From an uncultured Candidatus Saccharibacteria bacterium (lineage in GTDB: Bacteria > Patescibacteriota > Minisyncoccia > Phycocordibacterales > DSPV01), in the NCBI GenBank assembly GCA_964617735.1, contig CAZTXT010000001.1, positions 267,589-331,588 on the forward strand: 64,000 nucleotides of DNA, in the 5' to 3' direction. The position numbers and the translations under genes are program-made. Positions 1-64,000 of the stretch are shown here, piece after piece; within the stretch, counting starts at the first letter, position 1; the number at the start of each line of letters is the position of its first letter. The notes below the pieces were generated by a model. The model was given only the letters and a program-made list of their open reading frames with translations. It was not told the origin of the DNA and did not search any database.

Positions 1-1
1 G

Positions 2-3000
2 CTCTTCTCGAGCGGCACGATTGATGATGTCAGGATCTACACTAAAGCTCTCTCACAAGCGGAAGCCCAAGCGCTCTACAATTGGACTCCTGCTCCACCT
101 CCGCCCCCAGCCGACACCTCCGCCCCCTCTATTCCCGCAAGCATCTCCGCCAACGTTGTCTCCGCCAACCAGATCAACCTCTCGTGGTCAGCATCGACGG
201 ATAACGTCGGTGTAACCGGCTACAAGGTATTCCGTGGAGGGGTACAGATCGGCACCACCGCCCAAACTTCCTATGGAGACACCGGACTTTCTCCCAGCAC
301 CTCCTACACCTACAGCGTCTCTGCCTACGATGCCGCAGGGAATAATTCGGGGCAGTCAAGCGCTATCTCGGCGACAACTGCAGTTCAGCCCGATACCACC
401 GTTCCAGTCATTTCTGTTCTTTCGAGCTCTGGAATTACCACCTCTTCCGCATCCATTTCATGGATGACCGATGAAAATGCGACCAGTCAGGTTGATTATG
501 GTTTGACCACATCGTATGGATCTCAAACCCCGCTCAATAGCGCGCTTTCGACATCGCATTCCGTTTCGCTCTCGGGTCTCTCAAGCAATACCACCTATCA
601 TTTCCGGGTGAGTTCGGCCGATGCTGCGGGAAATCTTGCACAATCATCCGACCAGACCTTCACGACTGCAGTGCAAGCGCAAACTCTTGATACTACAGCA
701 CCTTCTACTCCTATGGGTCTCTCTGCCACGGCTCTTTCGTCTTCCCAGATCAGACTGACGTGGAATGCTTCGACGGATAACGTGGGGGTAGCGGGTTACG
801 ATATTTATGATTGCAGAGGCAACTCATGCAAGAAACTCAACGCCCTTACCAAGGTTTCCGGGACGACCTATCAGGTCAATTCGCTTTCGGCCGGTACAAC
901 ATATCGTTTTGCGATTGATGCATTCGATGCCGCAGGGAATCTCTCCGGGAAAACCGGGACGGTTTCCGTTGCCACGCCTTCGGTAGCACCTCCCACCTAC
1001 ACGCTCTCGGTCACTAAGAGCGGTGCCGGTTCGGGCACGGTCTCCGGCGGGGGCATCAACTGCGGGGCGACCTGCTCGGCTACGATAACGGGGGGAACTC
1101 CCATAACCCTCACCGCAACCCCCGCTTCCGGCTCATCATTTGCCGGTTGGAGCGGCGCGTGCAACGGTACTGCTTCCAGTTGCGCGCTGACCATCAATGC
1201 CAACACTGCAGTGTCTGCGACCTTCTCCATCGCAGCCGACACCTCCGCCCCCTCTATTCCCGCAAGCATCTCCGCCAACGTTGTCTCCGCCAACCAGATC
1301 AACCTCTCGTGGTCAGCATCGACGGATAACGTCGGTGTAACCGGCTACAAGGTATTCCGTGGAGGGGTACAGATCGGCACCACCGCCCAAACTTCCTATG
1401 GAGACACCGGACTTTCTCCCAGCACCTCCTACACCTACAGCGTCTCTGCCTACGATGCCGCAGGGAATAATTCGGGGCAGTCAGCCTCGGTAACTGCGAC
1501 GACGCAGCCGCTTTCCTCGACGAAATTCCAACTCAATGATCGGGTCACGGTAAGCTCCGGACCTCTCAATGTGCGTGCGACACCTTCCATTTCGGCAACT
1601 CTCGTGGGCACGCAGAATACCGGCGCTCTGGGAACCATTATCGGCGGGACAATCTATGCGGACGGATACTTCTGGTGGAATGTGAATTTTGATACCGGTG
1701 CTGACGGTTGGAGCGTCGAAGATTATCTCTCGGGGTATACGCCTCCCACTACCTACGTGCTTTCAGTGAGTACGGCAGGCAGCGGCACGGGCTCGATCAC
1801 CTGCGGTGGAGGAGCTTGTCCTACGTCAGTCACTTCTGGGACATCGGTAACTCTCACCGCGACCCCCGCTTCCGGCTCATCATTTGCCGGTTGGAGCGGC
1901 GCGTGCACGGGTACCGCATCGACCTGCACCCTCACAGTCGTGGGAAACACCACGGTGTCTGCGACGTTCAATCTGGTGAGTACGAATAAATTCAACATCG
2001 GCGATCGGGTGGAGATAACCAATGTTGCGCCTCCCGCAAGAGCCAATATCTGGGCCACAGCTGCGGTGGTAACGCTTGTCGGTACACAACCCGCGGGCGC
2101 TTCAGGCACCATAATCGGAGGTCCTACATCTGCCGGCGGAACAACGTGGTATCAAGTGGATTTTGATAACTCCACGATCGACGGCTGGGATGGCCAAGAA
2201 TATTTCGGGACGTATATTCCTGTTGCACTCACGGTAACTCGACTAGGCTCCGGCACAGTGACGTCAAACCCAGGCGGCATCAACTGCGGGGCAACGTGTT
2301 CGGCCAATTTCGGGATCGGTTCTCAAGTGGTGCTTACTGCCGCGCCGACCACTGGTTACTATGTCAGCAGTTGGTCTGGAGCCTGCAGCGGTAATGCGCT
2401 CGCGTGTACCGTTCTTATGGATTCCGGGCAATCTACGACTATCTACTTCGCACTCGATTCCACGCCGCCCTCAACCCCCACTAACCTTTCAGCCTCCGCC
2501 TTTTCTGCCAACCAGATCAACCTCTCCTGGAGTGCTTCGACGGATAATGTGGCTGTAACTGGCTACAAAGTATTCCGCAATGGAGTGCAGATTGACACCA
2601 CCGCCCAAACCTCTTATAGCGACACCGGACTTTCTCCCAACACCTCCTATACCTACACGGTTTCAGCCTACGATGCGGTGGGGAATAATTCCGCGCCTTC
2701 ATCGGTTGCGTCGGCGACTACCAAGACTCAAAGTGGATTCCTGCTTCCTCCTGACCGGAGTGCCAATCCTGTCAGTGGCACCCCGTGGAGCGGCGCGGGC
2801 GTTCCGGGAGGCATACCCGTTCGGACGACTATCTGCGCCACGTTGGGTACGGCGGGAGGAACGATCGCAACCCCTCAAAGCGTGACGATAAGTCAGATAA
2901 ATTCTGCGCTTTCAGCATGTCCCGCCGGCCAAGTCGTTTATCTCAACCCCGGCACGTACAGTCTTGTCGGTTCGACACCGATTCGCCTCGGCAACAACTC

Positions 3001-4432
3001 TGTAACGCTTCGCGGCGCTGGTCCGGATAAGACGTATCTTAAGTTCAGCGGGAATTTCGACACTGAATTGGTGCAAATAGGAAAGGCCTATGGCCAAGCC
3101 GACCCGCCGGGCGGTCCAGGAACGCTCACCGTGGCGAATTGGATTACCGGATTCGGCCAGGGAACGACGCAAATCACGCTCGATAAAACTACCGGCCTCT
3201 CGGTCGGGCAGGTCATGTGCCTCGACCAGCACGCGGGAGGTAGCAGTCCGTGGTCATCGCCGGTAACTCTCACCGGAGACAATCGAACGGGTATCGGCCT
3301 CCAACAGTGTGTTCTGGTTACTGCCATCAATGGCACCTCCATAACTATCTCCCCGGGAATTTATGGGACGCTCTGGAATTCATCGCTCTCGCCTCAAGCC
3401 TGGTGGTGGGGGAGCAACAAGTCTCTCCAGACCGACTTCTCGGGTATCGAAGATCTCAAGCTCGACGGGACTGGTTCCGGTAGCCAGTATCTAGTTCGGT
3501 TCGTTGGCGGCTATGCAAACTGGATGAAAAATGTCGAGTCTATGAATCCATACCAACATAATGTGGAAGTCAGTTATTCAAAGAGCATCGAAATCCGCGA
3601 CAGCTATTTCCACGACGCGCAGAATCTCCAGTCTAACAATTATGCAAATGATGTCGGCGACAACACGTCTTCCGATGTGCTAGTTGAGAACAACATCTTC
3701 ACGAATATTCCGAATATGATTGATGCGCGCTCCACCTCCGGCAGTGTCTTCGCCTACAACTATGGCGTGAAGTTCCCTTACTACATCTCCACATGGCTTC
3801 CCGAGACGATGATGACCCATGGCGGGCATCCGTTCATGGATCTGTTTGAAGGAAACGAGGGTCCCAATATCGTTTTTGACGAAATCTATGATCCGGCGAG
3901 CCATATCGTGGTATTCCGCAACCGGCTCTTGGGCTCTGATCCCGGGAAGACGGGCAGTCTCAATCCCCTCTATGTTGCCTCGAACAACAACTATGTGAGC
4001 ATCATCGATAACGTGTTGGGAACTGCGGGTGTTCAGGGCTCGTATAACGGCTATAACTTGACCACCGGCGGGAGCCAGAATATCTACAATTTCGTTTACC
4101 AAAGCGGTGATCCCCTGGTGCCGCCGACCTTAACCCGCTGGGGAAACTATGATACGTTCACGGGAACGATCAAAATGCAAACAGATGAGGCTGGTGGCGT
4201 CTCACTGCCGAGTGATCTCACTCCGTACAAGTCGCTCTACCGCTCGTCAGCCCCGAGTTGGTGGAACAGTTCGAAACTTCCAAATCCCAATCTTCCCTGG
4301 CCGGCTATCGGATCTGACATAACCGGAGGAACCGGACCTCAAGGTCATTCCTATGATATTCCCGCGAAGCAATGCTTCACGAAACTCAATCTTGCAAGCG
4401 GGGGAGCATATAACGCCAATCTCTGCTACTAG
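2..4432 (+). CDS. 5'-truncated giant secreted/surface protein with LamG-like C-strand, FN3 repeats, InlB-B-repeat-like Cys modules, SH3-like units and a C-terminal parallel beta-helix (pectate-lyase-like) domain
   Basis: Frame 2 has no stop from position 2 into the listed 464..4432 ORF, so the gene starts upstream of the window. The first residues IDDVRIYTKALSQAEAQALY match the terminal strand typical of LamG/ConA-like domains. Three FN3-like units share SAN.INLSWSASTDNV.VTGYKVFR...YTYSVSAYDA.GN. Three modules share GGINCGATCSA...FAGWSGAC. Two ~75-aa units share F.LNDRV.V...LNVRA...VG...G..G.IIGG. The C-terminal half carries NNIF/NxxDxG-type beta-helix repeats. Stop TAG is at 4430-4432. Confidence 0.8.
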   Translation, partial: LFSSGTIDDVRIYTKALSQAEAQALYNWTPAPPPPPADTSAPSIPASISANVVSANQINLSWSASTDNVGVTGYKVFRGGVQIGTTAQTSYGDTGLSPSTSYTYSVSAYDAAGNNSGQSSAISATTAVQPDTTVPVISVLSSSGITTSSASISWMTDENATSQVDYGLTTSYGSQTPLNSALSTSHSVSLSGLSSNTTYHFRVSSADAAGNLAQSSDQTFTTAVQAQTLDTTAPSTPMGLSATALSSSQIRLTWNASTDNVGVAGYDIYDCRGNSCKKLNALTKVSGTTYQVNSLSAGTTYRFAIDAFDAAGNLSGKTGTVSVATPSVAPPTYTLSVTKSGAGSGTVSGGGINCGATCSATITGGTPITLTATPASGSSFAGWSGACNGTASSCALTINANTAVSATFSIAADTSAPSIPASISANVVSANQINLSWSASTDNVGVTGYKVFRGGVQIGTTAQTSYGDTGLSPSTSYTYSVSAYDAAGNNSGQSASVTATTQPLSSTKFQLNDRVTVSSGPLNVRATPSISATLVGTQNTGALGTIIGGTIYADGYFWWNVNFDTGADGWSVEDYLSGYTPPTTYVLSVSTAGSGTGSITCGGGACPTSVTSGTSVTLTATPASGSSFAGWSGACTGTASTCTLTVVGNTTVSATFNLVSTNKFNIGDRVEITNVAPPARANIWATAAVVTLVGTQPAGASGTIIGGPTSAGGTTWYQVDFDNSTIDGWDGQEYFGTYIPVALTVTRLGSGTVTSNPGGINCGATCSANFGIGSQVVLTAAPTTGYYVSSWSGACSGNALACTVLMDSGQSTTIYFALDSTPPSTPTNLSASAFSANQINLSWSASTDNVAVTGYKVFRNGVQIDTTAQTSYSDTGLSPNTSYTYTVSAYDAVGNNSAPSSVASATTKTQSGFLLPPDRSANPVSGTPWSGAGVPGGIPVRTTICATLGTAGGTIATPQSVTISQINSALSACPAGQVVYLNPGTYSLVGSTPIRLGNNSVTLRGAGPDKTYLKFSGNFDTELVQIGKAYGQADPPGGPGTLTVANWITGFGQGTTQITLDKTTGLSVGQVMCLDQHAGGSSPWSSPVTLTGDNRTGIGLQQCVLVTAINGTSITISPGIYGTLWNSSLSPQAWWWGSNKSLQTDFSGIEDLKLDGTGSGSQYLVRFVGGYANWMKNVESMNPYQHNVEVSYSKSIEIRDSYFHDAQNLQSNNYANDVGDNTSSDVLVENNIFTNIPNMIDARSTSGSVFAYNYGVKFPYYISTWLPETMMTHGGHPFMDLFEGNEGPNIVFDEIYDPASHIVVFRNRLLGSDPGKTGSLNPLYVASNNNYVSIIDNVLGTAGVQGSYNGYNLTTGGSQNIYNFVYQSGDPLVPPTLTRWGNYDTFTGTIKMQTDEAGGVSLPSDLTPYKSLYRSSAPSWWNSSKLPNPNLPWPAIGSDITGGTGPQGHSYDIPAKQCFTKLNLASGGAYNANLCY
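108..358 (+). repeat. 251-bp perfect direct repeat, copy 1, encoding an FN3 unit inside the giant protein gene
   Basis: Nucleotides 108-358 look base-for-base identical to 1233-1483 by eye. A third, diverged copy at about 2461-2700 keeps only protein-level similarity. Confidence 0.8.
1233..1483 (+). repeat. 251-bp perfect direct repeat, copy 2
   Basis: Identical to 108-358 (offset 1125 bp, in frame). Identity breaks at 1484. Confidence 0.8.
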
Positions 4433-4525
4433 TGTTTTGGATGGGCCCGTGGGCAAATTGTTGCCCGCGGGCCTTCAGCGTGGGTTGAAGGGCACGGTAA
4501 AATCTGCTAAAGTCTCTTTGTTTTT

Positions 4526-4597
4526 GCGGCTGTAGCTCAACGGTAGAGCACTCGCCTGTCACGCGAGAGGTCGCGGGGTCAGCACCCGTCAGCCGCG
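4526..4597 (+). tRNA. tRNA-Asp (anticodon GTC) with an atypical T-loop and no encoded CCA
   Basis: Acceptor stem GCGGCTG/CAGCCGC, D-arm GCTC-AACGGTA-GAGC, anticodon arm CTCGC-CTGTCAC-GCGAG (GTC at positions 34-36), T-stem GCGGG/CCCGT. The T-loop is GTCAGCA rather than TTCGAAT-like. Discriminator is G and no CCA follows. Confidence 0.7.
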
Positions 4598-4604
4598 TTG
4601 CGGC

Positions 4605-4636
4605 AAAAATCGGCAGCCAGAGCTGCCGATTTTTGG
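4605..4636 (+). terminator. Rho-independent terminator after tRNA-Asp
   Basis: Stem ATCGGCAGC, loop CAGA, stem GCTGCCGAT, then TTTTTGG. Confidence 0.65.
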
Positions 4637-4807
4637 TGCCTTTGGCACGACGGTTGCTGACAGCCGCAACGTCCGAGCGCAGCGAGGCCGAGCTAGCAGG
4701 CGAGGAAGTGAGGCGGGGTAGCGGCCTTGCGAGCGCGACGGCGCGAGCAAGAGCTGTGACCAGACCCGTCAGCTGAGACCCCGAGCGCAGTGATTCATCA
4801 TCACCAT

Positions 4808-4836
4808 TGACTTGCCTCTGTGGCCGGATACTATGT
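4808..4836 (+). promoter_or_regulatory. Sigma70-like promoter candidate for the lipoprotein hydrolase gene
   Basis: TTGACT, then a 16-nt spacer, then TACTAT, about 30 nt upstream of the ATG at 4867. An AAAGGA Shine-Dalgarno-like element lies 6 nt before the start. Confidence 0.35.
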
Positions 4837-4866
4837 GCGGAGAAACCTTAACAAGAAAGGATCAGT

Positions 4867-5835
4867 ATGCGTCTATGTCGTCTCGTCTTCTCACTCATTC
4901 TGCCTCTGGTAAGTCTCGGGTGCCTGAATCTTCCCTCACACACCTATCGCCACGCCCCGCTTCCGCTTTCGGAGAAGCTCGCACAAGAGATATCGTATCA
5001 ACCGCTCACCTGCAGGCCTCTCTTGGAGTACCCATGCTATGGAAAGCATCAGTTCAAGCATATCGAACTTGAAGTCTCGACATTCAATGGTGCCAATAAA
5101 GTACTCGACCTCGAATACTATCGCCCACCAGTCACGGAAGCAGTCCCCGTCATTGTCGTGTTGCCGATATCCGCTGGCGAACATTATTCTCTGGAGCGGT
5201 TCCTTTCGCACTACATCGTACGTTGCGGCTTCGCCGCGGTAATCGTGCATCGCGAGCGGGAACGCAATCCCACGACTGCGGATGCAATCAATGCGCTGTT
5301 ACGCCAGTCGGTCTTGGACAATCGCCAGGTCATTGATTGGATCGAAACGCGTCCCGAGCTTAATCCGCGCAAGATAGGCGTGTTGGGGACGAGTATGGGA
5401 AGCATCAAAGGAGCGCTCCTCTGTGCCGTCGAACCGCGCGTCCGCGCGTCGGTGCTCGCGCTTACCGGCGGCGATCTTCCGTATATCATTTCGTATAGCA
5501 CCGACGGCACACTCACGCATTGTGGGGTGAGCCTTAAGCGTAAAACATACCTCAAAGAGCACCATCTCTCGCTCGCAGAGTTCAAGCGCGGTCTAGAAGG
5601 GATTGAATGGGACCCGAAGCTTCTTGGGCCGTATGTCGATCCGAAGAAATGCATGCTTATCTTGGGTGCGTGCGACACGGTTGTGCCCTTCAAGAAAGGC
5701 TTGGAATTGCGTGCGGCGATGGGGTATCCCGAGACCGAGGTAGTATTGAGCGGCCACTACACGTCGCTTTTCTATATGCTCAACATTCGCGCACAGGCAT
5801 TCGAGTTCTTCGCGAAGCGTTTCAATGAAGATTGA
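4867..5835 (+). CDS. Lipoprotein alpha/beta-hydrolase (dienelactone-hydrolase/esterase-like)
   Basis: Signal peptide with lipobox LVSLGC. Nucleophile elbow GTSMGS (GxSxG). Length and hydrophobic core pattern fit the alpha/beta-hydrolase fold. Confidence 0.7.
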   Translation: MRLCRLVFSLILPLVSLGCLNLPSHTYRHAPLPLSEKLAQEISYQPLTCRPLLEYPCYGKHQFKHIELEVSTFNGANKVLDLEYYRPPVTEAVPVIVVLPISAGEHYSLERFLSHYIVRCGFAAVIVHRERERNPTTADAINALLRQSVLDNRQVIDWIETRPELNPRKIGVLGTSMGSIKGALLCAVEPRVRASVLALTGGDLPYIISYSTDGTLTHCGVSLKRKTYLKEHHLSLAEFKRGLEGIEWDPKLLGPYVDPKKCMLILGACDTVVPFKKGLELRAAMGYPETEVVLSGHYTSLFYMLNIRAQAFEFFAKRFNED

Positions 5836-5849
5836 AACGTACGTTCATC

Positions 5850-5881
5850 AAAAAACTTCCGACTAGGTCGGAAGTTTTTTA
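5850..5881. terminator. Bidirectional rho-independent terminator between convergent genes
   Basis: AAAAAACTTCCGAC-TAG-GTCGGAAGTTTTTT: a perfect 8-bp stem flanked by an A6 run and a T6 run. Confidence 0.8.
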
Positions 5882-5883
5882 GT

Positions 5884-6804
5884 TCATGCTACGAGGAGTT
5901 TGTTGAGATTGCGCGAGCGTTCGAAAAAATAGAGGACGGTGAGGAAGGTGACCGCCGGCGATGCCCACGAGGGAATAGGGAAATGGAACGCGTCGAGCGT
6001 CATGATGATGCCAAGGAAGAGGATCGAGTACATGGCGCCGTTTTTGAGAAAGAGGTAGCGCTTGAGCCAGTGCATGTTGCGTACGGTCAATTGTCGTACG
6101 AGATATGCTCCGAGCCCGTTCCCGATGATGATGAGCGGCACGGAGAGCGTGAACGCGAACGCGCCGAGCACGCTGTCGATCGAGAAGGTCGCGTCGATCA
6201 CTTCGAGATAGAGGATTTTACTGACATCAGAGCGTCCTGATGCAGTCAAATTCGTTTCAGCTCGCTGCGCTTGTTCTTTGAACCCGTGCGTTATGAAAAA
6301 ACCAGTAGAACCGACGACTGCCCCGAACGCGACGAGCGGATCCTCATGGATCGCGAACCACGTTATGACCGTGAGAATGACAGCCGCGACAGCATAGAAC
6401 CAGAGTCCTTGCCTGATGAAGAACGGTTCATGCGGCAGCCCGATATTTTTCTTTTCGAGGAAGAGCCAGTGAAAGAAGAGAAGGATGAGGAATACGCCGC
6501 CGCCCAAGAGCAGTATCGGCGCTGACGCTTCGACGGACGCTGACACTGCGGGATTTTGCGAGAACATCGCGGTAAAGGAGCCGATGGCGCCAAGTTTCGG
6601 ATTAGCCATCCACATGATCGCCCACGGCAGGGCGCCGCGGATGATGAAAACTGCGAAGAGCACGCCCCAGAAGAGGAACCATCGTCGCGCTTTGGGGTGC
6701 ATCGTCGCAAGCACCTCGCCGTTGATGATGGCGTTGTCAATACTGCTGATGGTCTCGAAGAGCGCAAGACCGGCGATCGTTAGTACAAGCGTTGCAATGG
6801 GCAT
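5884..6804 (-). CDS. Integral membrane protein, TerC/DUF475-like
   Basis: About 8 predicted TM helices. The N-terminal ETISSIDNAIING block resembles the conserved E..S.DN motif of TerC/DUF475 proteins. Family assignment is tentative. Confidence 0.5.
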   Translation of the reverse strand: MPIATLVLTIAGLALFETISSIDNAIINGEVLATMHPKARRWFLFWGVLFAVFIIRGALPWAIMWMANPKLGAIGSFTAMFSQNPAVSASVEASAPILLLGGGVFLILLFFHWLFLEKKNIGLPHEPFFIRQGLWFYAVAAVILTVITWFAIHEDPLVAFGAVVGSTGFFITHGFKEQAQRAETNLTASGRSDVSKILYLEVIDATFSIDSVLGAFAFTLSVPLIIIGNGLGAYLVRQLTVRNMHWLKRYLFLKNGAMYSILFLGIIMTLDAFHFPIPSWASPAVTFLTVLYFFERSRNLNKLLVA

Positions 6805-6930
6805 GCTCTAGTATACTATTTTCTCGATTAAAGCCTACGGCGAGTTGTTCGCACTCGGTGTGGCAAAGCTCTTGTCATGTTTGAAAAAGCCCCGATGATA
6901 TACTATTATTCGATGGCGTTGTGCAGACAT

Positions 6931-7007
6931 GCCGATGTAGCTCAGTTGGTAGAGCAACCCCATGGTAAGGGGTAGGTCGCCAGTTCAATTCTGGCCATCG
7001 GCTCCAC
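6931..7007 (+). tRNA. tRNA-Thr (anticodon GGT)
   Basis: Acceptor stem GCCGATG/CATCGGC, D-arm GCTC-AGTTGGTA-GAGC, anticodon loop ATGGTAA, T-arm GCCAG-TTCAATT-CTGGC, encoded CCA. Confidence 0.9.
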
Positions 7008-7075
7008 AATGTCTTCCCCACGTCGTTGTTTTGAGGGACTGAATGCCTGTTCAATTGTTTTTGAAGAAATTAAGT

Positions 7076-7151
7076 GCCAGTGTAGCTCAGTTGGTAGAGC
7101 ACCGCTTTCGTAAAGCGGGGGTCGTCGGTTCAAACCCGACCACTGGCTCCA
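7076..7151 (+). tRNA. tRNA-Thr (anticodon CGT)
   Basis: Acceptor stem GCCAGTG/CACTGGC, anticodon loop TTCGTAA, T-arm GTCGG-TTCAAAC-CCGAC, encoded CCA. Confidence 0.9.
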
Positions 7152-7270
7152 GTTTTAGAGAAAAAGATACAAAATGTCGTTGCAATGCCCAGAAATTGTT
7201 GTGCATTGCTAACCGTTGGAGGGGGGGTATACTTTTCATGAAGAAGTCTGAAAAAAGATTCGCCTAATCT

Positions 7271-8134
7271 TTGTATATGATTGACCCTACTTTGGAAAAC
7301 TATCTGATACAGGCAAAACAACGAGGTTTGTCTGACGATCTGATTCGCCAGGAACTCCAAAAGGCGGGGTGGTCAGTTGACCAAATAAACCAAGCCCTTT
7401 CTCCTAATGGTAGTGAGTTTAAGCCACCTTCTCCGCCTCCGCAACACATTCCAAGCGCAGCATACCCGAGTAATATGCCAATGATGAATAACAAAGGATT
7501 GCTACTAAGCTTTGCCGTGCTACTTGTTGCGCTTGCGTCCGCCGCCGCGTCTGCGTATTTCTTTTTTGGTAAAGGGAATAGTTTGTCACTTCAAAATACC
7601 GTCGATCAGAAAAGCACTACGGAGCAAAATAATCTCGAGCTCCCCTCTACTAGCCAACCTACTTCCTTTAGTGCTCCTTCTACTGCTACCTGCAAAGATG
7701 ACGATATTGACTGTCTTATTAATCTTATTAATATTCTTATAGATAAGTCTGTGACATGTACTCCGATTCGACAAATATACAAAGTATTTGGAATATCTAC
7801 TCGATACGAGATCCTCGGTTTTTCCGGAACGCAGTGCCAATTTCAGGACGAGGTTTTGGGGGGGACTTTTCACCTCGATCAAGCGTATAGGGATAGGGCG
7901 AAAAGCAGTGGCGCAAGCGATGCAGACATCCAGGCTTTTACTCAGGGTATGCAGGAGGGTTTCGATATGAGTGTTGGAAAAGTGTTGAAGTGTAATTCCC
8001 CCACATCAAAACTGACGTCTTATTTGAAGGAGGTGAAACAAGGGACGAAGAATTTCCACGAGAAGGGTGAAGTCTCTTTCAGTACCGACTCTGTGTCATT
8101 TGCTTTTACTCAAGATTACTGTAACTTTCAATAA
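7271..8134 (+). CDS. Membrane-anchored protein with an N-terminal cytoplasmic helical GW motif and a Cys-containing extracytoplasmic domain
   Basis: N-terminal LENYLIQAKQRGLSDDLIRQELQKAGWSVDQINQAL, then a Pro-rich linker, one TM helix (LLLSFAVLLVALASAAASAYFFF) and a Cys-containing ectodomain. AT-rich, immediately downstream of the tRNA-Thr pair. Confidence 0.6.
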   Translation: MYMIDPTLENYLIQAKQRGLSDDLIRQELQKAGWSVDQINQALSPNGSEFKPPSPPPQHIPSAAYPSNMPMMNNKGLLLSFAVLLVALASAAASAYFFFGKGNSLSLQNTVDQKSTTEQNNLELPSTSQPTSFSAPSTATCKDDDIDCLINLINILIDKSVTCTPIRQIYKVFGISTRYEILGFSGTQCQFQDEVLGGTFHLDQAYRDRAKSSGASDADIQAFTQGMQEGFDMSVGKVLKCNSPTSKLTSYLKEVKQGTKNFHEKGEVSFSTDSVSFAFTQDYCNFQ

Positions 8135-8137
8135 AAT

Positions 8138-9445
8138 ATGCCAAATCAATTTAGAGATGTAACGTCTACTGGCTATGGCGGTCGGATCATCAACTCGATA
8201 AAAGGAGTACTCATTGGACTTATTCTTTTTGTTGCTTCGTTCGGTTTACTCTATTGGAACGAAGGACGAGTTGATTTATCCAACATCGCGAAAACTGCTA
8301 CCGACATAAGTTCCGCAACAGTTAGCGCCGACTCTACACTGAGCGGCAAACTTATTTCTACAACGGGAAATGTAAACTCCGATCAAGTCATCGGAGATAA
8401 TTTGTTTTTGAATCCCGATAAGTTTATTGCCGCGGAGCGCGAAGTTGAGATGTATTCTTGGGTAGAAAAATCCGAATCTCATAGCAGAACTAACACTGGA
8501 GGTTCAGAGACAACCGAGACCACATACTCGTACTCAAAAGGATGGGAAGCAAATCCAAAATCTTCAAGCAACTTTGAACATCCTGAAGGACACGAAAATC
8601 CGCAGAAAGGCTTGGACAGCTATACTAACAAAGTTACTGCCGCAACAATTGGTGTTTACAATTTTGACCCGCAAAGTGTTGCCCTGCCAGACTTTTCTAA
8701 ACTTCCACTCAATTCTCAAAATGTGACTTTGAGTGATGGAGCAGTTTTAGCAAACGACAGTTACATTTTTATCAAAAAGAGTGCTGACGGAACATTCGAT
8801 AGCCCGCAAATCGGAGACTTGCGGGTAAGCTATCATGTTTTGAGCCCCGGATTTGAGGGTACAATTTTTGGAAAATTGAGCGGAAGTAGAATCGATCCGT
8901 ATTTTGACCAAAACGGAAATAATCTCTACCGTTTGTTCATTGGTACTCGCGAACAGGGAATCTCGACGCTCCACACTGAATATGCGACACTGCTTTGGAT
9001 TTTACGCCTGGTGGGCTTTTTGCTGATGTGGTTTGGGCTTTCCGCACTCTTTGGCCCGATTAGCGTTCTTCTCGACTTCCTCCCGATTTTCGGCGCGATA
9101 AGTCGCTTGCTAATTGGCGTAATAACGTTTCTTGTCGCACTTGTGCTCACGGTCGTGACAATCATTGTCTCGATGATTGCTCACAGCTTTATCACGCTCA
9201 TTATTGCCTTAGTAATTACTGTCGGAGCGATTATCGCTTTCTTTGTGATATGGAAAAACAAAAGAAAAGCCAGCGGTGTATTAGCACCAGCAATGGCTCC
9301 GGCACAAGCCACTCCGCCAGTAAATCAGCAGTTGGAAAGTTATGTGAGGGAAGCACGAAGTAGGGGTATGTCAAATGACCAAATTCGCCAAGAGCTTATG
9401 ACTTCTGGTTGGGCAAACGAAGAAATCAATCGAGTTTTGATGTAA
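8138..9445 (+). CDS. Multi-pass membrane protein (possibly TMEM43/DUF1625-like) ending in the same helical GW motif
   Basis: N-terminal TM helix, a ~250-aa hydrophilic domain, four C-terminal TM helices, then the C-terminal LESYVREARSRGMSNDQIRQELMTSGWANEEINRVLM. The TMEM43-like call rests on topology only. Confidence 0.5.
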   Translation: MPNQFRDVTSTGYGGRIINSIKGVLIGLILFVASFGLLYWNEGRVDLSNIAKTATDISSATVSADSTLSGKLISTTGNVNSDQVIGDNLFLNPDKFIAAEREVEMYSWVEKSESHSRTNTGGSETTETTYSYSKGWEANPKSSSNFEHPEGHENPQKGLDSYTNKVTAATIGVYNFDPQSVALPDFSKLPLNSQNVTLSDGAVLANDSYIFIKKSADGTFDSPQIGDLRVSYHVLSPGFEGTIFGKLSGSRIDPYFDQNGNNLYRLFIGTREQGISTLHTEYATLLWILRLVGFLLMWFGLSALFGPISVLLDFLPIFGAISRLLIGVITFLVALVLTVVTIIVSMIAHSFITLIIALVITVGAIIAFFVIWKNKRKASGVLAPAMAPAQATPPVNQQLESYVREARSRGMSNDQIRQELMTSGWANEEINRVLM

Positions 9446-9691
9446 CTATTTTGCCCGCTGCCCGCTGCCCACCGTCCAAGCGGAATATTGACCCTAAGTC
9501 TTCGCCTGCGGGTGAGCGCAGAATACCAAACGTAAACTCTCCCCTACATTTTCTTGTTTTTTGCGCGTGCCAATTTCTAAATGAAAGGAAGATTTTGCTT
9601 GAGGTGTAGCTGCCGCTCTGTCCCGACGGGCTTCCGAAGTCAGGAATTTCTGATAAGATAAGTTCAAGCGAAGTCGTAAAGAAACATTTCG

Positions 9692-10561
9692 ATGGATGAT
9701 AAGAAAAAAAGAATCGAGAATTTAGAGCAGGAGATGCAATCTCCGGACTTTTGGCTGAATAAAGAGGAGGCGCAGCGCACAATCAAGGAGCATCAGCGCC
9801 TCAAACTTGAGGCGGAAGGCAAGGGCGCATACGACGGCGGTGATGCGATACTCACGGTTTTCTCCGGTGCCGGTGGCGATGATGCTGAAGATTTCTCCGC
9901 GATGCTGGTCAGAATGTACCAAAGATACATCGAAGGTCGCGGTTGGGGCATCAACGTTCTCCATGAGAATCAGAACGACCATGGCGGGTATCGCAATATC
10001 ACCATGGAAATCAGCGGCAAAAATGTCTACGGAACTATTAAACATGAATCGGGAGTGCATCGTCTTGTTCGCATATCGCCTTTCAATGCGAGCCAGAAGC
10101 GCCACACCTCATTTTCGATGGTAGAAGTTATTCCAAAACTGGAGAAAGTCGGAGAAATAGAGATTCCGGAAGATGAACTCGAAGTCAGTTTTGCCCGCTC
10201 CAGCGGTCCCGGAGGGCAGAATGTCAACAAGCGAGAGACCGCAGTGCGCCTCGTACACAAACCGACGAAACTTGCTGTGCATGTCGAGAGCGAGCGCAGC
10301 CAAGCGGCGAACCGTGAGAAGGCTATCGTGATTCTGAAGGGAAAACTCTATAAACTACGCGAAGAGGAGCGGGTCGCCAAGGAGAAAGGGATGTATATAT
10401 CGAAAACGACAAGCGCAGAATGGGGTAATCAGATTCGCTCATACGTACTCCATCCCTACAAAATGGTCAAAGACCATCGCACGGACGTTGAGACTGCACA
10501 GGTGGAGAACGTGCTGAATGGCGATCTCGACAAATTTATCGAAGCTGAGCGAGCGCTGTAG
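9692..10561 (+). CDS. prfB: Peptide chain release factor 2 with a short N-terminal domain
   Basis: SPF tripeptide (RISPFNASQKRHTSF) and GGQ motif (SGPGGQNVNKRETAVRL). Only ~58 aa precede the SGAGG block, and no CTTTGAC programmed-frameshift site lies upstream. Confidence 0.85.
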   Translation: MDDKKKRIENLEQEMQSPDFWLNKEEAQRTIKEHQRLKLEAEGKGAYDGGDAILTVFSGAGGDDAEDFSAMLVRMYQRYIEGRGWGINVLHENQNDHGGYRNITMEISGKNVYGTIKHESGVHRLVRISPFNASQKRHTSFSMVEVIPKLEKVGEIEIPEDELEVSFARSSGPGGQNVNKRETAVRLVHKPTKLAVHVESERSQAANREKAIVILKGKLYKLREEERVAKEKGMYISKTTSAEWGNQIRSYVLHPYKMVKDHRTDVETAQVENVLNGDLDKFIEAERAL

Positions 10562-10707
10562 CTTTGGTTTGTATTATTAGGGCCTGACGTTTTTGTGCAT
10601 CCTATCGAGTACGCGTTTCCTCTTCATAAATTGGCTTTTTCCCGATTCTACCCTAAAATAGACCACATGCCGTCTGGCTTCATTTTTCTGTATTCCCAAA
10701 TTTCTCA

Positions 10708-11388
10708 ATGATCTATTTCGATAAAGTCTCTAAAATCTACGCTGATAATTGCGCTGCGCTCAATGGCGTGACTTTTACGATAGAACCCAAGGAATTCGTC
10801 TCCATCGTCGGACATTCGGGGGCAGGAAAGACCACGATACTCAAGATGATACTTGCCGAAGAGCGGCCTTCATCAGGAACGGTCTTTTTCGAGTCGGTCA
10901 ACATCCATACACTCAAAAATCGGCCTATGAACAGCTATCGCCGCCGTATCGGGACCGTATTTCAGGATTTCAGACTCCTGCCGAATAAAACGACGTTCGA
11001 GAATGTCGCATTCGCGATGGAGGTCGCTGGTCGAACCGACGAAGAGATACAGTCGGACGTACCGCATGTACTCGAGCTTGTTGACCTCGGACACAAGCTC
11101 TGGAATTTCCCGCACGAGCTCTCGAGCGGCGAAAAACAGCGCGTCGCCATCGCACGCGCGATCGTCAACCAGCCCGATGTACTGATCGCCGACGAGCCGA
11201 CGGGGAACCTCGATCCTATCAGTACGTTCGAGATCGTGCAGATATTCAAGAAGATAAACGATCTCGGTACGACCGTTATTCTGACGACGCACAACAAGGG
11301 GGTGATCGATTTCCTCAAACAGCGCGTTATCACGCTCGATGCGGGCAAGATCGTCAGGGATGATAAGCATGGGAAATATATCGTATAG
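10708..11388 (+). CDS. ftsE: Cell-division ABC ATPase FtsE
   Basis: Walker A GHSGAGKTT, ABC signature LSSGEKQR, Walker [13 protein letters not shown]. Followed directly by ftsX. Confidence 0.9.
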   Translation: MIYFDKVSKIYADNCAALNGVTFTIEPKEFVSIVGHSGAGKTTILKMILAEERPSSGTVFFESVNIHTLKNRPMNSYRRRIGTVFQDFRLLPNKTTFENVAFAMEVAGRTDEEIQSDVPHVLELVDLGHKLWNFPHELSSGEKQRVAIARAIVNQPDVLIADEPTGNLDPISTFEIVQIFKKINDLGTTVILTTHNKGVIDFLKQRVITLDAGKIVRDDKHGKYIV

Positions 11389-11462
11389 AGAATGTAAGAA
11401 AGAAATGCAGAAATCTGATACAATCACTCGCATCGAAAGAAGTTTTCGTCTAACGCGCTGAC

Positions 11463-12410
11463 ATGTTTTGGGTCAATGTTAAAAGAGTATTGAACACAGG
11501 GTGGATCAATTTCTGGCGGAATGGTTTTGTATCCGTCGCTTCAATCTTGGTGATGTCCATTACCCTTTTTGTGGTGGGGTCGTTGGTATTCAATAACGCT
11601 CTCTTACAATCTTCTCTTGATGAGCTCAAGCAGAATGTCGATATCAACGTCTACTTCGTAACGACCGCGCAAGAGTCGGACGTTCTTGCGCTCAAAAAAA
11701 CGCTCGAATCATTCCCGGAGGTCGCCGAAGTAGAGTACGTCTCGCGCGAACAGGCACTGGAGAATTTCAAAGCTAAGCATCAGGATGATCAGCTGATCCT
11801 TCAATCGCTCGAAGAGGTGGGGGACAATCCGCTCGGTGCTATCCTCAATATCAAGACAAAAGAGCCGTCGCAGTACCAAGGAGTCGCCGATTACCTCAAG
11901 GCGAACCCCGTGCTCTCCAAAGAAGGAACGCCCTTAGTGGATAAAGTGAACTATTTCCAGAATAAGACCGCGATCGACAAGCTTAGCCAGATCATCGACA
12001 CATCGAGGAAATCGAGCCTCGCTCGCACCCTCGTGCTCATCATCGCATCGCTAGCGGTCGCATTCAACACGATCCGTCTTGCGATCTATATCCGCCGTGA
12101 GGAGATATCGGTCATGCGTCTCGTCGGGGCGAGCCACACCTACATTCGCGGCCCGTTCATCATCGCCGGGTTAATCTATGGCTTCGTGTCGGCGCTTCTC
12201 GCGATACTCGCCTTCTACCCGGTGACTTACTGGTTCGGCCCACTGTTCTATCCTCTGCCGTTCTTTTTGACGCAAAATCAGGCGGGCGATCTGCATTTAT
12301 TCCAGTATTACATCGCGAATTTCGCAGAGGTAACGCTCATCGTCTTGGGAACGGGGCTTATCTTGGGTGCTCTGTCGAGCTATCTTGCGGTCCGCCGATA
12401 CCTCAAATAG
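11463..12410 (+). CDS. ftsX: Cell-division permease-like protein FtsX
   Basis: N-terminal TM helix, a periplasmic domain and three C-terminal TM helices. Follows ftsE. Confidence 0.85.
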   Translation: MFWVNVKRVLNTGWINFWRNGFVSVASILVMSITLFVVGSLVFNNALLQSSLDELKQNVDINVYFVTTAQESDVLALKKTLESFPEVAEVEYVSREQALENFKAKHQDDQLILQSLEEVGDNPLGAILNIKTKEPSQYQGVADYLKANPVLSKEGTPLVDKVNYFQNKTAIDKLSQIIDTSRKSSLARTLVLIIASLAVAFNTIRLAIYIRREEISVMRLVGASHTYIRGPFIIAGLIYGFVSALLAILAFYPVTYWFGPLFYPLPFFLTQNQAGDLHLFQYYIANFAEVTLIVLGTGLILGALSSYLAVRRYLK

Positions 12411-12454
12411 CACACGTGCTTTGCGATCCGATCGTTTTCTGCTACCATTTCTAA

Positions 12455-14161
12455 ATGCGGAAGCGATCGCATAAATATATTTTCGTGATCGGTGGCGTTA
12501 TGTCCGGAGTAGGGAAAGGTATCGCCGCTTCTTCGATCGCCAAGATCCTCCAGTCAAAAGGATTTCAGGTCAACCCCATCAAGGTTGACCCGTATCTTAA
12601 TGTAGATGCTGGGACCATGAATCCGACTGAGCACGGCGAAGTATTCGTGCTCGATTCCGGTCTTGAGACCGATCAGGATATGGGCAACTATGAGCGATTT
12701 CTCGAGACTGACCTCAAAACCGAGGATTATATGACGAGCGGCATGGTCTATCAGCATGTGATAGAGAAGGAACGCAGCCTCGGCTATAAAGGCAAGTGCG
12801 TCGAGGCCATTCCGCATATCACTGACGAGATCACACGCCGGATACAGCGGGCGGCTGATGTGGGCGCCGATGGAAAGGGCGTCACCCTTATCGAGATCGG
12901 TGGCACCGTCGGAGACTATCAGAACATCATGTTTATCGAGGCCGCGCGGGTGCTCAAGCTCAAAAATCCCCATGACGTCATGTTCATTCTGGTAACCTAT
13001 CTGCCGATTCCCGGGACAATCGGAGAGATGAAAACGCGGCCAACGCAGAATGCCGTGAGAATGCTCAATTCGTACGGCGTTCAGCCGGATATCATCATTG
13101 CGCGGAGCACCGAGCCGCTGGATGGGAAGCGCAAAGAGAAAATAGCGACTTCGTGCAACGTCCCGGTTCAAAATGTCATCTCGGCTCCCGACATCGAGAG
13201 TATCTACGAAGTGCCACTTAATTTCGAACGGGACAAAATAGGAGATCGAATCCTAGAAACGCTCTCGTTGACTTCCCGGGTCAGGCGCGACAGTCTCGTT
13301 CGGTGGCGCTCGTTCGTCAACCGGATAAAAAATCTCTCGAGCGAAGTGCAGATTGCCATCGTGGGGAAATATTTTGATACCGGAAGTTTCGTGCTCTCCG
13401 ATGCGTATATCTCCGTGATCGAAGCGATCAAGCTCTCCGCCTATAAGATCGGCGTCAAGCCGGTACTGCATTGGCTCAATGCCAAAGATTTCGAGAATGG
13501 GAGCATCGATGTCAACACGCTGTTGCGCTATGACGGTATCCTGGTGCCCGGAGGTTTTGGCGAGACCGGCATCGAGGGCAAACTCAAGGTCATCCGTTTT
13601 GCGCGCGAAAAGAAGATACCGTATTTCGGCCTTTGCTACGGGATGCAGCTTGCCGTAGTCGAATACGCGCGCACGGTGTTGGGTCTCAAAACCGCCAATA
13701 CCACCGAGATCGATAAAGAAACTGCGCATCCGGTTATCGATATCATGCCGGATCAGAAAGCGAAGCTTGAGCATGAGGATTATGGCGGCAGCATGCGGCT
13801 CGGCGCGTACACGGCGCATCTAAAGGAGGGAACGATAGCCCGGCGCGCGTACGGAGTAGATTCTATTTCGGAGCGTCATCGACATCGGTATGAAGTCAAT
13901 CCGGCCTATGTTTCCAAGATCGAAAAAGCCGGAATGGTATTTTCTGGAACTTCGCCTAACGGCGTGCTTATGGAGATCGTGGAATTGCCTAAAACGGCCC
14001 ATCCGTTCTTTCTCGGCACGCAATTCCATCCTGAATTTAAAGCGCGACCGCTTAGCCCCCATCCGCTCTTCACCGCCTTTATGAAGGCGGCGGAAAGTCG
14101 CGCGCGATCGAGAAAGCCCCTCTCTTTGCAATCCGCGGTGCTCAAAACGCAATCGGTATAA
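12455..14161 (+). CDS. pyrG: CTP synthase
   Basis: N-terminal synthetase block YIFVIGGVMSGVGKGI and C-terminal glutamine amidotransferase block GLCYGMQ...H.E. 568 aa. Confidence 0.95.
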   Translation: MRKRSHKYIFVIGGVMSGVGKGIAASSIAKILQSKGFQVNPIKVDPYLNVDAGTMNPTEHGEVFVLDSGLETDQDMGNYERFLETDLKTEDYMTSGMVYQHVIEKERSLGYKGKCVEAIPHITDEITRRIQRAADVGADGKGVTLIEIGGTVGDYQNIMFIEAARVLKLKNPHDVMFILVTYLPIPGTIGEMKTRPTQNAVRMLNSYGVQPDIIIARSTEPLDGKRKEKIATSCNVPVQNVISAPDIESIYEVPLNFERDKIGDRILETLSLTSRVRRDSLVRWRSFVNRIKNLSSEVQIAIVGKYFDTGSFVLSDAYISVIEAIKLSAYKIGVKPVLHWLNAKDFENGSIDVNTLLRYDGILVPGGFGETGIEGKLKVIRFAREKKIPYFGLCYGMQLAVVEYARTVLGLKTANTTEIDKETAHPVIDIMPDQKAKLEHEDYGGSMRLGAYTAHLKEGTIARRAYGVDSISERHRHRYEVNPAYVSKIEKAGMVFSGTSPNGVLMEIVELPKTAHPFFLGTQFHPEFKARPLSPHPLFTAFMKAAESRARSRKPLSLQSAVLKTQSV

Positions 14162-14250
14162 GCTTCATTTTTCTGGGCGGATGTGCATAAACACCCTCAA
14201 AGGTGCGGCATGCTTGCTATACTGGAAGTATTCTTATTTGAGTTAAAGAG

Positions 14251-17200
14251 ATGAAAAGAACCTGGTTGCTCGCTTTTAGTGTGGTATGGTCTTCAGCTGC
14301 AGTGCTTTCGATTTGTTTGGTCGGCATCCCTTCAGTTTCAGGCGCGGCATGCGAGAGTATCACTCAAACGCTCTCGCTAGGGTCTACGGATCAGACCTCC
14401 GACGGGCAGGTCTCCATACTGCAGCGGTTTCTCTCTGCGCAAGGGTTTTTAAACCTCTCAACCCCAACGGGGCTTTTTGGTGATGCGACGCAGGCTGCAG
14501 TTAAATCGTTCCAGTCCCGCTATAGTATCGTTGAGTTCGGACTTGTGGGCGTCGCGACGCGTGCGAAGATCAACGCCCTGCTCTGTCTCTCGGCTCCGGC
14601 TCCTTCTGCACCGTCCACGGCACCCAAGCCTGCCGTCACAACCGTAGTCTCTTCATCGGCCTCTGTCCCTGTTTCGGGGAATACCGTCGCTCTTTCAGAG
14701 GCCCCGGGCCATCCAGTTGTATCTTGTACGCTCCCCCAGCTCGATCCCGGCGCCGAGAACTCTTCCGTGTTCCTTTTGCAGACGATCCTTAATAAAGAAG
14801 GAGTCTATCCCGAGAATCGGATCACCGGATATTTCGGCCCGCTGACTAAAGCGGCCGTGATCCGTTTTCAGCAAAAAAATAGTTTGGCGCTCGTTGGTCG
14901 TGTTGGACCCAAAACCTCCGCACTTCTCAATCAAAGCATTGAGAGGACGTTTCCAGCCTGTGCTTCGGGGGCCCTTCCGATGTCACCGGCGCTAACGCCC
15001 GTGATGTTGACCTCGCCCGCTTTAGGATCGCGGTGGGAGCGGGGCTCGTGGAAGGATATCACCTGGTCCAGCAGTACTACGTCCTCGATGACGCTTGAGC
15101 TCGTTTTCTGCGGCGCCGCCCTCTCATTGTGCAATCTCAATACGTCTACTCACTACATTGTAAGTACAGTCCCGAACACGGGTACGTATTCTTGGATTGT
15201 CGGGAGGACCGGGAACGTCTCGCTACTCCCGCTGGGTGTCTATATACTTCGTCTCCTCGATCCCTCGGGGACTTCGAGGAGTGCGACCGCGTTTGCGCTC
15301 GTGGACACCTCGGCCCCCACTATCACGGCCCAAGACTCGAGTGCTCAATTTTCCGATACGAATAATATCTTGAGCAATGCCGGTGGTGCTGCCGCTGTTT
15401 CTGTGAACAACACCACGGTAAATACGAACACTACTTCAACTACCACCACTACCACGAATACGAACAACAACCCTACGAACCCCACTTCCACGACAACTAC
15501 TACGACCACTCCGCCTCCTCCCACAAACCACCCACCCGTTTTCCAATCATTCTCTGGGTTGACCGTCACCGAGGGCCAAACTCTGCAGTTTTCACCCGCT
15601 GCTTCCGACGCGGATAGTGATACGCTCACCTTTTCCGCGTCGAATCTTCCGTCCGGGGCATCATTTTCCTCCGCAACGCGGACGTTCTCCTGGACTCCGG
15701 ATTTTGGCCAATCGGGGTCGTACGCGGTGAACTTTTCGGTCTCGGACGGGCACGTTTTGGTTTCGCAGCCCGCGACCATCGTGGTCGCCGACAGCGGTGG
15801 GACGATACCGTGGAAAAACAGCGCTTCGTATGATTACGCTCACCCGCGCATATCATTCAGCCCGAGATTCAACTGGATGATCTTTAAACAAAACGAACCC
15901 CCGACCCTCACGACATCGGACAGCTCAACCATTACAATTTATGATGTCACCGGACGGCAGGCGTACAGCGGTCCGGCGGGCACCCTCCCTCTTCTTTCTC
16001 CTGGGCATTATTTCGTCGAGAGCGCGACTGATCGGTCGGAGTTTCTTATCCTACCGAGCGACTACCGTACCTCTACCTTTTTGGGATTTACGGGGGCTGC
16101 GTTCGCCACGGGTTGGACGTTCCCCAAAGATGTCGCCACCTTGGCGAAGATGCAATGGGCGAGGGTGAGCGTTACCTGGTTGGATGCCGAAACTTCGGCT
16201 GGTACATTCGACTGGACTATTGCAGACGCGCGGATGCAGGCAAATGCTGATCGAGATATGATCCTTCTGCTTACGGGAGAATACGCACCCTCATGGGCGC
16301 AAGGTTCTCAAGTAGCAGATCGTTTCGCGGAGTTTGTTACCGCGGTGCTCAATCGATATCGAACGCTCTATCCCGGTAGAATCAAAGGAATCGAATTTAC
16401 TAATGAACCGTACTGTTGCGGTTACGACGGTACGCCAACCTTTAGTCAGTACCCGTACAGTCAGATTGCGACAGCGTATACCGCCTTCATTCAGAAGGCC
16501 TATCAAGCGCTGAAAGCGATAGACCCGTCGATCATGGCAGTTGCCCCCTCTTTTCAGGGAGCGATTATACCTGATCTTCGAAACCTAAGCGCGGCCGGAG
16601 CCGGACAGTACATCGATATGGTGATGTGGCATGATTATTGGCTCGGGTATGGTTGGCCGGATGAAGGTCAGCCGAATTATGATTTTGATTCGCCGCGCAC
16701 TGATCAGGTCATAGAAAAGATCAAACAGCTTTTTCCCGGGAAGCTCTTGGGTGTCGATGAGGTGGGGATGACCGGTTTGAGTGCTTTAGGAGTTCCGTAC
16801 GCCCCGTATTCGTCCGGATGCGGAGAAAATGTTGCAAATGACGGGAGGGGATTGTGGCGCTCGGACACCTGGTATGCAGGAATGAACAAGCTGGTGAAAT
16901 TCGTAGTAATGGAAAAAGGAGGCGGCCTTGGCGTTCTCATCCCGCACATCTTCAATGCATACAATCCCGATTGTGCGTGGGCTGGGTGGGAAGGCGCGAG
17001 CGGCTTAGACTCGCCGATCGGCATCAAGCCCCAAACCTCGGCATTTTTGATGACTGGACAGTGGCTGGAAGGCGCATCGTTTGTGCAGGAGAGCGTACTC
17101 AACGGCGCCCAAACGTTTTTGTATGCCTTCAACCGGCAGAACGGCGACGCGCTCGTCGTCGCATGGGCGACCCATGGCCATACGTTTGGCCTCCAGCAGG

Positions 17201-17340
17201 TCGCGAACGCTTCCGCCGCCAATGTCTTCGGTACGACATATACGCCGGTGAAGTTGACCGAGGAACCGATATTCTTTACCTCGCAGAGTATGTCCGCGTC
17301 GAACCTCCTCAGTGCGGTGGCGTCAGCGCTTGCTCCCTAG
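14251..17340 (+). CDS. Secreted multidomain protein: two PG-binding domains, a Thr-rich linker, an Ig-like (He_PIG-type) domain and a clan GH-A glycoside-hydrolase-like TIM-barrel domain
   Basis: Signal peptide. Two PG_binding_1-like units (VSILQRFLSAQGF...GLFGDATQAAVKSFQ and VFLLQTILNKEGVYP..GYFGPLTKAAVIRFQ). Ig-like unit PPVFQSFSGLTVTEGQTLQFSPAASDADSDTLTFSASNLPSGASF. The C-terminal domain carries GIEFTNEPY (the NEP acid/base motif of clan GH-A). Confidence 0.7.
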   Translation: MKRTWLLAFSVVWSSAAVLSICLVGIPSVSGAACESITQTLSLGSTDQTSDGQVSILQRFLSAQGFLNLSTPTGLFGDATQAAVKSFQSRYSIVEFGLVGVATRAKINALLCLSAPAPSAPSTAPKPAVTTVVSSSASVPVSGNTVALSEAPGHPVVSCTLPQLDPGAENSSVFLLQTILNKEGVYPENRITGYFGPLTKAAVIRFQQKNSLALVGRVGPKTSALLNQSIERTFPACASGALPMSPALTPVMLTSPALGSRWERGSWKDITWSSSTTSSMTLELVFCGAALSLCNLNTSTHYIVSTVPNTGTYSWIVGRTGNVSLLPLGVYILRLLDPSGTSRSATAFALVDTSAPTITAQDSSAQFSDTNNILSNAGGAAAVSVNNTTVNTNTTSTTTTTTNTNNNPTNPTSTTTTTTTPPPPTNHPPVFQSFSGLTVTEGQTLQFSPAASDADSDTLTFSASNLPSGASFSSATRTFSWTPDFGQSGSYAVNFSVSDGHVLVSQPATIVVADSGGTIPWKNSASYDYAHPRISFSPRFNWMIFKQNEPPTLTTSDSSTITIYDVTGRQAYSGPAGTLPLLSPGHYFVESATDRSEFLILPSDYRTSTFLGFTGAAFATGWTFPKDVATLAKMQWARVSVTWLDAETSAGTFDWTIADARMQANADRDMILLLTGEYAPSWAQGSQVADRFAEFVTAVLNRYRTLYPGRIKGIEFTNEPYCCGYDGTPTFSQYPYSQIATAYTAFIQKAYQALKAIDPSIMAVAPSFQGAIIPDLRNLSAAGAGQYIDMVMWHDYWLGYGWPDEGQPNYDFDSPRTDQVIEKIKQLFPGKLLGVDEVGMTGLSALGVPYAPYSSGCGENVANDGRGLWRSDTWYAGMNKLVKFVVMEKGGGLGVLIPHIFNAYNPDCAWAGWEGASGLDSPIGIKPQTSAFLMTGQWLEGASFVQESVLNGAQTFLYAFNRQNGDALVVAWATHGHTFGLQQVANASAANVFGTTYTPVKLTEEPIFFTSQSMSASNLLSAVASALAP
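15418..15530 (+). repeat. Thr/Asn/Pro-rich low-complexity linker inside the 14251..17340 gene
   Basis: Encodes TTVNTNTTSTTTTTTNTNNNPTNPTSTTTTTTTPPPP from ACN-codon tandem repeats. Confidence 0.8.
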
Positions 17341-17379
17341 ATGGTTGCGTTCGCCTCGGTTGCGCCGTAGGATGATCGT

Positions 17380-17658
17380 ATGGCTGTAGTAAAAAAGAAG
17401 ATCCATCCGCAGTATTTTGATCTTGTGGCAAAAGGGAAAAAGCGGTTTGAGTTCCGCATTGCAGATTTTGACGTGAAAGAGGGCGACATGCTTGTTCTAG
17501 AGGAGTGGGATCCGGATGTAAAAAAATATACCGGCAGAAGTTTAATTAAAAAGGTGGGATACACCCTTAAATTGACTATCGACGATCTTGCCAGGCAATT
17601 TGGTCAACAGAAAGAACTTCTTGAGAAAAACGGTTTCTACGTCATCCAGCTCGACTGA
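17380..17658 (+). CDS. DUF3850 (ASCH-fold) domain protein
   Basis: HPQYFDLVAKGKKRFEFRIADFDVKEGDML matches the conserved core of DUF3850/ASCH-like proteins. 92 aa. Confidence 0.6.
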   Translation: MAVVKKKIHPQYFDLVAKGKKRFEFRIADFDVKEGDMLVLEEWDPDVKKYTGRSLIKKVGYTLKLTIDDLARQFGQQKELLEKNGFYVIQLD

Positions 17659-17697
17659 TCGTGCTTGAAGAAAGCTGACTTTTCTAGTATTTTGATA

Positions 17698-17726
17698 CTG
17701 CCTCTCCGGAGGCAGTTTGTTTCTTT
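17698..17726 (+). terminator. Rho-independent terminator
   Basis: CTGCCTC-TCCG-GAGGCAG followed by TTTGTTTCTTT, just upstream of tRNA-Gln. Confidence 0.7.
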
Positions 17727-17737
17727 ACGTTTTTCTT

Positions 17738-17808
17738 TGCGGGGTCATCTAATGGTAGGATACATGACTCTGAATCATGTCATCTTGGTTCGAATCCAAG
17801 CCCCGCAG
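17738..17808 (+). tRNA. tRNA-Gln (anticodon CTG), no encoded CCA
   Basis: Acceptor stem TGCGGGG/CCCCGCA, anticodon arm CATGA-CTCTGAA-TCATG, T-arm CTTGG-TTCGAAT-CCAAG. The D-arm is short and atypical (TCTA-ATGG-TAGG). Confidence 0.7.
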
Positions 17809-17842
17809 AAATTAGCCGCAGAGTAATTTCTGCGGGGCTTGG
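17796..17842. repeat. 19-bp perfect inverted repeat built from the tRNA-Gln 3' end
   Basis: CCAAGCCCCGCAGAAATTA - 9-nt loop - TAATTTCTGCGGGGCTTGG. The first arm is the T-stem 3' strand plus the acceptor 3' strand of the tRNA. A second perfect hairpin, GTCGGGAAAGAA-TG-TTCTTTCCCGAC, follows at 17853-17878. Confidence 0.8.
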
Positions 17843-17955
17843 ATAGATAGGGGTCGGGAAAGAATGTTCTTTCCCGACGAGGAAGGCAGGAGCGGAGCGA
17901 CGTTGGAAAACCGTGGGTTTCCAAAAATCCTTGCCCCGCAGTCATTGAGATAGAT

Positions 17956-18684
17956 TTGGATTCCGAGGAGCTTATGAATTGGCATTTAAATAAAGACTCA
18001 AAGGTAGATTGCATATGTGTTCGGGGAGTAGCTATTACTCTTTTTCTAATCTGGTGTTTACTCACAGCACATATTTTTTATCTCAGATTAGTCCCACAAG
18101 TGGATGGTGTAACCATAACTAGACAGGACCCACATCGTCTTGTAGCCCAGATGGGACCTTACTCTGTTGAGGTTACTGGAGGAAATATTCAGCCAGATCA
18201 AATCCAAGTGTCTCAACTGAAATCGCAGGTCGATTCTGCTTTGTTGGAGCTTGATAATGCAAACTCTTTTCCTTTTATTGCAAAATGGTTATTGAAGTAC
18301 GATATAGACGTCTTTCTTAGAAGCTCTCAAATCGAAGATTCACAAAAGCAAATCAATTCATATGTTAGTTGTAATGGTGTTTCAGCCACACGCGATATTG
18401 TATTTTCGAGAAAAAGTATTTCTTTAGAAGACTTCCAGTTGGAACTTAAAAATTCTCTTCCCAATATTCTAAATAGTTGTGCCGTAAATGTTCAGAATGT
18501 TGACAATTCTGCATTACCAGAGAAATACGTGGTCGATGAAACATACGGATTCACCGTAAGTCCTGCCTTAAATAATTATTTTATTCTGTTGTTAATTGTT
18601 TTTCTCGGCTCTTCCGCAATTCTTCCTATCTTGAGAGAAAGTATTCGCTTCTTTAAAAGTGGCTTCTATTATTTTAAAGAATAA
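17956..18684 (+). CDS. Hypothetical membrane protein (AT-rich gene)
   Basis: Long ORF with an N-terminal TM (VAITLFLIWCLLTAHIFYL) and a C-terminal TM. Visibly AT-rich relative to its flanks. No recognisable motif. Confidence 0.45.
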   Translation: MDSEELMNWHLNKDSKVDCICVRGVAITLFLIWCLLTAHIFYLRLVPQVDGVTITRQDPHRLVAQMGPYSVEVTGGNIQPDQIQVSQLKSQVDSALLELDNANSFPFIAKWLLKYDIDVFLRSSQIEDSQKQINSYVSCNGVSATRDIVFSRKSISLEDFQLELKNSLPNILNSCAVNVQNVDNSALPEKYVVDETYGFTVSPALNNYFILLLIVFLGSSAILPILRESIRFFKSGFYYFKE

Positions 18685-18815
18685 CTATTCCGAGGAACAT
18701 CGAAATAGTGAACTAAAAAGCGTCACAAAAGCCTTATGGGGCTTGACGGCATAATTTACGAGACCGAGGAGGTCAGCTAGTTTGAGCTGTGCTCGAGTCG
18801 TATTAAAATTATTAC

Positions 18816-19292
18816 ATGCCACACATCCACGAAAATATCGATTTTACGGTGGAAGTCCTTTTGGTATATAAAGACCGAATTCTATTGAGGTTGCACGACA
18901 AATACAATAAGTGGCTCTCTGTCGGTGGCCACGTTGAGCTCAACGAAGATCCTGTCGAGGCGGCAGTTCGGGAGGTGCGGGAGGAGGTGGGTATATCAGA
19001 GATTCAAATTTGGCAAGGCCACATCAAGTATCCTTTACCGGCCTCTGTCGCAAGAGGATACAAGGAGTTAATCCCACCGGTATTTTTGAACAGACACAAT
19101 ATTTCAGATTCGCACGAACATATAACATTCGTGTATTTTGCTTCGTGCGATACGGATAAAGTTGTTGAGCAGGAATCAGAAAAGAGCGGAGGATGGAAGT
19201 GGTGCACTGCCGAAGAACTAGATAACCTCCCAAGTCTCTCAAAACATATGAAGCACTACGCACTCGCGGCTTTGAAAGCACTGAAAAATTAG
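18816..19292 (+). CDS. NUDIX hydrolase
   Basis: Nudix box GGHVELNEDPVEAAVREVREEVGI (G.5E.7REU.EE.GU). Confidence 0.85.
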   Translation: MPHIHENIDFTVEVLLVYKDRILLRLHDKYNKWLSVGGHVELNEDPVEAAVREVREEVGISEIQIWQGHIKYPLPASVARGYKELIPPVFLNRHNISDSHEHITFVYFASCDTDKVVEQESEKSGGWKWCTAEELDNLPSLSKHMKHYALAALKALKN

Positions 19293-19499
19293 AGCGCTCG
19301 AGTCCCGTCGTTTGAAGATGGAGAAATGCGGCTAAACCGTCAAGACTGGCTTGCCCTGTTACGGTTCTAGCTCAAGCCGTCCAGTAAGTGACTTTTTCAC
19401 CATACGCGTTATAGTGAAAAAGATACTCGTTGGATTTTGATTCGAACCCTGAACCTAGGTTTGCTATAATAAAATCCTAATAATCTAATACTTACTACT

Positions 19500-19760
19500 A
19501 TGTACACGCATGATTGGGGTGGAAATTTCGGGATCGGGTTTCCGCTTTGGCTCCCGCCGTTCATCGCTATCGTTGCGCTCTGGAGCATATTTTGGAAAGG
19601 GCTTGCGCTCTGGCATTCGGCCCGGCGCGGCGAGCCGTGGTGGTTCCTCGCGCTCCTCATCGTCAATACTGTCGGTATTCTCGAGATCGTGTATCTCTTC
19701 GCGTTCGCCAAACTCAAATTCGAGGATTTGTTCCGCAAGCACGAGAAGCACACCGGATAG
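19500..19760 (+). CDS. DUF5652-like small membrane protein
   Basis: WGGNFGIGFPLW...WSIFWKGLALWHSARRGEPWWF resembles the conserved two-helix core of DUF5652 proteins, which are common in CPR genomes. This is from memory of the family only. Confidence 0.5.
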   Translation: MYTHDWGGNFGIGFPLWLPPFIAIVALWSIFWKGLALWHSARRGEPWWFLALLIVNTVGILEIVYLFAFAKLKFEDLFRKHEKHTG

Positions 19761-19836
19761 CAGCTGCATAAGCCCCTCGTTTTTGTCACGTTTTCGAGGC
19801 TGGTTCGTAGTAGAAGGGTGAGGCTATAATAGAGAC

Positions 19837-20388
19837 ATGAACGAGCGCGAGCTTATTGAAGACTGCCGGAAAGGCAACAGACAGTCCTTCGGCGCGATCT
19901 ATGATACCTATGTACACGGTATCTATGACTTTATCTATTACAAGACCCACCATAAGCAGACAGCCGAGGATTTGACACAGGAGACCTTCTTCAAGGCGCT
20001 CAAGAATATCCATCAGTTCGATGCGCTGCGGTCATTTAAATCATGGCTGTATAGGATCGCGCAGAACGCGGTGATCGATCACTACCGGAAGGCTTCGCGA
20101 GAGACGCCACTTGACGATGCATGGGATGCTCCGAGCGAAACCGACATGCCGGCCGATTTCGACACGCGGAAGCAGATCGATGAATTGCGCAGGCAGTTGA
20201 GCTTGTTGCCCTCGCTCTCGCGCGACATCATCCTTCTCCGCGTTTGGCAGGATTTGTCGTACAAAGAAATCTCGGAGATCGTCGGGAAAAGCGAAGACAA
20301 CTGCAAAATGATCTATTCCCGCGCTCTGCGCTCCTTGAAAGGGACTATGCCGATCCTCGTGCTGCTTATGCTAGTGCTTAAATCATAA
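19837..20388 (+). CDS. ECF-type RNA polymerase sigma factor
   Basis: Sigma-70 region 2 (YDFIYYKTHHKQTAEDLTQETFFKALKNIHQF...SWLYRIAQNAVIDHYRK) and region 4 (ILLRVWQDLSYKEISEIVGKSEDNCKMIYSRALRSLK). 183 aa. Confidence 0.85.
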   Translation: MNERELIEDCRKGNRQSFGAIYDTYVHGIYDFIYYKTHHKQTAEDLTQETFFKALKNIHQFDALRSFKSWLYRIAQNAVIDHYRKASRETPLDDAWDAPSETDMPADFDTRKQIDELRRQLSLLPSLSRDIILLRVWQDLSYKEISEIVGKSEDNCKMIYSRALRSLKGTMPILVLLMLVLKS

Positions 20389-20392
20389 TGTC

Positions 20393-22003
20393 ATGAAAAA
20401 CGTCGACCAGATCATACAAGAATTGTTCACGCTCGAGCCGAGTCTGCGTAGCCGCGAGCGCGAGCTCCGCACACTCGTCTCCCAACTGCTTTCCTCGAAA
20501 CCGAATACTAAATTCGATGCCACTTTCGCCGCGCGCTTGCGCGCAGAGCTTCTGGGGTCCTCGGTATTGGCTGTGCCAATACGCTCGTCCTGGTTGGGCT
20601 TCCCGCGCCTGCTTGTTGCGGCTGGCTCGCTTGCAGCTATTACGCTCATCATTGTTGCCGCTAATTCTCTTACCCCCGCGCCAAGGCAAGGACTTTCATT
20701 CGAGCAGCAATTCACGGCGACCAAAAACCATGGGTTCGGCTCGCTCTCGGTGAATACTTCGGGAAAAGGGGGAGCGACGGATCAGGTGCAGAGCGTGAGT
20801 TCCGCAAATCCGAGCGTTGATTCAAAATCTAGCGCTCCTGCTTCCACACTTGCCGCTCCGAGCCGTATGGCAGTGTCGGTTGAAGGAGGAGCCGGGTACG
20901 GTGGGGCTTCAGGTGCAACGATAGTGCCCACACCAGCGATTTATCCGGGTTTTGCTGACCAACTTATCTATGTATACAAAGGTACAGCCTTTACTATTCC
21001 GAAAGAGGGAGTGGTGTATAAGCGCGTGAAGGGAGAGGATGCTCGCGATGAGTTCATCACAGAGCTCAAGGCATTCAACCTCGGGCTTATCGACCTTCTC
21101 TCGTTCGACAACCTTAAGCTCTTGAATTTCGAGGTGGCAGAAAATAAGACCAGTGGCTACCAGATCGACGTCAATACGGTCGAGGGATCTGTTTCGATCA
21201 ATCCGGACTACCAAGAGTGGCCCGCGATGAAAGGGGAGGTACCGGTGGGCGCGCGTGCTACGCTCTCGGAAAAGGAAATTATCGCGATCGCCGAGCAATT
21301 CATACAGGATCATGGCATCAATCGCTCGATCTACGGCGATCCTATCGTCCAGAAGATGCCCGATTACCGCATGATGGGCACTCGCGAAGTGCTTCCGCCG
21401 CAAGCTTCAGAAGGTTTTTCTCCTGCAGGCTCGCCCCAAGATTTAGCCACGCCTTCCTCCGACAGTAAAATGATGCCGATCTATATGCCGGAGGTCGTTA
21501 CCGTAACCTTCCCGCTTATCATCAAGGGACTGCCCGTATATGAATCAGGAGGATACCCCTACGGCCTGCAGGTCTCTGTCTCGGTGCGCGAGCGCAGAGT
21601 GTACTCGGTAAACAACCTCACGTCCCAGCATTACGACGCTTCATCCTATCCCCTTATTTCCGATCCGCAGAAAGTTCTCTCGTACCTTACGAGTGGCGGC
21701 ATATACGGCTCTTCTTACTACCCCGAGGGCATGCAGGTCAGAAAGATATACCTGGAGGCAGGCACCCCATCGAATGTGCTGATGCATTATTATTCGTATG
21801 CCAACGGCGAGAATCAGGAACTGTATGTTCCGGCGCTTCTTTTCCCGATAACCAAGGCGCCAGCCGGGCAAGAATATTATTACCCATCGTCGATACTGAT
21901 CCCGTTGGCCGAGGATCTCTTTAATCAGCCCGAGCCTCGCCCTATGCCGATGATGGAAAAAGGAGTGATACTCCCGTCACAGAGCTCTGGATCGACGATG
22001 TGA
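20393..22003 (+). CDS. Putative anti-sigma factor: single-pass membrane protein with a large extracytoplasmic domain
   Basis: Starts 5 nt after the sigma factor stop. ~70-aa cytoplasmic segment, one TM helix (LLVAAGSLAAITLIIVAA), then a ~440-aa extracytoplasmic domain with no recognisable family motif. Confidence 0.5.
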   Translation: MKNVDQIIQELFTLEPSLRSRERELRTLVSQLLSSKPNTKFDATFAARLRAELLGSSVLAVPIRSSWLGFPRLLVAAGSLAAITLIIVAANSLTPAPRQGLSFEQQFTATKNHGFGSLSVNTSGKGGATDQVQSVSSANPSVDSKSSAPASTLAAPSRMAVSVEGGAGYGGASGATIVPTPAIYPGFADQLIYVYKGTAFTIPKEGVVYKRVKGEDARDEFITELKAFNLGLIDLLSFDNLKLLNFEVAENKTSGYQIDVNTVEGSVSINPDYQEWPAMKGEVPVGARATLSEKEIIAIAEQFIQDHGINRSIYGDPIVQKMPDYRMMGTREVLPPQASEGFSPAGSPQDLATPSSDSKMMPIYMPEVVTVTFPLIIKGLPVYESGGYPYGLQVSVSVRERRVYSVNNLTSQHYDASSYPLISDPQKVLSYLTSGGIYGSSYYPEGMQVRKIYLEAGTPSNVLMHYYSYANGENQELYVPALLFPITKAPAGQEYYYPSSILIPLAEDLFNQPEPRPMPMMEKGVILPSQSSGSTM

Positions 22004-22016
22004 TTGCTAGCTAGCC

Positions 22017-23312
22017 TTAGTAGTTGAACAGCTCGAAATGTATCTGTTTGCGCGCTACTGTAAGGCGCTCTAAGATCGCGATGATGGAGCGGACCATGGG
22101 AGGGGGCCCGCAGACGTAACTGTCGCGTTCGAGGAAATCAGGCACCAGCCGTTGTATTTTTTCTTCGTCGATGTATCCGCGCTCGTATTTGCCCGCGTCT
22201 TTTTCAGAGAGAATGTGATGGATCGGTATGTTAAGCGCTTCGAGTTCAGCTTTGAAGACGATATCTTCCGGAGAACGGTTGCCGAAGAGCAGCACTACGT
22301 CTTTTTTCTGATGCGAGAGCGATTCCGCGAGGGCTCGTAGCGGAGTGATGCCGATGCCGCCGGCGATCAGCAAAAATTTTTCGGTAACGGCTACTTTTTG
22401 CGTGAATTTTCCGAACGGGCCTTCCAAAAGCACCTTGGTGCCTGGCGGTACAGAGCGTACGCGCGCCGTGAAGTCGCCGAGATTTTTCGGTGAGATGCGC
22501 AGGCCTTTTCCGTCGAATGCTTTCGATATCGAGAATGGGTGCGGTTGCCTGAATCCTTTTGTCATAAAAAGAACATGCAGATACTGCCCGGAGTCGAAGG
22601 TGAATCTCTCGAGGTGCCGACCGCCGATGTAGATCGAGCAGACGTTATGTGTTTCCTCGACGACTTTCTCGACAGAGAACCGGTGTCGGTAGAAGAGCAC
22701 GAATGGGTGGATGAATCGATAGGCCACTAGGGCACCGAAAACCGAGAAGTTCAGCGTATACCAGTAATAGTACGCCGCTCCATGGCTGACATCGGCTGTG
22801 TTCACCTGGTGCCAGAAGATCAGTGCGATGGCGCCGTACATCAGGAGGTGACTGACATGCCATGTTTCATATTTCATTCTCGGGCGCGAGAAGGAGAGTG
22901 AAAGCACGACCAGAGTCACTAGCAGTAAAAGGCCCAGAAATGCTTTCAGGACGTCTTGCCAGTCGGTCAAGAACGTCAGAAATTGTGAGATGATCGGAGC
23001 GTTATTCGCGTAGGCGTATCCGATGGTCAGCGAAAGCGGGTGCAGGATGATAAGACTGGCGATATATTTGCCTACCGTTCGATGCAGCCGGTTGAGTTTG
23101 TCGAAGCCGAATTCCTGCTCGATCAGGCGGATGCGACTGATGAGGATGAGCTGCAGTAAAATGGTGAGCTCTGCTAAAAGTCCCCAGAGCCTGCCGAATG
23201 CGATGAGTGTTCCATCGATGCCTCTGATGAGCGCATGCGAGCCTTCCCACCAGAAGGTGATCGTTACCATGATGTTGGCAAGTAAGATGGCGTAGAGCAG
23301 TTTCTTACGCAT
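22017..23312 (-). CDS. Ferric-reductase-domain transmembrane oxidoreductase (NOX/FRE-like, with FAD/NAD(P)-binding domain)
   Basis: Multi-TM N-terminal half with conserved His pairs. FAD-binding motif HPFSIS. NAD-binding GGIGITP. Start set at the internal Met (MRKKLLYAILL) at 23312, which overlaps the upstream stop as ATGCGTAA. The listed ORF start at 23474 would overlap the upstream gene by 170 nt. Confidence 0.7.
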   Translation of the reverse strand: MRKKLLYAILLANIMVTITFWWEGSHALIRGIDGTLIAFGRLWGLLAELTILLQLILISRIRLIEQEFGFDKLNRLHRTVGKYIASLIILHPLSLTIGYAYANNAPIISQFLTFLTDWQDVLKAFLGLLLLVTLVVLSLSFSRPRMKYETWHVSHLLMYGAIALIFWHQVNTADVSHGAAYYYWYTLNFSVFGALVAYRFIHPFVLFYRHRFSVEKVVEETHNVCSIYIGGRHLERFTFDSGQYLHVLFMTKGFRQPHPFSISKAFDGKGLRISPKNLGDFTARVRSVPPGTKVLLEGPFGKFTQKVAVTEKFLLIAGGIGITPLRALAESLSHQKKDVVLLFGNRSPEDIVFKAELEALNIPIHHILSEKDAGKYERGYIDEEKIQRLVPDFLERDSYVCGPPPMVRSIIAILERLTVARKQIHFELFNY

Positions 23313-23835
23313 GACGTTGGCTCTCGGCATCGAGCTGGTAGAGCGGTTGCACAAAAAATAAAAACACGTTTGCGAAGGAAAACACGATCGCAAGGCTCCA
23401 GAGCGACGCGTATTGATAGCCTGCCATGATACCGCAGAGCGTAAGCGCTCCCGCGAGGGCCCCTGACAGGTCAACGAGGATCTTTCGTTTGATGAGTTTC
23501 GGGTGGCTAGTCTCGTAGAGGAGAAACGAGTACTTTACGCACGCGACAATAAAGAGCAGCAGGAACGCGAAAGCGAAACCCTTCGGACTCCCGAATTCCC
23601 ATGCGGTGAGAAGATAGATGAAAAAAAGCCCGGCGTCGCAGGTTTTCTGTATGGACGATGGTGGCGTTATCGCCGAAAAGATACGCACCGAGAAGAAGGT
23701 ATTCACGAGGAGTACTGCATATACGATGAGCATCGGCAGGCTCTGTCCTAGATCAGTGATCCGTATGAGGGCGAAGAGCGCTCCGGCGATCAGGAATATA
23801 ATGCTGACGGATGAAGCTTTAGTTTGTGGCCGCAT
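23305..23835 (-). CDS. Hypothetical polytopic membrane protein
   Basis: 176 aa with 5-6 hydrophobic helices. Tightly packed between the GT2 gene and the NOX-like gene. Confidence 0.5.
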   Translation of the reverse strand: MRPQTKASSVSIIFLIAGALFALIRITDLGQSLPMLIVYAVLLVNTFFSVRIFSAITPPSSIQKTCDAGLFFIYLLTAWEFGSPKGFAFAFLLLFIVACVKYSFLLYETSHPKLIKRKILVDLSGALAGALTLCGIMAGYQYASLWSLAIVFSFANVFLFFVQPLYQLDAESQRHA

Positions 23836-23839
23836 GGTT

Positions 23840-24574
23840 TTATTGTCTGATATCCGAAGAGGCCTTCGTGAGTGTTCGGTGGAAGAGTGCTTGAGAGATG
23901 AAGTTGAGCGCGTAGACTATGTTGGTTTTGAACATTCCTTCCGCCGAGAAGCGCCGAAGTGATGAGTATACGAAGAAATCCATACGAAAGATGACTTTTC
24001 CGAACTGGTGCAATCGCCGAGCAGTATCGGTGTCGTCCCCATAGAAGCGGATGTTTTTATTGAATCCACCCATTGCAAGAAGGGCAGAGCGGCGCGCGAC
24101 GAAATTTCCCCCGAGCACTGCATATCCGGTCATACGGTAGGCGAGCGGAGCGGTGAGCCACCAGAGCGCGCCGAGGAGAAATCTCTGGAAAGGTTTCCCA
24201 TCATAGTAGCGATACGGGCCGCTTAAAGATACTACGTCGGGGCGTTTCGTAAACATATGCTCGACCATCGGTACCCAGCCTTCGGTTAAATGGGTATCAG
24301 CGTCGAGGAACGCGACCAACTCTCCTGACGAATGTTCCAACCCCAATTGCCGCGCGGCATTGGGTCCAAGCTTTTCTCCCGTTACGACTTTTACGCCGGG
24401 ATATTTGAGTGCGATCTCGCCCGTTCGGTCGGTACTCCCGCTGTCGGAGACGATGATCTCGGAAAATCGCCCGCGAGAATGCCGCAGAGCCTGCTCAAGG
24501 CATGCCCCGATGCTCGCCGCTTCATTGTACGCAGGTATGATGAGGCTAATGCTTGGTTTTTCATTCATAGCCAT
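23840..24574 (-). CDS. Family 2 glycosyltransferase (polyprenyl-phosphate sugar transferase-like, DPM1/GtrB size class)
   Basis: SLIIPAYNEA...VSDSGSTDRT...FLDADT (GT2 DxD-type signature). 244 aa. Confidence 0.8.
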   Translation of the reverse strand: MAMNEKPSISLIIPAYNEAASIGACLEQALRHSRGRFSEIIVSDSGSTDRTGEIALKYPGVKVVTGEKLGPNAARQLGLEHSSGELVAFLDADTHLTEGWVPMVEHMFTKRPDVVSLSGPYRYYDGKPFQRFLLGALWWLTAPLAYRMTGYAVLGGNFVARRSALLAMGGFNKNIRFYGDDTDTARRLHQFGKVIFRMDFFVYSSLRRFSAEGMFKTNIVYALNFISQALFHRTLTKASSDIRQ

Positions 24575-25300
24575 TTATCGGATCGGTTCCCATTCTTTGC
24601 TTACGGAGCGTTTGAACACCATCATGCTGAACCAATTGGTGAGCCAGAGGGTGAGAAGTTTTGGCCATCCGACCTTATGTATACGCCGGCCAGTCTGATA
24701 CGCGGTCAAACCAAGCTCCATCCGCGTCCCGCCGATCTTTGAAAGGCGGTAGAAGAGCTCATTGTCTTCCGCAGCTGAAAGGTCTTCGCGGTAGCCACGG
24801 AGCTTTTCGAACGCGCTTCGGCGTATCATCTGGAATTCCCCCGGAGATGCGCCAGCGTGGAGGACATTGTTCATGAGCGCGTACGTCCGATTGATGATGA
24901 AGAACAGCACGGTATCTGCCAGAGTCGCGTTTTCTTTGCTGACGGCAAGCGCGACGGTCATTCCGAGGAGATTCTTGTTCGTTTGGAACCGCTCTATGGC
25001 TTTATGGAAAAAGTCATCGGGGTGGGGAATGGTCACATCGGCGTCGAGGAATACAAAGAATTCGCCTGAAGCCGCTTTCGCACCCATGTTCCGAGCTTGC
25101 GCTATGGTTTGGCGTTTAGTGTCGCGATACACGAGCACTTTGTCGGTGTAGCGTCGCGCTATTTCTTGCGTTTTGTCTTTGCTTCCGCCGTCAGAGACGA
25201 TGATCTCGTACACGGTAGACTTAAAGTTATGGACGATCTCGTCTAGCGTTTTCTCAAGCACTGACTCTTCGTTGAGGGTTGGGATGATGATGGATATCAT
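24575..25300 (-). CDS. Family 2 glycosyltransferase (second copy)
   Basis: SIIIPTLNEE...VSDGGSKDKT...FLDADVT. Abuts the downstream GT2 gene with no gap. Confidence 0.8.
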   Translation of the reverse strand: MISIIIPTLNEESVLEKTLDEIVHNFKSTVYEIIVSDGGSKDKTQEIARRYTDKVLVYRDTKRQTIAQARNMGAKAASGEFFVFLDADVTIPHPDDFFHKAIERFQTNKNLLGMTVALAVSKENATLADTVLFFIINRTYALMNNVLHAGASPGEFQMIRRSAFEKLRGYREDLSAAEDNELFYRLSKIGGTRMELGLTAYQTGRRIHKVGWPKLLTLWLTNWFSMMVFKRSVSKEWEPIR

Positions 25301-25935
25301 GATGCGTTTGCGCCCACAAAGCGTCTCCCGAAATATTTTCCTATCCCAAAGATAGCGATAAGTCCGAGTACAAAGAGCGCTACGACGCTCATCTTCCCGA
25401 TGATGCCATTGACCTGCAGGTAGAGCGTTCCGAAGACATAGCCTATGGACATAAGGAATGCAGTCCAGAAGAACTGTCCGACCGCGTTGAGCAGGATGTA
25501 TTGTTTAAAAGGGATCCTTACGAGTCCTGCGGTGAAGAGTGTTACGAGCGCGAATCCGAATCCCATCGTCATCTTGGAGATGATGAGTATTTTTTTTGTA
25601 TGTCGGTGAAAGAAATCCTCGATCATGTTGACCTGATCACGCGAGATGCTGAAATATCTCCCGAACCTATCCACAAATCGGCTTCCCCCATAGTAGCCCA
25701 AGCTATACCAGAACACGTCTCCGATGAGATCTCCGGCCATGAGCGCAAGGTACGGATATAAAAGTGGCAGGACCCCCGCTTTGATTAGCGCGCCGCAGAC
25801 GAGGGCAAGTATCGGACCCTCGATAAAGGAGACTACGACGAGCACCGCGTAGACCCAGAATGTTTGATAGGCGACCAGTTGCTGCACCGTTTCCTGAAGA
25901 CTTTCGGGCCTTAATGCCATAACTAAATCGGCCAT
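25297..25935 (-). CDS. DedA/VTT-family membrane protein
   Basis: VVVSFIEGPILALVCGALIKAG...LIGDVFWYSLGYYGG matches the DedA core. Start set at MADLV (25935), because the listed start at 26070 would run into the upstream gene. Shares an ATGA 4-nt overlap with the GT2 gene. Confidence 0.75.
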   Translation of the reverse strand: MADLVMALRPESLQETVQQLVAYQTFWVYAVLVVVSFIEGPILALVCGALIKAGVLPLLYPYLALMAGDLIGDVFWYSLGYYGGSRFVDRFGRYFSISRDQVNMIEDFFHRHTKKILIISKMTMGFGFALVTLFTAGLVRIPFKQYILLNAVGQFFWTAFLMSIGYVFGTLYLQVNGIIGKMSVVALFVLGLIAIFGIGKYFGRRFVGANAS

Positions 25936-25972
25936 GTGACCAGTATAGCACCTCTCGTGGTAAGTATGAGAG

Positions 25973-26404
25973 CTACCGAATAGGCATCGTGCTGCTCGCC
26001 GGGCGTATCTGCAGCGATTGTGCCGTGATAGAGCCGTCCGAATTCGCGGTTCCGAAGGCCTGCACTTCAAGACCAGTTTTCAAGTCCGATGCGCTACCCG
26101 AGACGCTTTTCATGACCGGAGTACTCGCGGAATAGAAAACAATCTTCGAGCTTCCGTCACGCATAGAGAGCGTGATGCTTTTATCGTCCTTCGAGAGTAT
26201 TTCTCCGGCGGCGAATCCCATGCCTGCGCCTGCCCCGCGTCCGCCAGCGCCTCCTACGCCGGAAAACTGTCCCCCAAACTGCCCAGACCGCGCGCCATTG
26301 CCATTACGCGTTGGCATGCTCGATTTTGCATAGAGCGTGCCGCCATAGAACGAAGCGCCACCGACAACGATGATCGCGATCACGATACCAAGTGTTTTAT
26401 TCAT
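25973..26404 (-). CDS. Small secreted Gly-rich protein, DUF5666-like
   Basis: N-terminal TM/signal, a Gly-rich segment, then [31 protein letters not shown]...[30 protein letters not shown], which fits my recollection of the DUF5666 beta-rich core. Confidence 0.45.
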
Positions 26405-26434
26405 GTTTTTTATTACTATTTATAATTAATAATC

Positions 26435-27658
26435 TTATTCATAGCGCAAAGCCTCTATCGGATTTAGTCGTGACGCTCGTCGCGCCGGATAGTAACCGAA
26501 GGCAACGCCGATGAAGGCCGATACTCCGAAGGCAAGCAGTATCGAGAAGGCCGAGACCTTTGTTTCAAGCAATCCAAAATACGTTATTGCCCGCGACACA
26601 CCCCATCCGAGAATGATCCCGATGAGACCGCCGACTAAGGTCAGTACGAGCGCTTCGACGAGGAATTGGGCGTTGATGTCGCGGCGCTTCGCGCCGATCG
26701 CTTTGCGCAAGCCGATCTCTCTGGTGCGCTCGGTTACGGTTGTGAGCATCATATTCATGATGCCGATACCGCCGACGAGCAGGGAAATGCCTGCGACTGC
26801 GGCGAGCAGTATCGTGAATGTTTGGGTGACGCTCGAAGCGGTCGAGATGATGTCGTTTTGATTGAGGATGCTGAAGTCCGCCTGTGTTGGGTCGGTGATA
26901 CGATGCCGTGCAAGCAACAGGTCGGTGATGTCGCTCTGGACTTGGGTCATTGCATCGGCGCTGCTCGCTTCGATGCTTATATTCGTCAGGTATTTCCCAC
27001 CCGAGAGATATCGCTCGGCGCTCCCTAAGGGAACGAAGATCATGTCGTCTTGGTTGAAGAACCCGGTTCCTCCTTTGGCGGCGGTTACGCCGATGATTTT
27101 GAATTCGAGTTTATTGATGCGCAGAGTTTGTCCGACCGCTTCCGCATCTTGGCCAAAGAGGTCATCGCGGGCTGCGGGGCCAATGACCGCGACTTTCGCT
27201 CCGGATGCGGCTTGCGATTCCGAAATGAACGAGCCTTCGTCGACGGTGAGATTATGGACTTGCGTATAGTTTTCCGTCGCACCGACGACCGACGTATTGG
27301 TATTCGTGCCCTTAGCGGTTATCTGGTAGCGGCCGCTTATCTCGGGAGATATCGCTGCGATGGATTGGACTTGCCCCGCAATAGCCGTCGCGTCGTCTTC
27401 AGTGAGCGTTCGCGCCGCTCCGCGCCCCGTGCTTATGCCGAATCCCTGTCCTCGCTGCGCGCCCGGCGTCACTTGGATGAGGTTCGATCCGAGCGACTGG
27501 ATGCGTGCTTGGATCGAACCCTGTGCTCCTTGTCCTATCGCGATCATCGCAATGACGGATGAAATGCCGATGACGATACCCAAGATGGTAAGCCCCGAGC
27601 GAACCTTATTTGCGGAGAGCGCCGCGTAGGTTTCTTCTAATAGATCGCTGCTGTTCAT
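26435..27658 (-). CDS. ABC transporter permease, MacB/FtsX-type
   Basis: N-terminal TM, a large periplasmic domain and three C-terminal TM helices with the FtsX-like layout. 4-nt overlap with the ATPase gene. Confidence 0.85.
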   Translation of the reverse strand: MNSSDLLEETYAALSANKVRSGLTILGIVIGISSVIAMIAIGQGAQGSIQARIQSLGSNLIQVTPGAQRGQGFGISTGRGAARTLTEDDATAIAGQVQSIAAISPEISGRYQITAKGTNTNTSVVGATENYTQVHNLTVDEGSFISESQAASGAKVAVIGPAARDDLFGQDAEAVGQTLRINKLEFKIIGVTAAKGGTGFFNQDDMIFVPLGSAERYLSGGKYLTNISIEASSADAMTQVQSDITDLLLARHRITDPTQADFSILNQNDIISTASSVTQTFTILLAAVAGISLLVGGIGIMNMMLTTVTERTREIGLRKAIGAKRRDINAQFLVEALVLTLVGGLIGIILGWGVSRAITYFGLLETKVSAFSILLAFGVSAFIGVAFGYYPARRASRLNPIEALRYE

Positions 27659-28356
27659 GATAGTTTGCGTTCTTGTCCATTCACTGTGTCGCTTTCGATG
27701 CGACCGTCTCTGATGTGAATGATGCGCTTGGCATGTCTAGCGACGTCAGGTTCGTGCGTGATGAGGATGATGGTGCGCCCTTGTTGCTGGTTGAGCGTCT
27801 TGAATGTCGAGAGTACGATCTCTCCGGTTTTGGTGTCGAGATTTCCCGTCGGTTCGTCGGCGAGGATGAGCGCGGGATCGTTGACGAGGGCTCGCGCGAT
27901 GGCCACCCGCTGTATTTGGCCGCCGGAGAGCTCATTGGAGCGATGGAGGAAATGTCCGGTATCGAAACCCGCTGCGGAAAGCGCAGCGGACGCTCTCCGT
28001 TCGCGCTCCACTCCCATGACGCCTGCATAGATGAGCGGAAGCGTCGTGTTGCGGAGCACCGTCGCGCGGGGCAGGAGATTGAATGATTGAAAGACGAAGC
28101 CTATTTTGTCCTTCCGTATATCGGCGAGCTCGTCGTCAGAGAGTTTTGATACGTCTTTCTCGTCGAGAAAGTAGGTGCCTGATGTTGGCGTGTCGAGCGC
28201 CCCCAAAATATGCATCAGCGTTGATTTCCCGGATCCCGACGGTCCCATGATGGCGACGAACTCGCCGTCAGAGATCGTGAAGCTGACGCCACGGAGCGCT
28301 TGAAACTCGATCGCGCCGGTCGTATAGGTTTTCGTAACGTTTTTTACTTCGATCAT
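27655..28356 (-). CDS. ABC transporter ATP-binding protein (MacB/LolD-type)
   Basis: Walker [10 protein letters not shown], signature LSGGQIQR, Walker [13 protein letters not shown]. Confidence 0.9.
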
Positions 28357-28380
28357 TCGCTGTTCTGCGTTTACCCTGCA

Positions 28381-30189
28381 CTATCTCCCGATGAAGACAC
28401 GGTTTCCCGCGTTACCGCCTCCACCGGAGCCTCCGGTTCGGGTTCCGCCTCCAAAGAGGCTCGGTGCCGATTGCGCCGTAGCGGTCGTCTGACTTGCGGT
28501 GATGGTTCGGGTCACTATCTGGTCGCCTTCAGAGAGTCCCGAGATGATCTCCGTCTCGCTATCATTGGAGATCCCGACTTCGACCGGTTTCATTTGTGGC
28601 GCTATGGTCGAGGTAACACCCTGATTCCCCCCGGTCGTCGGAAGGGCAGGCGAGAAGACTTGCGCGACGCTCGTTCCGTTGACGGTTCGTATGGCGCTCG
28701 CAGGCACCATGAGGACGTCTTGATGCACGTCCGTGATGATCGAAGCGTTCGCGGTCATTCCCGGTTTTATCGGTGCGTTTTGGGTATCGAATGCTATTTT
28801 GACGTTGTATGATACGACCCCTTGGGAGACCGTGCCTACCGGATCGATCTCGGCGACTGAACCGGTCAACGAGAGTCCATCGATCGCGTCGAAGGTCAGC
28901 GTCGCTTTGTCGCCCACTTTTATCTTGGCCGCGTCCACTTCGTTGAGCGAGAGCGTCGCGATCTTTTGTGTGGTGATGAGCGTCGCGATCGTCGTTCCGG
29001 AACTCGCGCTATCGTGCACTTTCACATTGAACGCTGCGATGGTACCTGAAAACGGCGCGCGCACGGTATAGTCGGCAAGCGTCTGATTGAGGCTCACGAG
29101 GTTATCTTCTTGGTTTTGGATGCTATTCCTCGATATCTGAAGGCTTATCGGGTTACTGCCCGATGCATTCCCGACTTGAAGTAAGGTGATGTTCTGCTCG
29201 TCTGTTTTTATCCCCTGTTTATCCGTTTCGATCGCTTTCTTTTGCGACAAGAGGTCATTGAGCACGGTGTTTGTGGTCGAGAGCCAGGTGCGTGCGTTCG
29301 TTTGCATCGACGTCACTCCGGCGTTCAGGTGAAAATTGTGCGCTGAAGCGAGATCGGTAGTTTCGGAAAGAAGGTTGAGCTCGCTCTGCAGGCTCTGCGC
29401 TATGGCAGTTGCGGTGTCGATGGTCTCCCCCAAAAGTTTCTCGAGCTCGTCGCCGGTCGCGTATCGCGTTGTTTGTTTATATTCGAGTATACTCGCGTCA
29501 TATTTGCTCCGGGCGGTGGCGTAGTCGTTCGTTGCGCTGGTCGCGAAGGTTCGCATCGTCTCTCGATCGTCGTTCATGAAAAGATTCACGAGCGTGTCTA
29601 CGTTCCACTGGCTGTGTCCGTCGCTTAGATCATAGCCGAAGAGCGCATCGTGAATGCCCGTGATCACCGGGGGAAGATCGAGATATGCGTTCGATATCGT
29701 ATTGAAGGTGTCGACATAGGTCGTGGCCAGGTCTTCCTTCGCGCTTGCCAGCGCATCCTGCGCTTTTTGATAGTCTATCGGAGCTTGTGCGCTGTCCTTT
29801 TGGTATTGGAGATTGGCTTCAGCGAGCGATTGCTCGGCGTTCGTCACTGCTTTCTTTCCATCAGTGTTGTCGATGCTTGCAAGAGCCTCTCCTGTGTAAA
29901 CAGTATCGCCTGCTTTAACGCCGACCCAAACGATGTCGCCCGAGACCTTCGACTTTACATCAAGTTGCGTCGATGCCGATACTTGCCCGGATGCGGATAC
30001 AGAGGCGATAAGCGTGCTTTTCGTTACGGTACCGAGTATATAGCGTGTCTCACCGGAAGTCGAAGTCGCTCGTGCATACACCATGTACGCTCCCAAGAGC
30101 GCCGCAGCGATGATGATGACCGAGATGAGCTTGTGCGCGGTCGCGTAAGCTTTTATTTTTTGGAAAACAGGCAAGTTGTTGATGCGCAT
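28381..30189 (-). CDS. Periplasmic adaptor (HlyD/membrane-fusion) protein with a Gly-rich C-tail
   Basis: TM anchor, long coiled-coil region, beta-barrel/lipoyl-like segments. Ends in GGGTRTGGSGGGGNAGN. Start set at the internal MRINNLP (30189), after the upstream gene ends at 30227. Confidence 0.75.
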   Translation of the reverse strand: MRINNLPVFQKIKAYATAHKLISVIIIAAALLGAYMVYARATSTSGETRYILGTVTKSTLIASVSASGQVSASTQLDVKSKVSGDIVWVGVKAGDTVYTGEALASIDNTDGKKAVTNAEQSLAEANLQYQKDSAQAPIDYQKAQDALASAKEDLATTYVDTFNTISNAYLDLPPVITGIHDALFGYDLSDGHSQWNVDTLVNLFMNDDRETMRTFATSATNDYATARSKYDASILEYKQTTRYATGDELEKLLGETIDTATAIAQSLQSELNLLSETTDLASAHNFHLNAGVTSMQTNARTWLSTTNTVLNDLLSQKKAIETDKQGIKTDEQNITLLQVGNASGSNPISLQISRNSIQNQEDNLVSLNQTLADYTVRAPFSGTIAAFNVKVHDSASSGTTIATLITTQKIATLSLNEVDAAKIKVGDKATLTFDAIDGLSLTGSVAEIDPVGTVSQGVVSYNVKIAFDTQNAPIKPGMTANASIITDVHQDVLMVPASAIRTVNGTSVAQVFSPALPTTGGNQGVTSTIAPQMKPVEVGISNDSETEIISGLSEGDQIVTRTITASQTTATAQSAPSLFGGGTRTGGSGGGGNAGNRVFIGR

Positions 30190-30226
30190 GAATATTTTTA
30201 ATCGCAGAGTCCCCCTGGTAGTTCTC

Positions 30227-30712
30227 TTACCAATGCAGCACGGTTCCGGTCGCACTCTCTCCTACCGGCGGTTCGGGAAGAAGGCGGATCAGCTCTGCGT
30301 TTATCTGACCCTTTTCATTCGGTGAGCCGATGACTACGGCGAATTCTCCGACCGAAAGGTCAGTAGGAGCGATCGCGTCACGGAACCTTCGAATCTCGGT
30401 AGTACTGGCGATCGCGACCGCTTTCTCTACGTTCTCGCGGTCGGATATTAAGATTATGGGAAGGTCTACCTTGATTATCTTGCCGATCGTACCGTGGGCG
30501 TTAGGGAACTCCCGGTCGTGCGGGACCCGTATCATAAAATTGCCCGGATGCCCGCCGAAGGTTCGATAATAATTGTCGCCCCAGCGGTAGGAGAATTCAG
30601 CACGGTGGAAACCCACTGCCATGCCCGCTTGAAAGATAAAAAGCGCGACGATGAGGATGCCCAATCCCCACAGTATCGTTTTGAATACTTTTGACTCCAG
30701 GAAATTTCTCAT
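30227..30712 (-). CDS. Membrane-anchored periplasmic protein, DUF5666-like
   Basis: One TM helix, then GTIGKIIKVDLPIILISDRENVEKAVAIASTTEI...DLSVGEFAVVIGSPNEKGQINAELIRLLPE, which fits the same beta-rich pattern as 25973..26404. Confidence 0.4.
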   Translation of the reverse strand: MRNFLESKVFKTILWGLGILIVALFIFQAGMAVGFHRAEFSYRWGDNYYRTFGGHPGNFMIRVPHDREFPNAHGTIGKIIKVDLPIILISDRENVEKAVAIASTTEIRRFRDAIAPTDLSVGEFAVVIGSPNEKGQINAELIRLLPEPPVGESATGTVLHW

Positions 30713-31128
30713 GCTCGATGGAGCCTATGCCCGCTGATGCCCTGCGCGGCGCGCAGGGTCGACACCAGCGCTTTGACTGATCCTAAAAATACGAAAAGCG
30801 CCGCAAGAGAAGCGGTGATGCTCATCAGCGGCACTGAATCGGTGACTGCCAGCGCGAAATCTTTCCAGTAGAGAAGCATCGTTTGTCCGTCCGAGAGGAG
30901 TAGAGAGAGGTAGTTGTTCAAGCCGGACTGCGAGAGACCTGAAACGGCATACTGGAGAGCGGGAATGAATGCACCCAAGGATATGACCGAAAGAGCGCCA
31001 AAGAGATAGGATCGCCGGCGCGCCTGTGTGCTCGCTTCGATGCTGATGCGTCCTATAATGGCTTGGTAGAGGCCTTTGGGCGGCTCTTTGTGCCGCACAT
31101 GGGCAAATAGTTTCTCATATGGATCCAT
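30709..31128 (-). CDS. Putative anti-sigma-like membrane protein (start uncertain)
   Basis: MDPYEKLFAHVRHKEPPKGLYQAIIGRI, then a TM helix (LFGALSVISLGAFIPAL). Follows the ECF sigma gene. Alternative starts at 31182 or 31287 would place a perfect 13-bp palindrome inside the coding sequence. Confidence 0.4.
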   Translation of the reverse strand: MDPYEKLFAHVRHKEPPKGLYQAIIGRISIEASTQARRRSYLFGALSVISLGAFIPALQYAVSGLSQSGLNNYLSLLLSDGQTMLLYWKDFALAVTDSVPLMSITASLAALFVFLGSVKALVSTLRAAQGISGHRLHRA

Positions 31129-31140
31129 AGGAAAGTATAC

Positions 31141-31175
31141 GAAAGAAGGATGCCCATCTGGTGCATCCTTCTTTC
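31141..31175 (-). promoter_or_regulatory. Perfect 13-bp inverted repeat (hairpin) between the ECF sigma gene and the downstream gene
   Basis: GAAAGAAGGATGC - 9 nt - GCATCCTTCTTTC. There is no T-run afterwards, so this is a candidate attenuator, translational hairpin or protein-binding site rather than a canonical terminator. Confidence 0.5.
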
Positions 31176-31252
31176 TGAACATCCGAATAAAGGTCGTCAA
31201 ATTCGGGGAGTCCTTATAAACTTTCGCGCGAAACAGAGGCGAGTGCCTCTGA

Positions 31253-31837
31253 TTACTGTAACGAGCCTTCGTTGAGTTTTGGTGCATCCAGATTCTTGCG
31301 CAATGCTATCAGAGCCCGGCGGTGCTGGCTTTTAACGGTATTGAGCGGTTTCCTAAGTATGGTGCCTATCTCATCGAAGGTGAGTTCCTCGAAATAATAG
31401 AGATTGAGCACTTCTCGGTAGCGCGGATGGAGCGTAAGGAGCATCTTCTCTAAGAATGCTTTATCATATGCGCGCGCAAGCACCTCGTCGGGAAGCGCTT
31501 GCGTATCTGCGAGCTTCTCTGTCAGGGTGTTCCCGTCCTCATCGTCATCGAAGTCGGAGAAATGAAGGTGTTTTCGCTTCCGGAGCCAATCGATAGCCGT
31601 CCGATGTGCGATCGTAAAAAGCCATGTTTTGAAACTCTGCTGCGGGCGATATTTTTTGATATGCCGCCACACCTTCACAAACGTCTCTTGAGTTATGTCT
31701 TCGGCATCGGCCGAGGAGCCCGTCATGACATACGTATAATTATAGATAGATGCAAGATGCCGGTTGATAAGGACGCCGAGGGCGTGCGGATTCCCCTCTA
31801 GGTGCTCCTCGATGAATTGTTCGTCGGTTCGTTCCAT
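31253..31837 (-). CDS. ECF-type RNA polymerase sigma factor (second copy)
   Basis: Region 2 DAEDITQETFVKVWRHIKKY...TWLFTIAHRTAIDWLRKRK and region 4 LNLYYFEELTFDEIGTILRKPLNTVKSQHRRAL. Confidence 0.85.
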   Translation of the reverse strand: MERTDEQFIEEHLEGNPHALGVLINRHLASIYNYTYVMTGSSADAEDITQETFVKVWRHIKKYRPQQSFKTWLFTIAHRTAIDWLRKRKHLHFSDFDDDEDGNTLTEKLADTQALPDEVLARAYDKAFLEKMLLTLHPRYREVLNLYYFEELTFDEIGTILRKPLNTVKSQHRRALIALRKNLDAPKLNEGSLQ

Positions 31838-31953
31838 AGCTGCGGGGGGATTTTAGGCGGCATCAGTGTAGCATGTCTCGACCCTCTATTCATCTAAGCG
31901 CTCTACCGCAAGGGATTGCGAACATTGGCGAAAGCAAAAAGGAGGTATAGTAT

Positions 31954-32562
31954 ATGGCTATGAAAAAGAATCTCATTATCGTGGCAGTCGTGGTCGTCGT
32001 CATTATCGCGGCACTGCTCGTATTCTGGAGATCAAAACCACAAGAGCCAGAGGTTGTGACTCCGCAGCCGGAGGTCCTTAATACCTACGCTTCCTCGACG
32101 CTCGGCGTGTCGCTGAGTTATCCACAAGGTTTTAGCGTCAATGAATCGTACACCTACGACCAGTTCGGTCCGAAAAAACCCATTCACGGAGTTAAGTTCA
32201 CTATTCCAGCTGCCATGGCTACGGGCACGAATCTCGGGACTGATACGGGAATTTCCGTAGAAACTCTGCCGCGTGCGAAAAATTGCACGGGCGACATCTA
32301 CCTCTACGATAATGTCACTGCGCATCAGTATACCGAAGGCGGCATTACCTACTCGATTGCTTCTTCTACCGGCGCGGGTGCGGGGAATAGGTACGAAGAG
32401 ACCGTCTATGCATTCTCGACCAGCTCGCCGTGCACAGCGATCCGTTATTTCATACACTACGGCGTCATCGACAACTACCCTGACACGGTCAAAGAATTTG
32501 ACCGAAACACGCTGGTTCGGACGTTTGATACGATCCGCCGCTCGGTCTCGTTTATGCGCTGA
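31954..32562 (+). CDS. Hypothetical membrane-anchored/secreted protein
   Basis: N-terminal TM (LIIVAVVVVVIIAALLVFW), then a 170-aa hydrophilic domain. No recognisable motif. Confidence 0.5.
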   Translation: MAMKKNLIIVAVVVVVIIAALLVFWRSKPQEPEVVTPQPEVLNTYASSTLGVSLSYPQGFSVNESYTYDQFGPKKPIHGVKFTIPAAMATGTNLGTDTGISVETLPRAKNCTGDIYLYDNVTAHQYTEGGITYSIASSTGAGAGNRYEETVYAFSTSSPCTAIRYFIHYGVIDNYPDTVKEFDRNTLVRTFDTIRRSVSFMR

Positions 32563-32581
32563 TCATCCGCTTCCAGCGACC

Positions 32582-32743
32582 ATGAACCCTAAACTCATGT
32601 GGCTTTTGATAGGAGTAGGTTCTGTGATCGGCGGAGCGATACCAGGTCTTTGGGGCGCCGGTATCTTCTCTTTTTCATCCCTTATATTCAGCACAGCGGG
32701 CGCGTTTGGGGGACTGTGGCTTGCCTATAAAATAGGGCAGTAA
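32582..32743 (+). CDS. GlsB/YeaQ/YmgE-family small membrane protein
   Basis: 53 aa, MNPKLMWLLIGVGSVIGGAIPGLWGAGIF...TAGAFGGLWLAYKIGQ. The Gly-zipper two-helix pattern matches the transglycosylase-associated family. Start chosen at the in-frame ATG at 32582, inside the longer listed ORF. Confidence 0.55.
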   Translation: MNPKLMWLLIGVGSVIGGAIPGLWGAGIFSFSSLIFSTAGAFGGLWLAYKIGQ

Positions 32744-32848
32744 ATCTGTTCAAAGAAACCTAAGGAGAAAAAACAGAATCAAATGGCCGCCAAGGCAGCC
32801 GTTTTGTTTTTTGCTGGAAAAATGTGAAGAAAGATATATACTGGCACC

Positions 32849-33283
32849 ATGCCAGTAAAAAGTTACAAAGTCTACGGAGACAGTGGGGAAGCAGAGGTGG
32901 TCAGGCTTATTAAATGTCCAAACTGCGATCACGATTTAATGCTTTTGCCTCCAAGCTACCCACTTTTTGATGTTCAGTGCAAGGCTTGTGATTTCCGGGC
33001 GCAGGTAAAAAGTTCAAGCTCGAAGCCGACCGATATTCTTCGCGGAGCTGGTTGGGATATTATGGATAAGGTATTGAAGTCTGGTAAGCTCGTTCCACCC
33101 CTTATTGTTAATTTTAAATGGAAAATGAGGGGGAAAAATAGGCAAGAGGTCAGGTTCTATCCTTTTATAAAGCGATCCTCTCTGCAGAAATACACGGCGA
33201 ATATAAAGAGCGTTGGTCGCGTTTACAAAATGTTTACCTACAAGCTTCGAGGAATTCTTTTCTTTGTTTTATATTCTCGATGA
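32849..33283 (+). CDS. Hypothetical zinc-ribbon protein
   Basis: CPNC..(24)..CKAC N-terminal Cys4 ribbon, followed by a basic ~90-aa domain. AT-rich gene with no family recognised. Confidence 0.45.
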   Translation: MPVKSYKVYGDSGEAEVVRLIKCPNCDHDLMLLPPSYPLFDVQCKACDFRAQVKSSSSKPTDILRGAGWDIMDKVLKSGKLVPPLIVNFKWKMRGKNRQEVRFYPFIKRSSLQKYTANIKSVGRVYKMFTYKLRGILFFVLYSR

Positions 33284-33348
33284 TTAAAAGGTGTGTGCGG
33301 CATGGTTCCTAGTACTATCTCTAGCAATTTTTATGATACAATGGCTCT

Positions 33349-33684
33349 ATGAAACTTCTTGCGCGCTGGATCATTAATGCACTAGTCATACTCGCGGCGT
33401 CGTATATTCTCCCTGGCGTCACTGTCAGCGGCTTTGTCGCGGCATTGGTCGTCGCGTTGGTGCTCGGTGCACTCAATATCCTTATCAAACCGATCCTTAT
33501 TATTCTTACCCTTCCCATTACCATTATCACGTTCGGGCTCTTCGTGCTCGTGATAAACACGGGGCTTATCATGCTCGCGAGTGCTTTGGTGCCTGGTTTC
33601 GCTGTCGCCGGTTTCTGGAACGCATTTCTCTTCGGCATCGTGCTCTCTATCACGCATGCTGTTGTTCACAAGGCGTTCAAGTAG
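33349..33684 (+). CDS. DUF360/phage-holin-4_2-family membrane protein
   Basis: Four TM helices. WIINALVILAASYILPGVTVSGFVAALVVALVLGALNILIKPILIILTLPITIITFGLF matches the DUF360 core. Confidence 0.65.
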   Translation: MKLLARWIINALVILAASYILPGVTVSGFVAALVVALVLGALNILIKPILIILTLPITIITFGLFVLVINTGLIMLASALVPGFAVAGFWNAFLFGIVLSITHAVVHKAFK

Positions 33685-33748
33685 TATCGGATGGGTTCAC
33701 AGACCAAAAGCGGATTTACCCTCACATTAAATATTTCCAATACTCCAA

Positions 33749-34249
33749 CTAGTCGGGGTTTGTGACCTGAAACGAAGCGATGAGATAGCCGCCGCCACGC
33801 TTTTCGAGCCGGATCGTCGCTTGGTATGACCCGGCATTCCCTCCATGCGTGATTTCTTCGCTGGTCATCTCCACAACGTCACCGACGACGGTGTATGAAT
33901 CGTCCGGATTTTTCGTCACCGAGAGCACGGTGATATGATCGGGCCACGGGCTTGAGGTCAGGCGTCCGGGCGCTTCGCGCATCGGGTCGTTGCTCCAAAG
34001 GGAGAGGGTCTCGGGGGTCAGGTAGGGCGTATAGTATTGATCGATCGCCTGCGCGGCCGCCTCGCGACTTCCGGATAATGAGACTTTTTGCAATTGTCTG
34101 CCGAATCCCTCGATGAAAGAGGCTATATGCGAACTCTCGTCGGTTTGAGGCGCCGGTGGTGTTCGCGCTGACAGTAGGGCCCACACAATGAGCGCTGCGG
34201 CGGCTATGACCGTAAGTCCCGAAACGATCGTTGAGCTTTTGTAATGCAT
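33749..34249 (-). CDS. Hypothetical membrane-anchored protein
   Basis: N-terminal TM, then a 130-aa domain. Preferred over the overlapping Arg-rich 33879..34571 ORF, which is antisense to the HIT gene. Confidence 0.45.
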   Translation of the reverse strand: MHYKSSTIVSGLTVIAAAALIVWALLSARTPPAPQTDESSHIASFIEGFGRQLQKVSLSGSREAAAQAIDQYYTPYLTPETLSLWSNDPMREAPGRLTSSPWPDHITVLSVTKNPDDSYTVVGDVVEMTSEEITHGGNAGSYQATIRLEKRGGGYLIASFQVTNPD

Positions 34250-34352
34250 GCAGTGTGCCTATACTAGCATGTTTTACGCGTGCTATTATGGAGATGTTGT
34301 CTGGAGAATATTTATATACAAGCCGATTCGGCATTTTTAAAATACATGCACT

Positions 34353-34805
34353 ATGCTCTATAAAGATCTGATACAACAGCGGACAGACTCTTCGGAATGT
34401 CCTTTTTGCGGCGGTGCCAACCGCGTCGTTAAAGAAACCCCGTTGGCCTACCTTACCTACGCGCTCGCGCCCTATCACAAGCACCATCTCCTGATTGTGC
34501 CTAAACGCCACATCATCTCGCTCCACGACATTACGCGCAATGAGATGGAGGACATGCTCGACCTCCAGCACTTCGGTATCGGACTCCTGCGCGCTTTAGG
34601 CTATGAGGATGTCTCGATCCTTATCCGCGAAGGCAGAAAGACCGGCCAGAGCATCAAGCATTTGCATTATCATGCGATTCCCAATATCCGTATCGGCGAT
34701 CTTGACCATGAGGGGAATGACCGGAAAGTGATGACTGATGCGGAAGTCGAGAAGATCTTCGGAGAGCTTAAGAAAGTGGCTACGGAGCGTGAGAATAAGA
34801 TGTAG
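34353..34805 (+). CDS. HIT-family hydrolase (GalT/HIT-like)
   Basis: Histidine triad HLHYHAIP. N-terminal CPFCGG zinc-binding motif. Confidence 0.75.
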   Translation: MLYKDLIQQRTDSSECPFCGGANRVVKETPLAYLTYALAPYHKHHLLIVPKRHIISLHDITRNEMEDMLDLQHFGIGLLRALGYEDVSILIREGRKTGQSIKHLHYHAIPNIRIGDLDHEGNDRKVMTDAEVEKIFGELKKVATERENKM

Positions 34806-35028
34806 AGGTTAGGGTTCCCTTGAGGGTTTTTGACAAATATTGAGGACCGATTTCTAGCCGATGACTTATCCACAACCCCCTTGCCGTGCGGGATTCCCGG
34901 GTGTATTATTTTCCATGTAAGCATTTTAATGCTTACTATGTTCTTCGCTCCTTTATGGAGCATCACTTTCCGAGGCTTTCGATCGATGATCGAGGGCCTC
35001 TTCCTTTTTATGCGTTATACTAGAGGTC

Positions 35029-35232
35029 ATGGATGAACATGAAAAAATAGAAAAGAAACTTTCCGAAATAGAGGCGAAGGTAGATGCGGTTTTTGCTTCG
35101 TCGGAGAAAATGCGCAAATATTTCCTCTGGACGCTCGTTATCACCATAGTGGTCATTGTGGGTCCGCTACTCATCCTCCCCTTCGTTATTCCCGCGTTTC
35201 TCTCCTCCGTTACGCTTCCTTCGGGTTTCTAA
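35029..35232 (+). CDS. Small membrane protein
   Basis: 67 aa. A charged helical N-terminus, then a TM helix (FLWTLVITIVVIVGPLLILPFVIPAFL). Confidence 0.4.
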   Translation: MDEHEKIEKKLSEIEAKVDAVFASSEKMRKYFLWTLVITIVVIVGPLLILPFVIPAFLSSVTLPSGF

Positions 35233-35233
35233 G

Positions 35234-35536
35234 ATGAAAGTCCTCTTCGTGATGCTCGTTGCCGCCGGTATCGTCTGGTATTTTGGTTTCTATTCGAAAG
35301 ATGCCCTCTTCCATGATTACTCGAACGACAGTGGCTACTTTCTCGGACGCCAGATATGTCCTGACCTCAAGCCTAAGAATCCCTATGCCCCTTTGTCATC
35401 GGAATATGAGGGCTTTTCGTGGGGTGAAGCGCATCCAGGGGAGGCGTGTCAGAGCGCTCTCGAGCAGTTCAATATGGGTTGTCTTGAGCATCAACGGCAA
35501 GCGTCTGCCTATGCGAACTGTACAAAAAACCCTTGA
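35234..35536 (+). CDS. Small secreted Cys-containing protein
   Basis: ATG 1 nt after the upstream stop. Signal peptide MKVLFVMLVAAGIVW and four Cys in the mature part. The listed longer ORF starting at 35156 overlaps the upstream gene. Confidence 0.45.
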   Translation: MKVLFVMLVAAGIVWYFGFYSKDALFHDYSNDSGYFLGRQICPDLKPKNPYAPLSSEYEGFSWGEAHPGEACQSALEQFNMGCLEHQRQASAYANCTKNP

Positions 35537-35676
35537 TATTTCACAATTATGCCTGTGGCCCCTACGGTAATGTTTTCCGAGTCTTTTCGTCTCTTTTTGT
35601 AAGGCCTACAGTGGCCCTGGGGCGCCTAGAATAAATATATCGCCCCATCACGTTTAGCAATATAACAAACTATATT

Positions 35677-37200
35677 ATGAAAAAGTACAGTATCGCGGGA
35701 TTTTTAGTCTCGCTCGCTGTAGTCTTCTCTCCGGCTTTGAGCTTCGCTCAGACAAATACGAGCGCAGCTGCGCAAGTAAAGGCGAATATCGACAGCCTCT
35801 TGTCAAAGGTGGCTGCTTTGCAAGCGCAGATCCAGTTGGTCAATCAGCAGAAGGCCGACATCAATCAACAGATACGTCTGACGCGCTCGCTCTATCGCGG
35901 ACTCTCAGGAGATGATGTCAAAGTGCTCCAGCAGATGCTTGCACAGGACTCGCAAGTGTATCCGGAAGGGTTCATCACCGGGCATTTCGGAGCATTGACC
36001 GAAAAAGCGGTAAAGAAATTCCAGAAGAAATACGGCATCGAACAGGCTGGTATCGTCGGCCCGAAGACTTCTAAACAGCTCAATAAGCTGTTCGCCCAGT
36101 TGAACAAGGACGCCAATGGCAAGGGCGATGATGACCAGGGTGAGAACGAAGATGGTCATCATGCAACTTCGACGCGCTCCGATGATGAGGAGCATAAAGT
36201 GACGATCTGTCACAAGGGACAGGAAACCATATCAGTGGATACCCATGCGCTCCAAGCTCATTTAGGGCATGGAGATAGCATCGGCGCTTGCTCCGGTGGA
36301 ACCTCGACGACCACGCCTGATGTACTCCCGCCGGTGATTTCGTCGGTCTCGGCCTCGATCAATTCAACGTCGGCGACCATCAACTGGAGCACCAATGAGC
36401 CTTCGACATCGCTCGTATGGCTCGCCAGTTCGACTCCGGTGACCAGTGCTTCCGGCAAGATGAGCAATTCGAACGGATCGCTCGTGTTCAGCCATTCTTT
36501 GAGCTTCACTACGCTCTCTGCAAGCACGACGTATTATTATTTCGTTGTCTCCACCGACGCTTCCGGCAATACCGCGACGAGTTCCGAACACTCATTCACC
36601 ACACCTCCTGAAGTCTCGGACACGACTGCACCGTTTATCTTCGGTGTTTCAGCAACGCCGCTGGTTAACAGCGCTTCGATCTCTTGGATGACCAACGAGT
36701 CCTCGAACTCACGGGTATGGTTTGCAACGTCAACTGATATCCTCAATGCCTCAAACAAGCAGATGACGAGCGACCTGTCTCTGACCACGAACCATACGGT
36801 GGGCCTCTCGGGTCTCACCTCGGCTACGACGTACTACTTCCTCGTAGTTTCGGCAGATGCAGCGGGCAACACCGCAACGAGCACCTCGAATCTCTACACC
36901 TTCACGACCTTGCCCTTGAGCATCTCGAGCATCGTCGCAACACCGGCGAGCACCACAGCCTCGATCAACTGGAACACGAATGTCTCATCTGATTCGAAGG
37001 TCTGGTACGCGACTTCGACTCCGGTCGTAAGCGCGTCAGGGAAGCTCTCGGCCTCAAATTCCGCTTCGGTTACGGGGCATTCGATCACGCTTACCAATCT
37101 TGCAACGAGCACGACGTACTACTATGTCGTCGTTTCCAAGGATTCCTTCGGGAATGCCGCGACGAGTTCTGACAACTCGTTCGTGACGCTCGCTCTCTAA
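35677..37200 (+). CDS. Secreted protein with a PG-binding domain and three tandem FN3-like repeats
   Basis: Signal peptide ending AQT. PG_binding_1-like unit (VKVLQQMLAQDSQVYPEGFITGHFGALTEKAVKKFQ). His/Cys block HKVTICHKGQETISV. Three ~95-aa repeats share SASI.W.TNE.S.S.VW.ATST...TTYYY.VVS.D..GNTATS, which is also found in the first gene at 399-665. Confidence 0.7.
   Translation: MKKYSIAGFLVSLAVVFSPALSFAQTNTSAAAQVKANIDSLLSKVAALQAQIQLVNQQKADINQQIRLTRSLYRGLSGDDVKVLQQMLAQDSQVYPEGFITGHFGALTEKAVKKFQKKYGIEQAGIVGPKTSKQLNKLFAQLNKDANGKGDDDQGENEDGHHATSTRSDDEEHKVTICHKGQETISVDTHALQAHLGHGDSIGACSGGTSTTTPDVLPPVISSVSASINSTSATINWSTNEPSTSLVWLASSTPVTSASGKMSNSNGSLVFSHSLSFTTLSASTTYYYFVVSTDASGNTATSSEHSFTTPPEVSDTTAPFIFGVSATPLVNSASISWMTNESSNSRVWFATSTDILNASNKQMTSDLSLTTNHTVGLSGLTSATTYYFLVVSADAAGNTATSTSNLYTFTTLPLSISSIVATPASTTASINWNTNVSSDSKVWYATSTPVVSASGKLSASNSASVTGHSITLTNLATSTTYYYVVVSKDSFGNAATSSDNSFVTLAL
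36337..37197 (+). repeat. Three tandem ~290-bp coding repeats (FN3-like units)
   Basis: Protein-level periodicity is visible in the 35677..37200 translation. The DNA copies are diverged. Confidence 0.7.
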
Positions 37201-37213
37201 AGCGGGTACGCGA

Positions 37214-37246
37214 AGACCGCTCTGCTTTAAGCAGAGCGGTCTTTTG
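37214..37246 (+). terminator. Rho-independent terminator
   Basis: GACCGCTCTGC-TTTAA-GCAGAGCGGTC followed by TTTTGC. Confidence 0.75.
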
Positions 37247-37341
37247 CATAAATGAGGAGTCGAAAGCCGCAGGACGTTTTTCTAGTGGTATACTGAAAGC
37301 ATCGTAAGGTCGTCTTTTAGAAGAAAGGTTTACTCGATAAC

Positions 37342-37758
37342 ATGAATTTTGCAATAAATTATTGGGCGGTGCTAGTCGCGGCGGTCGCGGCTATGATCAC
37401 CGGATTCCTGTGGTATGGTCCGATCTTCGGGAAGCTGTGGATGTCTTTGATGGGCATCACACCAGAGAAGATGAAAGAATCGCAGGCGAAGGGAGGCATG
37501 GGGGCGAGATATTTCGCCATGTTCATCGGCAGTCTGGTCGTCTCGTACGCGCTTGCCTATCTCGTACATCGGCTCGGCATCATGGGCATTGAGGGCGCAT
37601 GCAAGTTGACGCTCTACGTGGGTATCGGTTTCATCGCAACGGTGCTTCTCGGGTCGGTTCTTTGGGAAGAGCGGCCGATAAAACTATATGTGCTGAACGT
37701 CGCGTATTACCTTGTTTCGATCTTTATCCAGACGCTCATCCTCGCGTACTGGTGGTAG
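37342..37758 (+). CDS. DUF1761-family membrane protein
   Basis: MNFAINYWAVLVAAVAAMITGFLWYGPIFGKLWMSLMG matches the conserved N-terminus of DUF1761. Four TM helices. Confidence 0.6.
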   Translation: MNFAINYWAVLVAAVAAMITGFLWYGPIFGKLWMSLMGITPEKMKESQAKGGMGARYFAMFIGSLVVSYALAYLVHRLGIMGIEGACKLTLYVGIGFIATVLLGSVLWEERPIKLYVLNVAYYLVSIFIQTLILAYWW

Positions 37759-37767
37759 AGGAGGGAA

Positions 37768-38955
37768 TTATCCGAACGTGAAGGTGTATGCGTCCAATCC
37801 GGGCGATTCGATGATGATCTCGATCGTATGCTCGCCCCATGATCGGTCCTCGACGAGGCGATAGAGGCGGTTCTCGCTGAAGGTTACCGTCCCATCGGCG
37901 CTGATGTCAGCCCCGCGCATAGCGGCAGGGATAGGCGAGCCGTCTATGAGGATCTTAGCTTTCACAGGTTTCTCTGCGTGCGCGACGATGAATACTTTTT
38001 GCGCATGGTAGTGCAATTTGATCGCTGCGTTTGCCGTCGTGTTCGTCGTATATTCTCGGGAGAAATTCCAGCCTCCGTCGAGATAGATCCTGTCTGCGGT
38101 CAGGTTCCCCGGCACGGTGAGCGTCTGTGAACCCGTCTCTCCTTGAATCCCGTTCCCCAGGTATTCGTTTCGGAATGCGCCGAAATACATCTCCGGACTT
38201 AACGGATGGCTCGTATCAACAGTCTCGGCGCCTTTGGGCGTACCGATCGGTGCGGTTTTGGGCATATCTTCGCCCAGCCGTTTAGCGCGCTCGGCGAGAA
38301 GCTCTTGGATCTTGCTCTCTGTCTCTGCGTAGCCGCCCTCGCCGATGTGGTCTTCCACGACGTACCCGTCGATGTCGATGAGATAATGATGGGGCCAGTA
38401 GAAATTGTTATAGGCGCGCCAGGTGCCGTAGTCGTTATCCTGCACGATGGGGTAGGTTACGGAGAATCTTTTTGCGGCATCGGCGACGTTCCCGGGGTCT
38501 TTTTCGAATTCAAATTCAGGCGTATGAATCGAGACGATCTCAAACCCTTCGTCTTTGTATTTTGCATACCATGCGGTGAGATAGGGCAAGGTGCGCTGGC
38601 AGTTGATGCACGAGTACGTCCAGAAGTCCACCATGATCACTTTCTTGCCGACCAATTCCCCGATCGTGATAGGTTTGCCGCCCGTGTTGAGGAAGCCGGA
38701 GGGATTCGCGATCTCCGTGAATTTTTTGTATTTCTTTTCTTTCGCGGCGATGATGTCGGGAGTGTGCGATACGATCGGTTCAGTTTTCTTTACGGTCTCG
38801 GGTGTCGTGGTTGCCGGTGTTGAGGTCACGGAAAGTTCTTGAGTCTGCGGCACGAGTGCCGTCGGATGCACTTTTCCAGCTTCAAGGTAGGCGATCGCGC
38901 CGATGATACCAGCGAGGACGACGATAAGGACGATTATGCGGGTCAGTGGATTCAT
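37768..38955 (-). CDS. Membrane-anchored thioredoxin-fold thiol:disulfide oxidoreductase (TlpA/ResA-like) with a C-terminal extension
   Basis: TM anchor. Redoxin core DFWTYSCINCQRTLPYLTAWYAKYKDEGFEIVSIHTPEF with a CxxC motif. Extra ~170-aa C-terminal domain. Confidence 0.8.
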   Translation of the reverse strand: MNPLTRIIVLIVVLAGIIGAIAYLEAGKVHPTALVPQTQELSVTSTPATTTPETVKKTEPIVSHTPDIIAAKEKKYKKFTEIANPSGFLNTGGKPITIGELVGKKVIMVDFWTYSCINCQRTLPYLTAWYAKYKDEGFEIVSIHTPEFEFEKDPGNVADAAKRFSVTYPIVQDNDYGTWRAYNNFYWPHHYLIDIDGYVVEDHIGEGGYAETESKIQELLAERAKRLGEDMPKTAPIGTPKGAETVDTSHPLSPEMYFGAFRNEYLGNGIQGETGSQTLTVPGNLTADRIYLDGGWNFSREYTTNTTANAAIKLHYHAQKVFIVAHAEKPVKAKILIDGSPIPAAMRGADISADGTVTFSENRLYRLVEDRSWGEHTIEIIIESPGLDAYTFTFG

Positions 38956-39662
38956 TGTGTGAGCAATAATCTATTAACGAAATCGAAACTCGCGATGCGG
39001 GCGAGCTCTCCGGTAAAGACGAGAATGCCGATCACGATCAAGAGAAGTCCGAAGACGATGTTGATATATTTGACTATCGTAGCGAAACGATTGAGGAAAT
39101 TAGCGGCTTCGCCCGCAAAAAGTCCCACGACAAGAAACGGAATGCCGAGTCCCAGCGCGTAGGTGAAGAGGAGCGTGAATGCCGAGCCTGGCTCTGAAGC
39201 GGCAAGCCCGAGGATGGCGCCGAGCGCCGCGCCGACGCACGGAGTCCATCCAGCCGCGAACGCGAGGCCGAAGACGAACGACGTGATATGCCGCGACGAG
39301 AATTTCTTCATCACGCGGAATTTATAATCCCGTTCGAGAAATGGGATGTGAATGAGTCCCGTCACGTAGAGCCCGAAAAAAATGATGATGGTGCCGCCGA
39401 TATATGAAAGCCAGTTCTGCACGCTGTACGCGACGTTTGAGAGCACCGTGTTGAGAAGGACGCCGAGCAATGCAAAGACGAACGAAAATCCTAGGACAAA
39501 AAAGAGCGCGCTTAAAAACGTATCACGGCGCTTGACCGGCTCTCCGCCGACCGTTGAGCCGGCGAGATACGCCAAGAACCCCGGAATAATGGGGAGGACG
39601 CAGGGGGAGATGAATGAGACAAGCCCCGCAATAAAGGCGACTGATATAGACAAAGAATCCAT
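38952..39662 (-). CDS. ccdA: Cytochrome c-type biogenesis/thiol-disulfide transporter CcdA (DsbD-like)
   Basis: ISPCVLPIIPGFLAYLAG, with six TM helices and a second conserved Cys (GWTPCVGAALG). ATGA overlap with the TlpA-like gene. Confidence 0.85.
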   Translation of the reverse strand: MDSLSISVAFIAGLVSFISPCVLPIIPGFLAYLAGSTVGGEPVKRRDTFLSALFFVLGFSFVFALLGVLLNTVLSNVAYSVQNWLSYIGGTIIIFFGLYVTGLIHIPFLERDYKFRVMKKFSSRHITSFVFGLAFAAGWTPCVGAALGAILGLAASEPGSAFTLLFTYALGLGIPFLVVGLFAGEAANFLNRFATIVKYINIVFGLLLIVIGILVFTGELARIASFDFVNRLLLTQ

Positions 39663-39801
39663 TGGGAAATTATACGGCTCAATAAAGCCGTAAGCAAGGA
39701 TATTGACAGTACGGTATATCTTGTGCTAAAACTCCGGCAGAGTCGAGCGAGTGCCGGATACCTTTGCCACTGTGACAGAGCACGGTACGCGCCGATAAAC
39801 A

Positions 39802-40563
39802 TTGAAAGGAAAGACTATGTCAAAAGACATTCTCGGCTCGCTGCTGCGAGTTTTGGTAACCGTTCCGGAGAATCGGCTCGGTCTAATACACGATATCTCC
39901 CGAAAGCTTTCGGGAAACGATGGCGATTCATGGGAAGCTCAATTAAAGAGTTTCTTGCGCAAAGAGCCCTGCTGGGTTGTTGCTCCATTCCAACCAACCA
40001 CTCTGTCGGTGAAGATAGCCCAAGACCAGCTCTTGGAATGGACCGCTCTCTATAAAAAGCTCGGCATCACTCTCAATCCCGAGGAGGTAAAAATCCCCGC
40101 CCGTCGCGAAGGCTTCAATCGCCTCATCCTGGTACCCAAGGGTATGACAGCCCAACGAGCCTTCGACCTCTGCACCACACGCTTCGCAGCCCGGAAGTAC
40201 ACCATCCAGAGTCTCGACAAGACAGTCTCCACCAACGACCGCGACGCTACGAATGGCACCTACACCCTCTGGATCAGAGATCGGGTAGAAGCCGATGAAG
40301 AACTCAAATCCAAATCGGCCGACGACCTCACGGAAGCGAACATCAAAGGCATCACCTTAACCGAACGCCTCCTCTACGAGCTCAAGTACCACCAGGAAAC
40401 GGGCAAGCACCTTGACCTCAAGAACCACACAATGTGTTCGGGTTCTCGCAGCCCCATCGGCTACGTGCCGCACGTGTACTGGTGCGACGACTGGCTCTTT
40501 GTGTTTTGGTACTGTGCCCACAGTCGGGATTCGCACCTTCGTTCCCGTGCAGTTTCCCTTTAA
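39802..40563 (+). CDS. Hypothetical protein
   Basis: 253-aa ORF with no recognisable motif. The His/Cys/Trp-rich C-terminal tail could be read-through past a true earlier stop region, so the start and end are uncertain. Confidence 0.35.
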   Translation: MKGKTMSKDILGSLLRVLVTVPENRLGLIHDISRKLSGNDGDSWEAQLKSFLRKEPCWVVAPFQPTTLSVKIAQDQLLEWTALYKKLGITLNPEEVKIPARREGFNRLILVPKGMTAQRAFDLCTTRFAARKYTIQSLDKTVSTNDRDATNGTYTLWIRDRVEADEELKSKSADDLTEANIKGITLTERLLYELKYHQETGKHLDLKNHTMCSGSRSPIGYVPHVYWCDDWLFVFWYCAHSRDSHLRSRAVSL

Positions 40564-40581
40564 CCTCTGGTCTTTTAACAC

Positions 40582-40618
40582 TTCACCTCGTCTCTTTGAG
40601 ACGAGGTGAATTTTTTAT
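40582..40618 (+). terminator. Rho-independent terminator
   Basis: TTCACCTCGTCTC-TTTGA-GACGAGGTGAA followed by TTTTTTAT. Confidence 0.85.
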
Positions 40619-40623
40619 ATACT

Positions 40624-41178
40624 ATGGACATGGAAAAAAATAAAACAGAGATAGCGGTTTTCGGTGGCGGCTGTTTTTGGTGCACCGAGGCGGCGTTTTC
40701 GATGCTCAAAGGTGTTTCCTCCGTTCGCCCCGGCTATGCGGGAGGCACCAAACCCAATCCCACTTACGAAGAAGTCTGCGGCGGAGCGACGGGACACGCA
40801 GAGGTCACGGAAGTGGTCTATGATCCTTCGATTGTTTCTTTCGATGATCTACTGGCGGTATTTTTCAATGTGCATGATCCGACACAGCTCAATCGGCAGG
40901 GCAACGACGTGGGGACGCAGTACCGCTCCGTGATCTTCTACACAACTGAAGGGCAAAAAAAGGCCGCGGAAGCGTTGGTCAAAGAACTGATGGACACCAA
41001 GGCGTATGACAAACCGATCGTCACCGAAGTCAAACCGCTGGATATGTTCTATCCGGCCGAGAACTATCACAAGGACTATTACAAACGCAACTCCGACGCC
41101 GCGTATTGCGAGCTTGTCATTGCGCCGAAGCTCGAGAAATTGCAGAAACGTTTCGCTACGCTCATTGCCGATCACTGA
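40624..41178 (+). CDS. msrA: Peptide methionine sulfoxide reductase MsrA
   Basis: Catalytic GGGCFWCTEAAF motif. 184 aa from the ATG just downstream of the terminator. Confidence 0.9.
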   Translation: MDMEKNKTEIAVFGGGCFWCTEAAFSMLKGVSSVRPGYAGGTKPNPTYEEVCGGATGHAEVTEVVYDPSIVSFDDLLAVFFNVHDPTQLNRQGNDVGTQYRSVIFYTTEGQKKAAEALVKELMDTKAYDKPIVTEVKPLDMFYPAENYHKDYYKRNSDAAYCELVIAPKLEKLQKRFATLIADH

Positions 41179-41298
41179 TCGGGTGGAGAGGGTCATTCAC
41201 GTAAGCTTCATTGATTTTCACCGAACTTTTACGATGCGCTTGCTACGCTCTTTGCAAGTGCGCTATCATAGGGGTTCATTATTCGTAACACTACACTC

Positions 41299-41808
41299 AT
41301 GTCTCGATCAACTATCGTTACGTCATTAGTCATCATCGTCTTGATCATTGCCGGATTGTTCTTCTTTTCAGCGCGGAATTCAGCTTCGACTGCAGAGATC
41401 CAGAACAGCGCCGATGTCACCGCATCGCAAAACTCTTTAGATGCTTCAGTTACTCCCTCACCGTCGCCTTCGACCCCATCGCAATCTTCTGCCAAGACGG
41501 TGACGGTAACCTATACCGATAGCGGATTCTCGCCTTCAAGCGTTACCATCAACGTTGGTGATACCGTCGCGTTCAAGAACAACAGCTCTTCCGACTTCTG
41601 GCCTGCAACTGCTAATCATCCGGCACACACCGTTTATGACGGTACCAACCTCCAGGCGCATTGTGCCGCGGGCGCCACCCCAAGCTTCGACGCATGCACG
41701 GGTGTTGCTCCAGGCAGTTCCTATTCCTTTACCTTTACCAAGGCTGGTACGTGGGGATATCACGATCACTTGAACGCGCGCAATTTCGGCAAGGTCGTGG
41801 TGCAGTAA
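41299..41808 (+). CDS. Membrane-anchored cupredoxin-like protein
   Basis: TM anchor and an S/T/P linker. The beta-sandwich core VTINVGDTVAFKNNS..HP.H...C...WGYHDH carries His/Cys positions compatible with a type-1 copper site. Confidence 0.5.
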   Translation: MSRSTIVTSLVIIVLIIAGLFFFSARNSASTAEIQNSADVTASQNSLDASVTPSPSPSTPSQSSAKTVTVTYTDSGFSPSSVTINVGDTVAFKNNSSSDFWPATANHPAHTVYDGTNLQAHCAAGATPSFDACTGVAPGSSYSFTFTKAGTWGYHDHLNARNFGKVVVQ

Positions 41809-41819
41809 AGAGGTTTTGC

Positions 41820-42152
41820 ATGAGCCGTTTAACTTCAGAGCGCTGCATCCCCTGTGAAAAAGAGGTGCCGCCGCTCTCTAAAGAAGAGGCCGATCGGCTC
41901 TTGGGAGAGCTCCGAAAAGGTTGGCAGATAAAAGATGGAGCACTCTATCGGCAGTTTGATTTCTATGACTTCAAATCGGCGCTTGCATTTGTCAATCGTG
42001 TTGGCGAAGTTGCCGAGCGAGAGTGGCATCACCCTGATATAGAAATTTCGTTCAACAAAGTCAAAATCTCGCTCATCACCCATTCCATCAAAGGCCTCTC
42101 AAAGAACGATTTTATCCTTGCAGCGCATATAAGCGAATTGGGCGAAGCTTAG
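41820..42152 (+). CDS. Pterin-4a-carbinolamine dehydratase (PCD/DCoH)
   Basis: GW.IKDG...F.F.DF..A..F..RVGEVAEREWHHPDIEISFNKVKISLITHSI.GLS..D matches the PCD signature [E]x3HHP...TH. Start at the ATG at 41820, preceded by AAAGAGG. Confidence 0.8.
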   Translation: MSRLTSERCIPCEKEVPPLSKEEADRLLGELRKGWQIKDGALYRQFDFYDFKSALAFVNRVGEVAEREWHHPDIEISFNKVKISLITHSIKGLSKNDFILAAHISELGEA

Positions 42153-42206
42153 CCCGACCTCTAGTTTTCCGTTGCGAAGGGCTATACGATCGCTATACTG
42201 ATACCT

Positions 42207-42506
42207 ATGGAGCAGCGTGCGCATGTCATGGGCCGGCTATCGAAGATGATGCTTGTCTTCGAGTTCGTGGTGTTAGCCATGTCATTCTCTTTCCTCGCGA
42301 TGTCGCAGATGCAATCGTCGGGTACTACTCTCTCGCAGGCGAATCTTTCGGATTGGCTTCGATCGGCAGACTCATCTTCATCGGAGCCCGCAGCCGTGAT
42401 CGAATCTGATGCTCAATCGGCCTCGCCGGAATTTATGGCACCGATGCCTATGGAAGGGGTTGTGCCATTTGGCAAAGAAGAGGTTGAGGATCCCGTTTCA
42501 AATTAA
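42207..42506 (+). CDS. Hypothetical small membrane protein
   Basis: One TM helix (MMLVFEFVVLAMSFSFLAM) and an acidic C-terminus. No recognised family. Confidence 0.35.
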   Translation: MEQRAHVMGRLSKMMLVFEFVVLAMSFSFLAMSQMQSSGTTLSQANLSDWLRSADSSSSEPAAVIESDAQSASPEFMAPMPMEGVVPFGKEEVEDPVSN

Positions 42507-42560
42507 AGAAAACAGATGTTTCTAGAGAGCGCCCGGAAGACACTTTCTTCCAATGAAAAA

Positions 42561-42587
42561 GCCATCCCCGGAAGGGATGGCTTTGTG
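42561..42587. terminator. Rho-independent terminator (minus-strand sense) ending the atp transcription unit
   Basis: GCCATCCC-CGGAA-GGGATGGC. On the minus strand it is followed by TTTTTCATTGG, and on the plus strand it is preceded by AAAAA. Confidence 0.75.
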
Positions 42588-42594
42588 CCCAACA

Positions 42595-42834
42595 TTAAGC
42601 GGCTTGGAGTTTTTCCTCGACGAATGGAAGAAAGAATCCCGAATCGTACTCGAAACCCCGCATTTCCTTGAACCGCAACAAGGAATCTCCGTTACTAAGC
42701 CTAAGGATAGCTTCGATAGTCAGTTGCCGTTTGCCGACGATCAAGCCACGCGTAGCAGTCAGGCTCTTACTTTGGTGTGTGTACGTGTAGTTGAATCTTG
42801 GTACGACGCAATCGCCTTTCGTGAATCTATTCAT
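42595..42834 (-). CDS. Hypothetical small protein at the 3' end of the atp operon
   Basis: 79-aa ORF ending 8 nt before the terminator hairpin. The competing plus-strand ORF 42553..42870 starts inside the hairpin and is rejected. Confidence 0.35.
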   Translation of the reverse strand: MNRFTKGDCVVPRFNYTYTHQSKSLTATRGLIVGKRQLTIEAILRLSNGDSLLRFKEMRGFEYDSGFFLPFVEEKLQAA

Positions 42835-42880
42835 GATGTCCTCCTGCGATTATCCTACGGCCCTGTGTAAGGCCTGTCAA

Positions 42881-43114
42881 TCAATCCGCGAGAACAACGA
42901 GGTGCGCGCCGTCCGTGTAGGCGAAGCCGCCTTCAATGGAGAATTCTTTTTGTTCCGAATTGTTTTTAACCAAAAGGGTTCCTTTCTTGAGGTTTGTCAC
43001 GAGCGGTGCGTGATGGGGGAGAATGCCGATCTCGCCGTCTTCGGACGGAAGATTCACTCCGAGCGTTTCTCCTTCAAAGAGCGTTTTTCCAAGCGTGTAG
43101 ATATAGAGCTGCAT
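42881..43114 (-). CDS. atpC: F0F1 ATP synthase epsilon subunit (short form, beta-sandwich only)
   Basis: LPSEDGEIGILPHHAPLVTNLKKGTL beta-sandwich signature. Located after atpD. 77 aa, lacking the C-terminal helical hairpin. Confidence 0.8.
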   Translation of the reverse strand: MQLYIYTLGKTLFEGETLGVNLPSEDGEIGILPHHAPLVTNLKKGTLLVKNNSEQKEFSIEGGFAYTDGAHLVVLAD

Positions 43115-43116
43115 CG

Positions 43117-45053
<1,937 letters not shown>

Positions 45054-45074
45054 TTTTGATTATGAATTATATCA

Positions 45075-45236
45075 AATCATTTTAATTTTTTGGGACGAAA
45101 AAAGCCGACTTGTTTTTTCCAATCTTCCCACAGTTCGTCTAAGTTAGTTATTTTCCCCGTTTCCCTTAAAACATCTTTAAGGAAATTAATATACTCTTCT
45201 AAGTCTCTTAGGCGCTTATCCTCTTTTACACTCATG
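45075..45236 (-). CDS. Unlisted 53-aa charged helical ORF between atpG and the FtsK-gamma-like gene
   Basis: MSVKEDKRLRDLEEYINFLKDVLRETGKITNLDELWEDWKKQVGFFRPKKLK. The ATG lies 8 nt downstream of the atpG stop. Below the 60-aa track cutoff. The competing plus ORF 45090..45275 is low-complexity. Confidence 0.35.
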
Positions 45237-45243
45237 TTTTATT

Positions 45244-46173
45244 TTAATTTGCTAATGCTTCGCTACCGCCGGTGATCTCCGCAAGTTCTTTGGTGATAGC
45301 TGCTTGGCGAGACTTGTTGTAACGGATGTTCAGGGTGTCTACCAGTTCGCCGGCGCTGTCCGATGCATTCTTCATGGCTATCATGCGCGACGAGTGCTCG
45401 GAGGCGTTTGCTTCTAGTATTGCATGGTAGACTTGCACGCCGAGGAATTTCGGCAAGAGTTTCCCGAGGACTTCGGCAGGGGACGGCTCGAACTTGAGGA
45501 CACCGGATTGAGCACCGGCAAGTTCCATCGAGCGAGGGATATTCGCATAACGGCCTTCAAGCGGGATGATGGAATCAATGATGCTTTCAACGGATTCTTT
45601 TGAGAAGGGAAGGAGCGTGCGCTCGATGACTTCTTGTTTAAGCGCCGAAAGGAAATTCGTGTAGAGGATTTTTACTTCGTCACACTTTTTCTCCAAGAAG
45701 AGGGACATGAGAAACTCGGTAATCTCTTCTGTTTCGTCTATCACCCCAAAATCTCCAGCTCCGAGGAAATCTTTAAGAATTGGCACGTGACGACGAGCGA
45801 AATAGTCGCGACCTTTTTTACCGATGGCAACGATGGAAACATTTGCGTCTGATTTTGAGACGATCTGTTCTGCTTTTCGTAGGACGTTCGCGTTGAAAGC
45901 GCCTGCGAGTCCTTTATCAGAAGTGATGACGACCAAGCAGAGATTCTTCACCGCGCGTTTTTCTGTGAGAGGCGAGTGCAATTCACTAGAGCTATTTGTT
46001 TTCTCAATCGCATGCAAAATAGAGAGTGCCGTCAGTGCGTAGGGGCGAGTTGCAAGCGCGATACCCTGACTGCGGCGCATTTTGACAGCCGAAACCGCCT
46101 CCATCGCCCGCGTTATCTGGCGAATGTTCTTTGTCGCGCGTATTCGGTTTTTTAATGCTCGTGAGCCGGCCAT
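45244..46173 (-). CDS. atpG: F0F1 ATP synthase gamma subunit
   Basis: N-terminal IRATKNIRQITRAMEAVSAVKMRRSQ and C-terminal ITKELAEITGGSEAL signatures. 309 aa. Confidence 0.9.
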   Translation of the reverse strand: MAGSRALKNRIRATKNIRQITRAMEAVSAVKMRRSQGIALATRPYALTALSILHAIEKTNSSSELHSPLTEKRAVKNLCLVVITSDKGLAGAFNANVLRKAEQIVSKSDANVSIVAIGKKGRDYFARRHVPILKDFLGAGDFGVIDETEEITEFLMSLFLEKKCDEVKILYTNFLSALKQEVIERTLLPFSKESVESIIDSIIPLEGRYANIPRSMELAGAQSGVLKFEPSPAEVLGKLLPKFLGVQVYHAILEANASEHSSRMIAMKNASDSAGELVDTLNIRYNKSRQAAITKELAEITGGSEALAN

Positions 46174-46179
46174 GATAAA

Positions 46180-46404
46180 TTAAATCCCAAAACTATGTAA
46201 ACAACTCTCATATTCTGCCATCTTTACATTTTCCGGTAGTACACTAGCAAACCCCGTTTGAGTTTTTTGATAGCACTGTTTTCGAATTTGTGAAGGTCTA
46301 TATTCAAACCAGAAGAATAGAAAACCCAATATGAATATTAATCCAAGGCCTAAAACGATGACTTTCATTTTCTGGTTTTGAGTATTAACCGATTTATTTT
46401 CCAT
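46180..46404 (-). CDS. Small membrane protein inserted between atpA and atpG
   Basis: 74 aa with one TM helix (MKVIVLGLGLIFILGFLFFWF). Starts 14 nt after the atpA stop and ends 7 nt before the atpG start, on the same strand. Confidence 0.45.
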   Translation of the reverse strand: MENKSVNTQNQKMKVIVLGLGLIFILGFLFFWFEYRPSQIRKQCYQKTQTGFASVLPENVKMAEYESCLHSFGI

Positions 46405-46417
46405 TGACCAGTTCTTA

Positions 46418-47944
46418 TTAGGATTTCTTGAAATAATGTTCTGTGAAATCTTTCGCGGCGGCGGTAAGTCCGTCTTCTACTTCTTTTGAGAGCTCTTTGC
46501 CGTCGCGCAACTTCTTCATCGTTGCTTCGTGGCGCTCATGGAGGAATTGCAGGAATTCTTTTTCAAATCGGCGTACGTCCGCGACCTCTACGCCATCCAG
46601 GAATCCACGGACGGCGCTGAAGATTGACACTGTCATCTCCTCAAAGGGCATATTGTGGTACTGATCTTGCTTGAGTAGTTCGGAGAGACGCCGCCCGCGG
46701 TCCAGTTTCTGCTTTGTAGACGGATCCAAGTCTTGGCCGAACTGGGCGAATGCGGCAAGCTCGCGGAATTGTGCAAGCTCAAGGCGCATCGTACCCGCGA
46801 CTTTCTTCATCGCCTTCGTCTGCGCCGCAGAGCCCACGCGCGAGACCGAGAGGCCGACGTTGAGGGCTGGCCGGACACCTTGGTAGAAGAGCTCTGGTTC
46901 AAGATAGATTTGTCCGTCGGTGATGGAGATGACGTTCGTCGGAATGTAGGCCGAGACGTCGGAGAGTTGGGTCTCGATGATAGGAAGCGCCGTGAGCGAC
47001 CCGCCGCCGTAATCTTTTGAGAGTTTTGCTGCGCGCTCAAGTAGGCGAGAGTGGAGGTAGAAAATATCGCCCGGATACGCTTCGCGGCCCGGTGGGCGCC
47101 GCAGAAGCAGAGAGATTTCGCGATAGGCGACTGCGTGCTTTGAGAGATCGTCGTAGACAATGAGTGCATCTTTACCCTGGTCCATAAAATATTCGCCGAT
47201 GGCGACGCCAGTAAAAGGGGCGATGTATTGAAGCGGTGCGGCCGCGGAAGCAGGTGCGGTAACGACGATGGTATAGCTCATCGCGCCGGATTTCTTTAAC
47301 TGCTCTACTATCTGCGCGACTTTGGACTCCTTCTGGCCGATAGCGACATAGATGCAGATGACCGACTTTTCTTTCTTCTGGTTGATGATGGTGTCTATCG
47401 CGATCGCCGTCTTTCCGGTCTGACGGTCGCCGATGATGAGCTCGCGCTGGCCGCGGCCGATGGGGATCATCGCGTCTATAGCTTTGATACCGGTGTGGAG
47501 CGGTGTGTTGACCGACTCGCGCGTAATGACGCCTGGAGCGATCTTTTCAAGCGGATAGCGCTTCATGCTCTCGGTCTTGAACGCGGGTCCGCCGTCTACC
47601 GGATTGCCGAGGGCATCCACGACACGGCCGACGACCGCGTCCGAGACAGCGACCGAGAGGACGTTGCCAGTGCCTTTGACCGTCTGGCCCTCCTGCACCG
47701 ACTTTGATTCGCCGAGAATGACCGCTTTGAGCGAGCCTTCTTCGAGGTTCAGTGCCATACCAAGAACCGTTTCTGATCCCGTTTCAAATTCAACGAGTTC
47801 GGAGTACATCACTTTTGAAAGTCCGCGGATTTCCGCGACGCCGTCGCCGACGCGCGTTACCGTGCCGACGTGTTCCATCTTTGCGCCCGTGGAAAGTCCG
47901 GAGATCTCTTCTTTCAGCTGCTCTAAAATACTATCTTTTGTCAT
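46418..47944 (-). CDS. atpA: F0F1 ATP synthase alpha subunit
   Basis: P-loop [15 protein letters not shown]. 508 aa. Confidence 0.95.
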
Positions 47945-47954
47945 TGTCGTTTAT

Positions 47955-48338
47955 TTAAACTTTCTGCACTGTTCTCTTAAGATCCTGCATGCGCCGCGCG
48001 ACGGTGTTGTCTATCCGCATGTCGCCGATCGTGATGCGCGTACCGGCGCCTAGTTTGGGATCAATCTTCTCGGTTATTTCGATATCAGTCCCGACGAGTT
48101 TTTTGAGCTCCGCTTTTGAGACGGCGCCGACTTTTTCCGTTTCTACGACTACCGGCGTAACGCCTTTTTGTGTGTACCACTCGCGCTCAAATTCTGCGAG
48201 AATCCCACGCAGGAGATTTGTCCGCCCGTGCCGTGCGAGCGTTGCGGCGAATTCTTTGACGACTTTGCTTGCATGGTGAGGATGTTCCTCAATCAAGTCG
48301 TAGAGCACTTTCGCGTATTGTTTGGCATTATAACGCAT
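47955..48338 (-). CDS. atpH: F0F1 ATP synthase delta (OSCP) subunit, short form
   Basis: C-terminal LGAGTRITIGDMRIDNTVARRMQDL matches the OSCP iGG.v.igd..iD.S motif. Position between atpF and atpA. 127 aa. Confidence 0.75.
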   Translation of the reverse strand: MRYNAKQYAKVLYDLIEEHPHHASKVVKEFAATLARHGRTNLLRGILAEFEREWYTQKGVTPVVVETEKVGAVSKAELKKLVGTDIEITEKIDPKLGAGTRITIGDMRIDNTVARRMQDLKRTVQKV

Positions 48339-48342
48339 GAGA

Positions 48343-48855
48343 TTAATGAGCGAGTTTATGCTGCGCGGTCTTGAGCGCCTGCTCTACCAGTTTCTCCCGA
48401 CTTTTTGCATCCAAAATATCCCCAACGCTTTTCTCAACTGCCATCGCGACAGTCTCGCCTAAGCTTCGTGTCGCCTCTTGCATGAGCTTGTCCTTCTCCT
48501 GCGTCATCTTTGTGCGCTCTTCTTTAGATACCCGAGCCATTTCAGACTTTGTATCTGCGATGATGCGCTCTGCCGCCTTCGCAGCATCCGCTTCGGCTTG
48601 TTTTATCAACGTCTCCGACTGGCGGCGAGCTTCAGCGAGCCGCTTCTCTTTCTCCGTATCCGCATCAGCGAGTTTCGCGGCAGTCGCTTTCGCATCCTCG
48701 TGTGCTTTCGCGATCTCTTTCTGTCGTTTGTCCAGAAGGGAGATGATGGGCTTGTAGAGGAATCTCTGCAAAATGAAAAGGAGGATGGCGAAGTTGATGA
48801 TCTGCGCCAAAAGAATCTTCCAGTTTATCCCTAGGTTGGACAACAGCTCGCTCAT
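48343..48855 (-). CDS. atpF: F0F1 ATP synthase subunit b
   Basis: N-terminal TM (ILLAQIINFAILLFIL) followed by a long charged coiled coil. Sits between atpE and atpH. Confidence 0.8.
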   Translation of the reverse strand: MSELLSNLGINWKILLAQIINFAILLFILQRFLYKPIISLLDKRQKEIAKAHEDAKATAAKLADADTEKEKRLAEARRQSETLIKQAEADAAKAAERIIADTKSEMARVSKEERTKMTQEKDKLMQEATRSLGETVAMAVEKSVGDILDAKSREKLVEQALKTAQHKLAH

Positions 48856-48865
48856 CTACTGGCGG

Positions 48866-49105
<240 letters not shown>

Positions 49106-49189
49106 TTATTAATTGCTAAAAGATAAAAAAGAGGGGCAACCGCCTCGTTTGTTCATAATATTACTATACACAGGCGTTTTTTCAAATGA

Positions 49190-50965
49190 ATGCTAAACTC
49201 TAAATATACAATGTCAGCATCATCGGAGCTTACTCAATATATAAAGCAGGCTCGTCAGAGTGGCCTTTCGGATGACCAAATTCTTCAGGAACTAGTTCAA
49301 TCTGGCTGGAATCCTACTGATATTAATTCAGCGCTTTCTCTAACGCCGATTTCCCCAATACCCACAGATATTCAATCCTCCGCAGAGATACAGAAACAGA
49401 CCTCGCCTCCTAAAGGTCGACTTTTCTTGACCCCGCTTATATTCTTTATTGTAGTGCTTGGTATAAACGTGTTGATTGGATATCAGCAAGCCGTGCTAAG
49501 TTCTAAAACTTTCATGGTTGGTATGATTGCCACTGTGTTCATCTCGACTGCAGTTTTTAGCCTTCTTACCATTCTAATCAGAAAAATTGGTAATAGATTC
49601 GGCCTAAGGTGGAAAGTTGCGTCTTGGATTCTCGTTTCTTTTTTACCCATTGGGTTTTTAGGGTTTATTTTTTGGGAACAAAATCAAGTTTCACCAAGTG
49701 TGAAGGCTTTTCAGGAAAAGAGTTTTTACAAAACCATTCCAGGTGAATGGAAAACTTACATTAACGAGCCATTTAGCCTTTCGCTTAGATATCCTTCAAC
49801 GATGAAGCTTGATGAGGTTCCTCATTCGTATGGTTTCGATGATGTGTTTACGGTTAACCTCGAGTCTACGATTTCAAGTACAACGGGTGTTGCAGTGACG
49901 GTCAACGCAACAACGGATAAAAGTAAATGTGATGACCTTTGGGCAAATACTTCCCTAATACCTAAAAACTTGTTTACGTATAAGAAAGTCATAAACGGTA
50001 GGGAATTTTTAGTTGGTAGCGCCTCTACATGGACAGCATACGGAAGTGCTATGGAAGTTTTCGGCTATTTTCAACAACTTCCCATTTGCAAGGTTGTAAC
50101 AGCAGCTTTTGTTGTGCCGCTTGATCTAAGTTCATCTACGGTGAAAATCTCAAAACAAGACAATATTTTTTCGGCACGGCAGAAGATCGGCAGTGCAGCC
50201 CAGGACGTTTTGTTCAAAATTGATTACGCGCCCATGCTAGAAACAGCGGAGTCAATCATTGGTTCGATGAGCGACAAAATAATCGATGATGGTTCGGCCA
50301 ATGTTACACATGTGCATGAAAGCGATTCGGCGCTCTATAGTGAAATGACTCGAATTAGCAGTTCTAGACTTGTGGCTTTTCGCATCTACAATTCTAAGTC
50401 CGCCCATTCATATGTAGGGACATGCGAAGATGCTGTTTTCAAGAGTCTGGACCCTGACATGACCTGTCGGGAAAGTCCCAACGAGTTTATTATGTATTAC
50501 AAGATAAATGACAAGTTTGGCTATGCGTGCGGTGATACGAACTGGTATGGGTCAGTCGAAGCTGAACCGACTGGATTTTCTTGCAATGGAGCCCAAACTT
50601 CTTCCGTCTCAAAAGGAGTTTCTGTTGACGGAAAATACAACCACATTAAAACTTCCGAGCCGCAATCCTTTCTGGATTGTGGAATATTAAGTTATAAAGA
50701 TAACACTGAACAACAAGGGGGAATCGGCAACTCTGATTGCTTTAATAAGGCGATCACTTCATGCAAATCTGCTGTAATCTCGGGTGTTGTAGACGGTTTT
50801 GTATCTACATATCGAGTATTTGGAAATCAACAAGGACAATGCAAGCTAACCCAACAATTCTTTAAACAAGTTTCTTCTAATGAGACGCAAAGCGGGCTTG
50901 TTACATGCGATATTAATCCATCGATTGGTTGGTCAAGTATATCCAACTGCATTCAGTCATATTAG
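49190..50965 (+). CDS. Large membrane protein with the N-terminal cytoplasmic helical GW motif and a Cys-rich extracytoplasmic domain; opposite-strand gene inside the atp locus
   Basis: N-terminal ELTQYIKQARQSGLSDDQILQELVQSGWNPTDINSAL (same motif as 7271 and 8138), a Pro-rich linker, three TM helices, then a ~420-aa domain with more than 14 Cys. An alternative start lies at 49211. AT-rich. Confidence 0.6.
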   Translation: MLNSKYTMSASSELTQYIKQARQSGLSDDQILQELVQSGWNPTDINSALSLTPISPIPTDIQSSAEIQKQTSPPKGRLFLTPLIFFIVVLGINVLIGYQQAVLSSKTFMVGMIATVFISTAVFSLLTILIRKIGNRFGLRWKVASWILVSFLPIGFLGFIFWEQNQVSPSVKAFQEKSFYKTIPGEWKTYINEPFSLSLRYPSTMKLDEVPHSYGFDDVFTVNLESTISSTTGVAVTVNATTDKSKCDDLWANTSLIPKNLFTYKKVINGREFLVGSASTWTAYGSAMEVFGYFQQLPICKVVTAAFVVPLDLSSSTVKISKQDNIFSARQKIGSAAQDVLFKIDYAPMLETAESIIGSMSDKIIDDGSANVTHVHESDSALYSEMTRISSSRLVAFRIYNSKSAHSYVGTCEDAVFKSLDPDMTCRESPNEFIMYYKINDKFGYACGDTNWYGSVEAEPTGFSCNGAQTSSVSKGVSVDGKYNHIKTSEPQSFLDCGILSYKDNTEQQGGIGNSDCFNKAITSCKSAVISGVVDGFVSTYRVFGNQQGQCKLTQQFFKQVSSNETQSGLVTCDINPSIGWSSISNCIQSY

Positions 50966-50974
50966 GCACTTTAT

Positions 50975-51075
50975 ATTTTAATGGCGCTTCAGCGCGTGTA
51001 AAACTTGAGAACGCGACCATCGCGAGTGTCGCGAAAATGAGCGCTTGGTTGAAAACAATCGGAATGTTTGCATAA
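50975..51075 (-). pseudogene. Orphan duplicate of the atpB 3' end (encodes QALIFATLAMVAFSSFTRAE)
   Basis: A 36-nt core (51006-51041) is identical to 52265-52300. Flanking codons differ from atpB only synonymously across 20 residues. Nothing atpB-like lies upstream of the fragment. Confidence 0.7.
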
Positions 51076-51169
51076 TTCACTATAATGTGACATTGTTGCA
51101 TCAGAAACTGTGCCGTGAGCACGGTGGCGGTTCGTTGAAAACACAATCAAGTCAGAAACGGAGGTCTAT

Positions 51170-51856
51170 ATGACTAACGAGAGGGAAGAGAAAGTCAGCG
51201 AGTCGCTGCTCGTTTTCATTGATTTTCTTCATGCGGTTGTATTCGGTCTCATTGTGTCCGAAGCAGTTGAGAAGACACTTCTGGAGGGTTCAATACCCAC
51301 AGGAGAGAAGATCGGCAGACTAGTCATGCTCCTCGCGGCCTTTTATTTTCTCACATGGGATTGGATTCACGGACGGTTACTCACCCTGCGTAATCCCTAC
51401 ACCCGCTACTTGAGATTTTTTCTCGAGATTCTTATTGCGGCGTGTGGCTACGGCGTAGCATTAACGGCTCTTGCTAGAAGTATGAATATGCTTCTGTTCA
51501 TCGCAGCGATCCTTTTACTTGGTGCAGGATGGGCCAAGATAACCATGCTGGAGCATCCGCAAAGTGCGGATATGGGGGAGTTGAGAACCGTACTATGGGG
51601 ACAATTGCTTGTGATCTTGTTGACTCTTGGATTCTATGCTTATAACCTTCGTTTTCACCACGGTAGCACGGGCATTCCACAAGGATTAATTATCCTTGTA
51701 GGAGGTTGGTTTATGGTTTTGTTCTACGAGCTTGCGGTCGAGCGGCGGGAACAAGGGATCCTTGGTGGTCCTAGTGTACCATTTCTACCAAATCCATTGA
51801 TTGATAGTTGGCGAAAGAACATCCGCGTTTGGTACGCGAAACAGAAAGGAAGATGA
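51170..51856 (+). CDS. Hypothetical polytopic membrane protein (cassette gene 1)
   Basis: 228 aa with about 6 TM helices. Lies between the atpB 3'-end duplicate and atpB. Confidence 0.5.
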   Translation: MTNEREEKVSESLLVFIDFLHAVVFGLIVSEAVEKTLLEGSIPTGEKIGRLVMLLAAFYFLTWDWIHGRLLTLRNPYTRYLRFFLEILIAACGYGVALTALARSMNMLLFIAAILLLGAGWAKITMLEHPQSADMGELRTVLWGQLLVILLTLGFYAYNLRFHHGSTGIPQGLIILVGGWFMVLFYELAVERREQGILGGPSVPFLPNPLIDSWRKNIRVWYAKQKGR

Positions 51857-51859
51857 AAG

Positions 51860-52159
51860 ATGAAAGTTGCACAAAAAAAGTCCGAGCGCGAGAAAGAAGC
51901 GCTCCGATGGTTCCTCTTCATAGCATGGATAAACTGCGTAATACCTCTTCTGGTTTTACTGGTGGGGTTAATCGTCGCGAAATTCGTTGAGGGAACAACC
52001 TGGACATCGGTTATTGTAACAATGATCGGATTTGTTTTACTCATTGTAGGGATCTTCGGTGGTTTAGGTCTATGGTTCTATCATTCAGGGGAATCATTTC
52101 CTTCGTGGGTATACGAGGGTAAGGCAGGACCAAGAGACTATAGTTCTTCAAAAAAATGA
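51860..52159 (+). CDS. Hypothetical small membrane protein (cassette gene 2)
   Basis: 99 aa with 3 TM helices. Starts 4 nt after the upstream stop. Confidence 0.45.
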   Translation: MKVAQKKSEREKEALRWFLFIAWINCVIPLLVLLVGLIVAKFVEGTTWTSVIVTMIGFVLLIVGIFGGLGLWFYHSGESFPSWVYEGKAGPRDYSSSKK

Positions 52160-52196
52160 GGTAGAGATTTTGAACATCATTTTCTTTACCTTACAC

Positions 52197-52226
52197 GGGC
52201 TGGCACTCCGCCAGCCCTTTTTCTTT
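52197..52226 (+). terminator. Rho-independent terminator for the plus-strand cassette
   Basis: GGGCTGGC-ACTCC-GCCAGCCC followed by TTTTTCTTT. Lies 11 nt from the atpB stop on the other strand. Confidence 0.75.
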
Positions 52227-52237
52227 GCCTGGATTTT

Positions 52238-52969
52238 TTAGTGCCCCTCGGCGCGGGTGAAGGATGAGAACGCGACCATCGCGAGTGTCGCGAAAATGAG
52301 GGCTTGGATAAAGCCCACAAAAAGTTCAAGGCCGAGGAAGGGAACCGGGGCGACGTAGGGGACGAGCATACCCATAATGATCAAGAGGACTTCACCGGCG
52401 AAGATGTTGCCGAACAATCGGAACGAGAGCGAGATGATTTTTGAGAGTTCGCTGATGATTTCAAGGATTCCCGTGAATGCGGCTATAGGACCCTTAAAGG
52501 TGATGAATTTGCCGAGATGGTGTTTAGCGCCGACGGTCATGAGGCCGTAGATATGCGAAAGGACGACCGTGATGAGCGCGAGCGCGAGCGTCATGTTCAC
52601 ATCAGAGTGCACCGAGCGGAAGAGAGGGACGAATTCACCATTGATCGTAGTGCCGATAGAGCCGATGCCCGGAAGCGTGCCGAGCCAGTTTGAGCAGAGG
52701 ACGAAAAGGAAAATAGTCGCGACGATAGGGAAGAAGCGCTCGGCTGTTTTGCGATCGCCCGCGATGGTTTCTACGAATTTCAGGAATTGCTCGATGATGA
52801 CTTCGACGAAGTTTTGGAGTTTGCCGGGTACATGCTTGAGCCCATTCGAGACGACGAGCGAGAGAACGATGAGGAAAATAGCAACGAGCCAGCCTGTCAG
52901 CATCGTGTTAGTAACCGGCAGGGGCCCGATATGAAAAAGCGTCTCCGCGACTATTGAGATGTGTTCCAT
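52238..52969 (-). CDS. atpB: F0F1 ATP synthase subunit a
   Basis: Conserved LSFRLFGNIFAGEVLL helix with the essential Arg. 5-6 TM helices. 243 aa. Confidence 0.9.
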   Translation of the reverse strand: MEHISIVAETLFHIGPLPVTNTMLTGWLVAIFLIVLSLVVSNGLKHVPGKLQNFVEVIIEQFLKFVETIAGDRKTAERFFPIVATIFLFVLCSNWLGTLPGIGSIGTTINGEFVPLFRSVHSDVNMTLALALITVVLSHIYGLMTVGAKHHLGKFITFKGPIAAFTGILEIISELSKIISLSFRLFGNIFAGEVLLIIMGMLVPYVAPVPFLGLELFVGFIQALIFATLAMVAFSSFTRAEGH

Positions 52970-53343
52970 AGCCGCAATTTTACACTATTTGAGCCCTTTC
53001 GCCAGATTCGTTTGACATCCGTTTATTTGAAGCATAGACTTTTTGTAGATCATGGTTTGAATATCTATCGCTTAAGTCCTGCGAAAGCGGGGTTGGGCTA
53101 AAGCGAGTCCTTAAGGGCAAGATGGTTCTTGCATACCGTAAACTCGGGACGTGAGAATCCGGTATCCTCCGTAATCATAGGAAAACCGATGTCGCTTGAA
53201 TGAGCGGAGTCGGCAAGGCCCTCTTCTTATTAAGAGGGTAAATCAAGGTGGCACCGCGGTGAAATCCCGCCCTTGTTGCACAGAGATATCTGCGCGCTGA
53301 GGGCAGGATTTTATTTTGGTCCCAGTTCTTTAGAGAGGTCAAT

Positions 53344-53640
53344 ATGAGTAAATCAAATCCAGTATGCAGTGGAAAAACGGAAGGGTACTTTTGTTCTTGG
53401 AGAGAGCTTAAGATGAACTATGACAGTACGATCGGGCAAACTGACCGCGTCGAGGTGTATGTCTGTCCGTGGTGCGGCTACACGAGCTTCTTGGTGACAT
53501 TCACATTCAAACCTATGCCGCATCGACAGGCCGATAGTGTGCCGAAGGGGAAATATTTCTGCGAGCATTGCGGATGGGGAACCGACTGCCCAGAGTGTCC
53601 TAGTTGCAGGAGGGATTTACGGAAGGCGAGAGGATGGTGA
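53344..53640 (+). CDS. Small Cys-rich (multi-CxxC) zinc-ribbon protein
   Basis: 98 aa with CSGKTEGYFC, CPWC, CEHC, CPEC and C..C. AGAGAGG lies 6 nt upstream of the ATG. Its own terminator follows at 53655-53688 (GCGCCG-loop-CGGCGC then TTTTATTT). Confidence 0.5.
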   Translation: MSKSNPVCSGKTEGYFCSWRELKMNYDSTIGQTDRVEVYVCPWCGYTSFLVTFTFKPMPHRQADSVPKGKYFCEHCGWGTDCPECPSCRRDLRKARGW

Positions 53641-53681
53641 CCCTCTGACATGTTTTGCGCCGTGCTTATGCGCGGCGCATT

Positions 53682-53924
53682 TTATTTGAGTATTTTTGAA
53701 ATCTTGCGATAGACAATCGTAGTAGAGGTAAATGCAGCAAGGACAACGCCTGCGACTAGAAGCCATGGTGTCGTGCCGAAGTATTTATCAGCATATCTGC
53801 CGGCCAGCGCAAAAATTACGAGCGGAATCGCGATTTGAAACCCAAGCTCCCACGCCAACGCCCACACGCTAAGAATTTTCTGCTTAGTGGCAGGTAATTC
53901 TTGATCCATTTCTTTTGAATCCAT
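53682..53924 (-). CDS. atpZ: AtpZ/AtpI-like small membrane protein (putative F0F1-ATPase gene-1 family)
   Basis: LGFQIAIPLVIFALAGRYADKYFGTTPWLLVAGVVLAAF fits the AtpZ two-helix consensus LG.e....vl.G...G..lD.k..TsP.f.l.gl.lG. Same strand as atpB and upstream of it. Confidence 0.55.
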   Translation of the reverse strand: MDSKEMDQELPATKQKILSVWALAWELGFQIAIPLVIFALAGRYADKYFGTTPWLLVAGVVLAAFTSTTIVYRKISKILK

Positions 53925-54024
53925 TGTTCAATTGTAGTAGAAGAAATCTTTATTACAAACTGCGTTTTTGTCGAATCACACCTGTGCATAATTGGAATGT
54001 AAAGCATGATAGAATTTAATTAAT

Positions 54025-54333
54025 ATGAAATCCTGGAAACAGTGGCCATATTGGTTGAAGGGAGGGTTAGTGGGAGGAGGAATCGCAACTTTGTTTGCGT
54101 TGCTTTTTGATTTATGCACATCTGGTGTGATGGGTGATATAGGTTATGGTTGTGTATATTTCCTCGCGTTTCAATTCTTTCCTCTTACATGGTTTAGTAA
54201 CTTTATGGGTTCATTGTGGAATTTATATTATCCATCGCTTTGGGAAGGAATCGTAGTTTGGTTTATCATCGGTTCGTTAATTGGTTTATTAGTCGACATT
54301 TTGAAAAAAAGAAAAAAGGATTCGCTTATATAA
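54025..54333 (+). CDS. Hypothetical small membrane protein
   Basis: 102 aa, 3 TM helices, ends KKRKKDSLI. Confidence 0.4.
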   Translation: MKSWKQWPYWLKGGLVGGGIATLFALLFDLCTSGVMGDIGYGCVYFLAFQFFPLTWFSNFMGSLWNLYYPSLWEGIVVWFIIGSLIGLLVDILKKRKKDSLI

Positions 54334-54350
54334 ACGAATCCTTTGTGTTT
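54318..54350. terminator. Bidirectional terminator between convergent genes
   Basis: GGATTCG-CTTATATAAA-CGAATCC flanked by an A-run upstream and TTTGTGTTTG downstream. Confidence 0.6.
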
Positions 54351-54364
54351 GTGAGAGAAAAGAA

Positions 54365-56887
54365 CTAGGGTACTGCTGCACGGAAGAACTGTTGGGGTGC
54401 TAATTGTGGATTTGGATCAACAAATGGAACAACACCGTTTGTATTAACTAAGACAGCGATACTCTTCCAGTCATGCAGATTTGTCGATGCTTCAAGCCGG
54501 TAAGTATAACCTGCTGGCCCAACAAGCTTGAATGCCGGTTGCCTATTAGTCGTGATTTCCATTACCGACAACGAGAACTTGTCGGGAACATCGACGAAAC
54601 CAAATATGACGTTCGTGATCATTGCTACTGACGAGACGTTAGTGTATGAGTCAACCCTGAATCCAAGGACATGAATGCCATTAGTTGTCTTTGGGAGCAT
54701 AAAGGTGTATTGCCGTAACCCGGATTGAGCCACTCGTTCGTCTACTGAACCGACAACGTCTGTGTCCCAAAAAACCGTTAAAAGTTCTCTAGATTCGTTA
54801 ACGCCAGAGAACTTTTCCTCAAATGAGACAAGATTCACAGGATTTGTTGTGTCAACGAAAAACGCAACCCATGCAGGTGAATGAGGTATCACAGATAATC
54901 CGTAACCATCTATCACGAATCCATCCCTTGGATTGCCAATGATCGTGAGTGTACTCAAGTCCTTCCGTTGCCCCCAAAGTAGATCCGATGATCTCGGGTC
55001 CGGCAAACAATTAGGGTCTGCTGTCCCTAGTTTCTCGGGTGGATCGTTGTGCACTGTGTAATTTGTTGAGGCGAATAGCCAATTGCCCCCTTCTACACTC
55101 AATGGGAAACCAAACCCCCGGTAATCAGAATTTACAATTCCCACTACAGTGTTCGAATAAAAGTTAATGGGCCAATCGTGCAGACTTGTCGCTCGGTTGC
55201 ACGCAATGATTTCCCCCGTCAACCCTTCTGGTACCGAGGCGTATCCTACAATACTTTTCTTGTAAGGATCAAGAAAAGTAACATCCACTGCATAAGCATA
55301 CTCCATGGGGCCACTTGTTAGTGTAAGAAGGCCAGTGTTTTGAGTATCCGTGTCGTAGCAGAAGTAGCTGTCTGACCAATTAGCTTTGTGTCCGTATTTT
55401 TGCCTCCCTTTGTAACCTAATCCTACATCTGGATCCAGAAACGTCTCATGAATTATCGTATTGGGAACATTACTCTTTATTATTTCAGTAGTTGCTTGAA
55501 TCAGCGCTGATCCAGCACTGTGTGCGATAAAATGAATATATACCCAATTCGCTGGAGTCAAACTCTTGCCGAGCGAGTTACCTTCCCTTTCTGCTCGACC
55601 AAGAACAGTGTCAAGCAAGATCTCTTTTAGGTCTGATTTGGCACCTTCTACCCACTTATACCCAGCGACTTGCCAGTTATCTAGGGCAGGACTGTGATCT
55701 GCCAAGTAGAGAGCGATAGAGTTTGACATCGCATCAACCCAATCAGTTGATTCTGCGACAGTATTCTCTCGCCACGAAGGTATCGCCCCGTGTGTGATTA
55801 ATATCAGACTATCCTTCCCAGGTTCTCGTGTTGGACAAGTCCCGTAGACTGGCTGTGGCTGGGAGACCAAACACCAAGGCATAAGTGGATTTAGTAGATA
55901 GGCGTGATAAAGGCCAGATGAATTTCTACCTCTCCCGACGATTTGGCCGAGGTCGTTTATTGCATTTCCACCTTCGATTGACCATTCTGAAGTTGGGTCT
56001 ATGAGCTCATTTATATGCCTCATCGAGCCGTTGTAGTATAGGAATCCTTGATATTGGTCCTCACCAACCACTTTCCCGTCAGAGTTTATCCCGCGAGCGA
56101 AGGTGTTATTTCCTCCCAAAGTGCCCAAGTCTTGCATGGTGCCGTTTGAGTATAGGAATGGATGTTCGTATACAGTACCGTTAACGTAGGTGACGCCAGT
56201 GATCTGGCCGTTGTTGTTGATGCCGTTTGCTGTACTCCAGCTACCGCCAAGGGATCCTAGATCATATGTCAACCCGTTTGAGTACAAAAAGGCATGGAGA
56301 CGACCATTGGTGCTTGCTTCCCCAACAACTTGCCCAATTGCATTGATCGCATAACCATAACTGTCGTTTCCGTCTATCGTCCCGAGGTCTTGCATCGAGC
56401 CATTGAAGTACAGAAATGCTCGAGCGTGAGTGCCACTTCCAGCATAGCCAGCAATTTGTCCGCTATCGTTAATAGCGTATCCCCAGCTCCAGTTATTACT
56501 CCCAGAGAATGTACCTAAGTCTTGCATACTCCCCGCAGCATACTTGAATGCATGAGAGTAAGTGGCATTAATGTGGGAATAACCAACTATAATTCCGTTG
56601 TTATTGATCCCCCGAGCAACGCTCTGAGGGCCTCCCAAGGTGCCCAGGTCTCGCATCACGTTGTTTGAGTACAGGAAAGCATGCAACGCGCCATTGCTCG
56701 TCAGCGAAGAGCCGACAACCTCTCCCTTGTTGTTTATTCCATATGCCTCACTCCAATTACCCCCTAAAGTGCCGAGATCAACTACCTGATAGGAGACTTG
56801 TGCGGCGGCATCGATTAATTGGAGGGATAGTATCCCAATTGTCCATGTGCTGTAGACATTCAGTTTCTTTTTTGTCGTCATAGCCAT
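54365..56887 (-). CDS. Secreted HAF-repeat protein with a C-terminal lipase/esterase-like alpha/beta-hydrolase domain
   Basis: Signal peptide. At least 9 repeats of DLGTLGG..S.A.GINN.GQVVG......HAFLY.NG.M. The C-terminal region carries [13 protein letters not shown], an AHSxG nucleophile elbow of the Bacillus-lipase type. Confidence 0.7.
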
Positions 56888-57029
56888 TGAATTTTCAAAG
56901 TTCCGTTTTTACCCTTATGTCTGCTTACTCAAGCAGTTGGGTGTTCTTGTATTAAAATATAACGGAAATGCATTTTTGGGTAGGGATTAGGTTTGATGTT
57001 CAACTAACTGATTCCTTGCTAGAATTAAG

Positions 57030-58277
57030 TTGCCCGATTGGAAATTTGGAGGAATGAATTCCACCGAACTCAAGAAGACCCTCGACTTTATTGAGGATAA
57101 AATTGCTTATCCTGATATCTTTACTATTGAAGGAGCTTCGACAAATCCGGAAATTACTATTGATGGCAGGAAAGTTCTGATTTTTTGTTCAAATAATTAT
57201 CTTAGCGTTGCTACAGATCCTCGAATTAAGGAGGAAATGAAAAGAGCTGTGGAAAAGTATGGTATGGGTTCGGGGGGATCCCGACTTGTCTCTGGCAATA
57301 TCTACATACAAGGGGAGTTAGAGAGGAAGATAGCAGAATTTAAGGGTACAGAAGATGCTATAACCTTTTCGACTGGCTATATGGCTAATGAGGGAACAAT
57401 CCCCGCTCTTTTGCAACCTCCGGGCACATCTCTTTTTAATTATTTCAAAAATAAGACGTTCCTACGTGACTCCGCTTTAGTTCTCAGTGATGAGCTTAAC
57501 CATGCGAGCATCGTCGACGGTACCAGGCTTTCCAGGGCTGACAAGATTATTTACAAGCATCGAGATATGGCTGATTTAGAGAAAGCTTTACGTCGCTCTG
57601 GAAAATATAAAAGAAAATTGATTGTTACAGACGGGGTGTTTAGCATGGACGGAGACATAGCTCCACTTGATGAAATTATGAGCATATCTAAGAGATATGC
57701 TGCTATTGTTATGGTTGATGATGCTCACGCGACCGGAGTACTAGGCGATAGTGGTAAGGGGACCGCAGAGTATTTTAAGTTAAAGGACCATCCAGAAGTC
57801 ACCATGGGTACGTTCACGAAAGTTTTTGGAGGGGTCGGCGGTTTTGTTGCGGGCTCAAAAGATCTTATTAAATACCTTCGGGTAACAGCGCGCCCATATA
57901 TATTTTCAGCTCCTATTCCCCCTGTTATAGCCTGTGGTTTGCTCAGGGCAATAGATATTGTTTCTAGCGAGCCCCAAAGGAGAATACGATTATGGTCTAA
58001 CATCAATTATTTAAAGAATAGACTTGATGAGCATGGCTTTAACACCCTGAGAAGCGAGACGCAAATCATACCTATATTTATAGGAGAAGAAAAAAAGGCA
58101 ATTCTCGTTTCCCGCAGGCTCCTTGAGCTAGGCTATTTTCTACCCTGCATTCGTTGGCCAGCCGTAGAGCGTGGGAAAAGTAGACTACGTTTAACATTGA
58201 TGGCTGATCACACGAAAGAGCACATTGATGGATTGTTAAGGGCGCTTATTTCAGTAAAAGATCAAGTTCGCTTTTAA
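57030..58277 (+). CDS. PLP-dependent alpha-oxoamine synthase family acyltransferase (BioF/Kbl/SPT-like)
   Basis: Class-II aminotransferase fold. The DDAHATGVLGDSGKG and GTFTKVFGGVGGFVAG blocks (PLP-lysine region) are typical of 8-amino-7-oxononanoate synthase and serine palmitoyltransferase. AT-rich. Confidence 0.75.
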   Translation: MPDWKFGGMNSTELKKTLDFIEDKIAYPDIFTIEGASTNPEITIDGRKVLIFCSNNYLSVATDPRIKEEMKRAVEKYGMGSGGSRLVSGNIYIQGELERKIAEFKGTEDAITFSTGYMANEGTIPALLQPPGTSLFNYFKNKTFLRDSALVLSDELNHASIVDGTRLSRADKIIYKHRDMADLEKALRRSGKYKRKLIVTDGVFSMDGDIAPLDEIMSISKRYAAIVMVDDAHATGVLGDSGKGTAEYFKLKDHPEVTMGTFTKVFGGVGGFVAGSKDLIKYLRVTARPYIFSAPIPPVIACGLLRAIDIVSSEPQRRIRLWSNINYLKNRLDEHGFNTLRSETQIIPIFIGEEKKAILVSRRLLELGYFLPCIRWPAVERGKSRLRLTLMADHTKEHIDGLLRALISVKDQVRF

Positions 58278-58282
58278 ATTAG

Positions 58283-59308
58283 ATGACGAATAGGCAATTA
58301 TTTGAGAAGTACCAAAATATCAAGAAAGATACAGGATTAAGTTTTTACGACACACACATTCATCCGCATGATGTTTTTGGACTAGCAAAAGCAGAAAAGG
58401 TTTCTTTTGGAGAAAAAATCAAGGTCTCGGGTCCCACTCTGCTAGAGAAACTCAAGTATAGTAATTCCGCACTTTCTTTGTTGGGTTTCTTATTCCGTAA
58501 TACTCCTGGCTATATAACTAGAGAGATAAAAAAGAGTTTTCCGGTAATTAGCGAGCAGAAACTTCTGGAAGTGTTGAGCGCTTCACTCATTGATTCTGCA
58601 GTTCTTGTGCCAATATATCCTAAAGTATCGCCATATGAACTCTATAAATCTTTTTCCTCCTCAAAATTTATTAGGCTAGGTTCAGCAGATTTCAGCCTGA
58701 ATGAAATTGACTTAGAAAAAGATCTTGGCCAGCAGCTAAACATGCATTCAATTAAAGGGATAAAATTACATCCCAATATACAGTCATTTTATCCAGAGCC
58801 GTCTCGCAATAACATAACCGTCGAATCAAAACTAAAAGTTGTTTATCAATTTGCAAACAAAAATAATTTATATTTATTATTTCACGGAGGAATCTCATAT
58901 GTTCCGACAGGTTTTTCATACGAGAGGAGGGAATATGCCCTTCTGAACCGCTTCTTTTCTGGGAGGAAAAGTTTCCTTGCGGATATAAATGTTCCGGTTG
59001 TGATCGCACATTTAGGTATTTATAATATTAAAGAGCCTGATTTTAAGATAATAAGACGTATCTCTGAGTTTGAAAACGTGCATTTTGATACTGCCGCTGT
59101 AAATCCAAAATATATTTTGAACTATCTTAACTATTTCACTCCGAAAAAGTTAGTATTTGGCTCTGATACCCTATATTTCAATCTGAAGTATAATTTAGAG
59201 ATGTTCCTTCGAACTCTTTATGCACACTCTGATTCTAAATTTGAAGAGAATGTTCTGAGTGTTTTTCATAGCAACTTTGTTAATAACGTTCTTAGGATTC
59301 GATCTTGA
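58283..59308 (+). CDS. Amidohydrolase-2 family TIM-barrel metal-dependent hydrolase
   Basis: FYDTHIHPH (HxH), LHPNIQSF, LFHGG, VIAHLG and FGSDTLYF (metal-ligand pattern H.H...H...H...D). Begins 6 nt after the previous gene. AT-rich. Confidence 0.6.
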   Translation: MTNRQLFEKYQNIKKDTGLSFYDTHIHPHDVFGLAKAEKVSFGEKIKVSGPTLLEKLKYSNSALSLLGFLFRNTPGYITREIKKSFPVISEQKLLEVLSASLIDSAVLVPIYPKVSPYELYKSFSSSKFIRLGSADFSLNEIDLEKDLGQQLNMHSIKGIKLHPNIQSFYPEPSRNNITVESKLKVVYQFANKNNLYLLFHGGISYVPTGFSYERREYALLNRFFSGRKSFLADINVPVVIAHLGIYNIKEPDFKIIRRISEFENVHFDTAAVNPKYILNYLNYFTPKKLVFGSDTLYFNLKYNLEMFLRTLYAHSDSKFEENVLSVFHSNFVNNVLRIRS

Positions 59309-59320
59309 ATTAAAAAAGAA

Positions 59321-60895
59321 ATGCAGTACATCATTCTTTTCTTTAGCATTGTAAATCTTTTGCTTGGTGTGATTATCTTGATACACAGCAAACACGAGAA
59401 GGAAAATGTGACATTCCTTACATTCGCATTTTTTGCAAGCTTATGGACATTCAACAATTTTTATTTAAGAGTGAATCCGGAAGTAACGATTCTGCGAGGA
59501 TCGTATGCTTTAGGCTTGATTGTCGCAACATTTGGACTCATCTGGAGCTATTTTTTTCTTAAGAAAAACCTGCCAGTACTGGTAAAATTTGTCATATTAC
59601 CTCTATCGATTTTCTTCTTTTTCGTTACTCTCTTCTCAGATTCTGTCGTTAGGAGTCTTGCTTCAATAAAGCAGTTAGGGTACGAGGGTGAATTGGGGCA
59701 ATGGTTCAATATTTATTCTGCATACTTTACTGTTGTAATCGTTTTAATAATTTATGAGTTTTTCCTAAGGTTACGGCAAGAAAAAGATGAATCAAAGAAA
59801 GTTCAGATTAGATATGTTTTAGCAGGAGCGTTCTTTTTTGCTCTTATTTCGTCTATTGTAAGTTTCCTAATCCCGACTTTTTTTCACACGCTACGTTTCA
59901 CTATCTTGGACAATTTCAGTTTCTCTATTTTTCTTTTTGCTATAGTTTATGCGATATTGAAGCAGCACCTTTTCAATATAAAGATTATTGTTACCGAGAT
60001 ATTTGTCTTCTCGCTATGGGCTTTTATTTTAATTAGAAGTATTTTATCTGAAAACCTCCAAGACGTTTTTGTTAACGGTACCCTATTGGTTTTGACTGTT
60101 ATTGTAGGGACTTTCTTAATCAGAAGCGTTATCAAGGAAGTTCAGCAGCGCGAGAAGATTCAAGAGTTGGCCAAAGATTTGGAGGAGACTAATGATCGGC
60201 AGGAGAAGCTCATTCATTTCATCGGACATGAGGTGAAGGGATATCTGACGAAGGGAGAGTACGCATTTTCGGAGATGATCGAGGGTGATTTCGGCGACCT
60301 CTTACCCCAAACGAAGGTGCTCGCGACGACTGCGCTTAAAGAATTACGCAAGGGCGTCGCGTCGGTTACGGACATACTCAAGGCCGCGAATCTCAAGCGT
60401 GGTACGGTAACCTACGATAAGAAACCCACCGATCTTAAAGATCTCCTCAAGGATGCGGTCATCAAACTCCAGCCTGCGGCACAGGAAAAAGGACTTTCCT
60501 TTGAGACTACTATGCAGGAATCAGAGCAATTCATGGCCAATATCGATGCCGGACAGTTCGGCGAGCATGTCATCCGTAATCTGATCGACAATTCCATACG
60601 GTACACTCCCCATGGTTCGGTAACCGTTGGTCTCGCTCATAAAGATGGCAGGATTGTTTTTTACGTTAAAGATACCGGTGTGGGCATTTCGGATGAGGAC
60701 AAGGCTCATCTCTTTACCGAGGGCGGACGGGGCAAGGATTCCCTAAAGGTGAATGTGCATTCGACGGGGTATGGACTCTACATCGCCAAAAATATCGTTG
60801 AGGCCCATGATGGGAAGATCTGGGCCGAGTCGGCCGGTCCCGGGAAGGGCTCGACCTTTACGGTAGAGTTGCCGGAAGTCGCAGCATCTCAATAA
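59321..60895 (+). CDS. Sensor histidine kinase with a 7-TM sensor region (orphan, no adjacent response regulator)
   Basis: Seven N-terminal TM helices and a coiled-coil linker. H-box FIGHEVKGYLT. HATPase_c G1/G2 boxes GTGLGLYIAKNIVEAHDGKIWAES..GKGSTF. Confidence 0.85.
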   Translation: MQYIILFFSIVNLLLGVIILIHSKHEKENVTFLTFAFFASLWTFNNFYLRVNPEVTILRGSYALGLIVATFGLIWSYFFLKKNLPVLVKFVILPLSIFFFFVTLFSDSVVRSLASIKQLGYEGELGQWFNIYSAYFTVVIVLIIYEFFLRLRQEKDESKKVQIRYVLAGAFFFALISSIVSFLIPTFFHTLRFTILDNFSFSIFLFAIVYAILKQHLFNIKIIVTEIFVFSLWAFILIRSILSENLQDVFVNGTLLVLTVIVGTFLIRSVIKEVQQREKIQELAKDLEETNDRQEKLIHFIGHEVKGYLTKGEYAFSEMIEGDFGDLLPQTKVLATTALKELRKGVASVTDILKAANLKRGTVTYDKKPTDLKDLLKDAVIKLQPAAQEKGLSFETTMQESEQFMANIDAGQFGEHVIRNLIDNSIRYTPHGSVTVGLAHKDGRIVFYVKDTGVGISDEDKAHLFTEGGRGKDSLKVNVHSTGYGLYIAKNIVEAHDGKIWAESAGPGKGSTFTVELPEVAASQ

Positions 60896-61050
60896 AAAAG
60901 GCGTGTTGGAGAGGTACCTCTCCAGTGCGCCGGTGCACTCGACTCATTGCTGTAGAGCGCTTCGGGTGCGAGTTTCTTTTTCATAGCATTCCTCCTATAT
61001 AGTCTGTGCGGAGCTTACCACGTATAGCTTTTTTTGTTATAGTTGAGCTT

Positions 61051-62445
61051 ATGGAAAGAACTCTTATAGAGGATTTGCGTAGCAGAGTGGGTGCCCAAGT
61101 GAAAATCGCCGGCTGGGTGGATGTGCGCCGCGACCACGGCAAGCTTATTTTTATTGACCTGCGCGATAGCTCGGGCAAAGTGCAAATGGTCGCACTCCCG
61201 AACCACCAAGAAGCGCATGAAGCCGCCAACACAGTTCGCCCCGAGTGGGTAATAGAAGTGACGGGTACGGTCAACGAACGACCGGCGAAAATGGTGAACA
61301 AGAACGAGCCTAACGGCAATGTCGAGATCGAAGTTCTCTCGCTTACAGTGCTCAACCAAGCAGAAACACCACCCCTCGACGTTCGCGGCGATGGCAAAGA
61401 TATCGGCGAAGAAGTGCGCCTCAAGTACCGCTATTTGGACCTGCGTCGGCCACGGATGCAGAAAAATATCCGCAATCGCGCTAAAGTTCAGCAATTCGTG
61501 CGCACTGAATTCGCGAAACGTGGATTTGTAGAAATAGAAACGCCGCTCCTTTCCGCGACGACCCCCGAGGGCTCGCGCGACTATGTGGTGCCTTCCCGAC
61601 TCGATAAGGGAAAATTCTATTCACTGCCGCAATCTCCCCAGCAGTACAAGCAACTCTTGATGGCCGCAGGGTTTGAGAAATATTTCCAGTTCGCGCGGTG
61701 CATGCGCGACGAGGATACGCGGGGCGACCGCCAGCCCGAGTTCACACAACTTGATATGGAAATGAGTTTTGTCGAACGCGAGGATGTAATGGCCGTCAAC
61801 GAAGAAATCCTCATTGAAACAGTCAAGAATGTGTATCCAGAGAAGAAAATTCAGGAAATCCCGTTCCCGCGCATGACCTATGCCGAAGCGATGAAAAAAT
61901 ACAATTCCGACAAGCCGGACATCCGCAAGGACAAGAACGACCCTAATCTTCTTGCATTCCTCTGGATTATTGATTTCCCATTCTTTGAGAAAGATGAGGA
62001 AACAAAAGGGTGGACGTTCTCGCACAATCCATTCTCCGCACCACAGTCAGAGCACATGGAGTGGCTTCTCGCGAAGAAAAATATTCCCGAGATTCTAACG
62101 ACGCAGTACGATATCGTGATGAATGGATTCGAGATCGGGGGTGGAAGTATTCGTAACCACCGGCCGGAAGCGCTCAAGGCAGTATTCCAGATCATGGGTT
62201 ATGACGACGCGCGTATCGAGCGTGATTTCGGCCATATGCTCGCCGCCCTTGGTTCCGGCACGCCGCCGCACGGCGGCATCGCATGGGGTTTCGACCGTCT
62301 CATGATGCTTTTGGAAAATGAGCCGAACATCCGCGAAGTAATCGCATTCGCCAAGACGGGCGAAGGCCGCGATCTCATGATGAACGCGCCGTCGTCTCTT
62401 GACCCGAAGCGGTTGAAAGAGCTTGGGATAAAGGTTGATAAATAA
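61051..62445 (+). CDS. aspS: Aspartate--tRNA ligase, short form lacking the bacterial GAD insertion domain
   Basis: OB-fold N-terminus. Class-II motif 2 FRDEDTRGDRQPEFTQLDMEMSF and motif 3 GGGSIRNHRPE only ~220 aa apart. 464 aa from the MERTLIEDL start. Confidence 0.85.
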   Translation: MERTLIEDLRSRVGAQVKIAGWVDVRRDHGKLIFIDLRDSSGKVQMVALPNHQEAHEAANTVRPEWVIEVTGTVNERPAKMVNKNEPNGNVEIEVLSLTVLNQAETPPLDVRGDGKDIGEEVRLKYRYLDLRRPRMQKNIRNRAKVQQFVRTEFAKRGFVEIETPLLSATTPEGSRDYVVPSRLDKGKFYSLPQSPQQYKQLLMAAGFEKYFQFARCMRDEDTRGDRQPEFTQLDMEMSFVEREDVMAVNEEILIETVKNVYPEKKIQEIPFPRMTYAEAMKKYNSDKPDIRKDKNDPNLLAFLWIIDFPFFEKDEETKGWTFSHNPFSAPQSEHMEWLLAKKNIPEILTTQYDIVMNGFEIGGGSIRNHRPEALKAVFQIMGYDDARIERDFGHMLAALGSGTPPHGGIAWGFDRLMMLLENEPNIREVIAFAKTGEGRDLMMNAPSSLDPKRLKELGIKVDK

Positions 62446-62618
62446 AATGCCCCCGCCTTGCCTCAGCAAAGCGGGGACGTATTCTGCCCCCCCAGTGGGG
62501 TTCCATAACTAACCTATGTTATCCACCGCCAGTATACAGATTTCCAAACCCCTGTCAAATTCTTTGAGTCGCTCTCTTCACGGAATTTTCATGCCCATAA
62601 TTCTATCTATTTAATTTT

Positions 62619-63404
62619 ATGAAAAAGAATATCATATGGACGATTGTCGCAATCATTGTCGCTGCAGGCGCATGGTATTTTCTGGTGAATTACGGGTCGC
62701 CTAAGCAAATGAGCACGGTCAACACGTTCGAGGAGTGCGCCGCAGCAGGGTACCCGATTATGGAAAGTTACCCGCGCCAGTGCAAGACCCCGGACGGGAG
62801 GACATTCACTGAAGTCATCGAAAAACCCTCTGACCACAGCGATCTTATCATAGTAGATTCTCCAAAAGAGAACGATTCGGTATCAAGTCCTCTTGTTGTG
62901 AAAGGAAAGGCCCGTGGAAACTGGTATTTTGAAGCATCATTCCCAATCCAGCTCACAAAACTTGATGGCACCGTCCTCGTTCAAGCTCCCGCGCAGGCGC
63001 AAGGGGATTGGATGACCACAGAGTTTGTGCCATTTGAGGTAACGCTGAAATTTACAAAAGATCAGATCCCTAATATCCAGTGTATACGTGCGCCCTGCAA
63101 TAATGCAGTGCTTGTGCTCAAAAAAGATAATCCTTCCGGATTGCCGGAGAATGAAGACAGCATTTCAATACCTATCACGCTAAGTCCAGTTGCTACCGGA
63201 GGAGAAGTGCTCTCTTCGTGCCGTCCGACCGGGTGCAGTGGAGAAGTTTGTTCCGATGAGCCTGTGGTTTCCACCTGTGTGTATCGCGCGGAGTATGCGT
63301 GCTATAAGAATGCGAACTGTGCGCGTCAATCTAATGGAAAGTGCGGATGGACGCAGACTGCGGCGCTCCTACAATGTCTCAAATCACCCCCGCCGATTCA
63401 ATAG
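62619..63404 (+). CDS. Secreted Gmad2-like Ig-fold protein with Cys-rich N- and C-terminal modules
   Basis: TM/signal. An FEECAAAGYP.MESYPRQCKTPDGRTFTE module, then a Gmad2-like core (LIIVDSPKENDSVSSPLVVKGKARGNWYFEASFPIQL..DGTVL...A.GDWMT), then a C-terminal 8-Cys cluster. Confidence 0.6.
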   Translation: MKKNIIWTIVAIIVAAGAWYFLVNYGSPKQMSTVNTFEECAAAGYPIMESYPRQCKTPDGRTFTEVIEKPSDHSDLIIVDSPKENDSVSSPLVVKGKARGNWYFEASFPIQLTKLDGTVLVQAPAQAQGDWMTTEFVPFEVTLKFTKDQIPNIQCIRAPCNNAVLVLKKDNPSGLPENEDSISIPITLSPVATGGEVLSSCRPTGCSGEVCSDEPVVSTCVYRAEYACYKNANCARQSNGKCGWTQTAALLQCLKSPPPIQ

Positions 63405-63919
63405 AATCAGGCGGTATCGGTGTCATCCCGACTGACACGATCTACGGTCTCGTCGGCTCGGCTCTCAAGCCAGAGACTATTGAGAGAATCTATCGTGTAC
63501 GTGAGCGCTCAACAGGCAAGCCATTCATTGTTCTTATTGGAGAGATACGCGACCTGGTACAATTCGGTATTAGACCCGATACGGTCCTGCGTGAGTTTCT
63601 TGAGAAAAACTGGCCAGGTCCGGTGAGCATCATCCTCCCCGTCGTCGGCGATGAGTGGAGGTATGTGCACCGGGGAAAAGAAAGCATTGCATTCCGTCTG
63701 CCTGATACCGAAGCTCTTCAAGAGCTTCTATCGAAGACCGGTCCTCTGGTTGCTCCCAGTGCCAATCCCGAAGGCAGGCCGCCCGCGAGGACTATTGCAG
63801 AAGCAAAAGCGTATTTCGGAGATCGTGTTGATTTTTACGTGGATGGAGGAACTATAAACGCTAAACCTTCTAAATTAGTGGCGTACCGGCAGGGAGAGGT
63901 GGTAACCTTGAGAGAATGA
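63374..63919 (+). CDS. tsaC: L-threonylcarbamoyladenylate synthase family protein (TsaC/YrdC/Sua5)
   Basis: GGIGVIPTDTIYGLVGSAL and SANPEGRPPA motifs. The start at 63374 overlaps the previous gene by 31 nt. Confidence 0.8.
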   Translation: MSQITPADSIESGGIGVIPTDTIYGLVGSALKPETIERIYRVRERSTGKPFIVLIGEIRDLVQFGIRPDTVLREFLEKNWPGPVSIILPVVGDEWRYVHRGKESIAFRLPDTEALQELLSKTGPLVAPSANPEGRPPARTIAEAKAYFGDRVDFYVDGGTINAKPSKLVAYRQGEVVTLRE

Positions 63920-64000
63920 AAAAGGACACTTCATGGAATGCGGTAGCCGATTGGTATGATGATGTGGTTTCTGATGTGGAAAGCTATCAGCAGGAAGTCA
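63916..64000 (+). CDS. 3'-truncated ORF, possibly a class I SAM-dependent methyltransferase
   Basis: The ATG overlaps the tsaC stop (ATGA). MKKDTSWNAVADWYDDVVSDVESYQQEV resembles the N-termini of small methyltransferases. Runs off the window. Confidence 0.35.
   Translation, partial: MKKDTSWNAVADWYDDVVSDVESYQQEV

Follow-up and report, generated by a model that had tools for sequence, protein, structure and literature searches.

Twelve genes on the minus strand of the window (the whole 64-kb stretch of DNA that was analysed), between 31837 and 22017, appear on balance to form a compact and probably co-transcribed envelope island of a Paceibacterota-type (CPR) genome. It comprised three independently conserved modules: a sigma-linked MacB-type pump cassette (31837-25973), a sugar-transfer module (25935-23305) and a NOX-like flavocytochrome gene (FRD, 23312-22017). 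The arrangement was mostly an ordinary one, with one useful hint as to what bacterial NOX-like enzymes work with.

Layout of the array

By ORF and gene-model analysis, 12 co-directional ORFs filled this interval. The initial annotation had rightly placed an array at these coordinates but had counted ten genes, although its own list also named twelve:

31253..31837, minus: ECF sigma factor, 194 aa (Pfam Sigma70_r2, Sigma70_r4/r4_2)
31287, 31182 or 31128 to 30709, minus: anti-sigma-like membrane protein, start ambiguous, named for its position after sigma
30227..30712, minus: p161, N-terminally anchored extracytoplasmic protein, distantly DUF5666-like, a conserved cassette member
28381..30189, minus: HlyD/MacA-type membrane-fusion adaptor, 602 aa, with N-terminal anchor and Gly-rich tail
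27655..28356, minus: ABC ATPase subunit, 233 aa (Pfam ABC_tran 2.5e-33)
26435..27658, minus: MacB-type permease, 407 aa, with MacB periplasmic core domain and FtsX domain
25973..26404, minus: DUF5666-like anchored protein, 143 aa, with Gly-rich linker, the last conserved cassette member
25297..25935, minus: DedA-family membrane protein, 212 aa (Pfam VTT_dom 8.5e-13)
24575..25300, minus: GT2a, peripheral GT-A glycosyltransferase, 241 aa (Pfam Glycos_transf_2 1.5e-29)
23840..24574, minus: GT2b, GT-A glycosyltransferase paralogous to GT2a, 244 aa (Pfam Glycos_transf_2 8.9e-28)
23305..23835, minus: mem176, six-helix membrane protein, GT2b partner (AF2 model with six helices, pLDDT 95.4)
22017..23312 (start alternatively 23330), minus: NOX-family flavocytochrome, 431 aa (FRD gene), with ferric-reductase transmembrane, FAD- and NAD(P)H-binding domains

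Gene models looked up in a public collection (all but the anti-sigma-like, HlyD, ATPase and permease genes) matched the gene calls exactly. Pfam and NCBIfam confirmed the family labels of all proteins except three that had no family match (the anti-sigma-like protein, p161 and mem176). The gene order and operon-like spacing held: the described 4-8-nt overlaps or 0-37-nt gaps were found at junctions generally (e.g. overlaps of 4 nt between the ATPase and permease genes and between GT2a and DedA, and of 8 nt between FRD and mem176), but not at the sigma to anti-sigma junction, which had a 124-nt gap if the start was 31128 or a 35-nt overlap with sigma if the longest ORF was taken. Terminators had been named as features that might split the array; no terminator-like hairpin was found in its intergenic gaps, every minus-strand match falling within genes. 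The FRD stop lay 13 nt from that of a convergent gene. AT-rich -10-like elements were seen in the gaps ahead of DedA and of the DUF5666-like gene and might mark internal promoters.

A long co-directional run was not special in this genome, an equally long one on the plus strand (7271-22003) mixing unrelated housekeeping genes. Gaps in that run were 44-600 nt, so the tight spacing of the array was distinctive. The array was a real operon-like mosaic of known kinds.

The pump cassette

The permease (Pfam MacB_PCD 1.7e-48, FtsX 3e-24; four transmembrane segments plus a periplasmic domain) matched E. coli MacB (5nik_J, E 3.5e-64) and an S. pneumoniae permease (5xu1_M, 8.5e-40). The adaptor matched HlyD_3 (9.7e-15), HlyD_D23 and TIGR01730 RND_mfp (130 bits versus a cut-off of 95); its closest solved sequences were MacA proteins (4dk0, 5nik_D), and it had one N-terminal transmembrane segment and the tail GGGTRTGGSGGGGNAGN. 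Separate genes encoded the ATPase and the permease, an arrangement shared with Spr0694/0695, a Gram-positive MacAB-like pump. The pump had been called tripartite, but no outer-membrane factor or TolC-type component was present. Both p161 and the 143-aa protein had one N-terminal transmembrane segment. The latter matched Pfam DUF5666 under the cut-off (3e-4); p161 had no Pfam match and weakly resembled the post-MacB DUF5666-like proteins (E about 1e-4).

Conservation was followed in 9-13 relatives, which were not phylogenetically independent; FRD adjacency was scored in nine, with flanks of about 10 kb. The seven-gene cassette, from sigma to the DUF5666-like protein, was conserved as a block, with gaps, in four (L001, L003, L086 and L087). 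Sigma, anti-sigma-like protein, p161, HlyD, MacB permease and small DUF5666-like protein stood together in L001, L086 and L087; a separate ATPase gene was also present in the L001 and L086 cassettes, and none was seen in that of L087. The L003 cassette was conserved from sigma through permease, with an unrelated protein after the permease. Orthologues in all four scored 132-214 bits for sigma, 32-64 bits for the anti-sigma-like protein (in the identical place after sigma) and 61-158 bits for p161 (in the same position). The ATPase scored 344-375 bits (L001, L003, L086), the permease 508-585 bits in relatives, and the 143-aa protein 50-97 bits against the small post-MacB proteins of L001, L086 and L087.

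The sugar-transfer module

This module consisted of two conserved pairs, DedA-GT2a and GT2b-mem176. DedA orthologues stood directly ahead of the GT2a orthologue in L087 (148 bits) and L092 (179 bits), the order in L092 being GT2b-like, DedA, GT2a and BacA. With GT2, DedA, GT2b and PAP2_C in L001, the expected synteny of DedA with small GT2 genes was borne out in three relatives. GT2b orthologues were followed by a mem176 homologue in L090 (GT2b, mem184) and L091 (GT2b, mem175, PAP2_C), and by PAP2_C in L001. Moreover, P0135 and P0148 were fusion proteins with mem176 as the C-terminal part behind GT2, and the GT2 domain of P0148 shared 56% identity with GT2b. The polytopic protein thus belongs with GT2b and not with the oxidoreductase. 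It had no Pfam match even at E 10, its family comprised 279 clusters in an exhaustive HMMER search, and the sole fold neighbour of its model was a bacterial TMEM175 homologue (5vre, E 0.055, TMq 0.66).

GT2a had C-terminal amphipathic helices, no transmembrane segments and 26% identity to GT2b over the full length; its family gave 1626 matches in Patescibacteria, of uniform length near 240 aa. Both enzymes had been taken, as "DPM1/GtrB-sized" GT2s, for polyprenol-phosphate sugar transferases. HMMs did not identify them as such: their best NCBIfam match was TIGR04283 (104 and 89 bits versus a cut-off of 182), and models of PpgS, ArnC and dolichyl-P hexose transferase matched at only E 1e-3 to 1e-9. 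Likewise, the top fold matches of the GT2a AF2 model (pLDDT 96.1) were PcManGT (6yv7, TMq 0.72), chondroitin polymerase, WrtF and BcsA, and DPMS, GtrB and ArnC were not among its top 50 structural neighbours. For DedA, the top NCBIfam match was UptA (52 bits versus a cut-off of 250); members of the DedA family flip undecaprenyl phosphate (PMC12893004, PMC11474028). A BacA/UppP or PAP2_C protein adjoined the DedA/GT2 genes in relatives, which fits a polyprenyl-phosphate link, and only this gene context suggests polyprenol phosphate as the GT2 carrier. The module pairs each of its two soluble GT-A glycosyltransferases with a small polytopic membrane protein; most likely it would attach sugar to a glycolipid or to a lipid carrier in the membrane, and would flip or recycle that lipid.

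The initial annotation joined all twelve genes into a single sigma-controlled operon, in which GT2a and GT2b would make a polyprenol-phosphate-linked sugar, DedA would serve recycling, MacB/HlyD would export the glycoconjugate and the NOX-like enzyme would be an accessory. The co-direction, very small gaps and several overlaps agree with this, as do the BacA and PAP2_C neighbours and the finding that in L001 and L087, too, DedA/GT2 genes lay no more than 10 kb from the cassette. However, neither the L003 nor the L086 cassette had a DedA or GT2 gene within 10 kb, no cassette lay near the L092 module, and the L001 module was on the opposite strand; in none of the four cassette-bearing relatives did the DedA/GT2 block adjoin the cassette. 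Nor was a GT-C-type extracytoplasmic transferase present within the 64-kb window. We therefore regard a single integrated pathway of this kind as unlikely. Since cassette, DedA/GT2 and FRD were conserved separately and the GT2 HMM test was negative, the analysis supported a mosaic of three modules and did not support the proposed coupling of stress signalling, glycosylation and export in one integrated pathway.

The NOX-like flavocytochrome and its neighbours

The FRD protein contained Pfam Ferric_reduct, FAD_binding_8 and NAD_binding_1 domains, and its motifs HPFSI, GIGITP, H77-X13-H91 and H155-X12-H168 were invariant in 25 relatives. Its dehydrogenase domain matched that of SpNOX (8qq5, 1.2e-11).

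The gene had been considered an unusual addition, but it lay directly beside the orthologous cassette in four of the nine close relatives, after it in L001 and L086 and ahead of it in L003 and L087; the window had a third order. The NOX-like gene is thus the pump's recurrent neighbour and the DedA/GT2 block a variable insert. At distant loci, a MacB set was found within 10 kb of FRD in only 3 of about 80. Two further FRD-linked features flanked the array:

19837-20388, plus: second ECF sigma (Pfam sigma r2 and r4)
20393-22003, plus: 536-aa partner of the second ECF sigma, convergent on the FRD gene
31954..32562, plus: p202, anchored extracytoplasmic protein, divergent from the sigma gene

The second sigma and its partner (183 and 156 bits) were orthologous to a sigma/461-aa pair upstream of FRD in L002. 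p202, which had no Pfam match, had a homologue (46 bits, E 2.7e-12) in L004 immediately upstream of the FRD gene, with a 1-nt overlap.

These linkages bear on whether the modules are neighbours only through packing in a small, gene-dense CPR genome, functionally unrelated and with any co-transcription incidental. Such packing would account for the equally long housekeeping run next door, the varying module order and the FRD genes without cassette in close relatives L002, L085, L088 and L089. But FRD-cassette adjacency in four of nine, in differing orders, is hard to credit to chance, given two loci among roughly a thousand genes per genome, and the array gaps were far smaller than those of the neighbouring run; with the flanking FRD-linked genes, this makes chance packing quite improbable.

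Within the proposed island, the FRD protein would take electrons from cytoplasmic NAD(P)H and hand them, by way of FAD and two haems, to an extracytoplasmic acceptor. Published work names no physiological acceptor for bacterial NOX homologues and suspects a protein (PMC11564096, PMC11031084); for NAD-binding MsrQ-like proteins, electron supply to extracytosolic flavoproteins has been suggested (PMC8238504). The FRD gene adjoined one for an anchored cytochrome b5 or cupredoxin in most relatives, namely L001, L003, L004, L005, L006, L085, L086 and L089, and in the distant lineages L053, L057, L068, L075, L077 and L080; this neighbour is most likely the acceptor in relatives. Neither a cytochrome b5 nor a type-1 cupredoxin lay beside the FRD gene in the window, whose lone cupredoxin-like ORF was 18 kb away and had no Cys-His-Met copper motif.

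Proposed action and control of the pump unit

The cassette unites the genes of an ECF sigma/anti-sigma pair with those of a MacB-type ABC exporter, which has a separate ATPase, a permease, a long anchored adaptor of HlyD/MacA-like type and two DUF5666-like proteins, likewise anchored. On envelope damage, the membrane protein would let go of sigma, which would then boost transcription of the unit. Using ATP-driven mechanotransmission, the pump would clear its substrate off the outer face of this cell's single membrane and out through the adaptor tube; the substrate may be a lipid, a protein or an antimicrobial peptide. A mechanism of this kind is assumed for B. subtilis YknXYZ, which belongs to the sigma-W regulon, and for S. 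pneumoniae Spr0693-0695.

MacB-family machines also serve in lipoprotein extraction and in peptide and toxin export. With two DUF5666-like proteins as recurring cassette members and Gly-rich segments in both the adaptor and the 143-aa protein, the cassette might be no defence or efflux pump but a machine, comparable to LolCDE or to a type I-like exporter, that assembles or secretes its own anchored DUF5666-like proteins, with sigma tuning how much of this surface structure is made. But the ordinary N-terminal anchors of these proteins are compatible with Sec export, and we hold this alternative to be very unlikely.

The sigma factor had regions 2 (Pfam Sigma70_r2, 3.5e-23) and 4 (Sigma70_r4/r4_2, about 2e-12) and no region 3, and matched TIGR02937 sigma70-ECF (125 bits versus a cut-off of 43); SigW-type models were among its top NCBIfam matches, yet under their equivalog cut-offs. 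The following membrane protein, without a Pfam or NCBIfam match, had two predicted hydrophobic segments, and its orthologue alignment, beginning at about residue 54, favoured the start at 31128 (139 aa); its position suggests an anti-sigma role. The array unit may be controlled by its own sigma. An AAC...CGT ECF-type motif, expected upstream of 31837, was absent from the 116-nt region upstream of the sigma gene. A consensus scan of promoters gave a candidate, a pattern match only, with 9/12 consensus matches:

31850..31879, minus: candidate sigma-70-like promoter (GAGACA-18-TAAAAT), 13 nt upstream of the sigma start codon

Organization of the minus-strand array

Twelve ORFs followed one another on the minus strand from 31837 to 22017. 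Candidate start codons were compared along with their upstream sequence, and the eight gene models looked up (sigma, p161, DUF5666-like, DedA, GT2a, GT2b, mem176 and FRD) were exact sequences in a public protein collection.

Genes of the array
31837-31253, minus strand: ECF sigma factor (sigma)
31287, 31182 or 31128 (alternative starts) to 30709, minus strand: anti-sigma-like membrane protein
30712-30227, minus strand: anchored extracytoplasmic protein p161
30189-28381, minus strand: HlyD-type adaptor
28356-27655, minus strand: ABC ATPase
27658-26435, minus strand: MacB permease
26404-25973, minus strand: DUF5666-like protein
25935-25297, minus strand: DedA
25300-24575, minus strand: glycosyltransferase GT2a
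24574-23840, minus strand: glycosyltransferase GT2b
23835-23305, minus strand: six-helix membrane protein mem176
23312-22017, minus strand: NOX-family flavocytochrome with ferric-reductase domain (FRD)

The junctions were overlaps of 4-8 nt or gaps of 0, 4, 24, 30, 37 and 37 nt. The sigma/anti-sigma junction was uncertain: the longest anti-sigma-like ORF overlapped the sigma gene by 35 nt, and since five orthologues aligned only from about residue 54, the start at 31128, leaving a 124-nt gap, was favoured. No terminator-like hairpin was detected in the intergenic gaps of the array, all minus-strand hairpin matches being intragenic, and 13 nt separated the stop of the FRD gene from the stop of the convergent gene. 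A sigma-70-like element (GAGACA-18-TAAAAT) was located at 31879-31850. AT-rich -10-like strings occurred in the gaps ahead of the HlyD, DUF5666-like and DedA genes, so internal promoters may be present. An equally long plus-strand run (7271-22003) contained unrelated genes (RF2, FtsX, CTP synthase, NUDIX and a second sigma factor), and thus co-directionality alone says little in the host genome. The gaps in that run were mostly 44-600 nt, and the distinctive trait of the array, compared with it, was tight spacing.

All components of the array belong to known superfamilies, and the array does not represent a novel type of system. What is new is the arrangement: a seven-gene MacB cassette that includes a sigma factor and two DUF5666-like proteins, two pairs of a GT2 enzyme and a membrane partner, and a NOX-like gene as a recurrent neighbour. 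Literature searches found no paper describing this gene arrangement. Every step of the mechanism past family membership and synteny is one that we infer.

A sigma-containing cassette around a MacB-type pump

The sigma factor contained regions 2 and 4 without region 3 (TIGR02937, 125 bits against a cut-off of 43). SigW-type models were among its best named NCBIfam matches, yet it scored under their equivalog cut-offs. The protein encoded after it gave no Pfam or NCBIfam match to an anti-sigma domain; its position was kept, and it had two predicted hydrophobic segments and an N-terminal PPxxLxxxIL segment common to five orthologues. The initial annotation had suggested looking for an autoregulatory ECF-type AAC...CGT-like promoter; no match was found in 31838-31953 or in any internal gap. 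The variants GAAC...CGT and TGAAAC...CGT were likewise unmatched in the intergenic regions, and by-eye inspection of the regions upstream of four or five orthologous sigma genes revealed no evident common motif. As motifs differ in other ECF groups, autoregulation may still occur.

The permease matched MacB_PCD (1.7e-48) and FtsX (3e-24) of Pfam, E. coli MacB (5nik_J, E 3.5e-64) and the S. pneumoniae Spr0695-type permease (5xu1_M, E 8.5e-40), and its hydrophobic segments (23-41 and the C-terminal region 270-379) agreed with the about four transmembrane helices of the MacB type. The ATPase (ABC_tran, 2.5e-33) was encoded by its own gene, apart from the permease. The adaptor matched HlyD_3, HlyD_D23 and TIGR01730 (130 bits against a cut-off of 95), had MacA proteins as its nearest solved sequences, and carried a single N-terminal anchor and a Gly-rich tail. 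With permease, cognate ATPase and HlyD/MacA-type adaptor, the cassette is predicted to encode a MacB-type (type VII) ABC exporter. The pump had been described as tripartite; this label was incorrect, since no TolC-like outer-membrane factor was encoded in the array or in the 39 further ORFs scanned in the 64-kb window. An outer membrane is generally regarded as absent from CPR bacteria. As for the two small proteins of the cassette, the 143-aa DUF5666-like protein matched DUF5666 under the cut-off, and p161, without a Pfam match, was weakly similar to DUF5666-like proteins; each had one N-terminal anchor. Literature searches returned no description of the cassette, nor of DUF5666/DUF5667 function.

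The pump resembled Spr0693-0694-0695 of S. pneumoniae (PDB 5xu1) and YknXYZ of B. subtilis (sigma-W regulon) in that the ATPase is separate, the MacB-type permease carries a periplasmic core domain and an HlyD/MacA-like adaptor is present, all in a cell lacking an outer membrane. The likeness to YknXYZ extended to the SigW matches of the sigma factor and to the adaptors of relatives, which matched YknX-named Pfam domains. In contrast to both systems, sigma and putative anti-sigma were encoded in the pump's own unit, two DUF5666-like anchored proteins were fixed in the cassette, and the adaptor was ~600 aa long with its Gly-rich tail; unlike YknXYZ, the array had no YknW-like protein, and its sigma factor stayed below the SigW equivalog level. 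E. coli MacAB-TolC was alike in its MacB-type permease and in MacA as the nearest adaptor, but the array lacked a TolC-like factor, its ATPase and permease were separate rather than one fused polypeptide, and its host is presumably monoderm. By analogy with YknXYZ/sigma-W and Spr0693-0695, the membrane protein encoded after the sigma factor would keep it inactive until the envelope is perturbed, the freed sigma factor would raise transcription of its own unit, and the MacB-type pump with its long adaptor would expel a substrate from the membrane's outer face.

The cassette and the FRD gene in relatives

The gene neighbourhoods of nine FRD homologues, 42-55% identical and located on contigs ranging from 76 kb to 1.2 Mb, were compared. 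Source labels on the named FRD and GT2a homologues were Candidatus Paceibacterota, Parcubacteria, Taylorbacteria, Minisyncoccia or Patescibacteria, and the window is accordingly assigned to a CPR bacterium of this kind.

Gene order at the loci of the nine FRD homologues
L001: sigma, 137 aa, 155 aa, HlyD, ABC, MacB, 149 aa, cytochrome b5, FRD
L086: order of L001, but cupredoxin ahead of FRD
L003: cytochrome b5, FRD, sigma, 97 aa, 187 aa, HlyD, ABC, MacB
L087: FRD, sigma, 125 aa, 162 aa, HlyD, MacB, 142 aa, cupredoxin, second sigma, DUF5667, DUF5666, DedA, GT2
L085 and L089: cupredoxin, FRD; without cassette
P0014 locus: cupredoxin, FRD, then an unrelated FtsX/ABC pair; without cassette
L088: FRD, cytochrome b5 ~0.9 kb away; without cassette
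L002: sigma, 461 aa, 235 aa, SDR, FRD; downstream DUF2231 and Nramp

When the proteins of the window were compared by phmmer with all ORFs of these loci, orthologous cassettes were recovered (MacB permease 508-585 bits, HlyD 167-428, p161 61-158, sigma 132-214), and the small protein after MacB in L001, L086 and L087 was orthologous to the 143-aa protein of the window (50-97 bits). Thus the seven-gene unit from the sigma factor to the DUF5666-like protein is a conserved cassette, defined here for Paceibacterota around a MacB-type pump in single-membrane organisms.

The FRD gene abutted the cassette in four of the nine relatives, in two different orders, and the window presented a third. With roughly a thousand genes per genome, we infer that two loci are very unlikely to have become adjacent in this way by chance, the sample being small and the loci not independent. 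Among ~80 distant loci of other phyla, a MacB set lay within 10 kb of FRD in L014, L028 and L032 only. The distant loci came from a genome-contig scan seeded on the motif IAGGIGITP; being mostly from distant phyla, they were of little use for Paceibacterota synteny and showed FRD-cytochrome b5 pairs elsewhere. A metagenome-contig scan with the FRD protein as sole query returned one distant, short locus.

On the other side of the FRD gene, the convergent pair of a second ECF sigma factor (sigma2) and a 536-aa protein (19837-22003, plus strand) was orthologous (183 and 156 bits) to the sigma/461-aa pair that precedes FRD in L002. The FRD gene thus has links with two distinct ECF systems. Divergent from the array, p202 (31954-32562, plus strand) encoded an anchored extracytoplasmic protein of 202 aa without a Pfam match; its homologue in another relative (L004, 9363-9989) directly precedes the FRD gene with a 1-nt overlap.

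The NOX-like protein and candidate redox partners in relatives

Bacterial NOX proteins have been defined by three sequence filters, namely an FAD motif, an NAD(P)H motif and two His pairs (Hajjar et al. 2017, PMC5676040). The FRD protein, composed of Ferric_reduct, FAD_binding_8 and NAD_binding_1 domains, contained the FAD motif H[PSA]F[TS][LIMV] as HPFSI at residue 258 (HPFS invariant in 25 relatives), the NAD(P)H motif GIGITP at residue 319 (G319, I320, G321, T323 and P324 invariant in relatives) and, inside the Ferric_reduct match, the His-X12-14-His pairs H77/H91 and H155/H168 (all four invariant in the 25-relative alignment). Passing all three filters, it is predicted to be a member of the NOX/long-form FRD family. 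It shared with SpNOX the six-helix ferric-reductase domain, the two His pairs, HPFSI and GIGITP, and its dehydrogenase domain matched that of SpNOX (8qq5, 1.2e-11) and also cytochrome b5 reductases.

ROS-forming NOX, as against metalloreductases, has been associated with a His four residues past the outer TM3 haem ligand, the position of His-119 in NOX2 (Zhang et al. 2013, PMC3591440). The FRD protein reads H91-P-L-S-L95, with Leu at this position, and thus lacks this His of the ROS-forming signature. Family membership predicted from sequence would not imply oxygen as the acceptor. Even for SpNOX the acceptor is a matter of dispute (PMC11564096), and according to the SpNOX structure papers neither the function in the cell nor the physiological acceptor of bacterial NOX homologues is known, a protein acceptor being plausible (PMC11564096, PMC11031084). 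Electrons would pass from NAD(P)H to FAD, through two haems and on to an external acceptor.

A search of all collected loci placed a cytochrome b5 or cupredoxin gene a few tens of nt from FRD in L001, L003, L005, L006, L086, L089, L053, L057, L068, L075, L077 and L080, and within 1 kb in L004, L085 and L088; the reading frames of FRD and partner often overlapped or almost touched. Such pairs spanned Paceibacterota, Saccharibacteria-labelled bins, a Pacearchaeota archaeon and a few Proteobacteria-labelled bins. The FRD-adjacent cytochrome b5 and cupredoxin proteins of relatives all carried an N-terminal hydrophobic anchor and a low-complexity linker, and therefore should face outward; the partner cupredoxins had a Cys-His-Met copper motif. 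The FRD gene of the window had no cytochrome b5 or cupredoxin neighbour. The only cupredoxin-like ORF in the window (41299-41808) was judged an unlikely partner, lying 18 kb off, scoring 28 bits against the partner cupredoxins and having no Cys-His-Met copper motif.

NAD-binding "MsrQ-like" proteins have been proposed to feed extracytosolic flavoproteins or to serve iron uptake (Meheust et al. 2021, PMC8238504). The relatives of FRD resembled these systems in the extracytoplasmic redox protein next door, but their carrier was an anchored cytochrome b5 or cupredoxin rather than an ApbE-flavinylated FMN protein, and the window copy had neither. Nramp-type metal transporters 1-3 kb from the FRD gene in L002 (11929-13239) and L087 (6628-7845) suggest metal reduction and would be consistent with reductive metal uptake; MsrA, encoded close to FRD in L086 and the P0014 locus, suggests repair chemistry. 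In L002 the FRD gene was immediately followed by the gene for a DUF2231 membrane protein.

A tentative reading, to which we give rather little credence, is that the NOX-family flavocytochrome of Paceibacterota may be among the co-regulated products of ECF-sigma envelope-stress units, being tied both to the sigma/HlyD/MacB cassette and to another sigma/anti-sigma pair, and may export cytoplasmic NAD(P)H electrons to anchored extracellular cytochrome b5, cupredoxin or p202-type proteins, rather than making superoxide; the electrons would be used to reduce metals or to repair oxidised parts of the envelope. If true, this would answer an acknowledged question by giving bacterial NOX homologues concrete protein acceptors. 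The anchored cytochrome b5 and cupredoxin neighbours are direct candidates for such acceptors.

DedA, GT2 enzymes and mem176

DedA had a VTT domain (PF09335, 8.5e-13; 49 bits against a cut-off of 34), and its best NCBIfam match, UptA (NF052604), gave 52 bits against a cut-off of 250, so that the equivalog level was not reached. Synteny of DedA and GT2 genes, named in the initial annotation as a check, was confirmed in relatives: DedA adjoined a GT2 gene in L001 (GT2, DedA, GT2b, PAP2_C, with the cassette on the other strand), L087 (DedA followed by the GT2a orthologue) and L092 (GT2b-like, DedA, GT2a, BacA/UppP). The position of the block from DedA to mem176 (25935-23305) relative to the cassette was not conserved. 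The presence of BacA or PAP2_C is a circumstantial link between the DedA/GT2 block and a lipid phosphate carrier.

GT2a and GT2b were GT2 domains without a transmembrane segment, 26% identical to each other over their full length; the GT2a family was very uniform (~240 aa, 1626 matches). Their proposed identity as polyprenol-phosphate sugar transferases was not borne out by HMM, the two proteins scoring 23/37 bits with PpgS (cut-off 370), 20/24 with ArnC (529) and 18/27 with the dolichyl-P hexose transferase model (375), and also far under the cut-off with AglJ. Even the best model, TIGR04283, gave 103.7 bits for GT2a and 88.6 for GT2b, below its cut-off of 182. Matches in PDB sequence searches were confined to the N-terminal nucleotide-binding third and are not diagnostic; DPMS (5mlz) was matched only over the N-terminal 110 residues. 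The best 50 fold matches of the GT2a model (pLDDT 96.1) included PcManGT (6yv7), chondroitin polymerase, WrtF, BcsA, SpsA and TarS; DPMS, GtrB and ArnC were not among these 50.

mem176 had three close homologues only, and its family comprised 279 clusters in an exhaustive HMMER search. A homologue followed the GT2b orthologue (331 bits) in L090, ahead of a sugar nucleotidyltransferase, and another lay between the GT2b orthologue and a PAP2_C protein in L091. Two homologous proteins, P0135 and P0148 (411-436 aa), were fusions of an N-terminal GT2 domain with the mem176 family, and the GT2 domain of P0148 was 56% identical to GT2b over its whole length. These fusions and neighbours indicated that mem176 is the detached membrane part of GT2b and not an FRD partner. 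One more family member, P0158 (388 aa), was fused to a NUDIX hydrolase domain, and a NUDIX gene (18816-19292) lay 3 kb from the array; these links may hint at nucleotide-sugar or lipid-pyrophosphate chemistry.

The AF2 model of mem176 was a six-helix bundle (pLDDT 95.4). Its sole fold neighbour was the bacterial TMEM175 homologue 5vre_A (TMq 0.66), a likeness at the level of topology only, and with E 0.055, 13% identity and no family match a TMEM175 identity was not adopted. A GtrA-family identity was rejected as well, no Pfam match being found even at E up to 10 and the model having six helices. The GtrA family has four helices.

The best structural neighbour of the GT2a model was the minimal cellulose-synthase-like enzyme PcManGT (E 2.6e-13, TMq 0.72, all 241 columns), at ~21% identity. 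Its layout, a catalytic and then a membrane domain, recurred in the fused GT2b-mem176 proteins; in the array, by contrast, the two parts were separate genes, and the membrane part was a six-helix bundle with a TMEM175-type fold neighbour. Whether split or fused, the combination of a GT2 with a membrane part is reminiscent of minimal synthase-like GT2 enzymes. The three-component systems for lipid-carrier glycosylation (GtrA/GtrB/Gtr-type and CsbB/GtcA/YfhO) and carrier recycling by UptA/DedA plus BacA were alike in combining small GT2s with small polytopic membrane proteins and DedA, and in the BacA or PAP2-like protein that joins the module in relatives. Unlike GtrA/GtrB-type systems, however, the GT2s of the array lacked the transmembrane hairpin of GtrB, mem176 was not of the GtrA family, no GT-C transferase was nearby, and DedA was far under the UptA cut-off.

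Context favours a membrane lipid as the GT2 acceptor. The two peripheral GT-A enzymes would bind to DedA and mem176 and transfer sugar to an acceptor embedded in the membrane, and DedA may flip or recycle the carrier. Carrier flipping or recycling has been described for the DedA family (PMC12893004, PMC11474028), and other lipids are also flipped by DedA proteins (PMC10193950). The uncharacterised six-helix family as the membrane half of a GT2, together with the DedA-GT2 pair, provides testable envelope-glycosylation units in CPR bacteria.

Other observations

In a Buchananbacteria bin (L057, 9788-12129), FRD, cytochrome b5 and DedA genes lay in this order on one strand, another instance of DedA near a NOX-like gene. 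Within the window, 37768-41808 was an extracytoplasmic redox/repair cluster, encoding a thioredoxin-like protein (Redoxin and Thioredoxin_10), a DsbD_TM/CcdA-like membrane protein, a 253-aa ORF, MsrA and a cupredoxin-like protein. A 190-aa ORF with an FtsK gamma (winged-helix) domain (44481-45053, minus strand) was located between the genes for ATP synthase gamma (45244-46173) and beta (43117-44484), overlapping the latter by 4 nt, an unusual insert in an atp operon. The G+C content of 58001-60000 was 0.354, against ~0.50 in the rest of the window, and this stretch may be foreign or AT-rich surface-protein DNA.

Follow-up and report, generated by a model that had tools for sequence, protein, structure and literature searches.

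A two-gene cassette between diverged copies of the atpB 3' end in a Patescibacteria ATP synthase operon

Within the ATP synthase operon of the 64-kb stretch of DNA analysed here (the window), a pair of membrane-protein genes of ~1.26 kb is flanked by two diverged copies of the end of atpB, each ~25 codons long. The features of the locus, numbered from the first letter of the window, are as follows:

52238..52969, minus strand: atpB (F0 subunit a), intact, 243 aa; Pfam PF00119, E = 8e-46
52238-52264, minus strand: atpB proximal tail, the last 9 codons plus stop
52235..52312, minus strand: proximal repeat copy, made up of the core with 12 nt on its upstream side, the tail and ~3-5 nt beyond the stop
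52265..52300, minus strand: 36-nt identity block of the proximal copy, CTCATTTTCGCGACACTCGCGATGGTCGCGTTCTCA, encoding LIFATLAMVAFS; putative crossover region
52197..52227, plus strand: intrinsic terminator of the cassette, GGGCTGGCACTCCGCCAGCCC and then TTTTTCTTTG
51860..52159, plus strand: cargo gene 2, small membrane protein of 99 aa, the conserved partner of gene 1
51170..51856, plus strand: cargo gene 1, helical membrane protein of 228 aa, from an unannotated family
51049..51076, plus strand: promoter-like site of the cassette (TTGAAA, 16-nt spacer, CATAAT), a consensus match only
50976..51053, minus strand: distal repeat copy, a putatively displaced atpB 3' fragment (pseudogene), with its core at 51006-51041
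49190..50965, plus strand: gene for a 591-aa membrane-anchored protein, convergent with atpB and outside the 1259-bp unit
49185..49158, minus strand: promoter-like site near atpE, from a promoter scan
48866..49090, minus strand: atpE (c subunit); Pfam PF00137

The atpB product is full length, spanning positions 1-214 of the 217 in the ATP-synt_A profile (Pfam), and its C-terminus (...SSFTRAEGH) is similar to those found in relatives. Two opposite-strand membrane-protein genes with their own terminator lie between the repeats, just as a preliminary description of this DNA had it, and both are provided with Shine-Dalgarno sequences. That description had missed the 591-aa opposite-strand gene, a further separator of atpB and atpE, and the gap between the two ATP synthase genes amounts to 3147 nt. 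Because atpB and atpE are 3.1 kb apart with antisense genes between them, a single, simple co-transcript can no longer cover the F0 genes, a point relevant to how these organisms express their ATP synthase. The GC content of the 1259-bp insert is lower than that of the atp genes, as is that of the entire 3.1-kb atpB-atpE interval.

The two repeat copies (50976-51053 and 52235-52312) align directly over 78 nt with 82% identity at a spacing of 1259. The repeat alignment, Smith-Waterman scoring and shuffles agree with the direct duplication of the atpB 3' end at this spacing that had been described, although its length comes to 78 nt and not the 65-100 nt first given. The flanks of the repeat score 89 by Smith-Waterman, against 17 +/- 1.9 for shuffled sequence. 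The 36-nt core is identical in both copies (51006-51041 and 52265-52300), as previously noted, and occurs exactly twice in the window, even with 3 mismatches allowed, and never in 100 shuffles. These Smith-Waterman and shuffle results rule out chance similarity of the copies. The core holds three TCGCG(A/T) palindromes at 9-nt spacing, and no further gene-tail duplications were found in the window.

How the copies differ is informative about their history. The 20 codons from Gln to Glu encode QALIFATLAMVAFSSFTRAE in both; six of them differ (8 nt: GCC/GCG, TCC/AGT, TTC/TTT, ACC/ACA, GCC/GCT and GAG/GAA), every one synonymously, and our codon table reproduces the list given in the preliminary description. 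The probability that random hits in six codons would all be synonymous is 1.6e-4, and simulating 8 random substitutions 400,000 times never preserved the peptide. With the indel removed, the codon table gives 0/12 differing codons in the core versus 10/12 in the flanks (Fisher p = 7e-5). Purely synonymous divergence, as originally claimed, thus holds for the 20 codons but not beyond them: a single nonsynonymous difference, Ile to Asn, lies upstream of the core, and close to the distal stop the copies differ by a 1-nt indel, both of which the description had missed. In the ungapped register the last three codons of the copies differ (GH* versus APL), and taking one inserted base, located somewhere in 50978-50990, out of GAAGCGCCATTAA in the distal copy restores EGH* or EAH*, indicating that the distal copy carries a frameshift. 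Its corrected stop (50978-50980) and that of the 591-aa gene are 12 nt apart. The -35 hexamer of the cassette promoter-like site lies inside the repeat and, by sequence comparison, is owed to two differences upstream of the core (GGATAAAG to GGTTGAAA).

A pseudogene at this level of synonymous divergence would be expected to gather mostly nonsynonymous changes, and decay following a local or target-site duplication is therefore ruled out by the synonymous-only divergence together with the AGT/TCC serine switch. Synonymous-only divergence around an identical core likewise upholds the original judgement that this is not a random duplication. As far as the sequence can tell, both tails evolved within working atpB genes, and the sharply bounded identity block is a recombination site.

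Next to this arrangement, that of the relatives is uniform. In all 76 scorable species-level relatives atpB is followed directly by atpE, the empty arrangement that the preliminary description had proposed to look for; the gap has a median of ~150 nt and never exceeds 428 nt, and none of the 76 has a second atpB tail or a cassette; the closest relative's atpB is only 79% identical at the amino acid level, and all empty sites come from other species. Exact-protein look-ups returned the same genome only, in two runs, and neither an excised nor an empty-site variant of the locus itself was seen. No donor with the cassette beside atpB was found, and a metagenome scan with a degenerate core gave just two more distant atpB genes.

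Two relatives bear on which tail is ancestral. The proximal tail equals that of the closest known atpB (L096, 79% amino acid identity) at 6/6 variable codons, and L096 differs from the core at 4/12 codons. The distal tail has 24/30 nt in common with the tail of another relative, L006, and the proximal tail 19/30. In L006 a small opposite-strand ORF overlaps the atpB stop and is homologous to the N-terminal domain of the 591-aa protein (E = 4e-8 and, in a second comparison, 1e-6), and the 591-aa gene is probably older at this site. The L006 arrangement and the 12 nt between the distal tail and the 591-aa stop speak for the distal tail as the original. GC3 points to the opposite polarity, since the proximal tail (8/9) resembles the host atpB (0.70) and the distal tail (2/9) resembles the 591-aa gene (0.38). 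In terms of ancestry, L096 is thus matched by the proximal tail and L006 by the distal one, with just 4 codons upstream of the core to compare. We dropped codon matches as a means of deciding the ancestral tail, because L006 and L096 contradict each other. The core peptide itself is conserved widely across this clade.

The cargo genes form a conserved two-gene module that is also present in other Patescibacteria contigs, at nine other loci in eight distinct genomic contexts. Homologs of the 228-aa protein are scarce (eight among 5.8e9 proteins, and 103 cluster representatives among 1.84e9), and a small ORF follows the homolog in all of the other loci. The L096-like organism comes from run SRR22388311, with sister runs SRR22387936 and SRR22388212, and there the cargo has its closest homologs. 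The 99-aa protein is homologous to the partner ORF in one of these (L003; 33% identity, E = 4e-7), and its Pfam matches are sub-threshold only. An AlphaFold2 model of the 228-aa protein has seven helices and a mean pLDDT of 79. A functional assignment was attempted and abandoned, the 228-aa protein matching no family in Pfam, NCBIfam or PADLOC and its model no fold in the PDB. A phage or plasmid origin of the cargo was likewise rejected, given no matches in phage, plasmid and IMG/VR collections. In none of the nine other loci does the pair adjoin atpB, and no integrase adjoins it in any of the eight other contexts. In three contexts (L003, L087 and L088/89) diverged direct repeats with an identical core bracket the pair again, and two loci (L002 and L086) have no flanking repeats around it.

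We also searched for the machinery that might have moved the cassette. As the preliminary description had stated, no integrase is visible inside it; we scanned ~48 ORFs across the 64-kb window, and neither these nor the cassette gave a recombinase, transposase, integrase or excisionase domain. The ORFs scanned in the window also lack comEC, dprA and recA. The 80 genomes examined, the metagenome and viral pattern scans and the nine other cargo-pair loci yielded no second atpB-targeting copy, and the collections searched yielded no related ICE or IME. We rejected an integron cassette, on the basis that seven homologous loci share no conserved border (attC-like) motif and the window has no IntI, and, more tentatively, an Xer-dependent module, on the basis that neither repeat has a dif-like ATAA-N6-TTAT (11-6-11) site.

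Like an integrase-type element, the unit is bracketed by direct repeats, one of them inside the atpB 3' end; a replacement 3' end keeps atpB intact while the displaced end remains, and the target site is unoccupied in 76/76 scorable relatives. Unlike such an element, it has no element-encoded tyrosine or serine recombinase beside an att site and does not recur at atpB in the other genomes searched. The suggestion that something had integrated into a gene's 3' end and brought a replacement end is therefore borne out for the structure, but not for a dedicated integrating element. The unit resembles a CIME in keeping attL/attR-like repeats with integration and transfer genes absent, and a Campbell-type integration in that a duplicated arm brackets the insert, with hybrid copies joined within the 36-nt identity.

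Our best reading, to which we give about an even chance, is a Campbell-type "tail-swap" insertion, in which DNA from a related lineage entered by short-homology recombination. The preliminary description had named recombination with a diverged donor as its alternative, and we consider this more likely than a dedicated element. The data support regarding the locus as the footprint left when DNA recombined into an essential gene's 3' end and supplied a working replacement, here with no recombinase gene of its own. In the proposed mechanism, a 1259-bp unit would have carried its own promoter, the 228-aa and 99-aa genes, a terminator and a copy of ~80 nt of the atpB end, this atpB-like arm deriving from a related lineage of Paceibacteria type in which that atpB was functional. 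The unit would have entered the atpB 3' end through one reciprocal crossover of the Campbell type within the 36 nt of perfect identity; a topologically equivalent event from a donor already so structured could have had the same outcome. The crossover would have joined the resident atpB body to the incoming tail (52238-52264), so that the essential gene stayed intact with the penultimate residue as the most that changed, and would have displaced the resident tail beyond the insert, to 50976-51005, leaving it as the present frameshifted fragment beside the convergent 591-aa gene. The arm's tail would differ only synonymously because the arm came from a working atpB, and the stretch of the arm left untranslated after integration would be the one that bears the Ile-to-Asn change and gives the cargo promoter its -35-like hexamer. 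The sharp bounds of the identity block are as expected if the event needed a stretch of identity, and the agreement of the proximal tail with L096 at all six variable codons fits an arm from a closely related lineage.

The recombination itself could have been carried out by a general or short-homology pathway of the host acting on DNA taken up from a relative. The anatomy, the mosaic of synonymous differences, the empty sites in relatives and the lack of recombinase domains in the scanned ORFs are direct observations; an intermediate of the donor, circular or duplicated, the recombination route in the host and the choice of ancestral tail are our inferences. The com genes that serve DNA uptake are conserved throughout the CPR phyla, and natural transformation accompanied by homologous recombination has been demonstrated in Saccharibacteria only (PMC10633639). 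Several observations weigh against the Campbell-type reading. It has a single occurrence, with no donor genome carrying the cassette beside atpB among those searched, and its non-replicating circular intermediate is hypothetical. For RecA-type recombination, ~80 nt of homology, of which a block of 36 nt is perfect, is short. Against the polarity that this reading assigns to the tails stand GC3 and the proximal-type tail of the closest relative, L096.

The main rival, in our estimate unlikely, is a non-autonomous or decayed site-specific element of the CIME kind that targets the atpB 3' end, whose repeats would be attL and attR and whose integrase would have acted in trans or been cleanly deleted. 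The locus shares the signature of e14 at icd/icdC (a replacement 3' end, a displaced pseudo-tail and mostly synonymous differences), and an identical core, a synonymous translated tail and a nonsynonymous untranslated arm would fit the long-term life of an element; the core is also rich in short palindromes. The definition of a CIME, with attL and attR kept and the genes for integration and transfer lost (PMC5704250), fits, and our inspection covered ~10% of the genome (64 kb of a contig of ~675 kb), leaving room for an integrase elsewhere. What speaks against such an element, besides the lack of an integrase or excisionase in the cassette and the ~48 window ORFs scanned, is that promoter, two genes and terminator fully account for the 1259 bp, so that there are no pseudogene remnants; nor is there another atpB-associated copy in the genomes, scans and cargo loci searched, a match to the pair in the phage, plasmid or IMG/VR collections, or an adjoining integrase in any of its eight other contexts. 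Ranked behind it, and also unlikely, is a two-step or one-sided capture of foreign DNA that involved no core crossover. The proximal copy would then be native and the distal copy a foreign atpB passenger that came with the low-GC 591-aa gene, one conceivable route being homology-facilitated illegitimate recombination anchored in atpE; the 36-nt identity would reflect later short-patch gene conversion or strong conservation. Codon usage favors this version, in that the proximal tail fits the host and L096 (6/6) while the distal tail fits the adjacent 591-aa gene, and so do the lower GC of the whole 3.1-kb stretch and the wide conservation of the core peptide in the clade. It would, however, need an extra gene conversion to yield 0/12 versus 10/12 differing codons, when even L096 differs at 4/12 core codons, and it requires either that the cassette pre-existed at the site or that several independent events took place; moreover, L006 shows that a 591-like opposite-strand ORF abutting the atpB stop occurs within the clade.

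An assembly artefact, in which the shared 36-mer joined an uninterrupted atpB to a free 1259-bp circle or to another strain, is very improbable. The k=31 Logan assembly of SRR12313480 does break exactly at the repeat, its contig L001 (window 51012-52294) being the unitig between the shared k-mers, and a k=31 graph cannot distinguish the inserted form from an empty site plus a circle. Set against this, a 36-nt repeat is far below the read length or final k of standard assemblers, the source contig is 674,686 bp long, the same flanking sequence appears in two runs, and the empty-site form would give atpB the frameshifted distal tail.

If the Campbell-type reading is true, an operon that is essential and highly conserved can acquire foreign genes in a reduced Patescibacteria genome without an element-encoded recombinase, and a gene-end mimic of ~80 nt with 36 nt of identity suffices. 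This would represent a concrete, testable route by which accessory genes move through a phylum whose classical mobile elements are rarely recognised. It would also suggest how genetic tools might be designed, with short homing arms through which the targeted gene is repaired. A broader idea, which we regard as a long shot, is that there exists a class of very small, recombinase-free 'tail-swap' cassettes whose sole mobility determinant is a copy of the final ~25 codons of some essential, conserved gene, encoding the same protein with synonymous divergence. Such cassettes might spread among naturally competent Patescibacteria by short-homology Campbell integration, the target always being restored and the untranslated arm co-opted as cargo promoter, and L003, L087 and L088/89 could be the same process at other targets. 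With one locus behind it, the case is for now a curiosity, if a well-documented one, and not yet a new principle.

Several known systems share parts of this arrangement. Integron cassettes and Xer-dependent (dif/pdif) modules are likewise small promoter-plus-gene units without a recombinase and with short bracketing sites, but attC, dif-like sites and IntI were not found here, and the repeat is atpB coding sequence. The CIMEs of streptococci, products of ICE/IME decay, keep attL and attR but have lost the genes for integration and transfer (PMC5704250), and similarly have att-like repeats, one of which lies at a conserved gene's 3' end. By definition, though, a CIME descends from an ICE or IME and is mobilised through the cognate integrase of a tandem-integrating element, whereas neither a cognate integrase nor a related ICE/IME was found here, and phylum and target gene also differ. 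The H47 genomic island of E. coli is likewise a small island without a recombinase; the direct repeats on its flanks are extensive and imperfect, with blocks of homology in common, and its excision and integration are host-provided and RecA-independent (PMC5426353); at 13 kb, with repeats that are not a gene end, its mobility is experimental, while here mobility is inferred from structure alone. Campbell-type integration of suicide vectors, or in naturally transformable bacteria, similarly leaves a duplicated arm and hybrid copies like the mosaic seen here, although in the laboratory it uses hundreds of bp of identical homology, compared with an arm of ~80 nt, 36 nt of identity and a hypothetical natural circle in the present case. 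The cryptic prophage e14 and phage 21 in E. coli icd also sit at the 3' end of an essential or central gene, and e14 likewise supplies a replacement 3' end, the original end persisting as a far-side fragment, the icdC pseudogene (PMC13626634). Measured by the same procedure, icd and icdC align over 165 nt with 44 identical, 9 synonymous and 2 nonsynonymous codons. The e14 element is 15 kb and encodes intE and xisE, as opposed to a unit of 1.26 kb without a recombinase, and its homology runs from the crossover to the gene end at 92% identity, whereas the atpB copies share a 36-nt perfect block with heavily diverged sequence on either side of it.

The minus strand of the window carries an F-type ATP synthase operon in the order atpI-atpB-atpE-atpF-atpH-atpA-atpG-atpD, in which the interval of 3147 nt between atpB and atpE is coding on the opposite strand. 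atpB is now parted from atpE and the downstream genes by 3.1 kb of oppositely directed transcription.

Features of the ATP synthase operon and of the atpB-atpE interval
53924..53682, minus strand, atpI
52969..52238, minus strand, atpB
52197-52217, plus strand, strong intrinsic terminator of the cassette, followed by a T run
51860..52159, plus strand, 99-aa gene
51170..51856, plus strand, 228-aa gene
51049-51076, plus strand, promoter-like site of the cassette
49190..50965, plus strand, 591-aa gene, left of the cassette
49185-49158, minus strand, promoter-like site upstream of atpE (promoter scan)
49090..48866, minus strand, atpE
48855..48343, minus strand, atpF
48338..47955, minus strand, atpH
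47944..46418, minus strand, atpA
46173..45244, minus strand, atpG
44484..43117, minus strand, atpD

The two opposite-strand genes and terminator of the preliminary description were recovered at these positions. Promoter, two genes and terminator fully explain the content of the cassette, in agreement with the earlier statement that it holds no integrase or recombinase. Two further interruptions of the operon, at atpG-atpD and atpI-atpB, fit the view that its intergenic sites tolerate insertions in this lineage.

Between atpG and atpD, we observed a 190-aa ORF (44481-45053, minus strand) with a C-terminal FtsK gamma (KOPS-binding) domain, an unusual passenger for an ATP synthase operon, which lies on the operon strand and overlaps the start of atpD by 4 nt. 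The atpI-atpB gap (52970-53681; 712 nt) contains an opposite-strand 98-aa ORF (53344-53640, plus strand) with several CxxC pairs and only sub-threshold matches to zinc-ribbon Pfam families, and a repeat search of the window found no repeat flanking this gap. Where atpI was detected in relatives, its match mostly ends at most ~300 nt from atpB, with a few larger distances (~740 nt in locus L019).

A repeat finder reported one family here, a direct repeat of 78 nt with 82% identity (50976-51053 and 52235-52312; spacing 1259). Its 36-nt core (51006-51041 and 52265-52300) occurs exactly twice in the 64 kb with up to 3 mismatches allowed and never in shuffled sequences, and local alignment of the cassette flanks scored 89 versus 17 ± 1.9 for shuffles, so that the atpB 3'-end duplication proposed earlier is real. 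Translated in the frame of atpB, the two copies give the same peptide, QALIFATLAMVAFSSFTRAE, within which six codons differ, all synonymously and one through a three-base AGT/TCC serine switch, as previously described. The probability that random hits in six codons are without exception synonymous is 1.6e-4; when 8 substitutions were placed at random, 0 of 400,000 simulations kept the peptide. The claim of synonymous-only divergence held for these six codons but overlooked an indel in the distal copy and an Ile-to-Asn change upstream, within the 12 nt over which homology continues beyond the core before stopping. Ungapped, the last three codons of the copies differ, which is accounted for by a single base inserted in the distal one (GAAGCGCCATTAA); taking it out gives ...RAEGH*, and by our reading removal of the neighbouring C instead gives ...RAEAH*, an ending common among relatives. 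Differing codons number 0/12 in the core versus 10/12 in the flanks (Fisher p = 7e-5), the flanks here being the tail after correction for the indel plus four codons on the upstream side of the core.

Three TCGCG(A/T) palindromes at intervals of 9 nt also lie in the identity block (51012-51034, 52271-52293) and arise from xTC-GCG-Axx codon triplets. Base composition predicts ~16 occurrences of TCGCGA in the window, against 48 counted. Elsewhere, 271-nt repeats with 75-97% identity (108-2721) lie inside the gene for a 1322-aa surface protein with fn3 and InlB-type repeat domains, and are probably recent intragenic domain duplications.

In-place duplication, by target-site duplication or slippage, would have left the distal copy a pseudogene throughout, with many nonsynonymous changes once nearly all synonymous sites had changed. 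We rejected this origin, since the distal copy has at most one nonsynonymous change and one indel; the earlier assertion that the duplication is not random stands. It follows that the two tails diverged almost entirely within functional atpB genes and were brought together recently. A perfect block between diverged flanks would be the expected trace of a reciprocal crossover, which requires a stretch of identity.

The closest atpB proteins bear names from Candidatus Paceibacterota, Taylorbacteria and related Patescibacteria groups. Of 80 species-representative genomes with an atpB homolog, 76 allowed atpB and atpE to be located, and in all 76 atpE directly follows atpB (median gap ~150 nt, maximum 428 nt), consistent with the empty site anticipated by the preliminary description; neither a further atpB tail nor the cargo genes occur in any of the 76. 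A metagenome scan with a degenerate core yielded two more atpB genes, at L092, which has the normal atpB-atpE order, and at L091, where the stored locus stops short of atpE. None of the relatives is close: a search of 5.8 billion proteins gave a nearest atpB with 79% identity (P0110, locus L096), and that of the nearest genome representative, L006, is 74% identical. SRR12313479/80, the only other samples with this organism, have the same arrangement within the extent of their short contigs.

Directly after atpB in L091 (67% identical) lies an unrelated reverse-strand ORF of ~95 aa (8090-8375, minus strand). In L006, a 60-aa opposite-strand ORF (MITPELIDYIRQRKQFGITKEG...; 6742-6924, minus strand) fills the atpB-atpE gap, its stop overlapping that of atpB, and is homologous to the 591-aa protein of the window, matching that protein's N-terminal domain. 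L006 alone among the 76 relatives has an opposite-strand ORF matching this N-terminus.

A domain scan of ~48 ORFs across the window found no integrase, resolvase, transposase or Xer; the domains detected were of ordinary housekeeping or envelope types, and the remaining ORFs matched none. No dif-like site occurs in either copy of the atpB repeat. The family of the 228-aa protein is small and lacks annotation: one search yielded 8 homologs, and another, of 1.84 billion proteins, yielded 103 cluster representatives. The protein has a predicted structure of seven helices (mean pLDDT 79), and matched no solved structure and no family in Pfam, NCBIfam or PADLOC. Its conserved partner, the 99-aa protein, is 33% identical to the partner at locus L003 (E = 4e-7). 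With its own promoter and 5' leader, the pair recurs in eight other genomic contexts, including between holA and fpg and beside a pyrH-like kinase, a methyltransferase and a nucleotidyltransferase. In none of the eight does it lie beside atpB or adjoin an integrase, and searches of phage, plasmid and IMG/VR collections gave no match. Diverged direct repeats with an identical core bracket the pair in three of the eight; we found no flanking repeats in L002 and L086, and no motif common to the repeats of the cargo loci.

Direct repeats bracketing the cargo pair at other loci
L003, spacing 1246
L087, ~340 nt, taking in a small gene's end; perfect block of 37 nt
L088/89, spacing 1063

The L087 repeats (1884-2222 and 3668-4036) comprise the last ~25 codons of the small gene and the downstream intergenic region, and are 77-85% identical outside the perfect block, the same mosaic as at atpB. 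In L003, three copies of a 20-42-nt repeat (AGCGTCGGCGGAAGTTTTA...; 1520-1561, 2905-2946, 4151-4192) bracket two successive units, one a 415-aa gene (spacing 1385) and the other the homolog of the cargo pair (spacing 1246), an arrangement that resembles accessory units arrayed between repeats. Two direct copies of a ~183-nt MITE-like element with terminal inverted repeats GCGAAAAGCC...GGCTTTTCG flank the homolog in L088 (283-465 and 1949-2131) and likewise in L089; a separate 39-nt direct repeat lies nearer to it in L088 (761-799 and 1824-1862).

In the best-supported reading, the resident atpB and the 1259-bp unit recombined once, inside the 36-nt block. The unit would have come in as a circle, or from a donor already with the duplicated structure, its sole homing feature being an ~80-nt atpB 3' arm from a related lineage, and the incoming tail would repair atpB with at most the penultimate residue altered. 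As the unit has no recombinase gene, host recombination acting on taken-up DNA would be the simplest driver of insertion; com genes for DNA uptake are conserved among CPR phyla, and Saccharibacteria have been shown to undergo natural transformation with homologous recombination (PMC10633639). The untranslated upstream 12 nt of the arm have exactly two differences, turning GGATAAAG into GGTTGAAA, which supplies the TTGAAA -35 hexamer of the cargo promoter by consensus match only. The account is based on one locus.

In a Campbell-type event the incoming arm joins the gene body, as the proximal tail (52238-52264), and the resident tail is displaced, as the distal tail (50976-51005). This polarity bears on a rival that takes the distal copy for a passenger, a fragment of a foreign atpB. 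Counted for a resident distal tail are its position (the convergent 591-aa gene stops 12 nt away), the ORF overlapping the atpB stop at the equivalent place in L006, its closer match to the L006 tail (24/30 nt versus 19/30 for the proximal tail by our count), and its frameshift. Against it are GC3 (0.70 in host atpB, 8/9 in the proximal and 2/9 in the distal tail, 0.38 in the 591-aa gene) and L096, which has the host's composition and matches the proximal tail at 6/6 variable codons and the distal tail at 0/6. One reconciliation, by inference only, would be that the distal tail came earlier with the 591-like gene from a lower-GC relative, the core then being a recurrent crossover point. The passenger fragment needs an extra gene-conversion step to account for the identity block. 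Apart from this locus, a 35% GC stretch (58001-60000; 44-57% in the rest of the window) spans an amidohydrolase-like gene and the first part of a gene for a histidine-kinase-type ATPase.

The main rival to recombination within the block is a CIME-like element (as defined in PMC5704250) mobilized by an integrase encoded outside the window, which the divergence pattern fits well, although we found no other defining feature of such elements. With a repeat of 36 nt, shorter than a read, an assembly artefact is unlikely; a k=31 assembly graph does break exactly at the repeat. The earlier interpretation is partly supported: structure and synonymous-only mosaic agree with 3'-end integration with a replacement tail, but do not establish a dedicated integrating element.

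In E. coli K-12, prophage e14 is located in icd, with icdC as the displaced fragment (PMC13626634). Measured as for the atpB tails, the 3' 165 nt of icd and icdC are identical at 44 codons and differ synonymously at 9 and nonsynonymously at 2, a signature of the same kind. RecA-independent excision and integration are documented for the recombinase-free H47 island with imperfect repeats (PMC5426353). Compared with known 3'-end integrations, the atpB insertion is distinguished by its unusually small size, the absence of a recombinase, its occurrence in Patescibacteria and its target, atpB.
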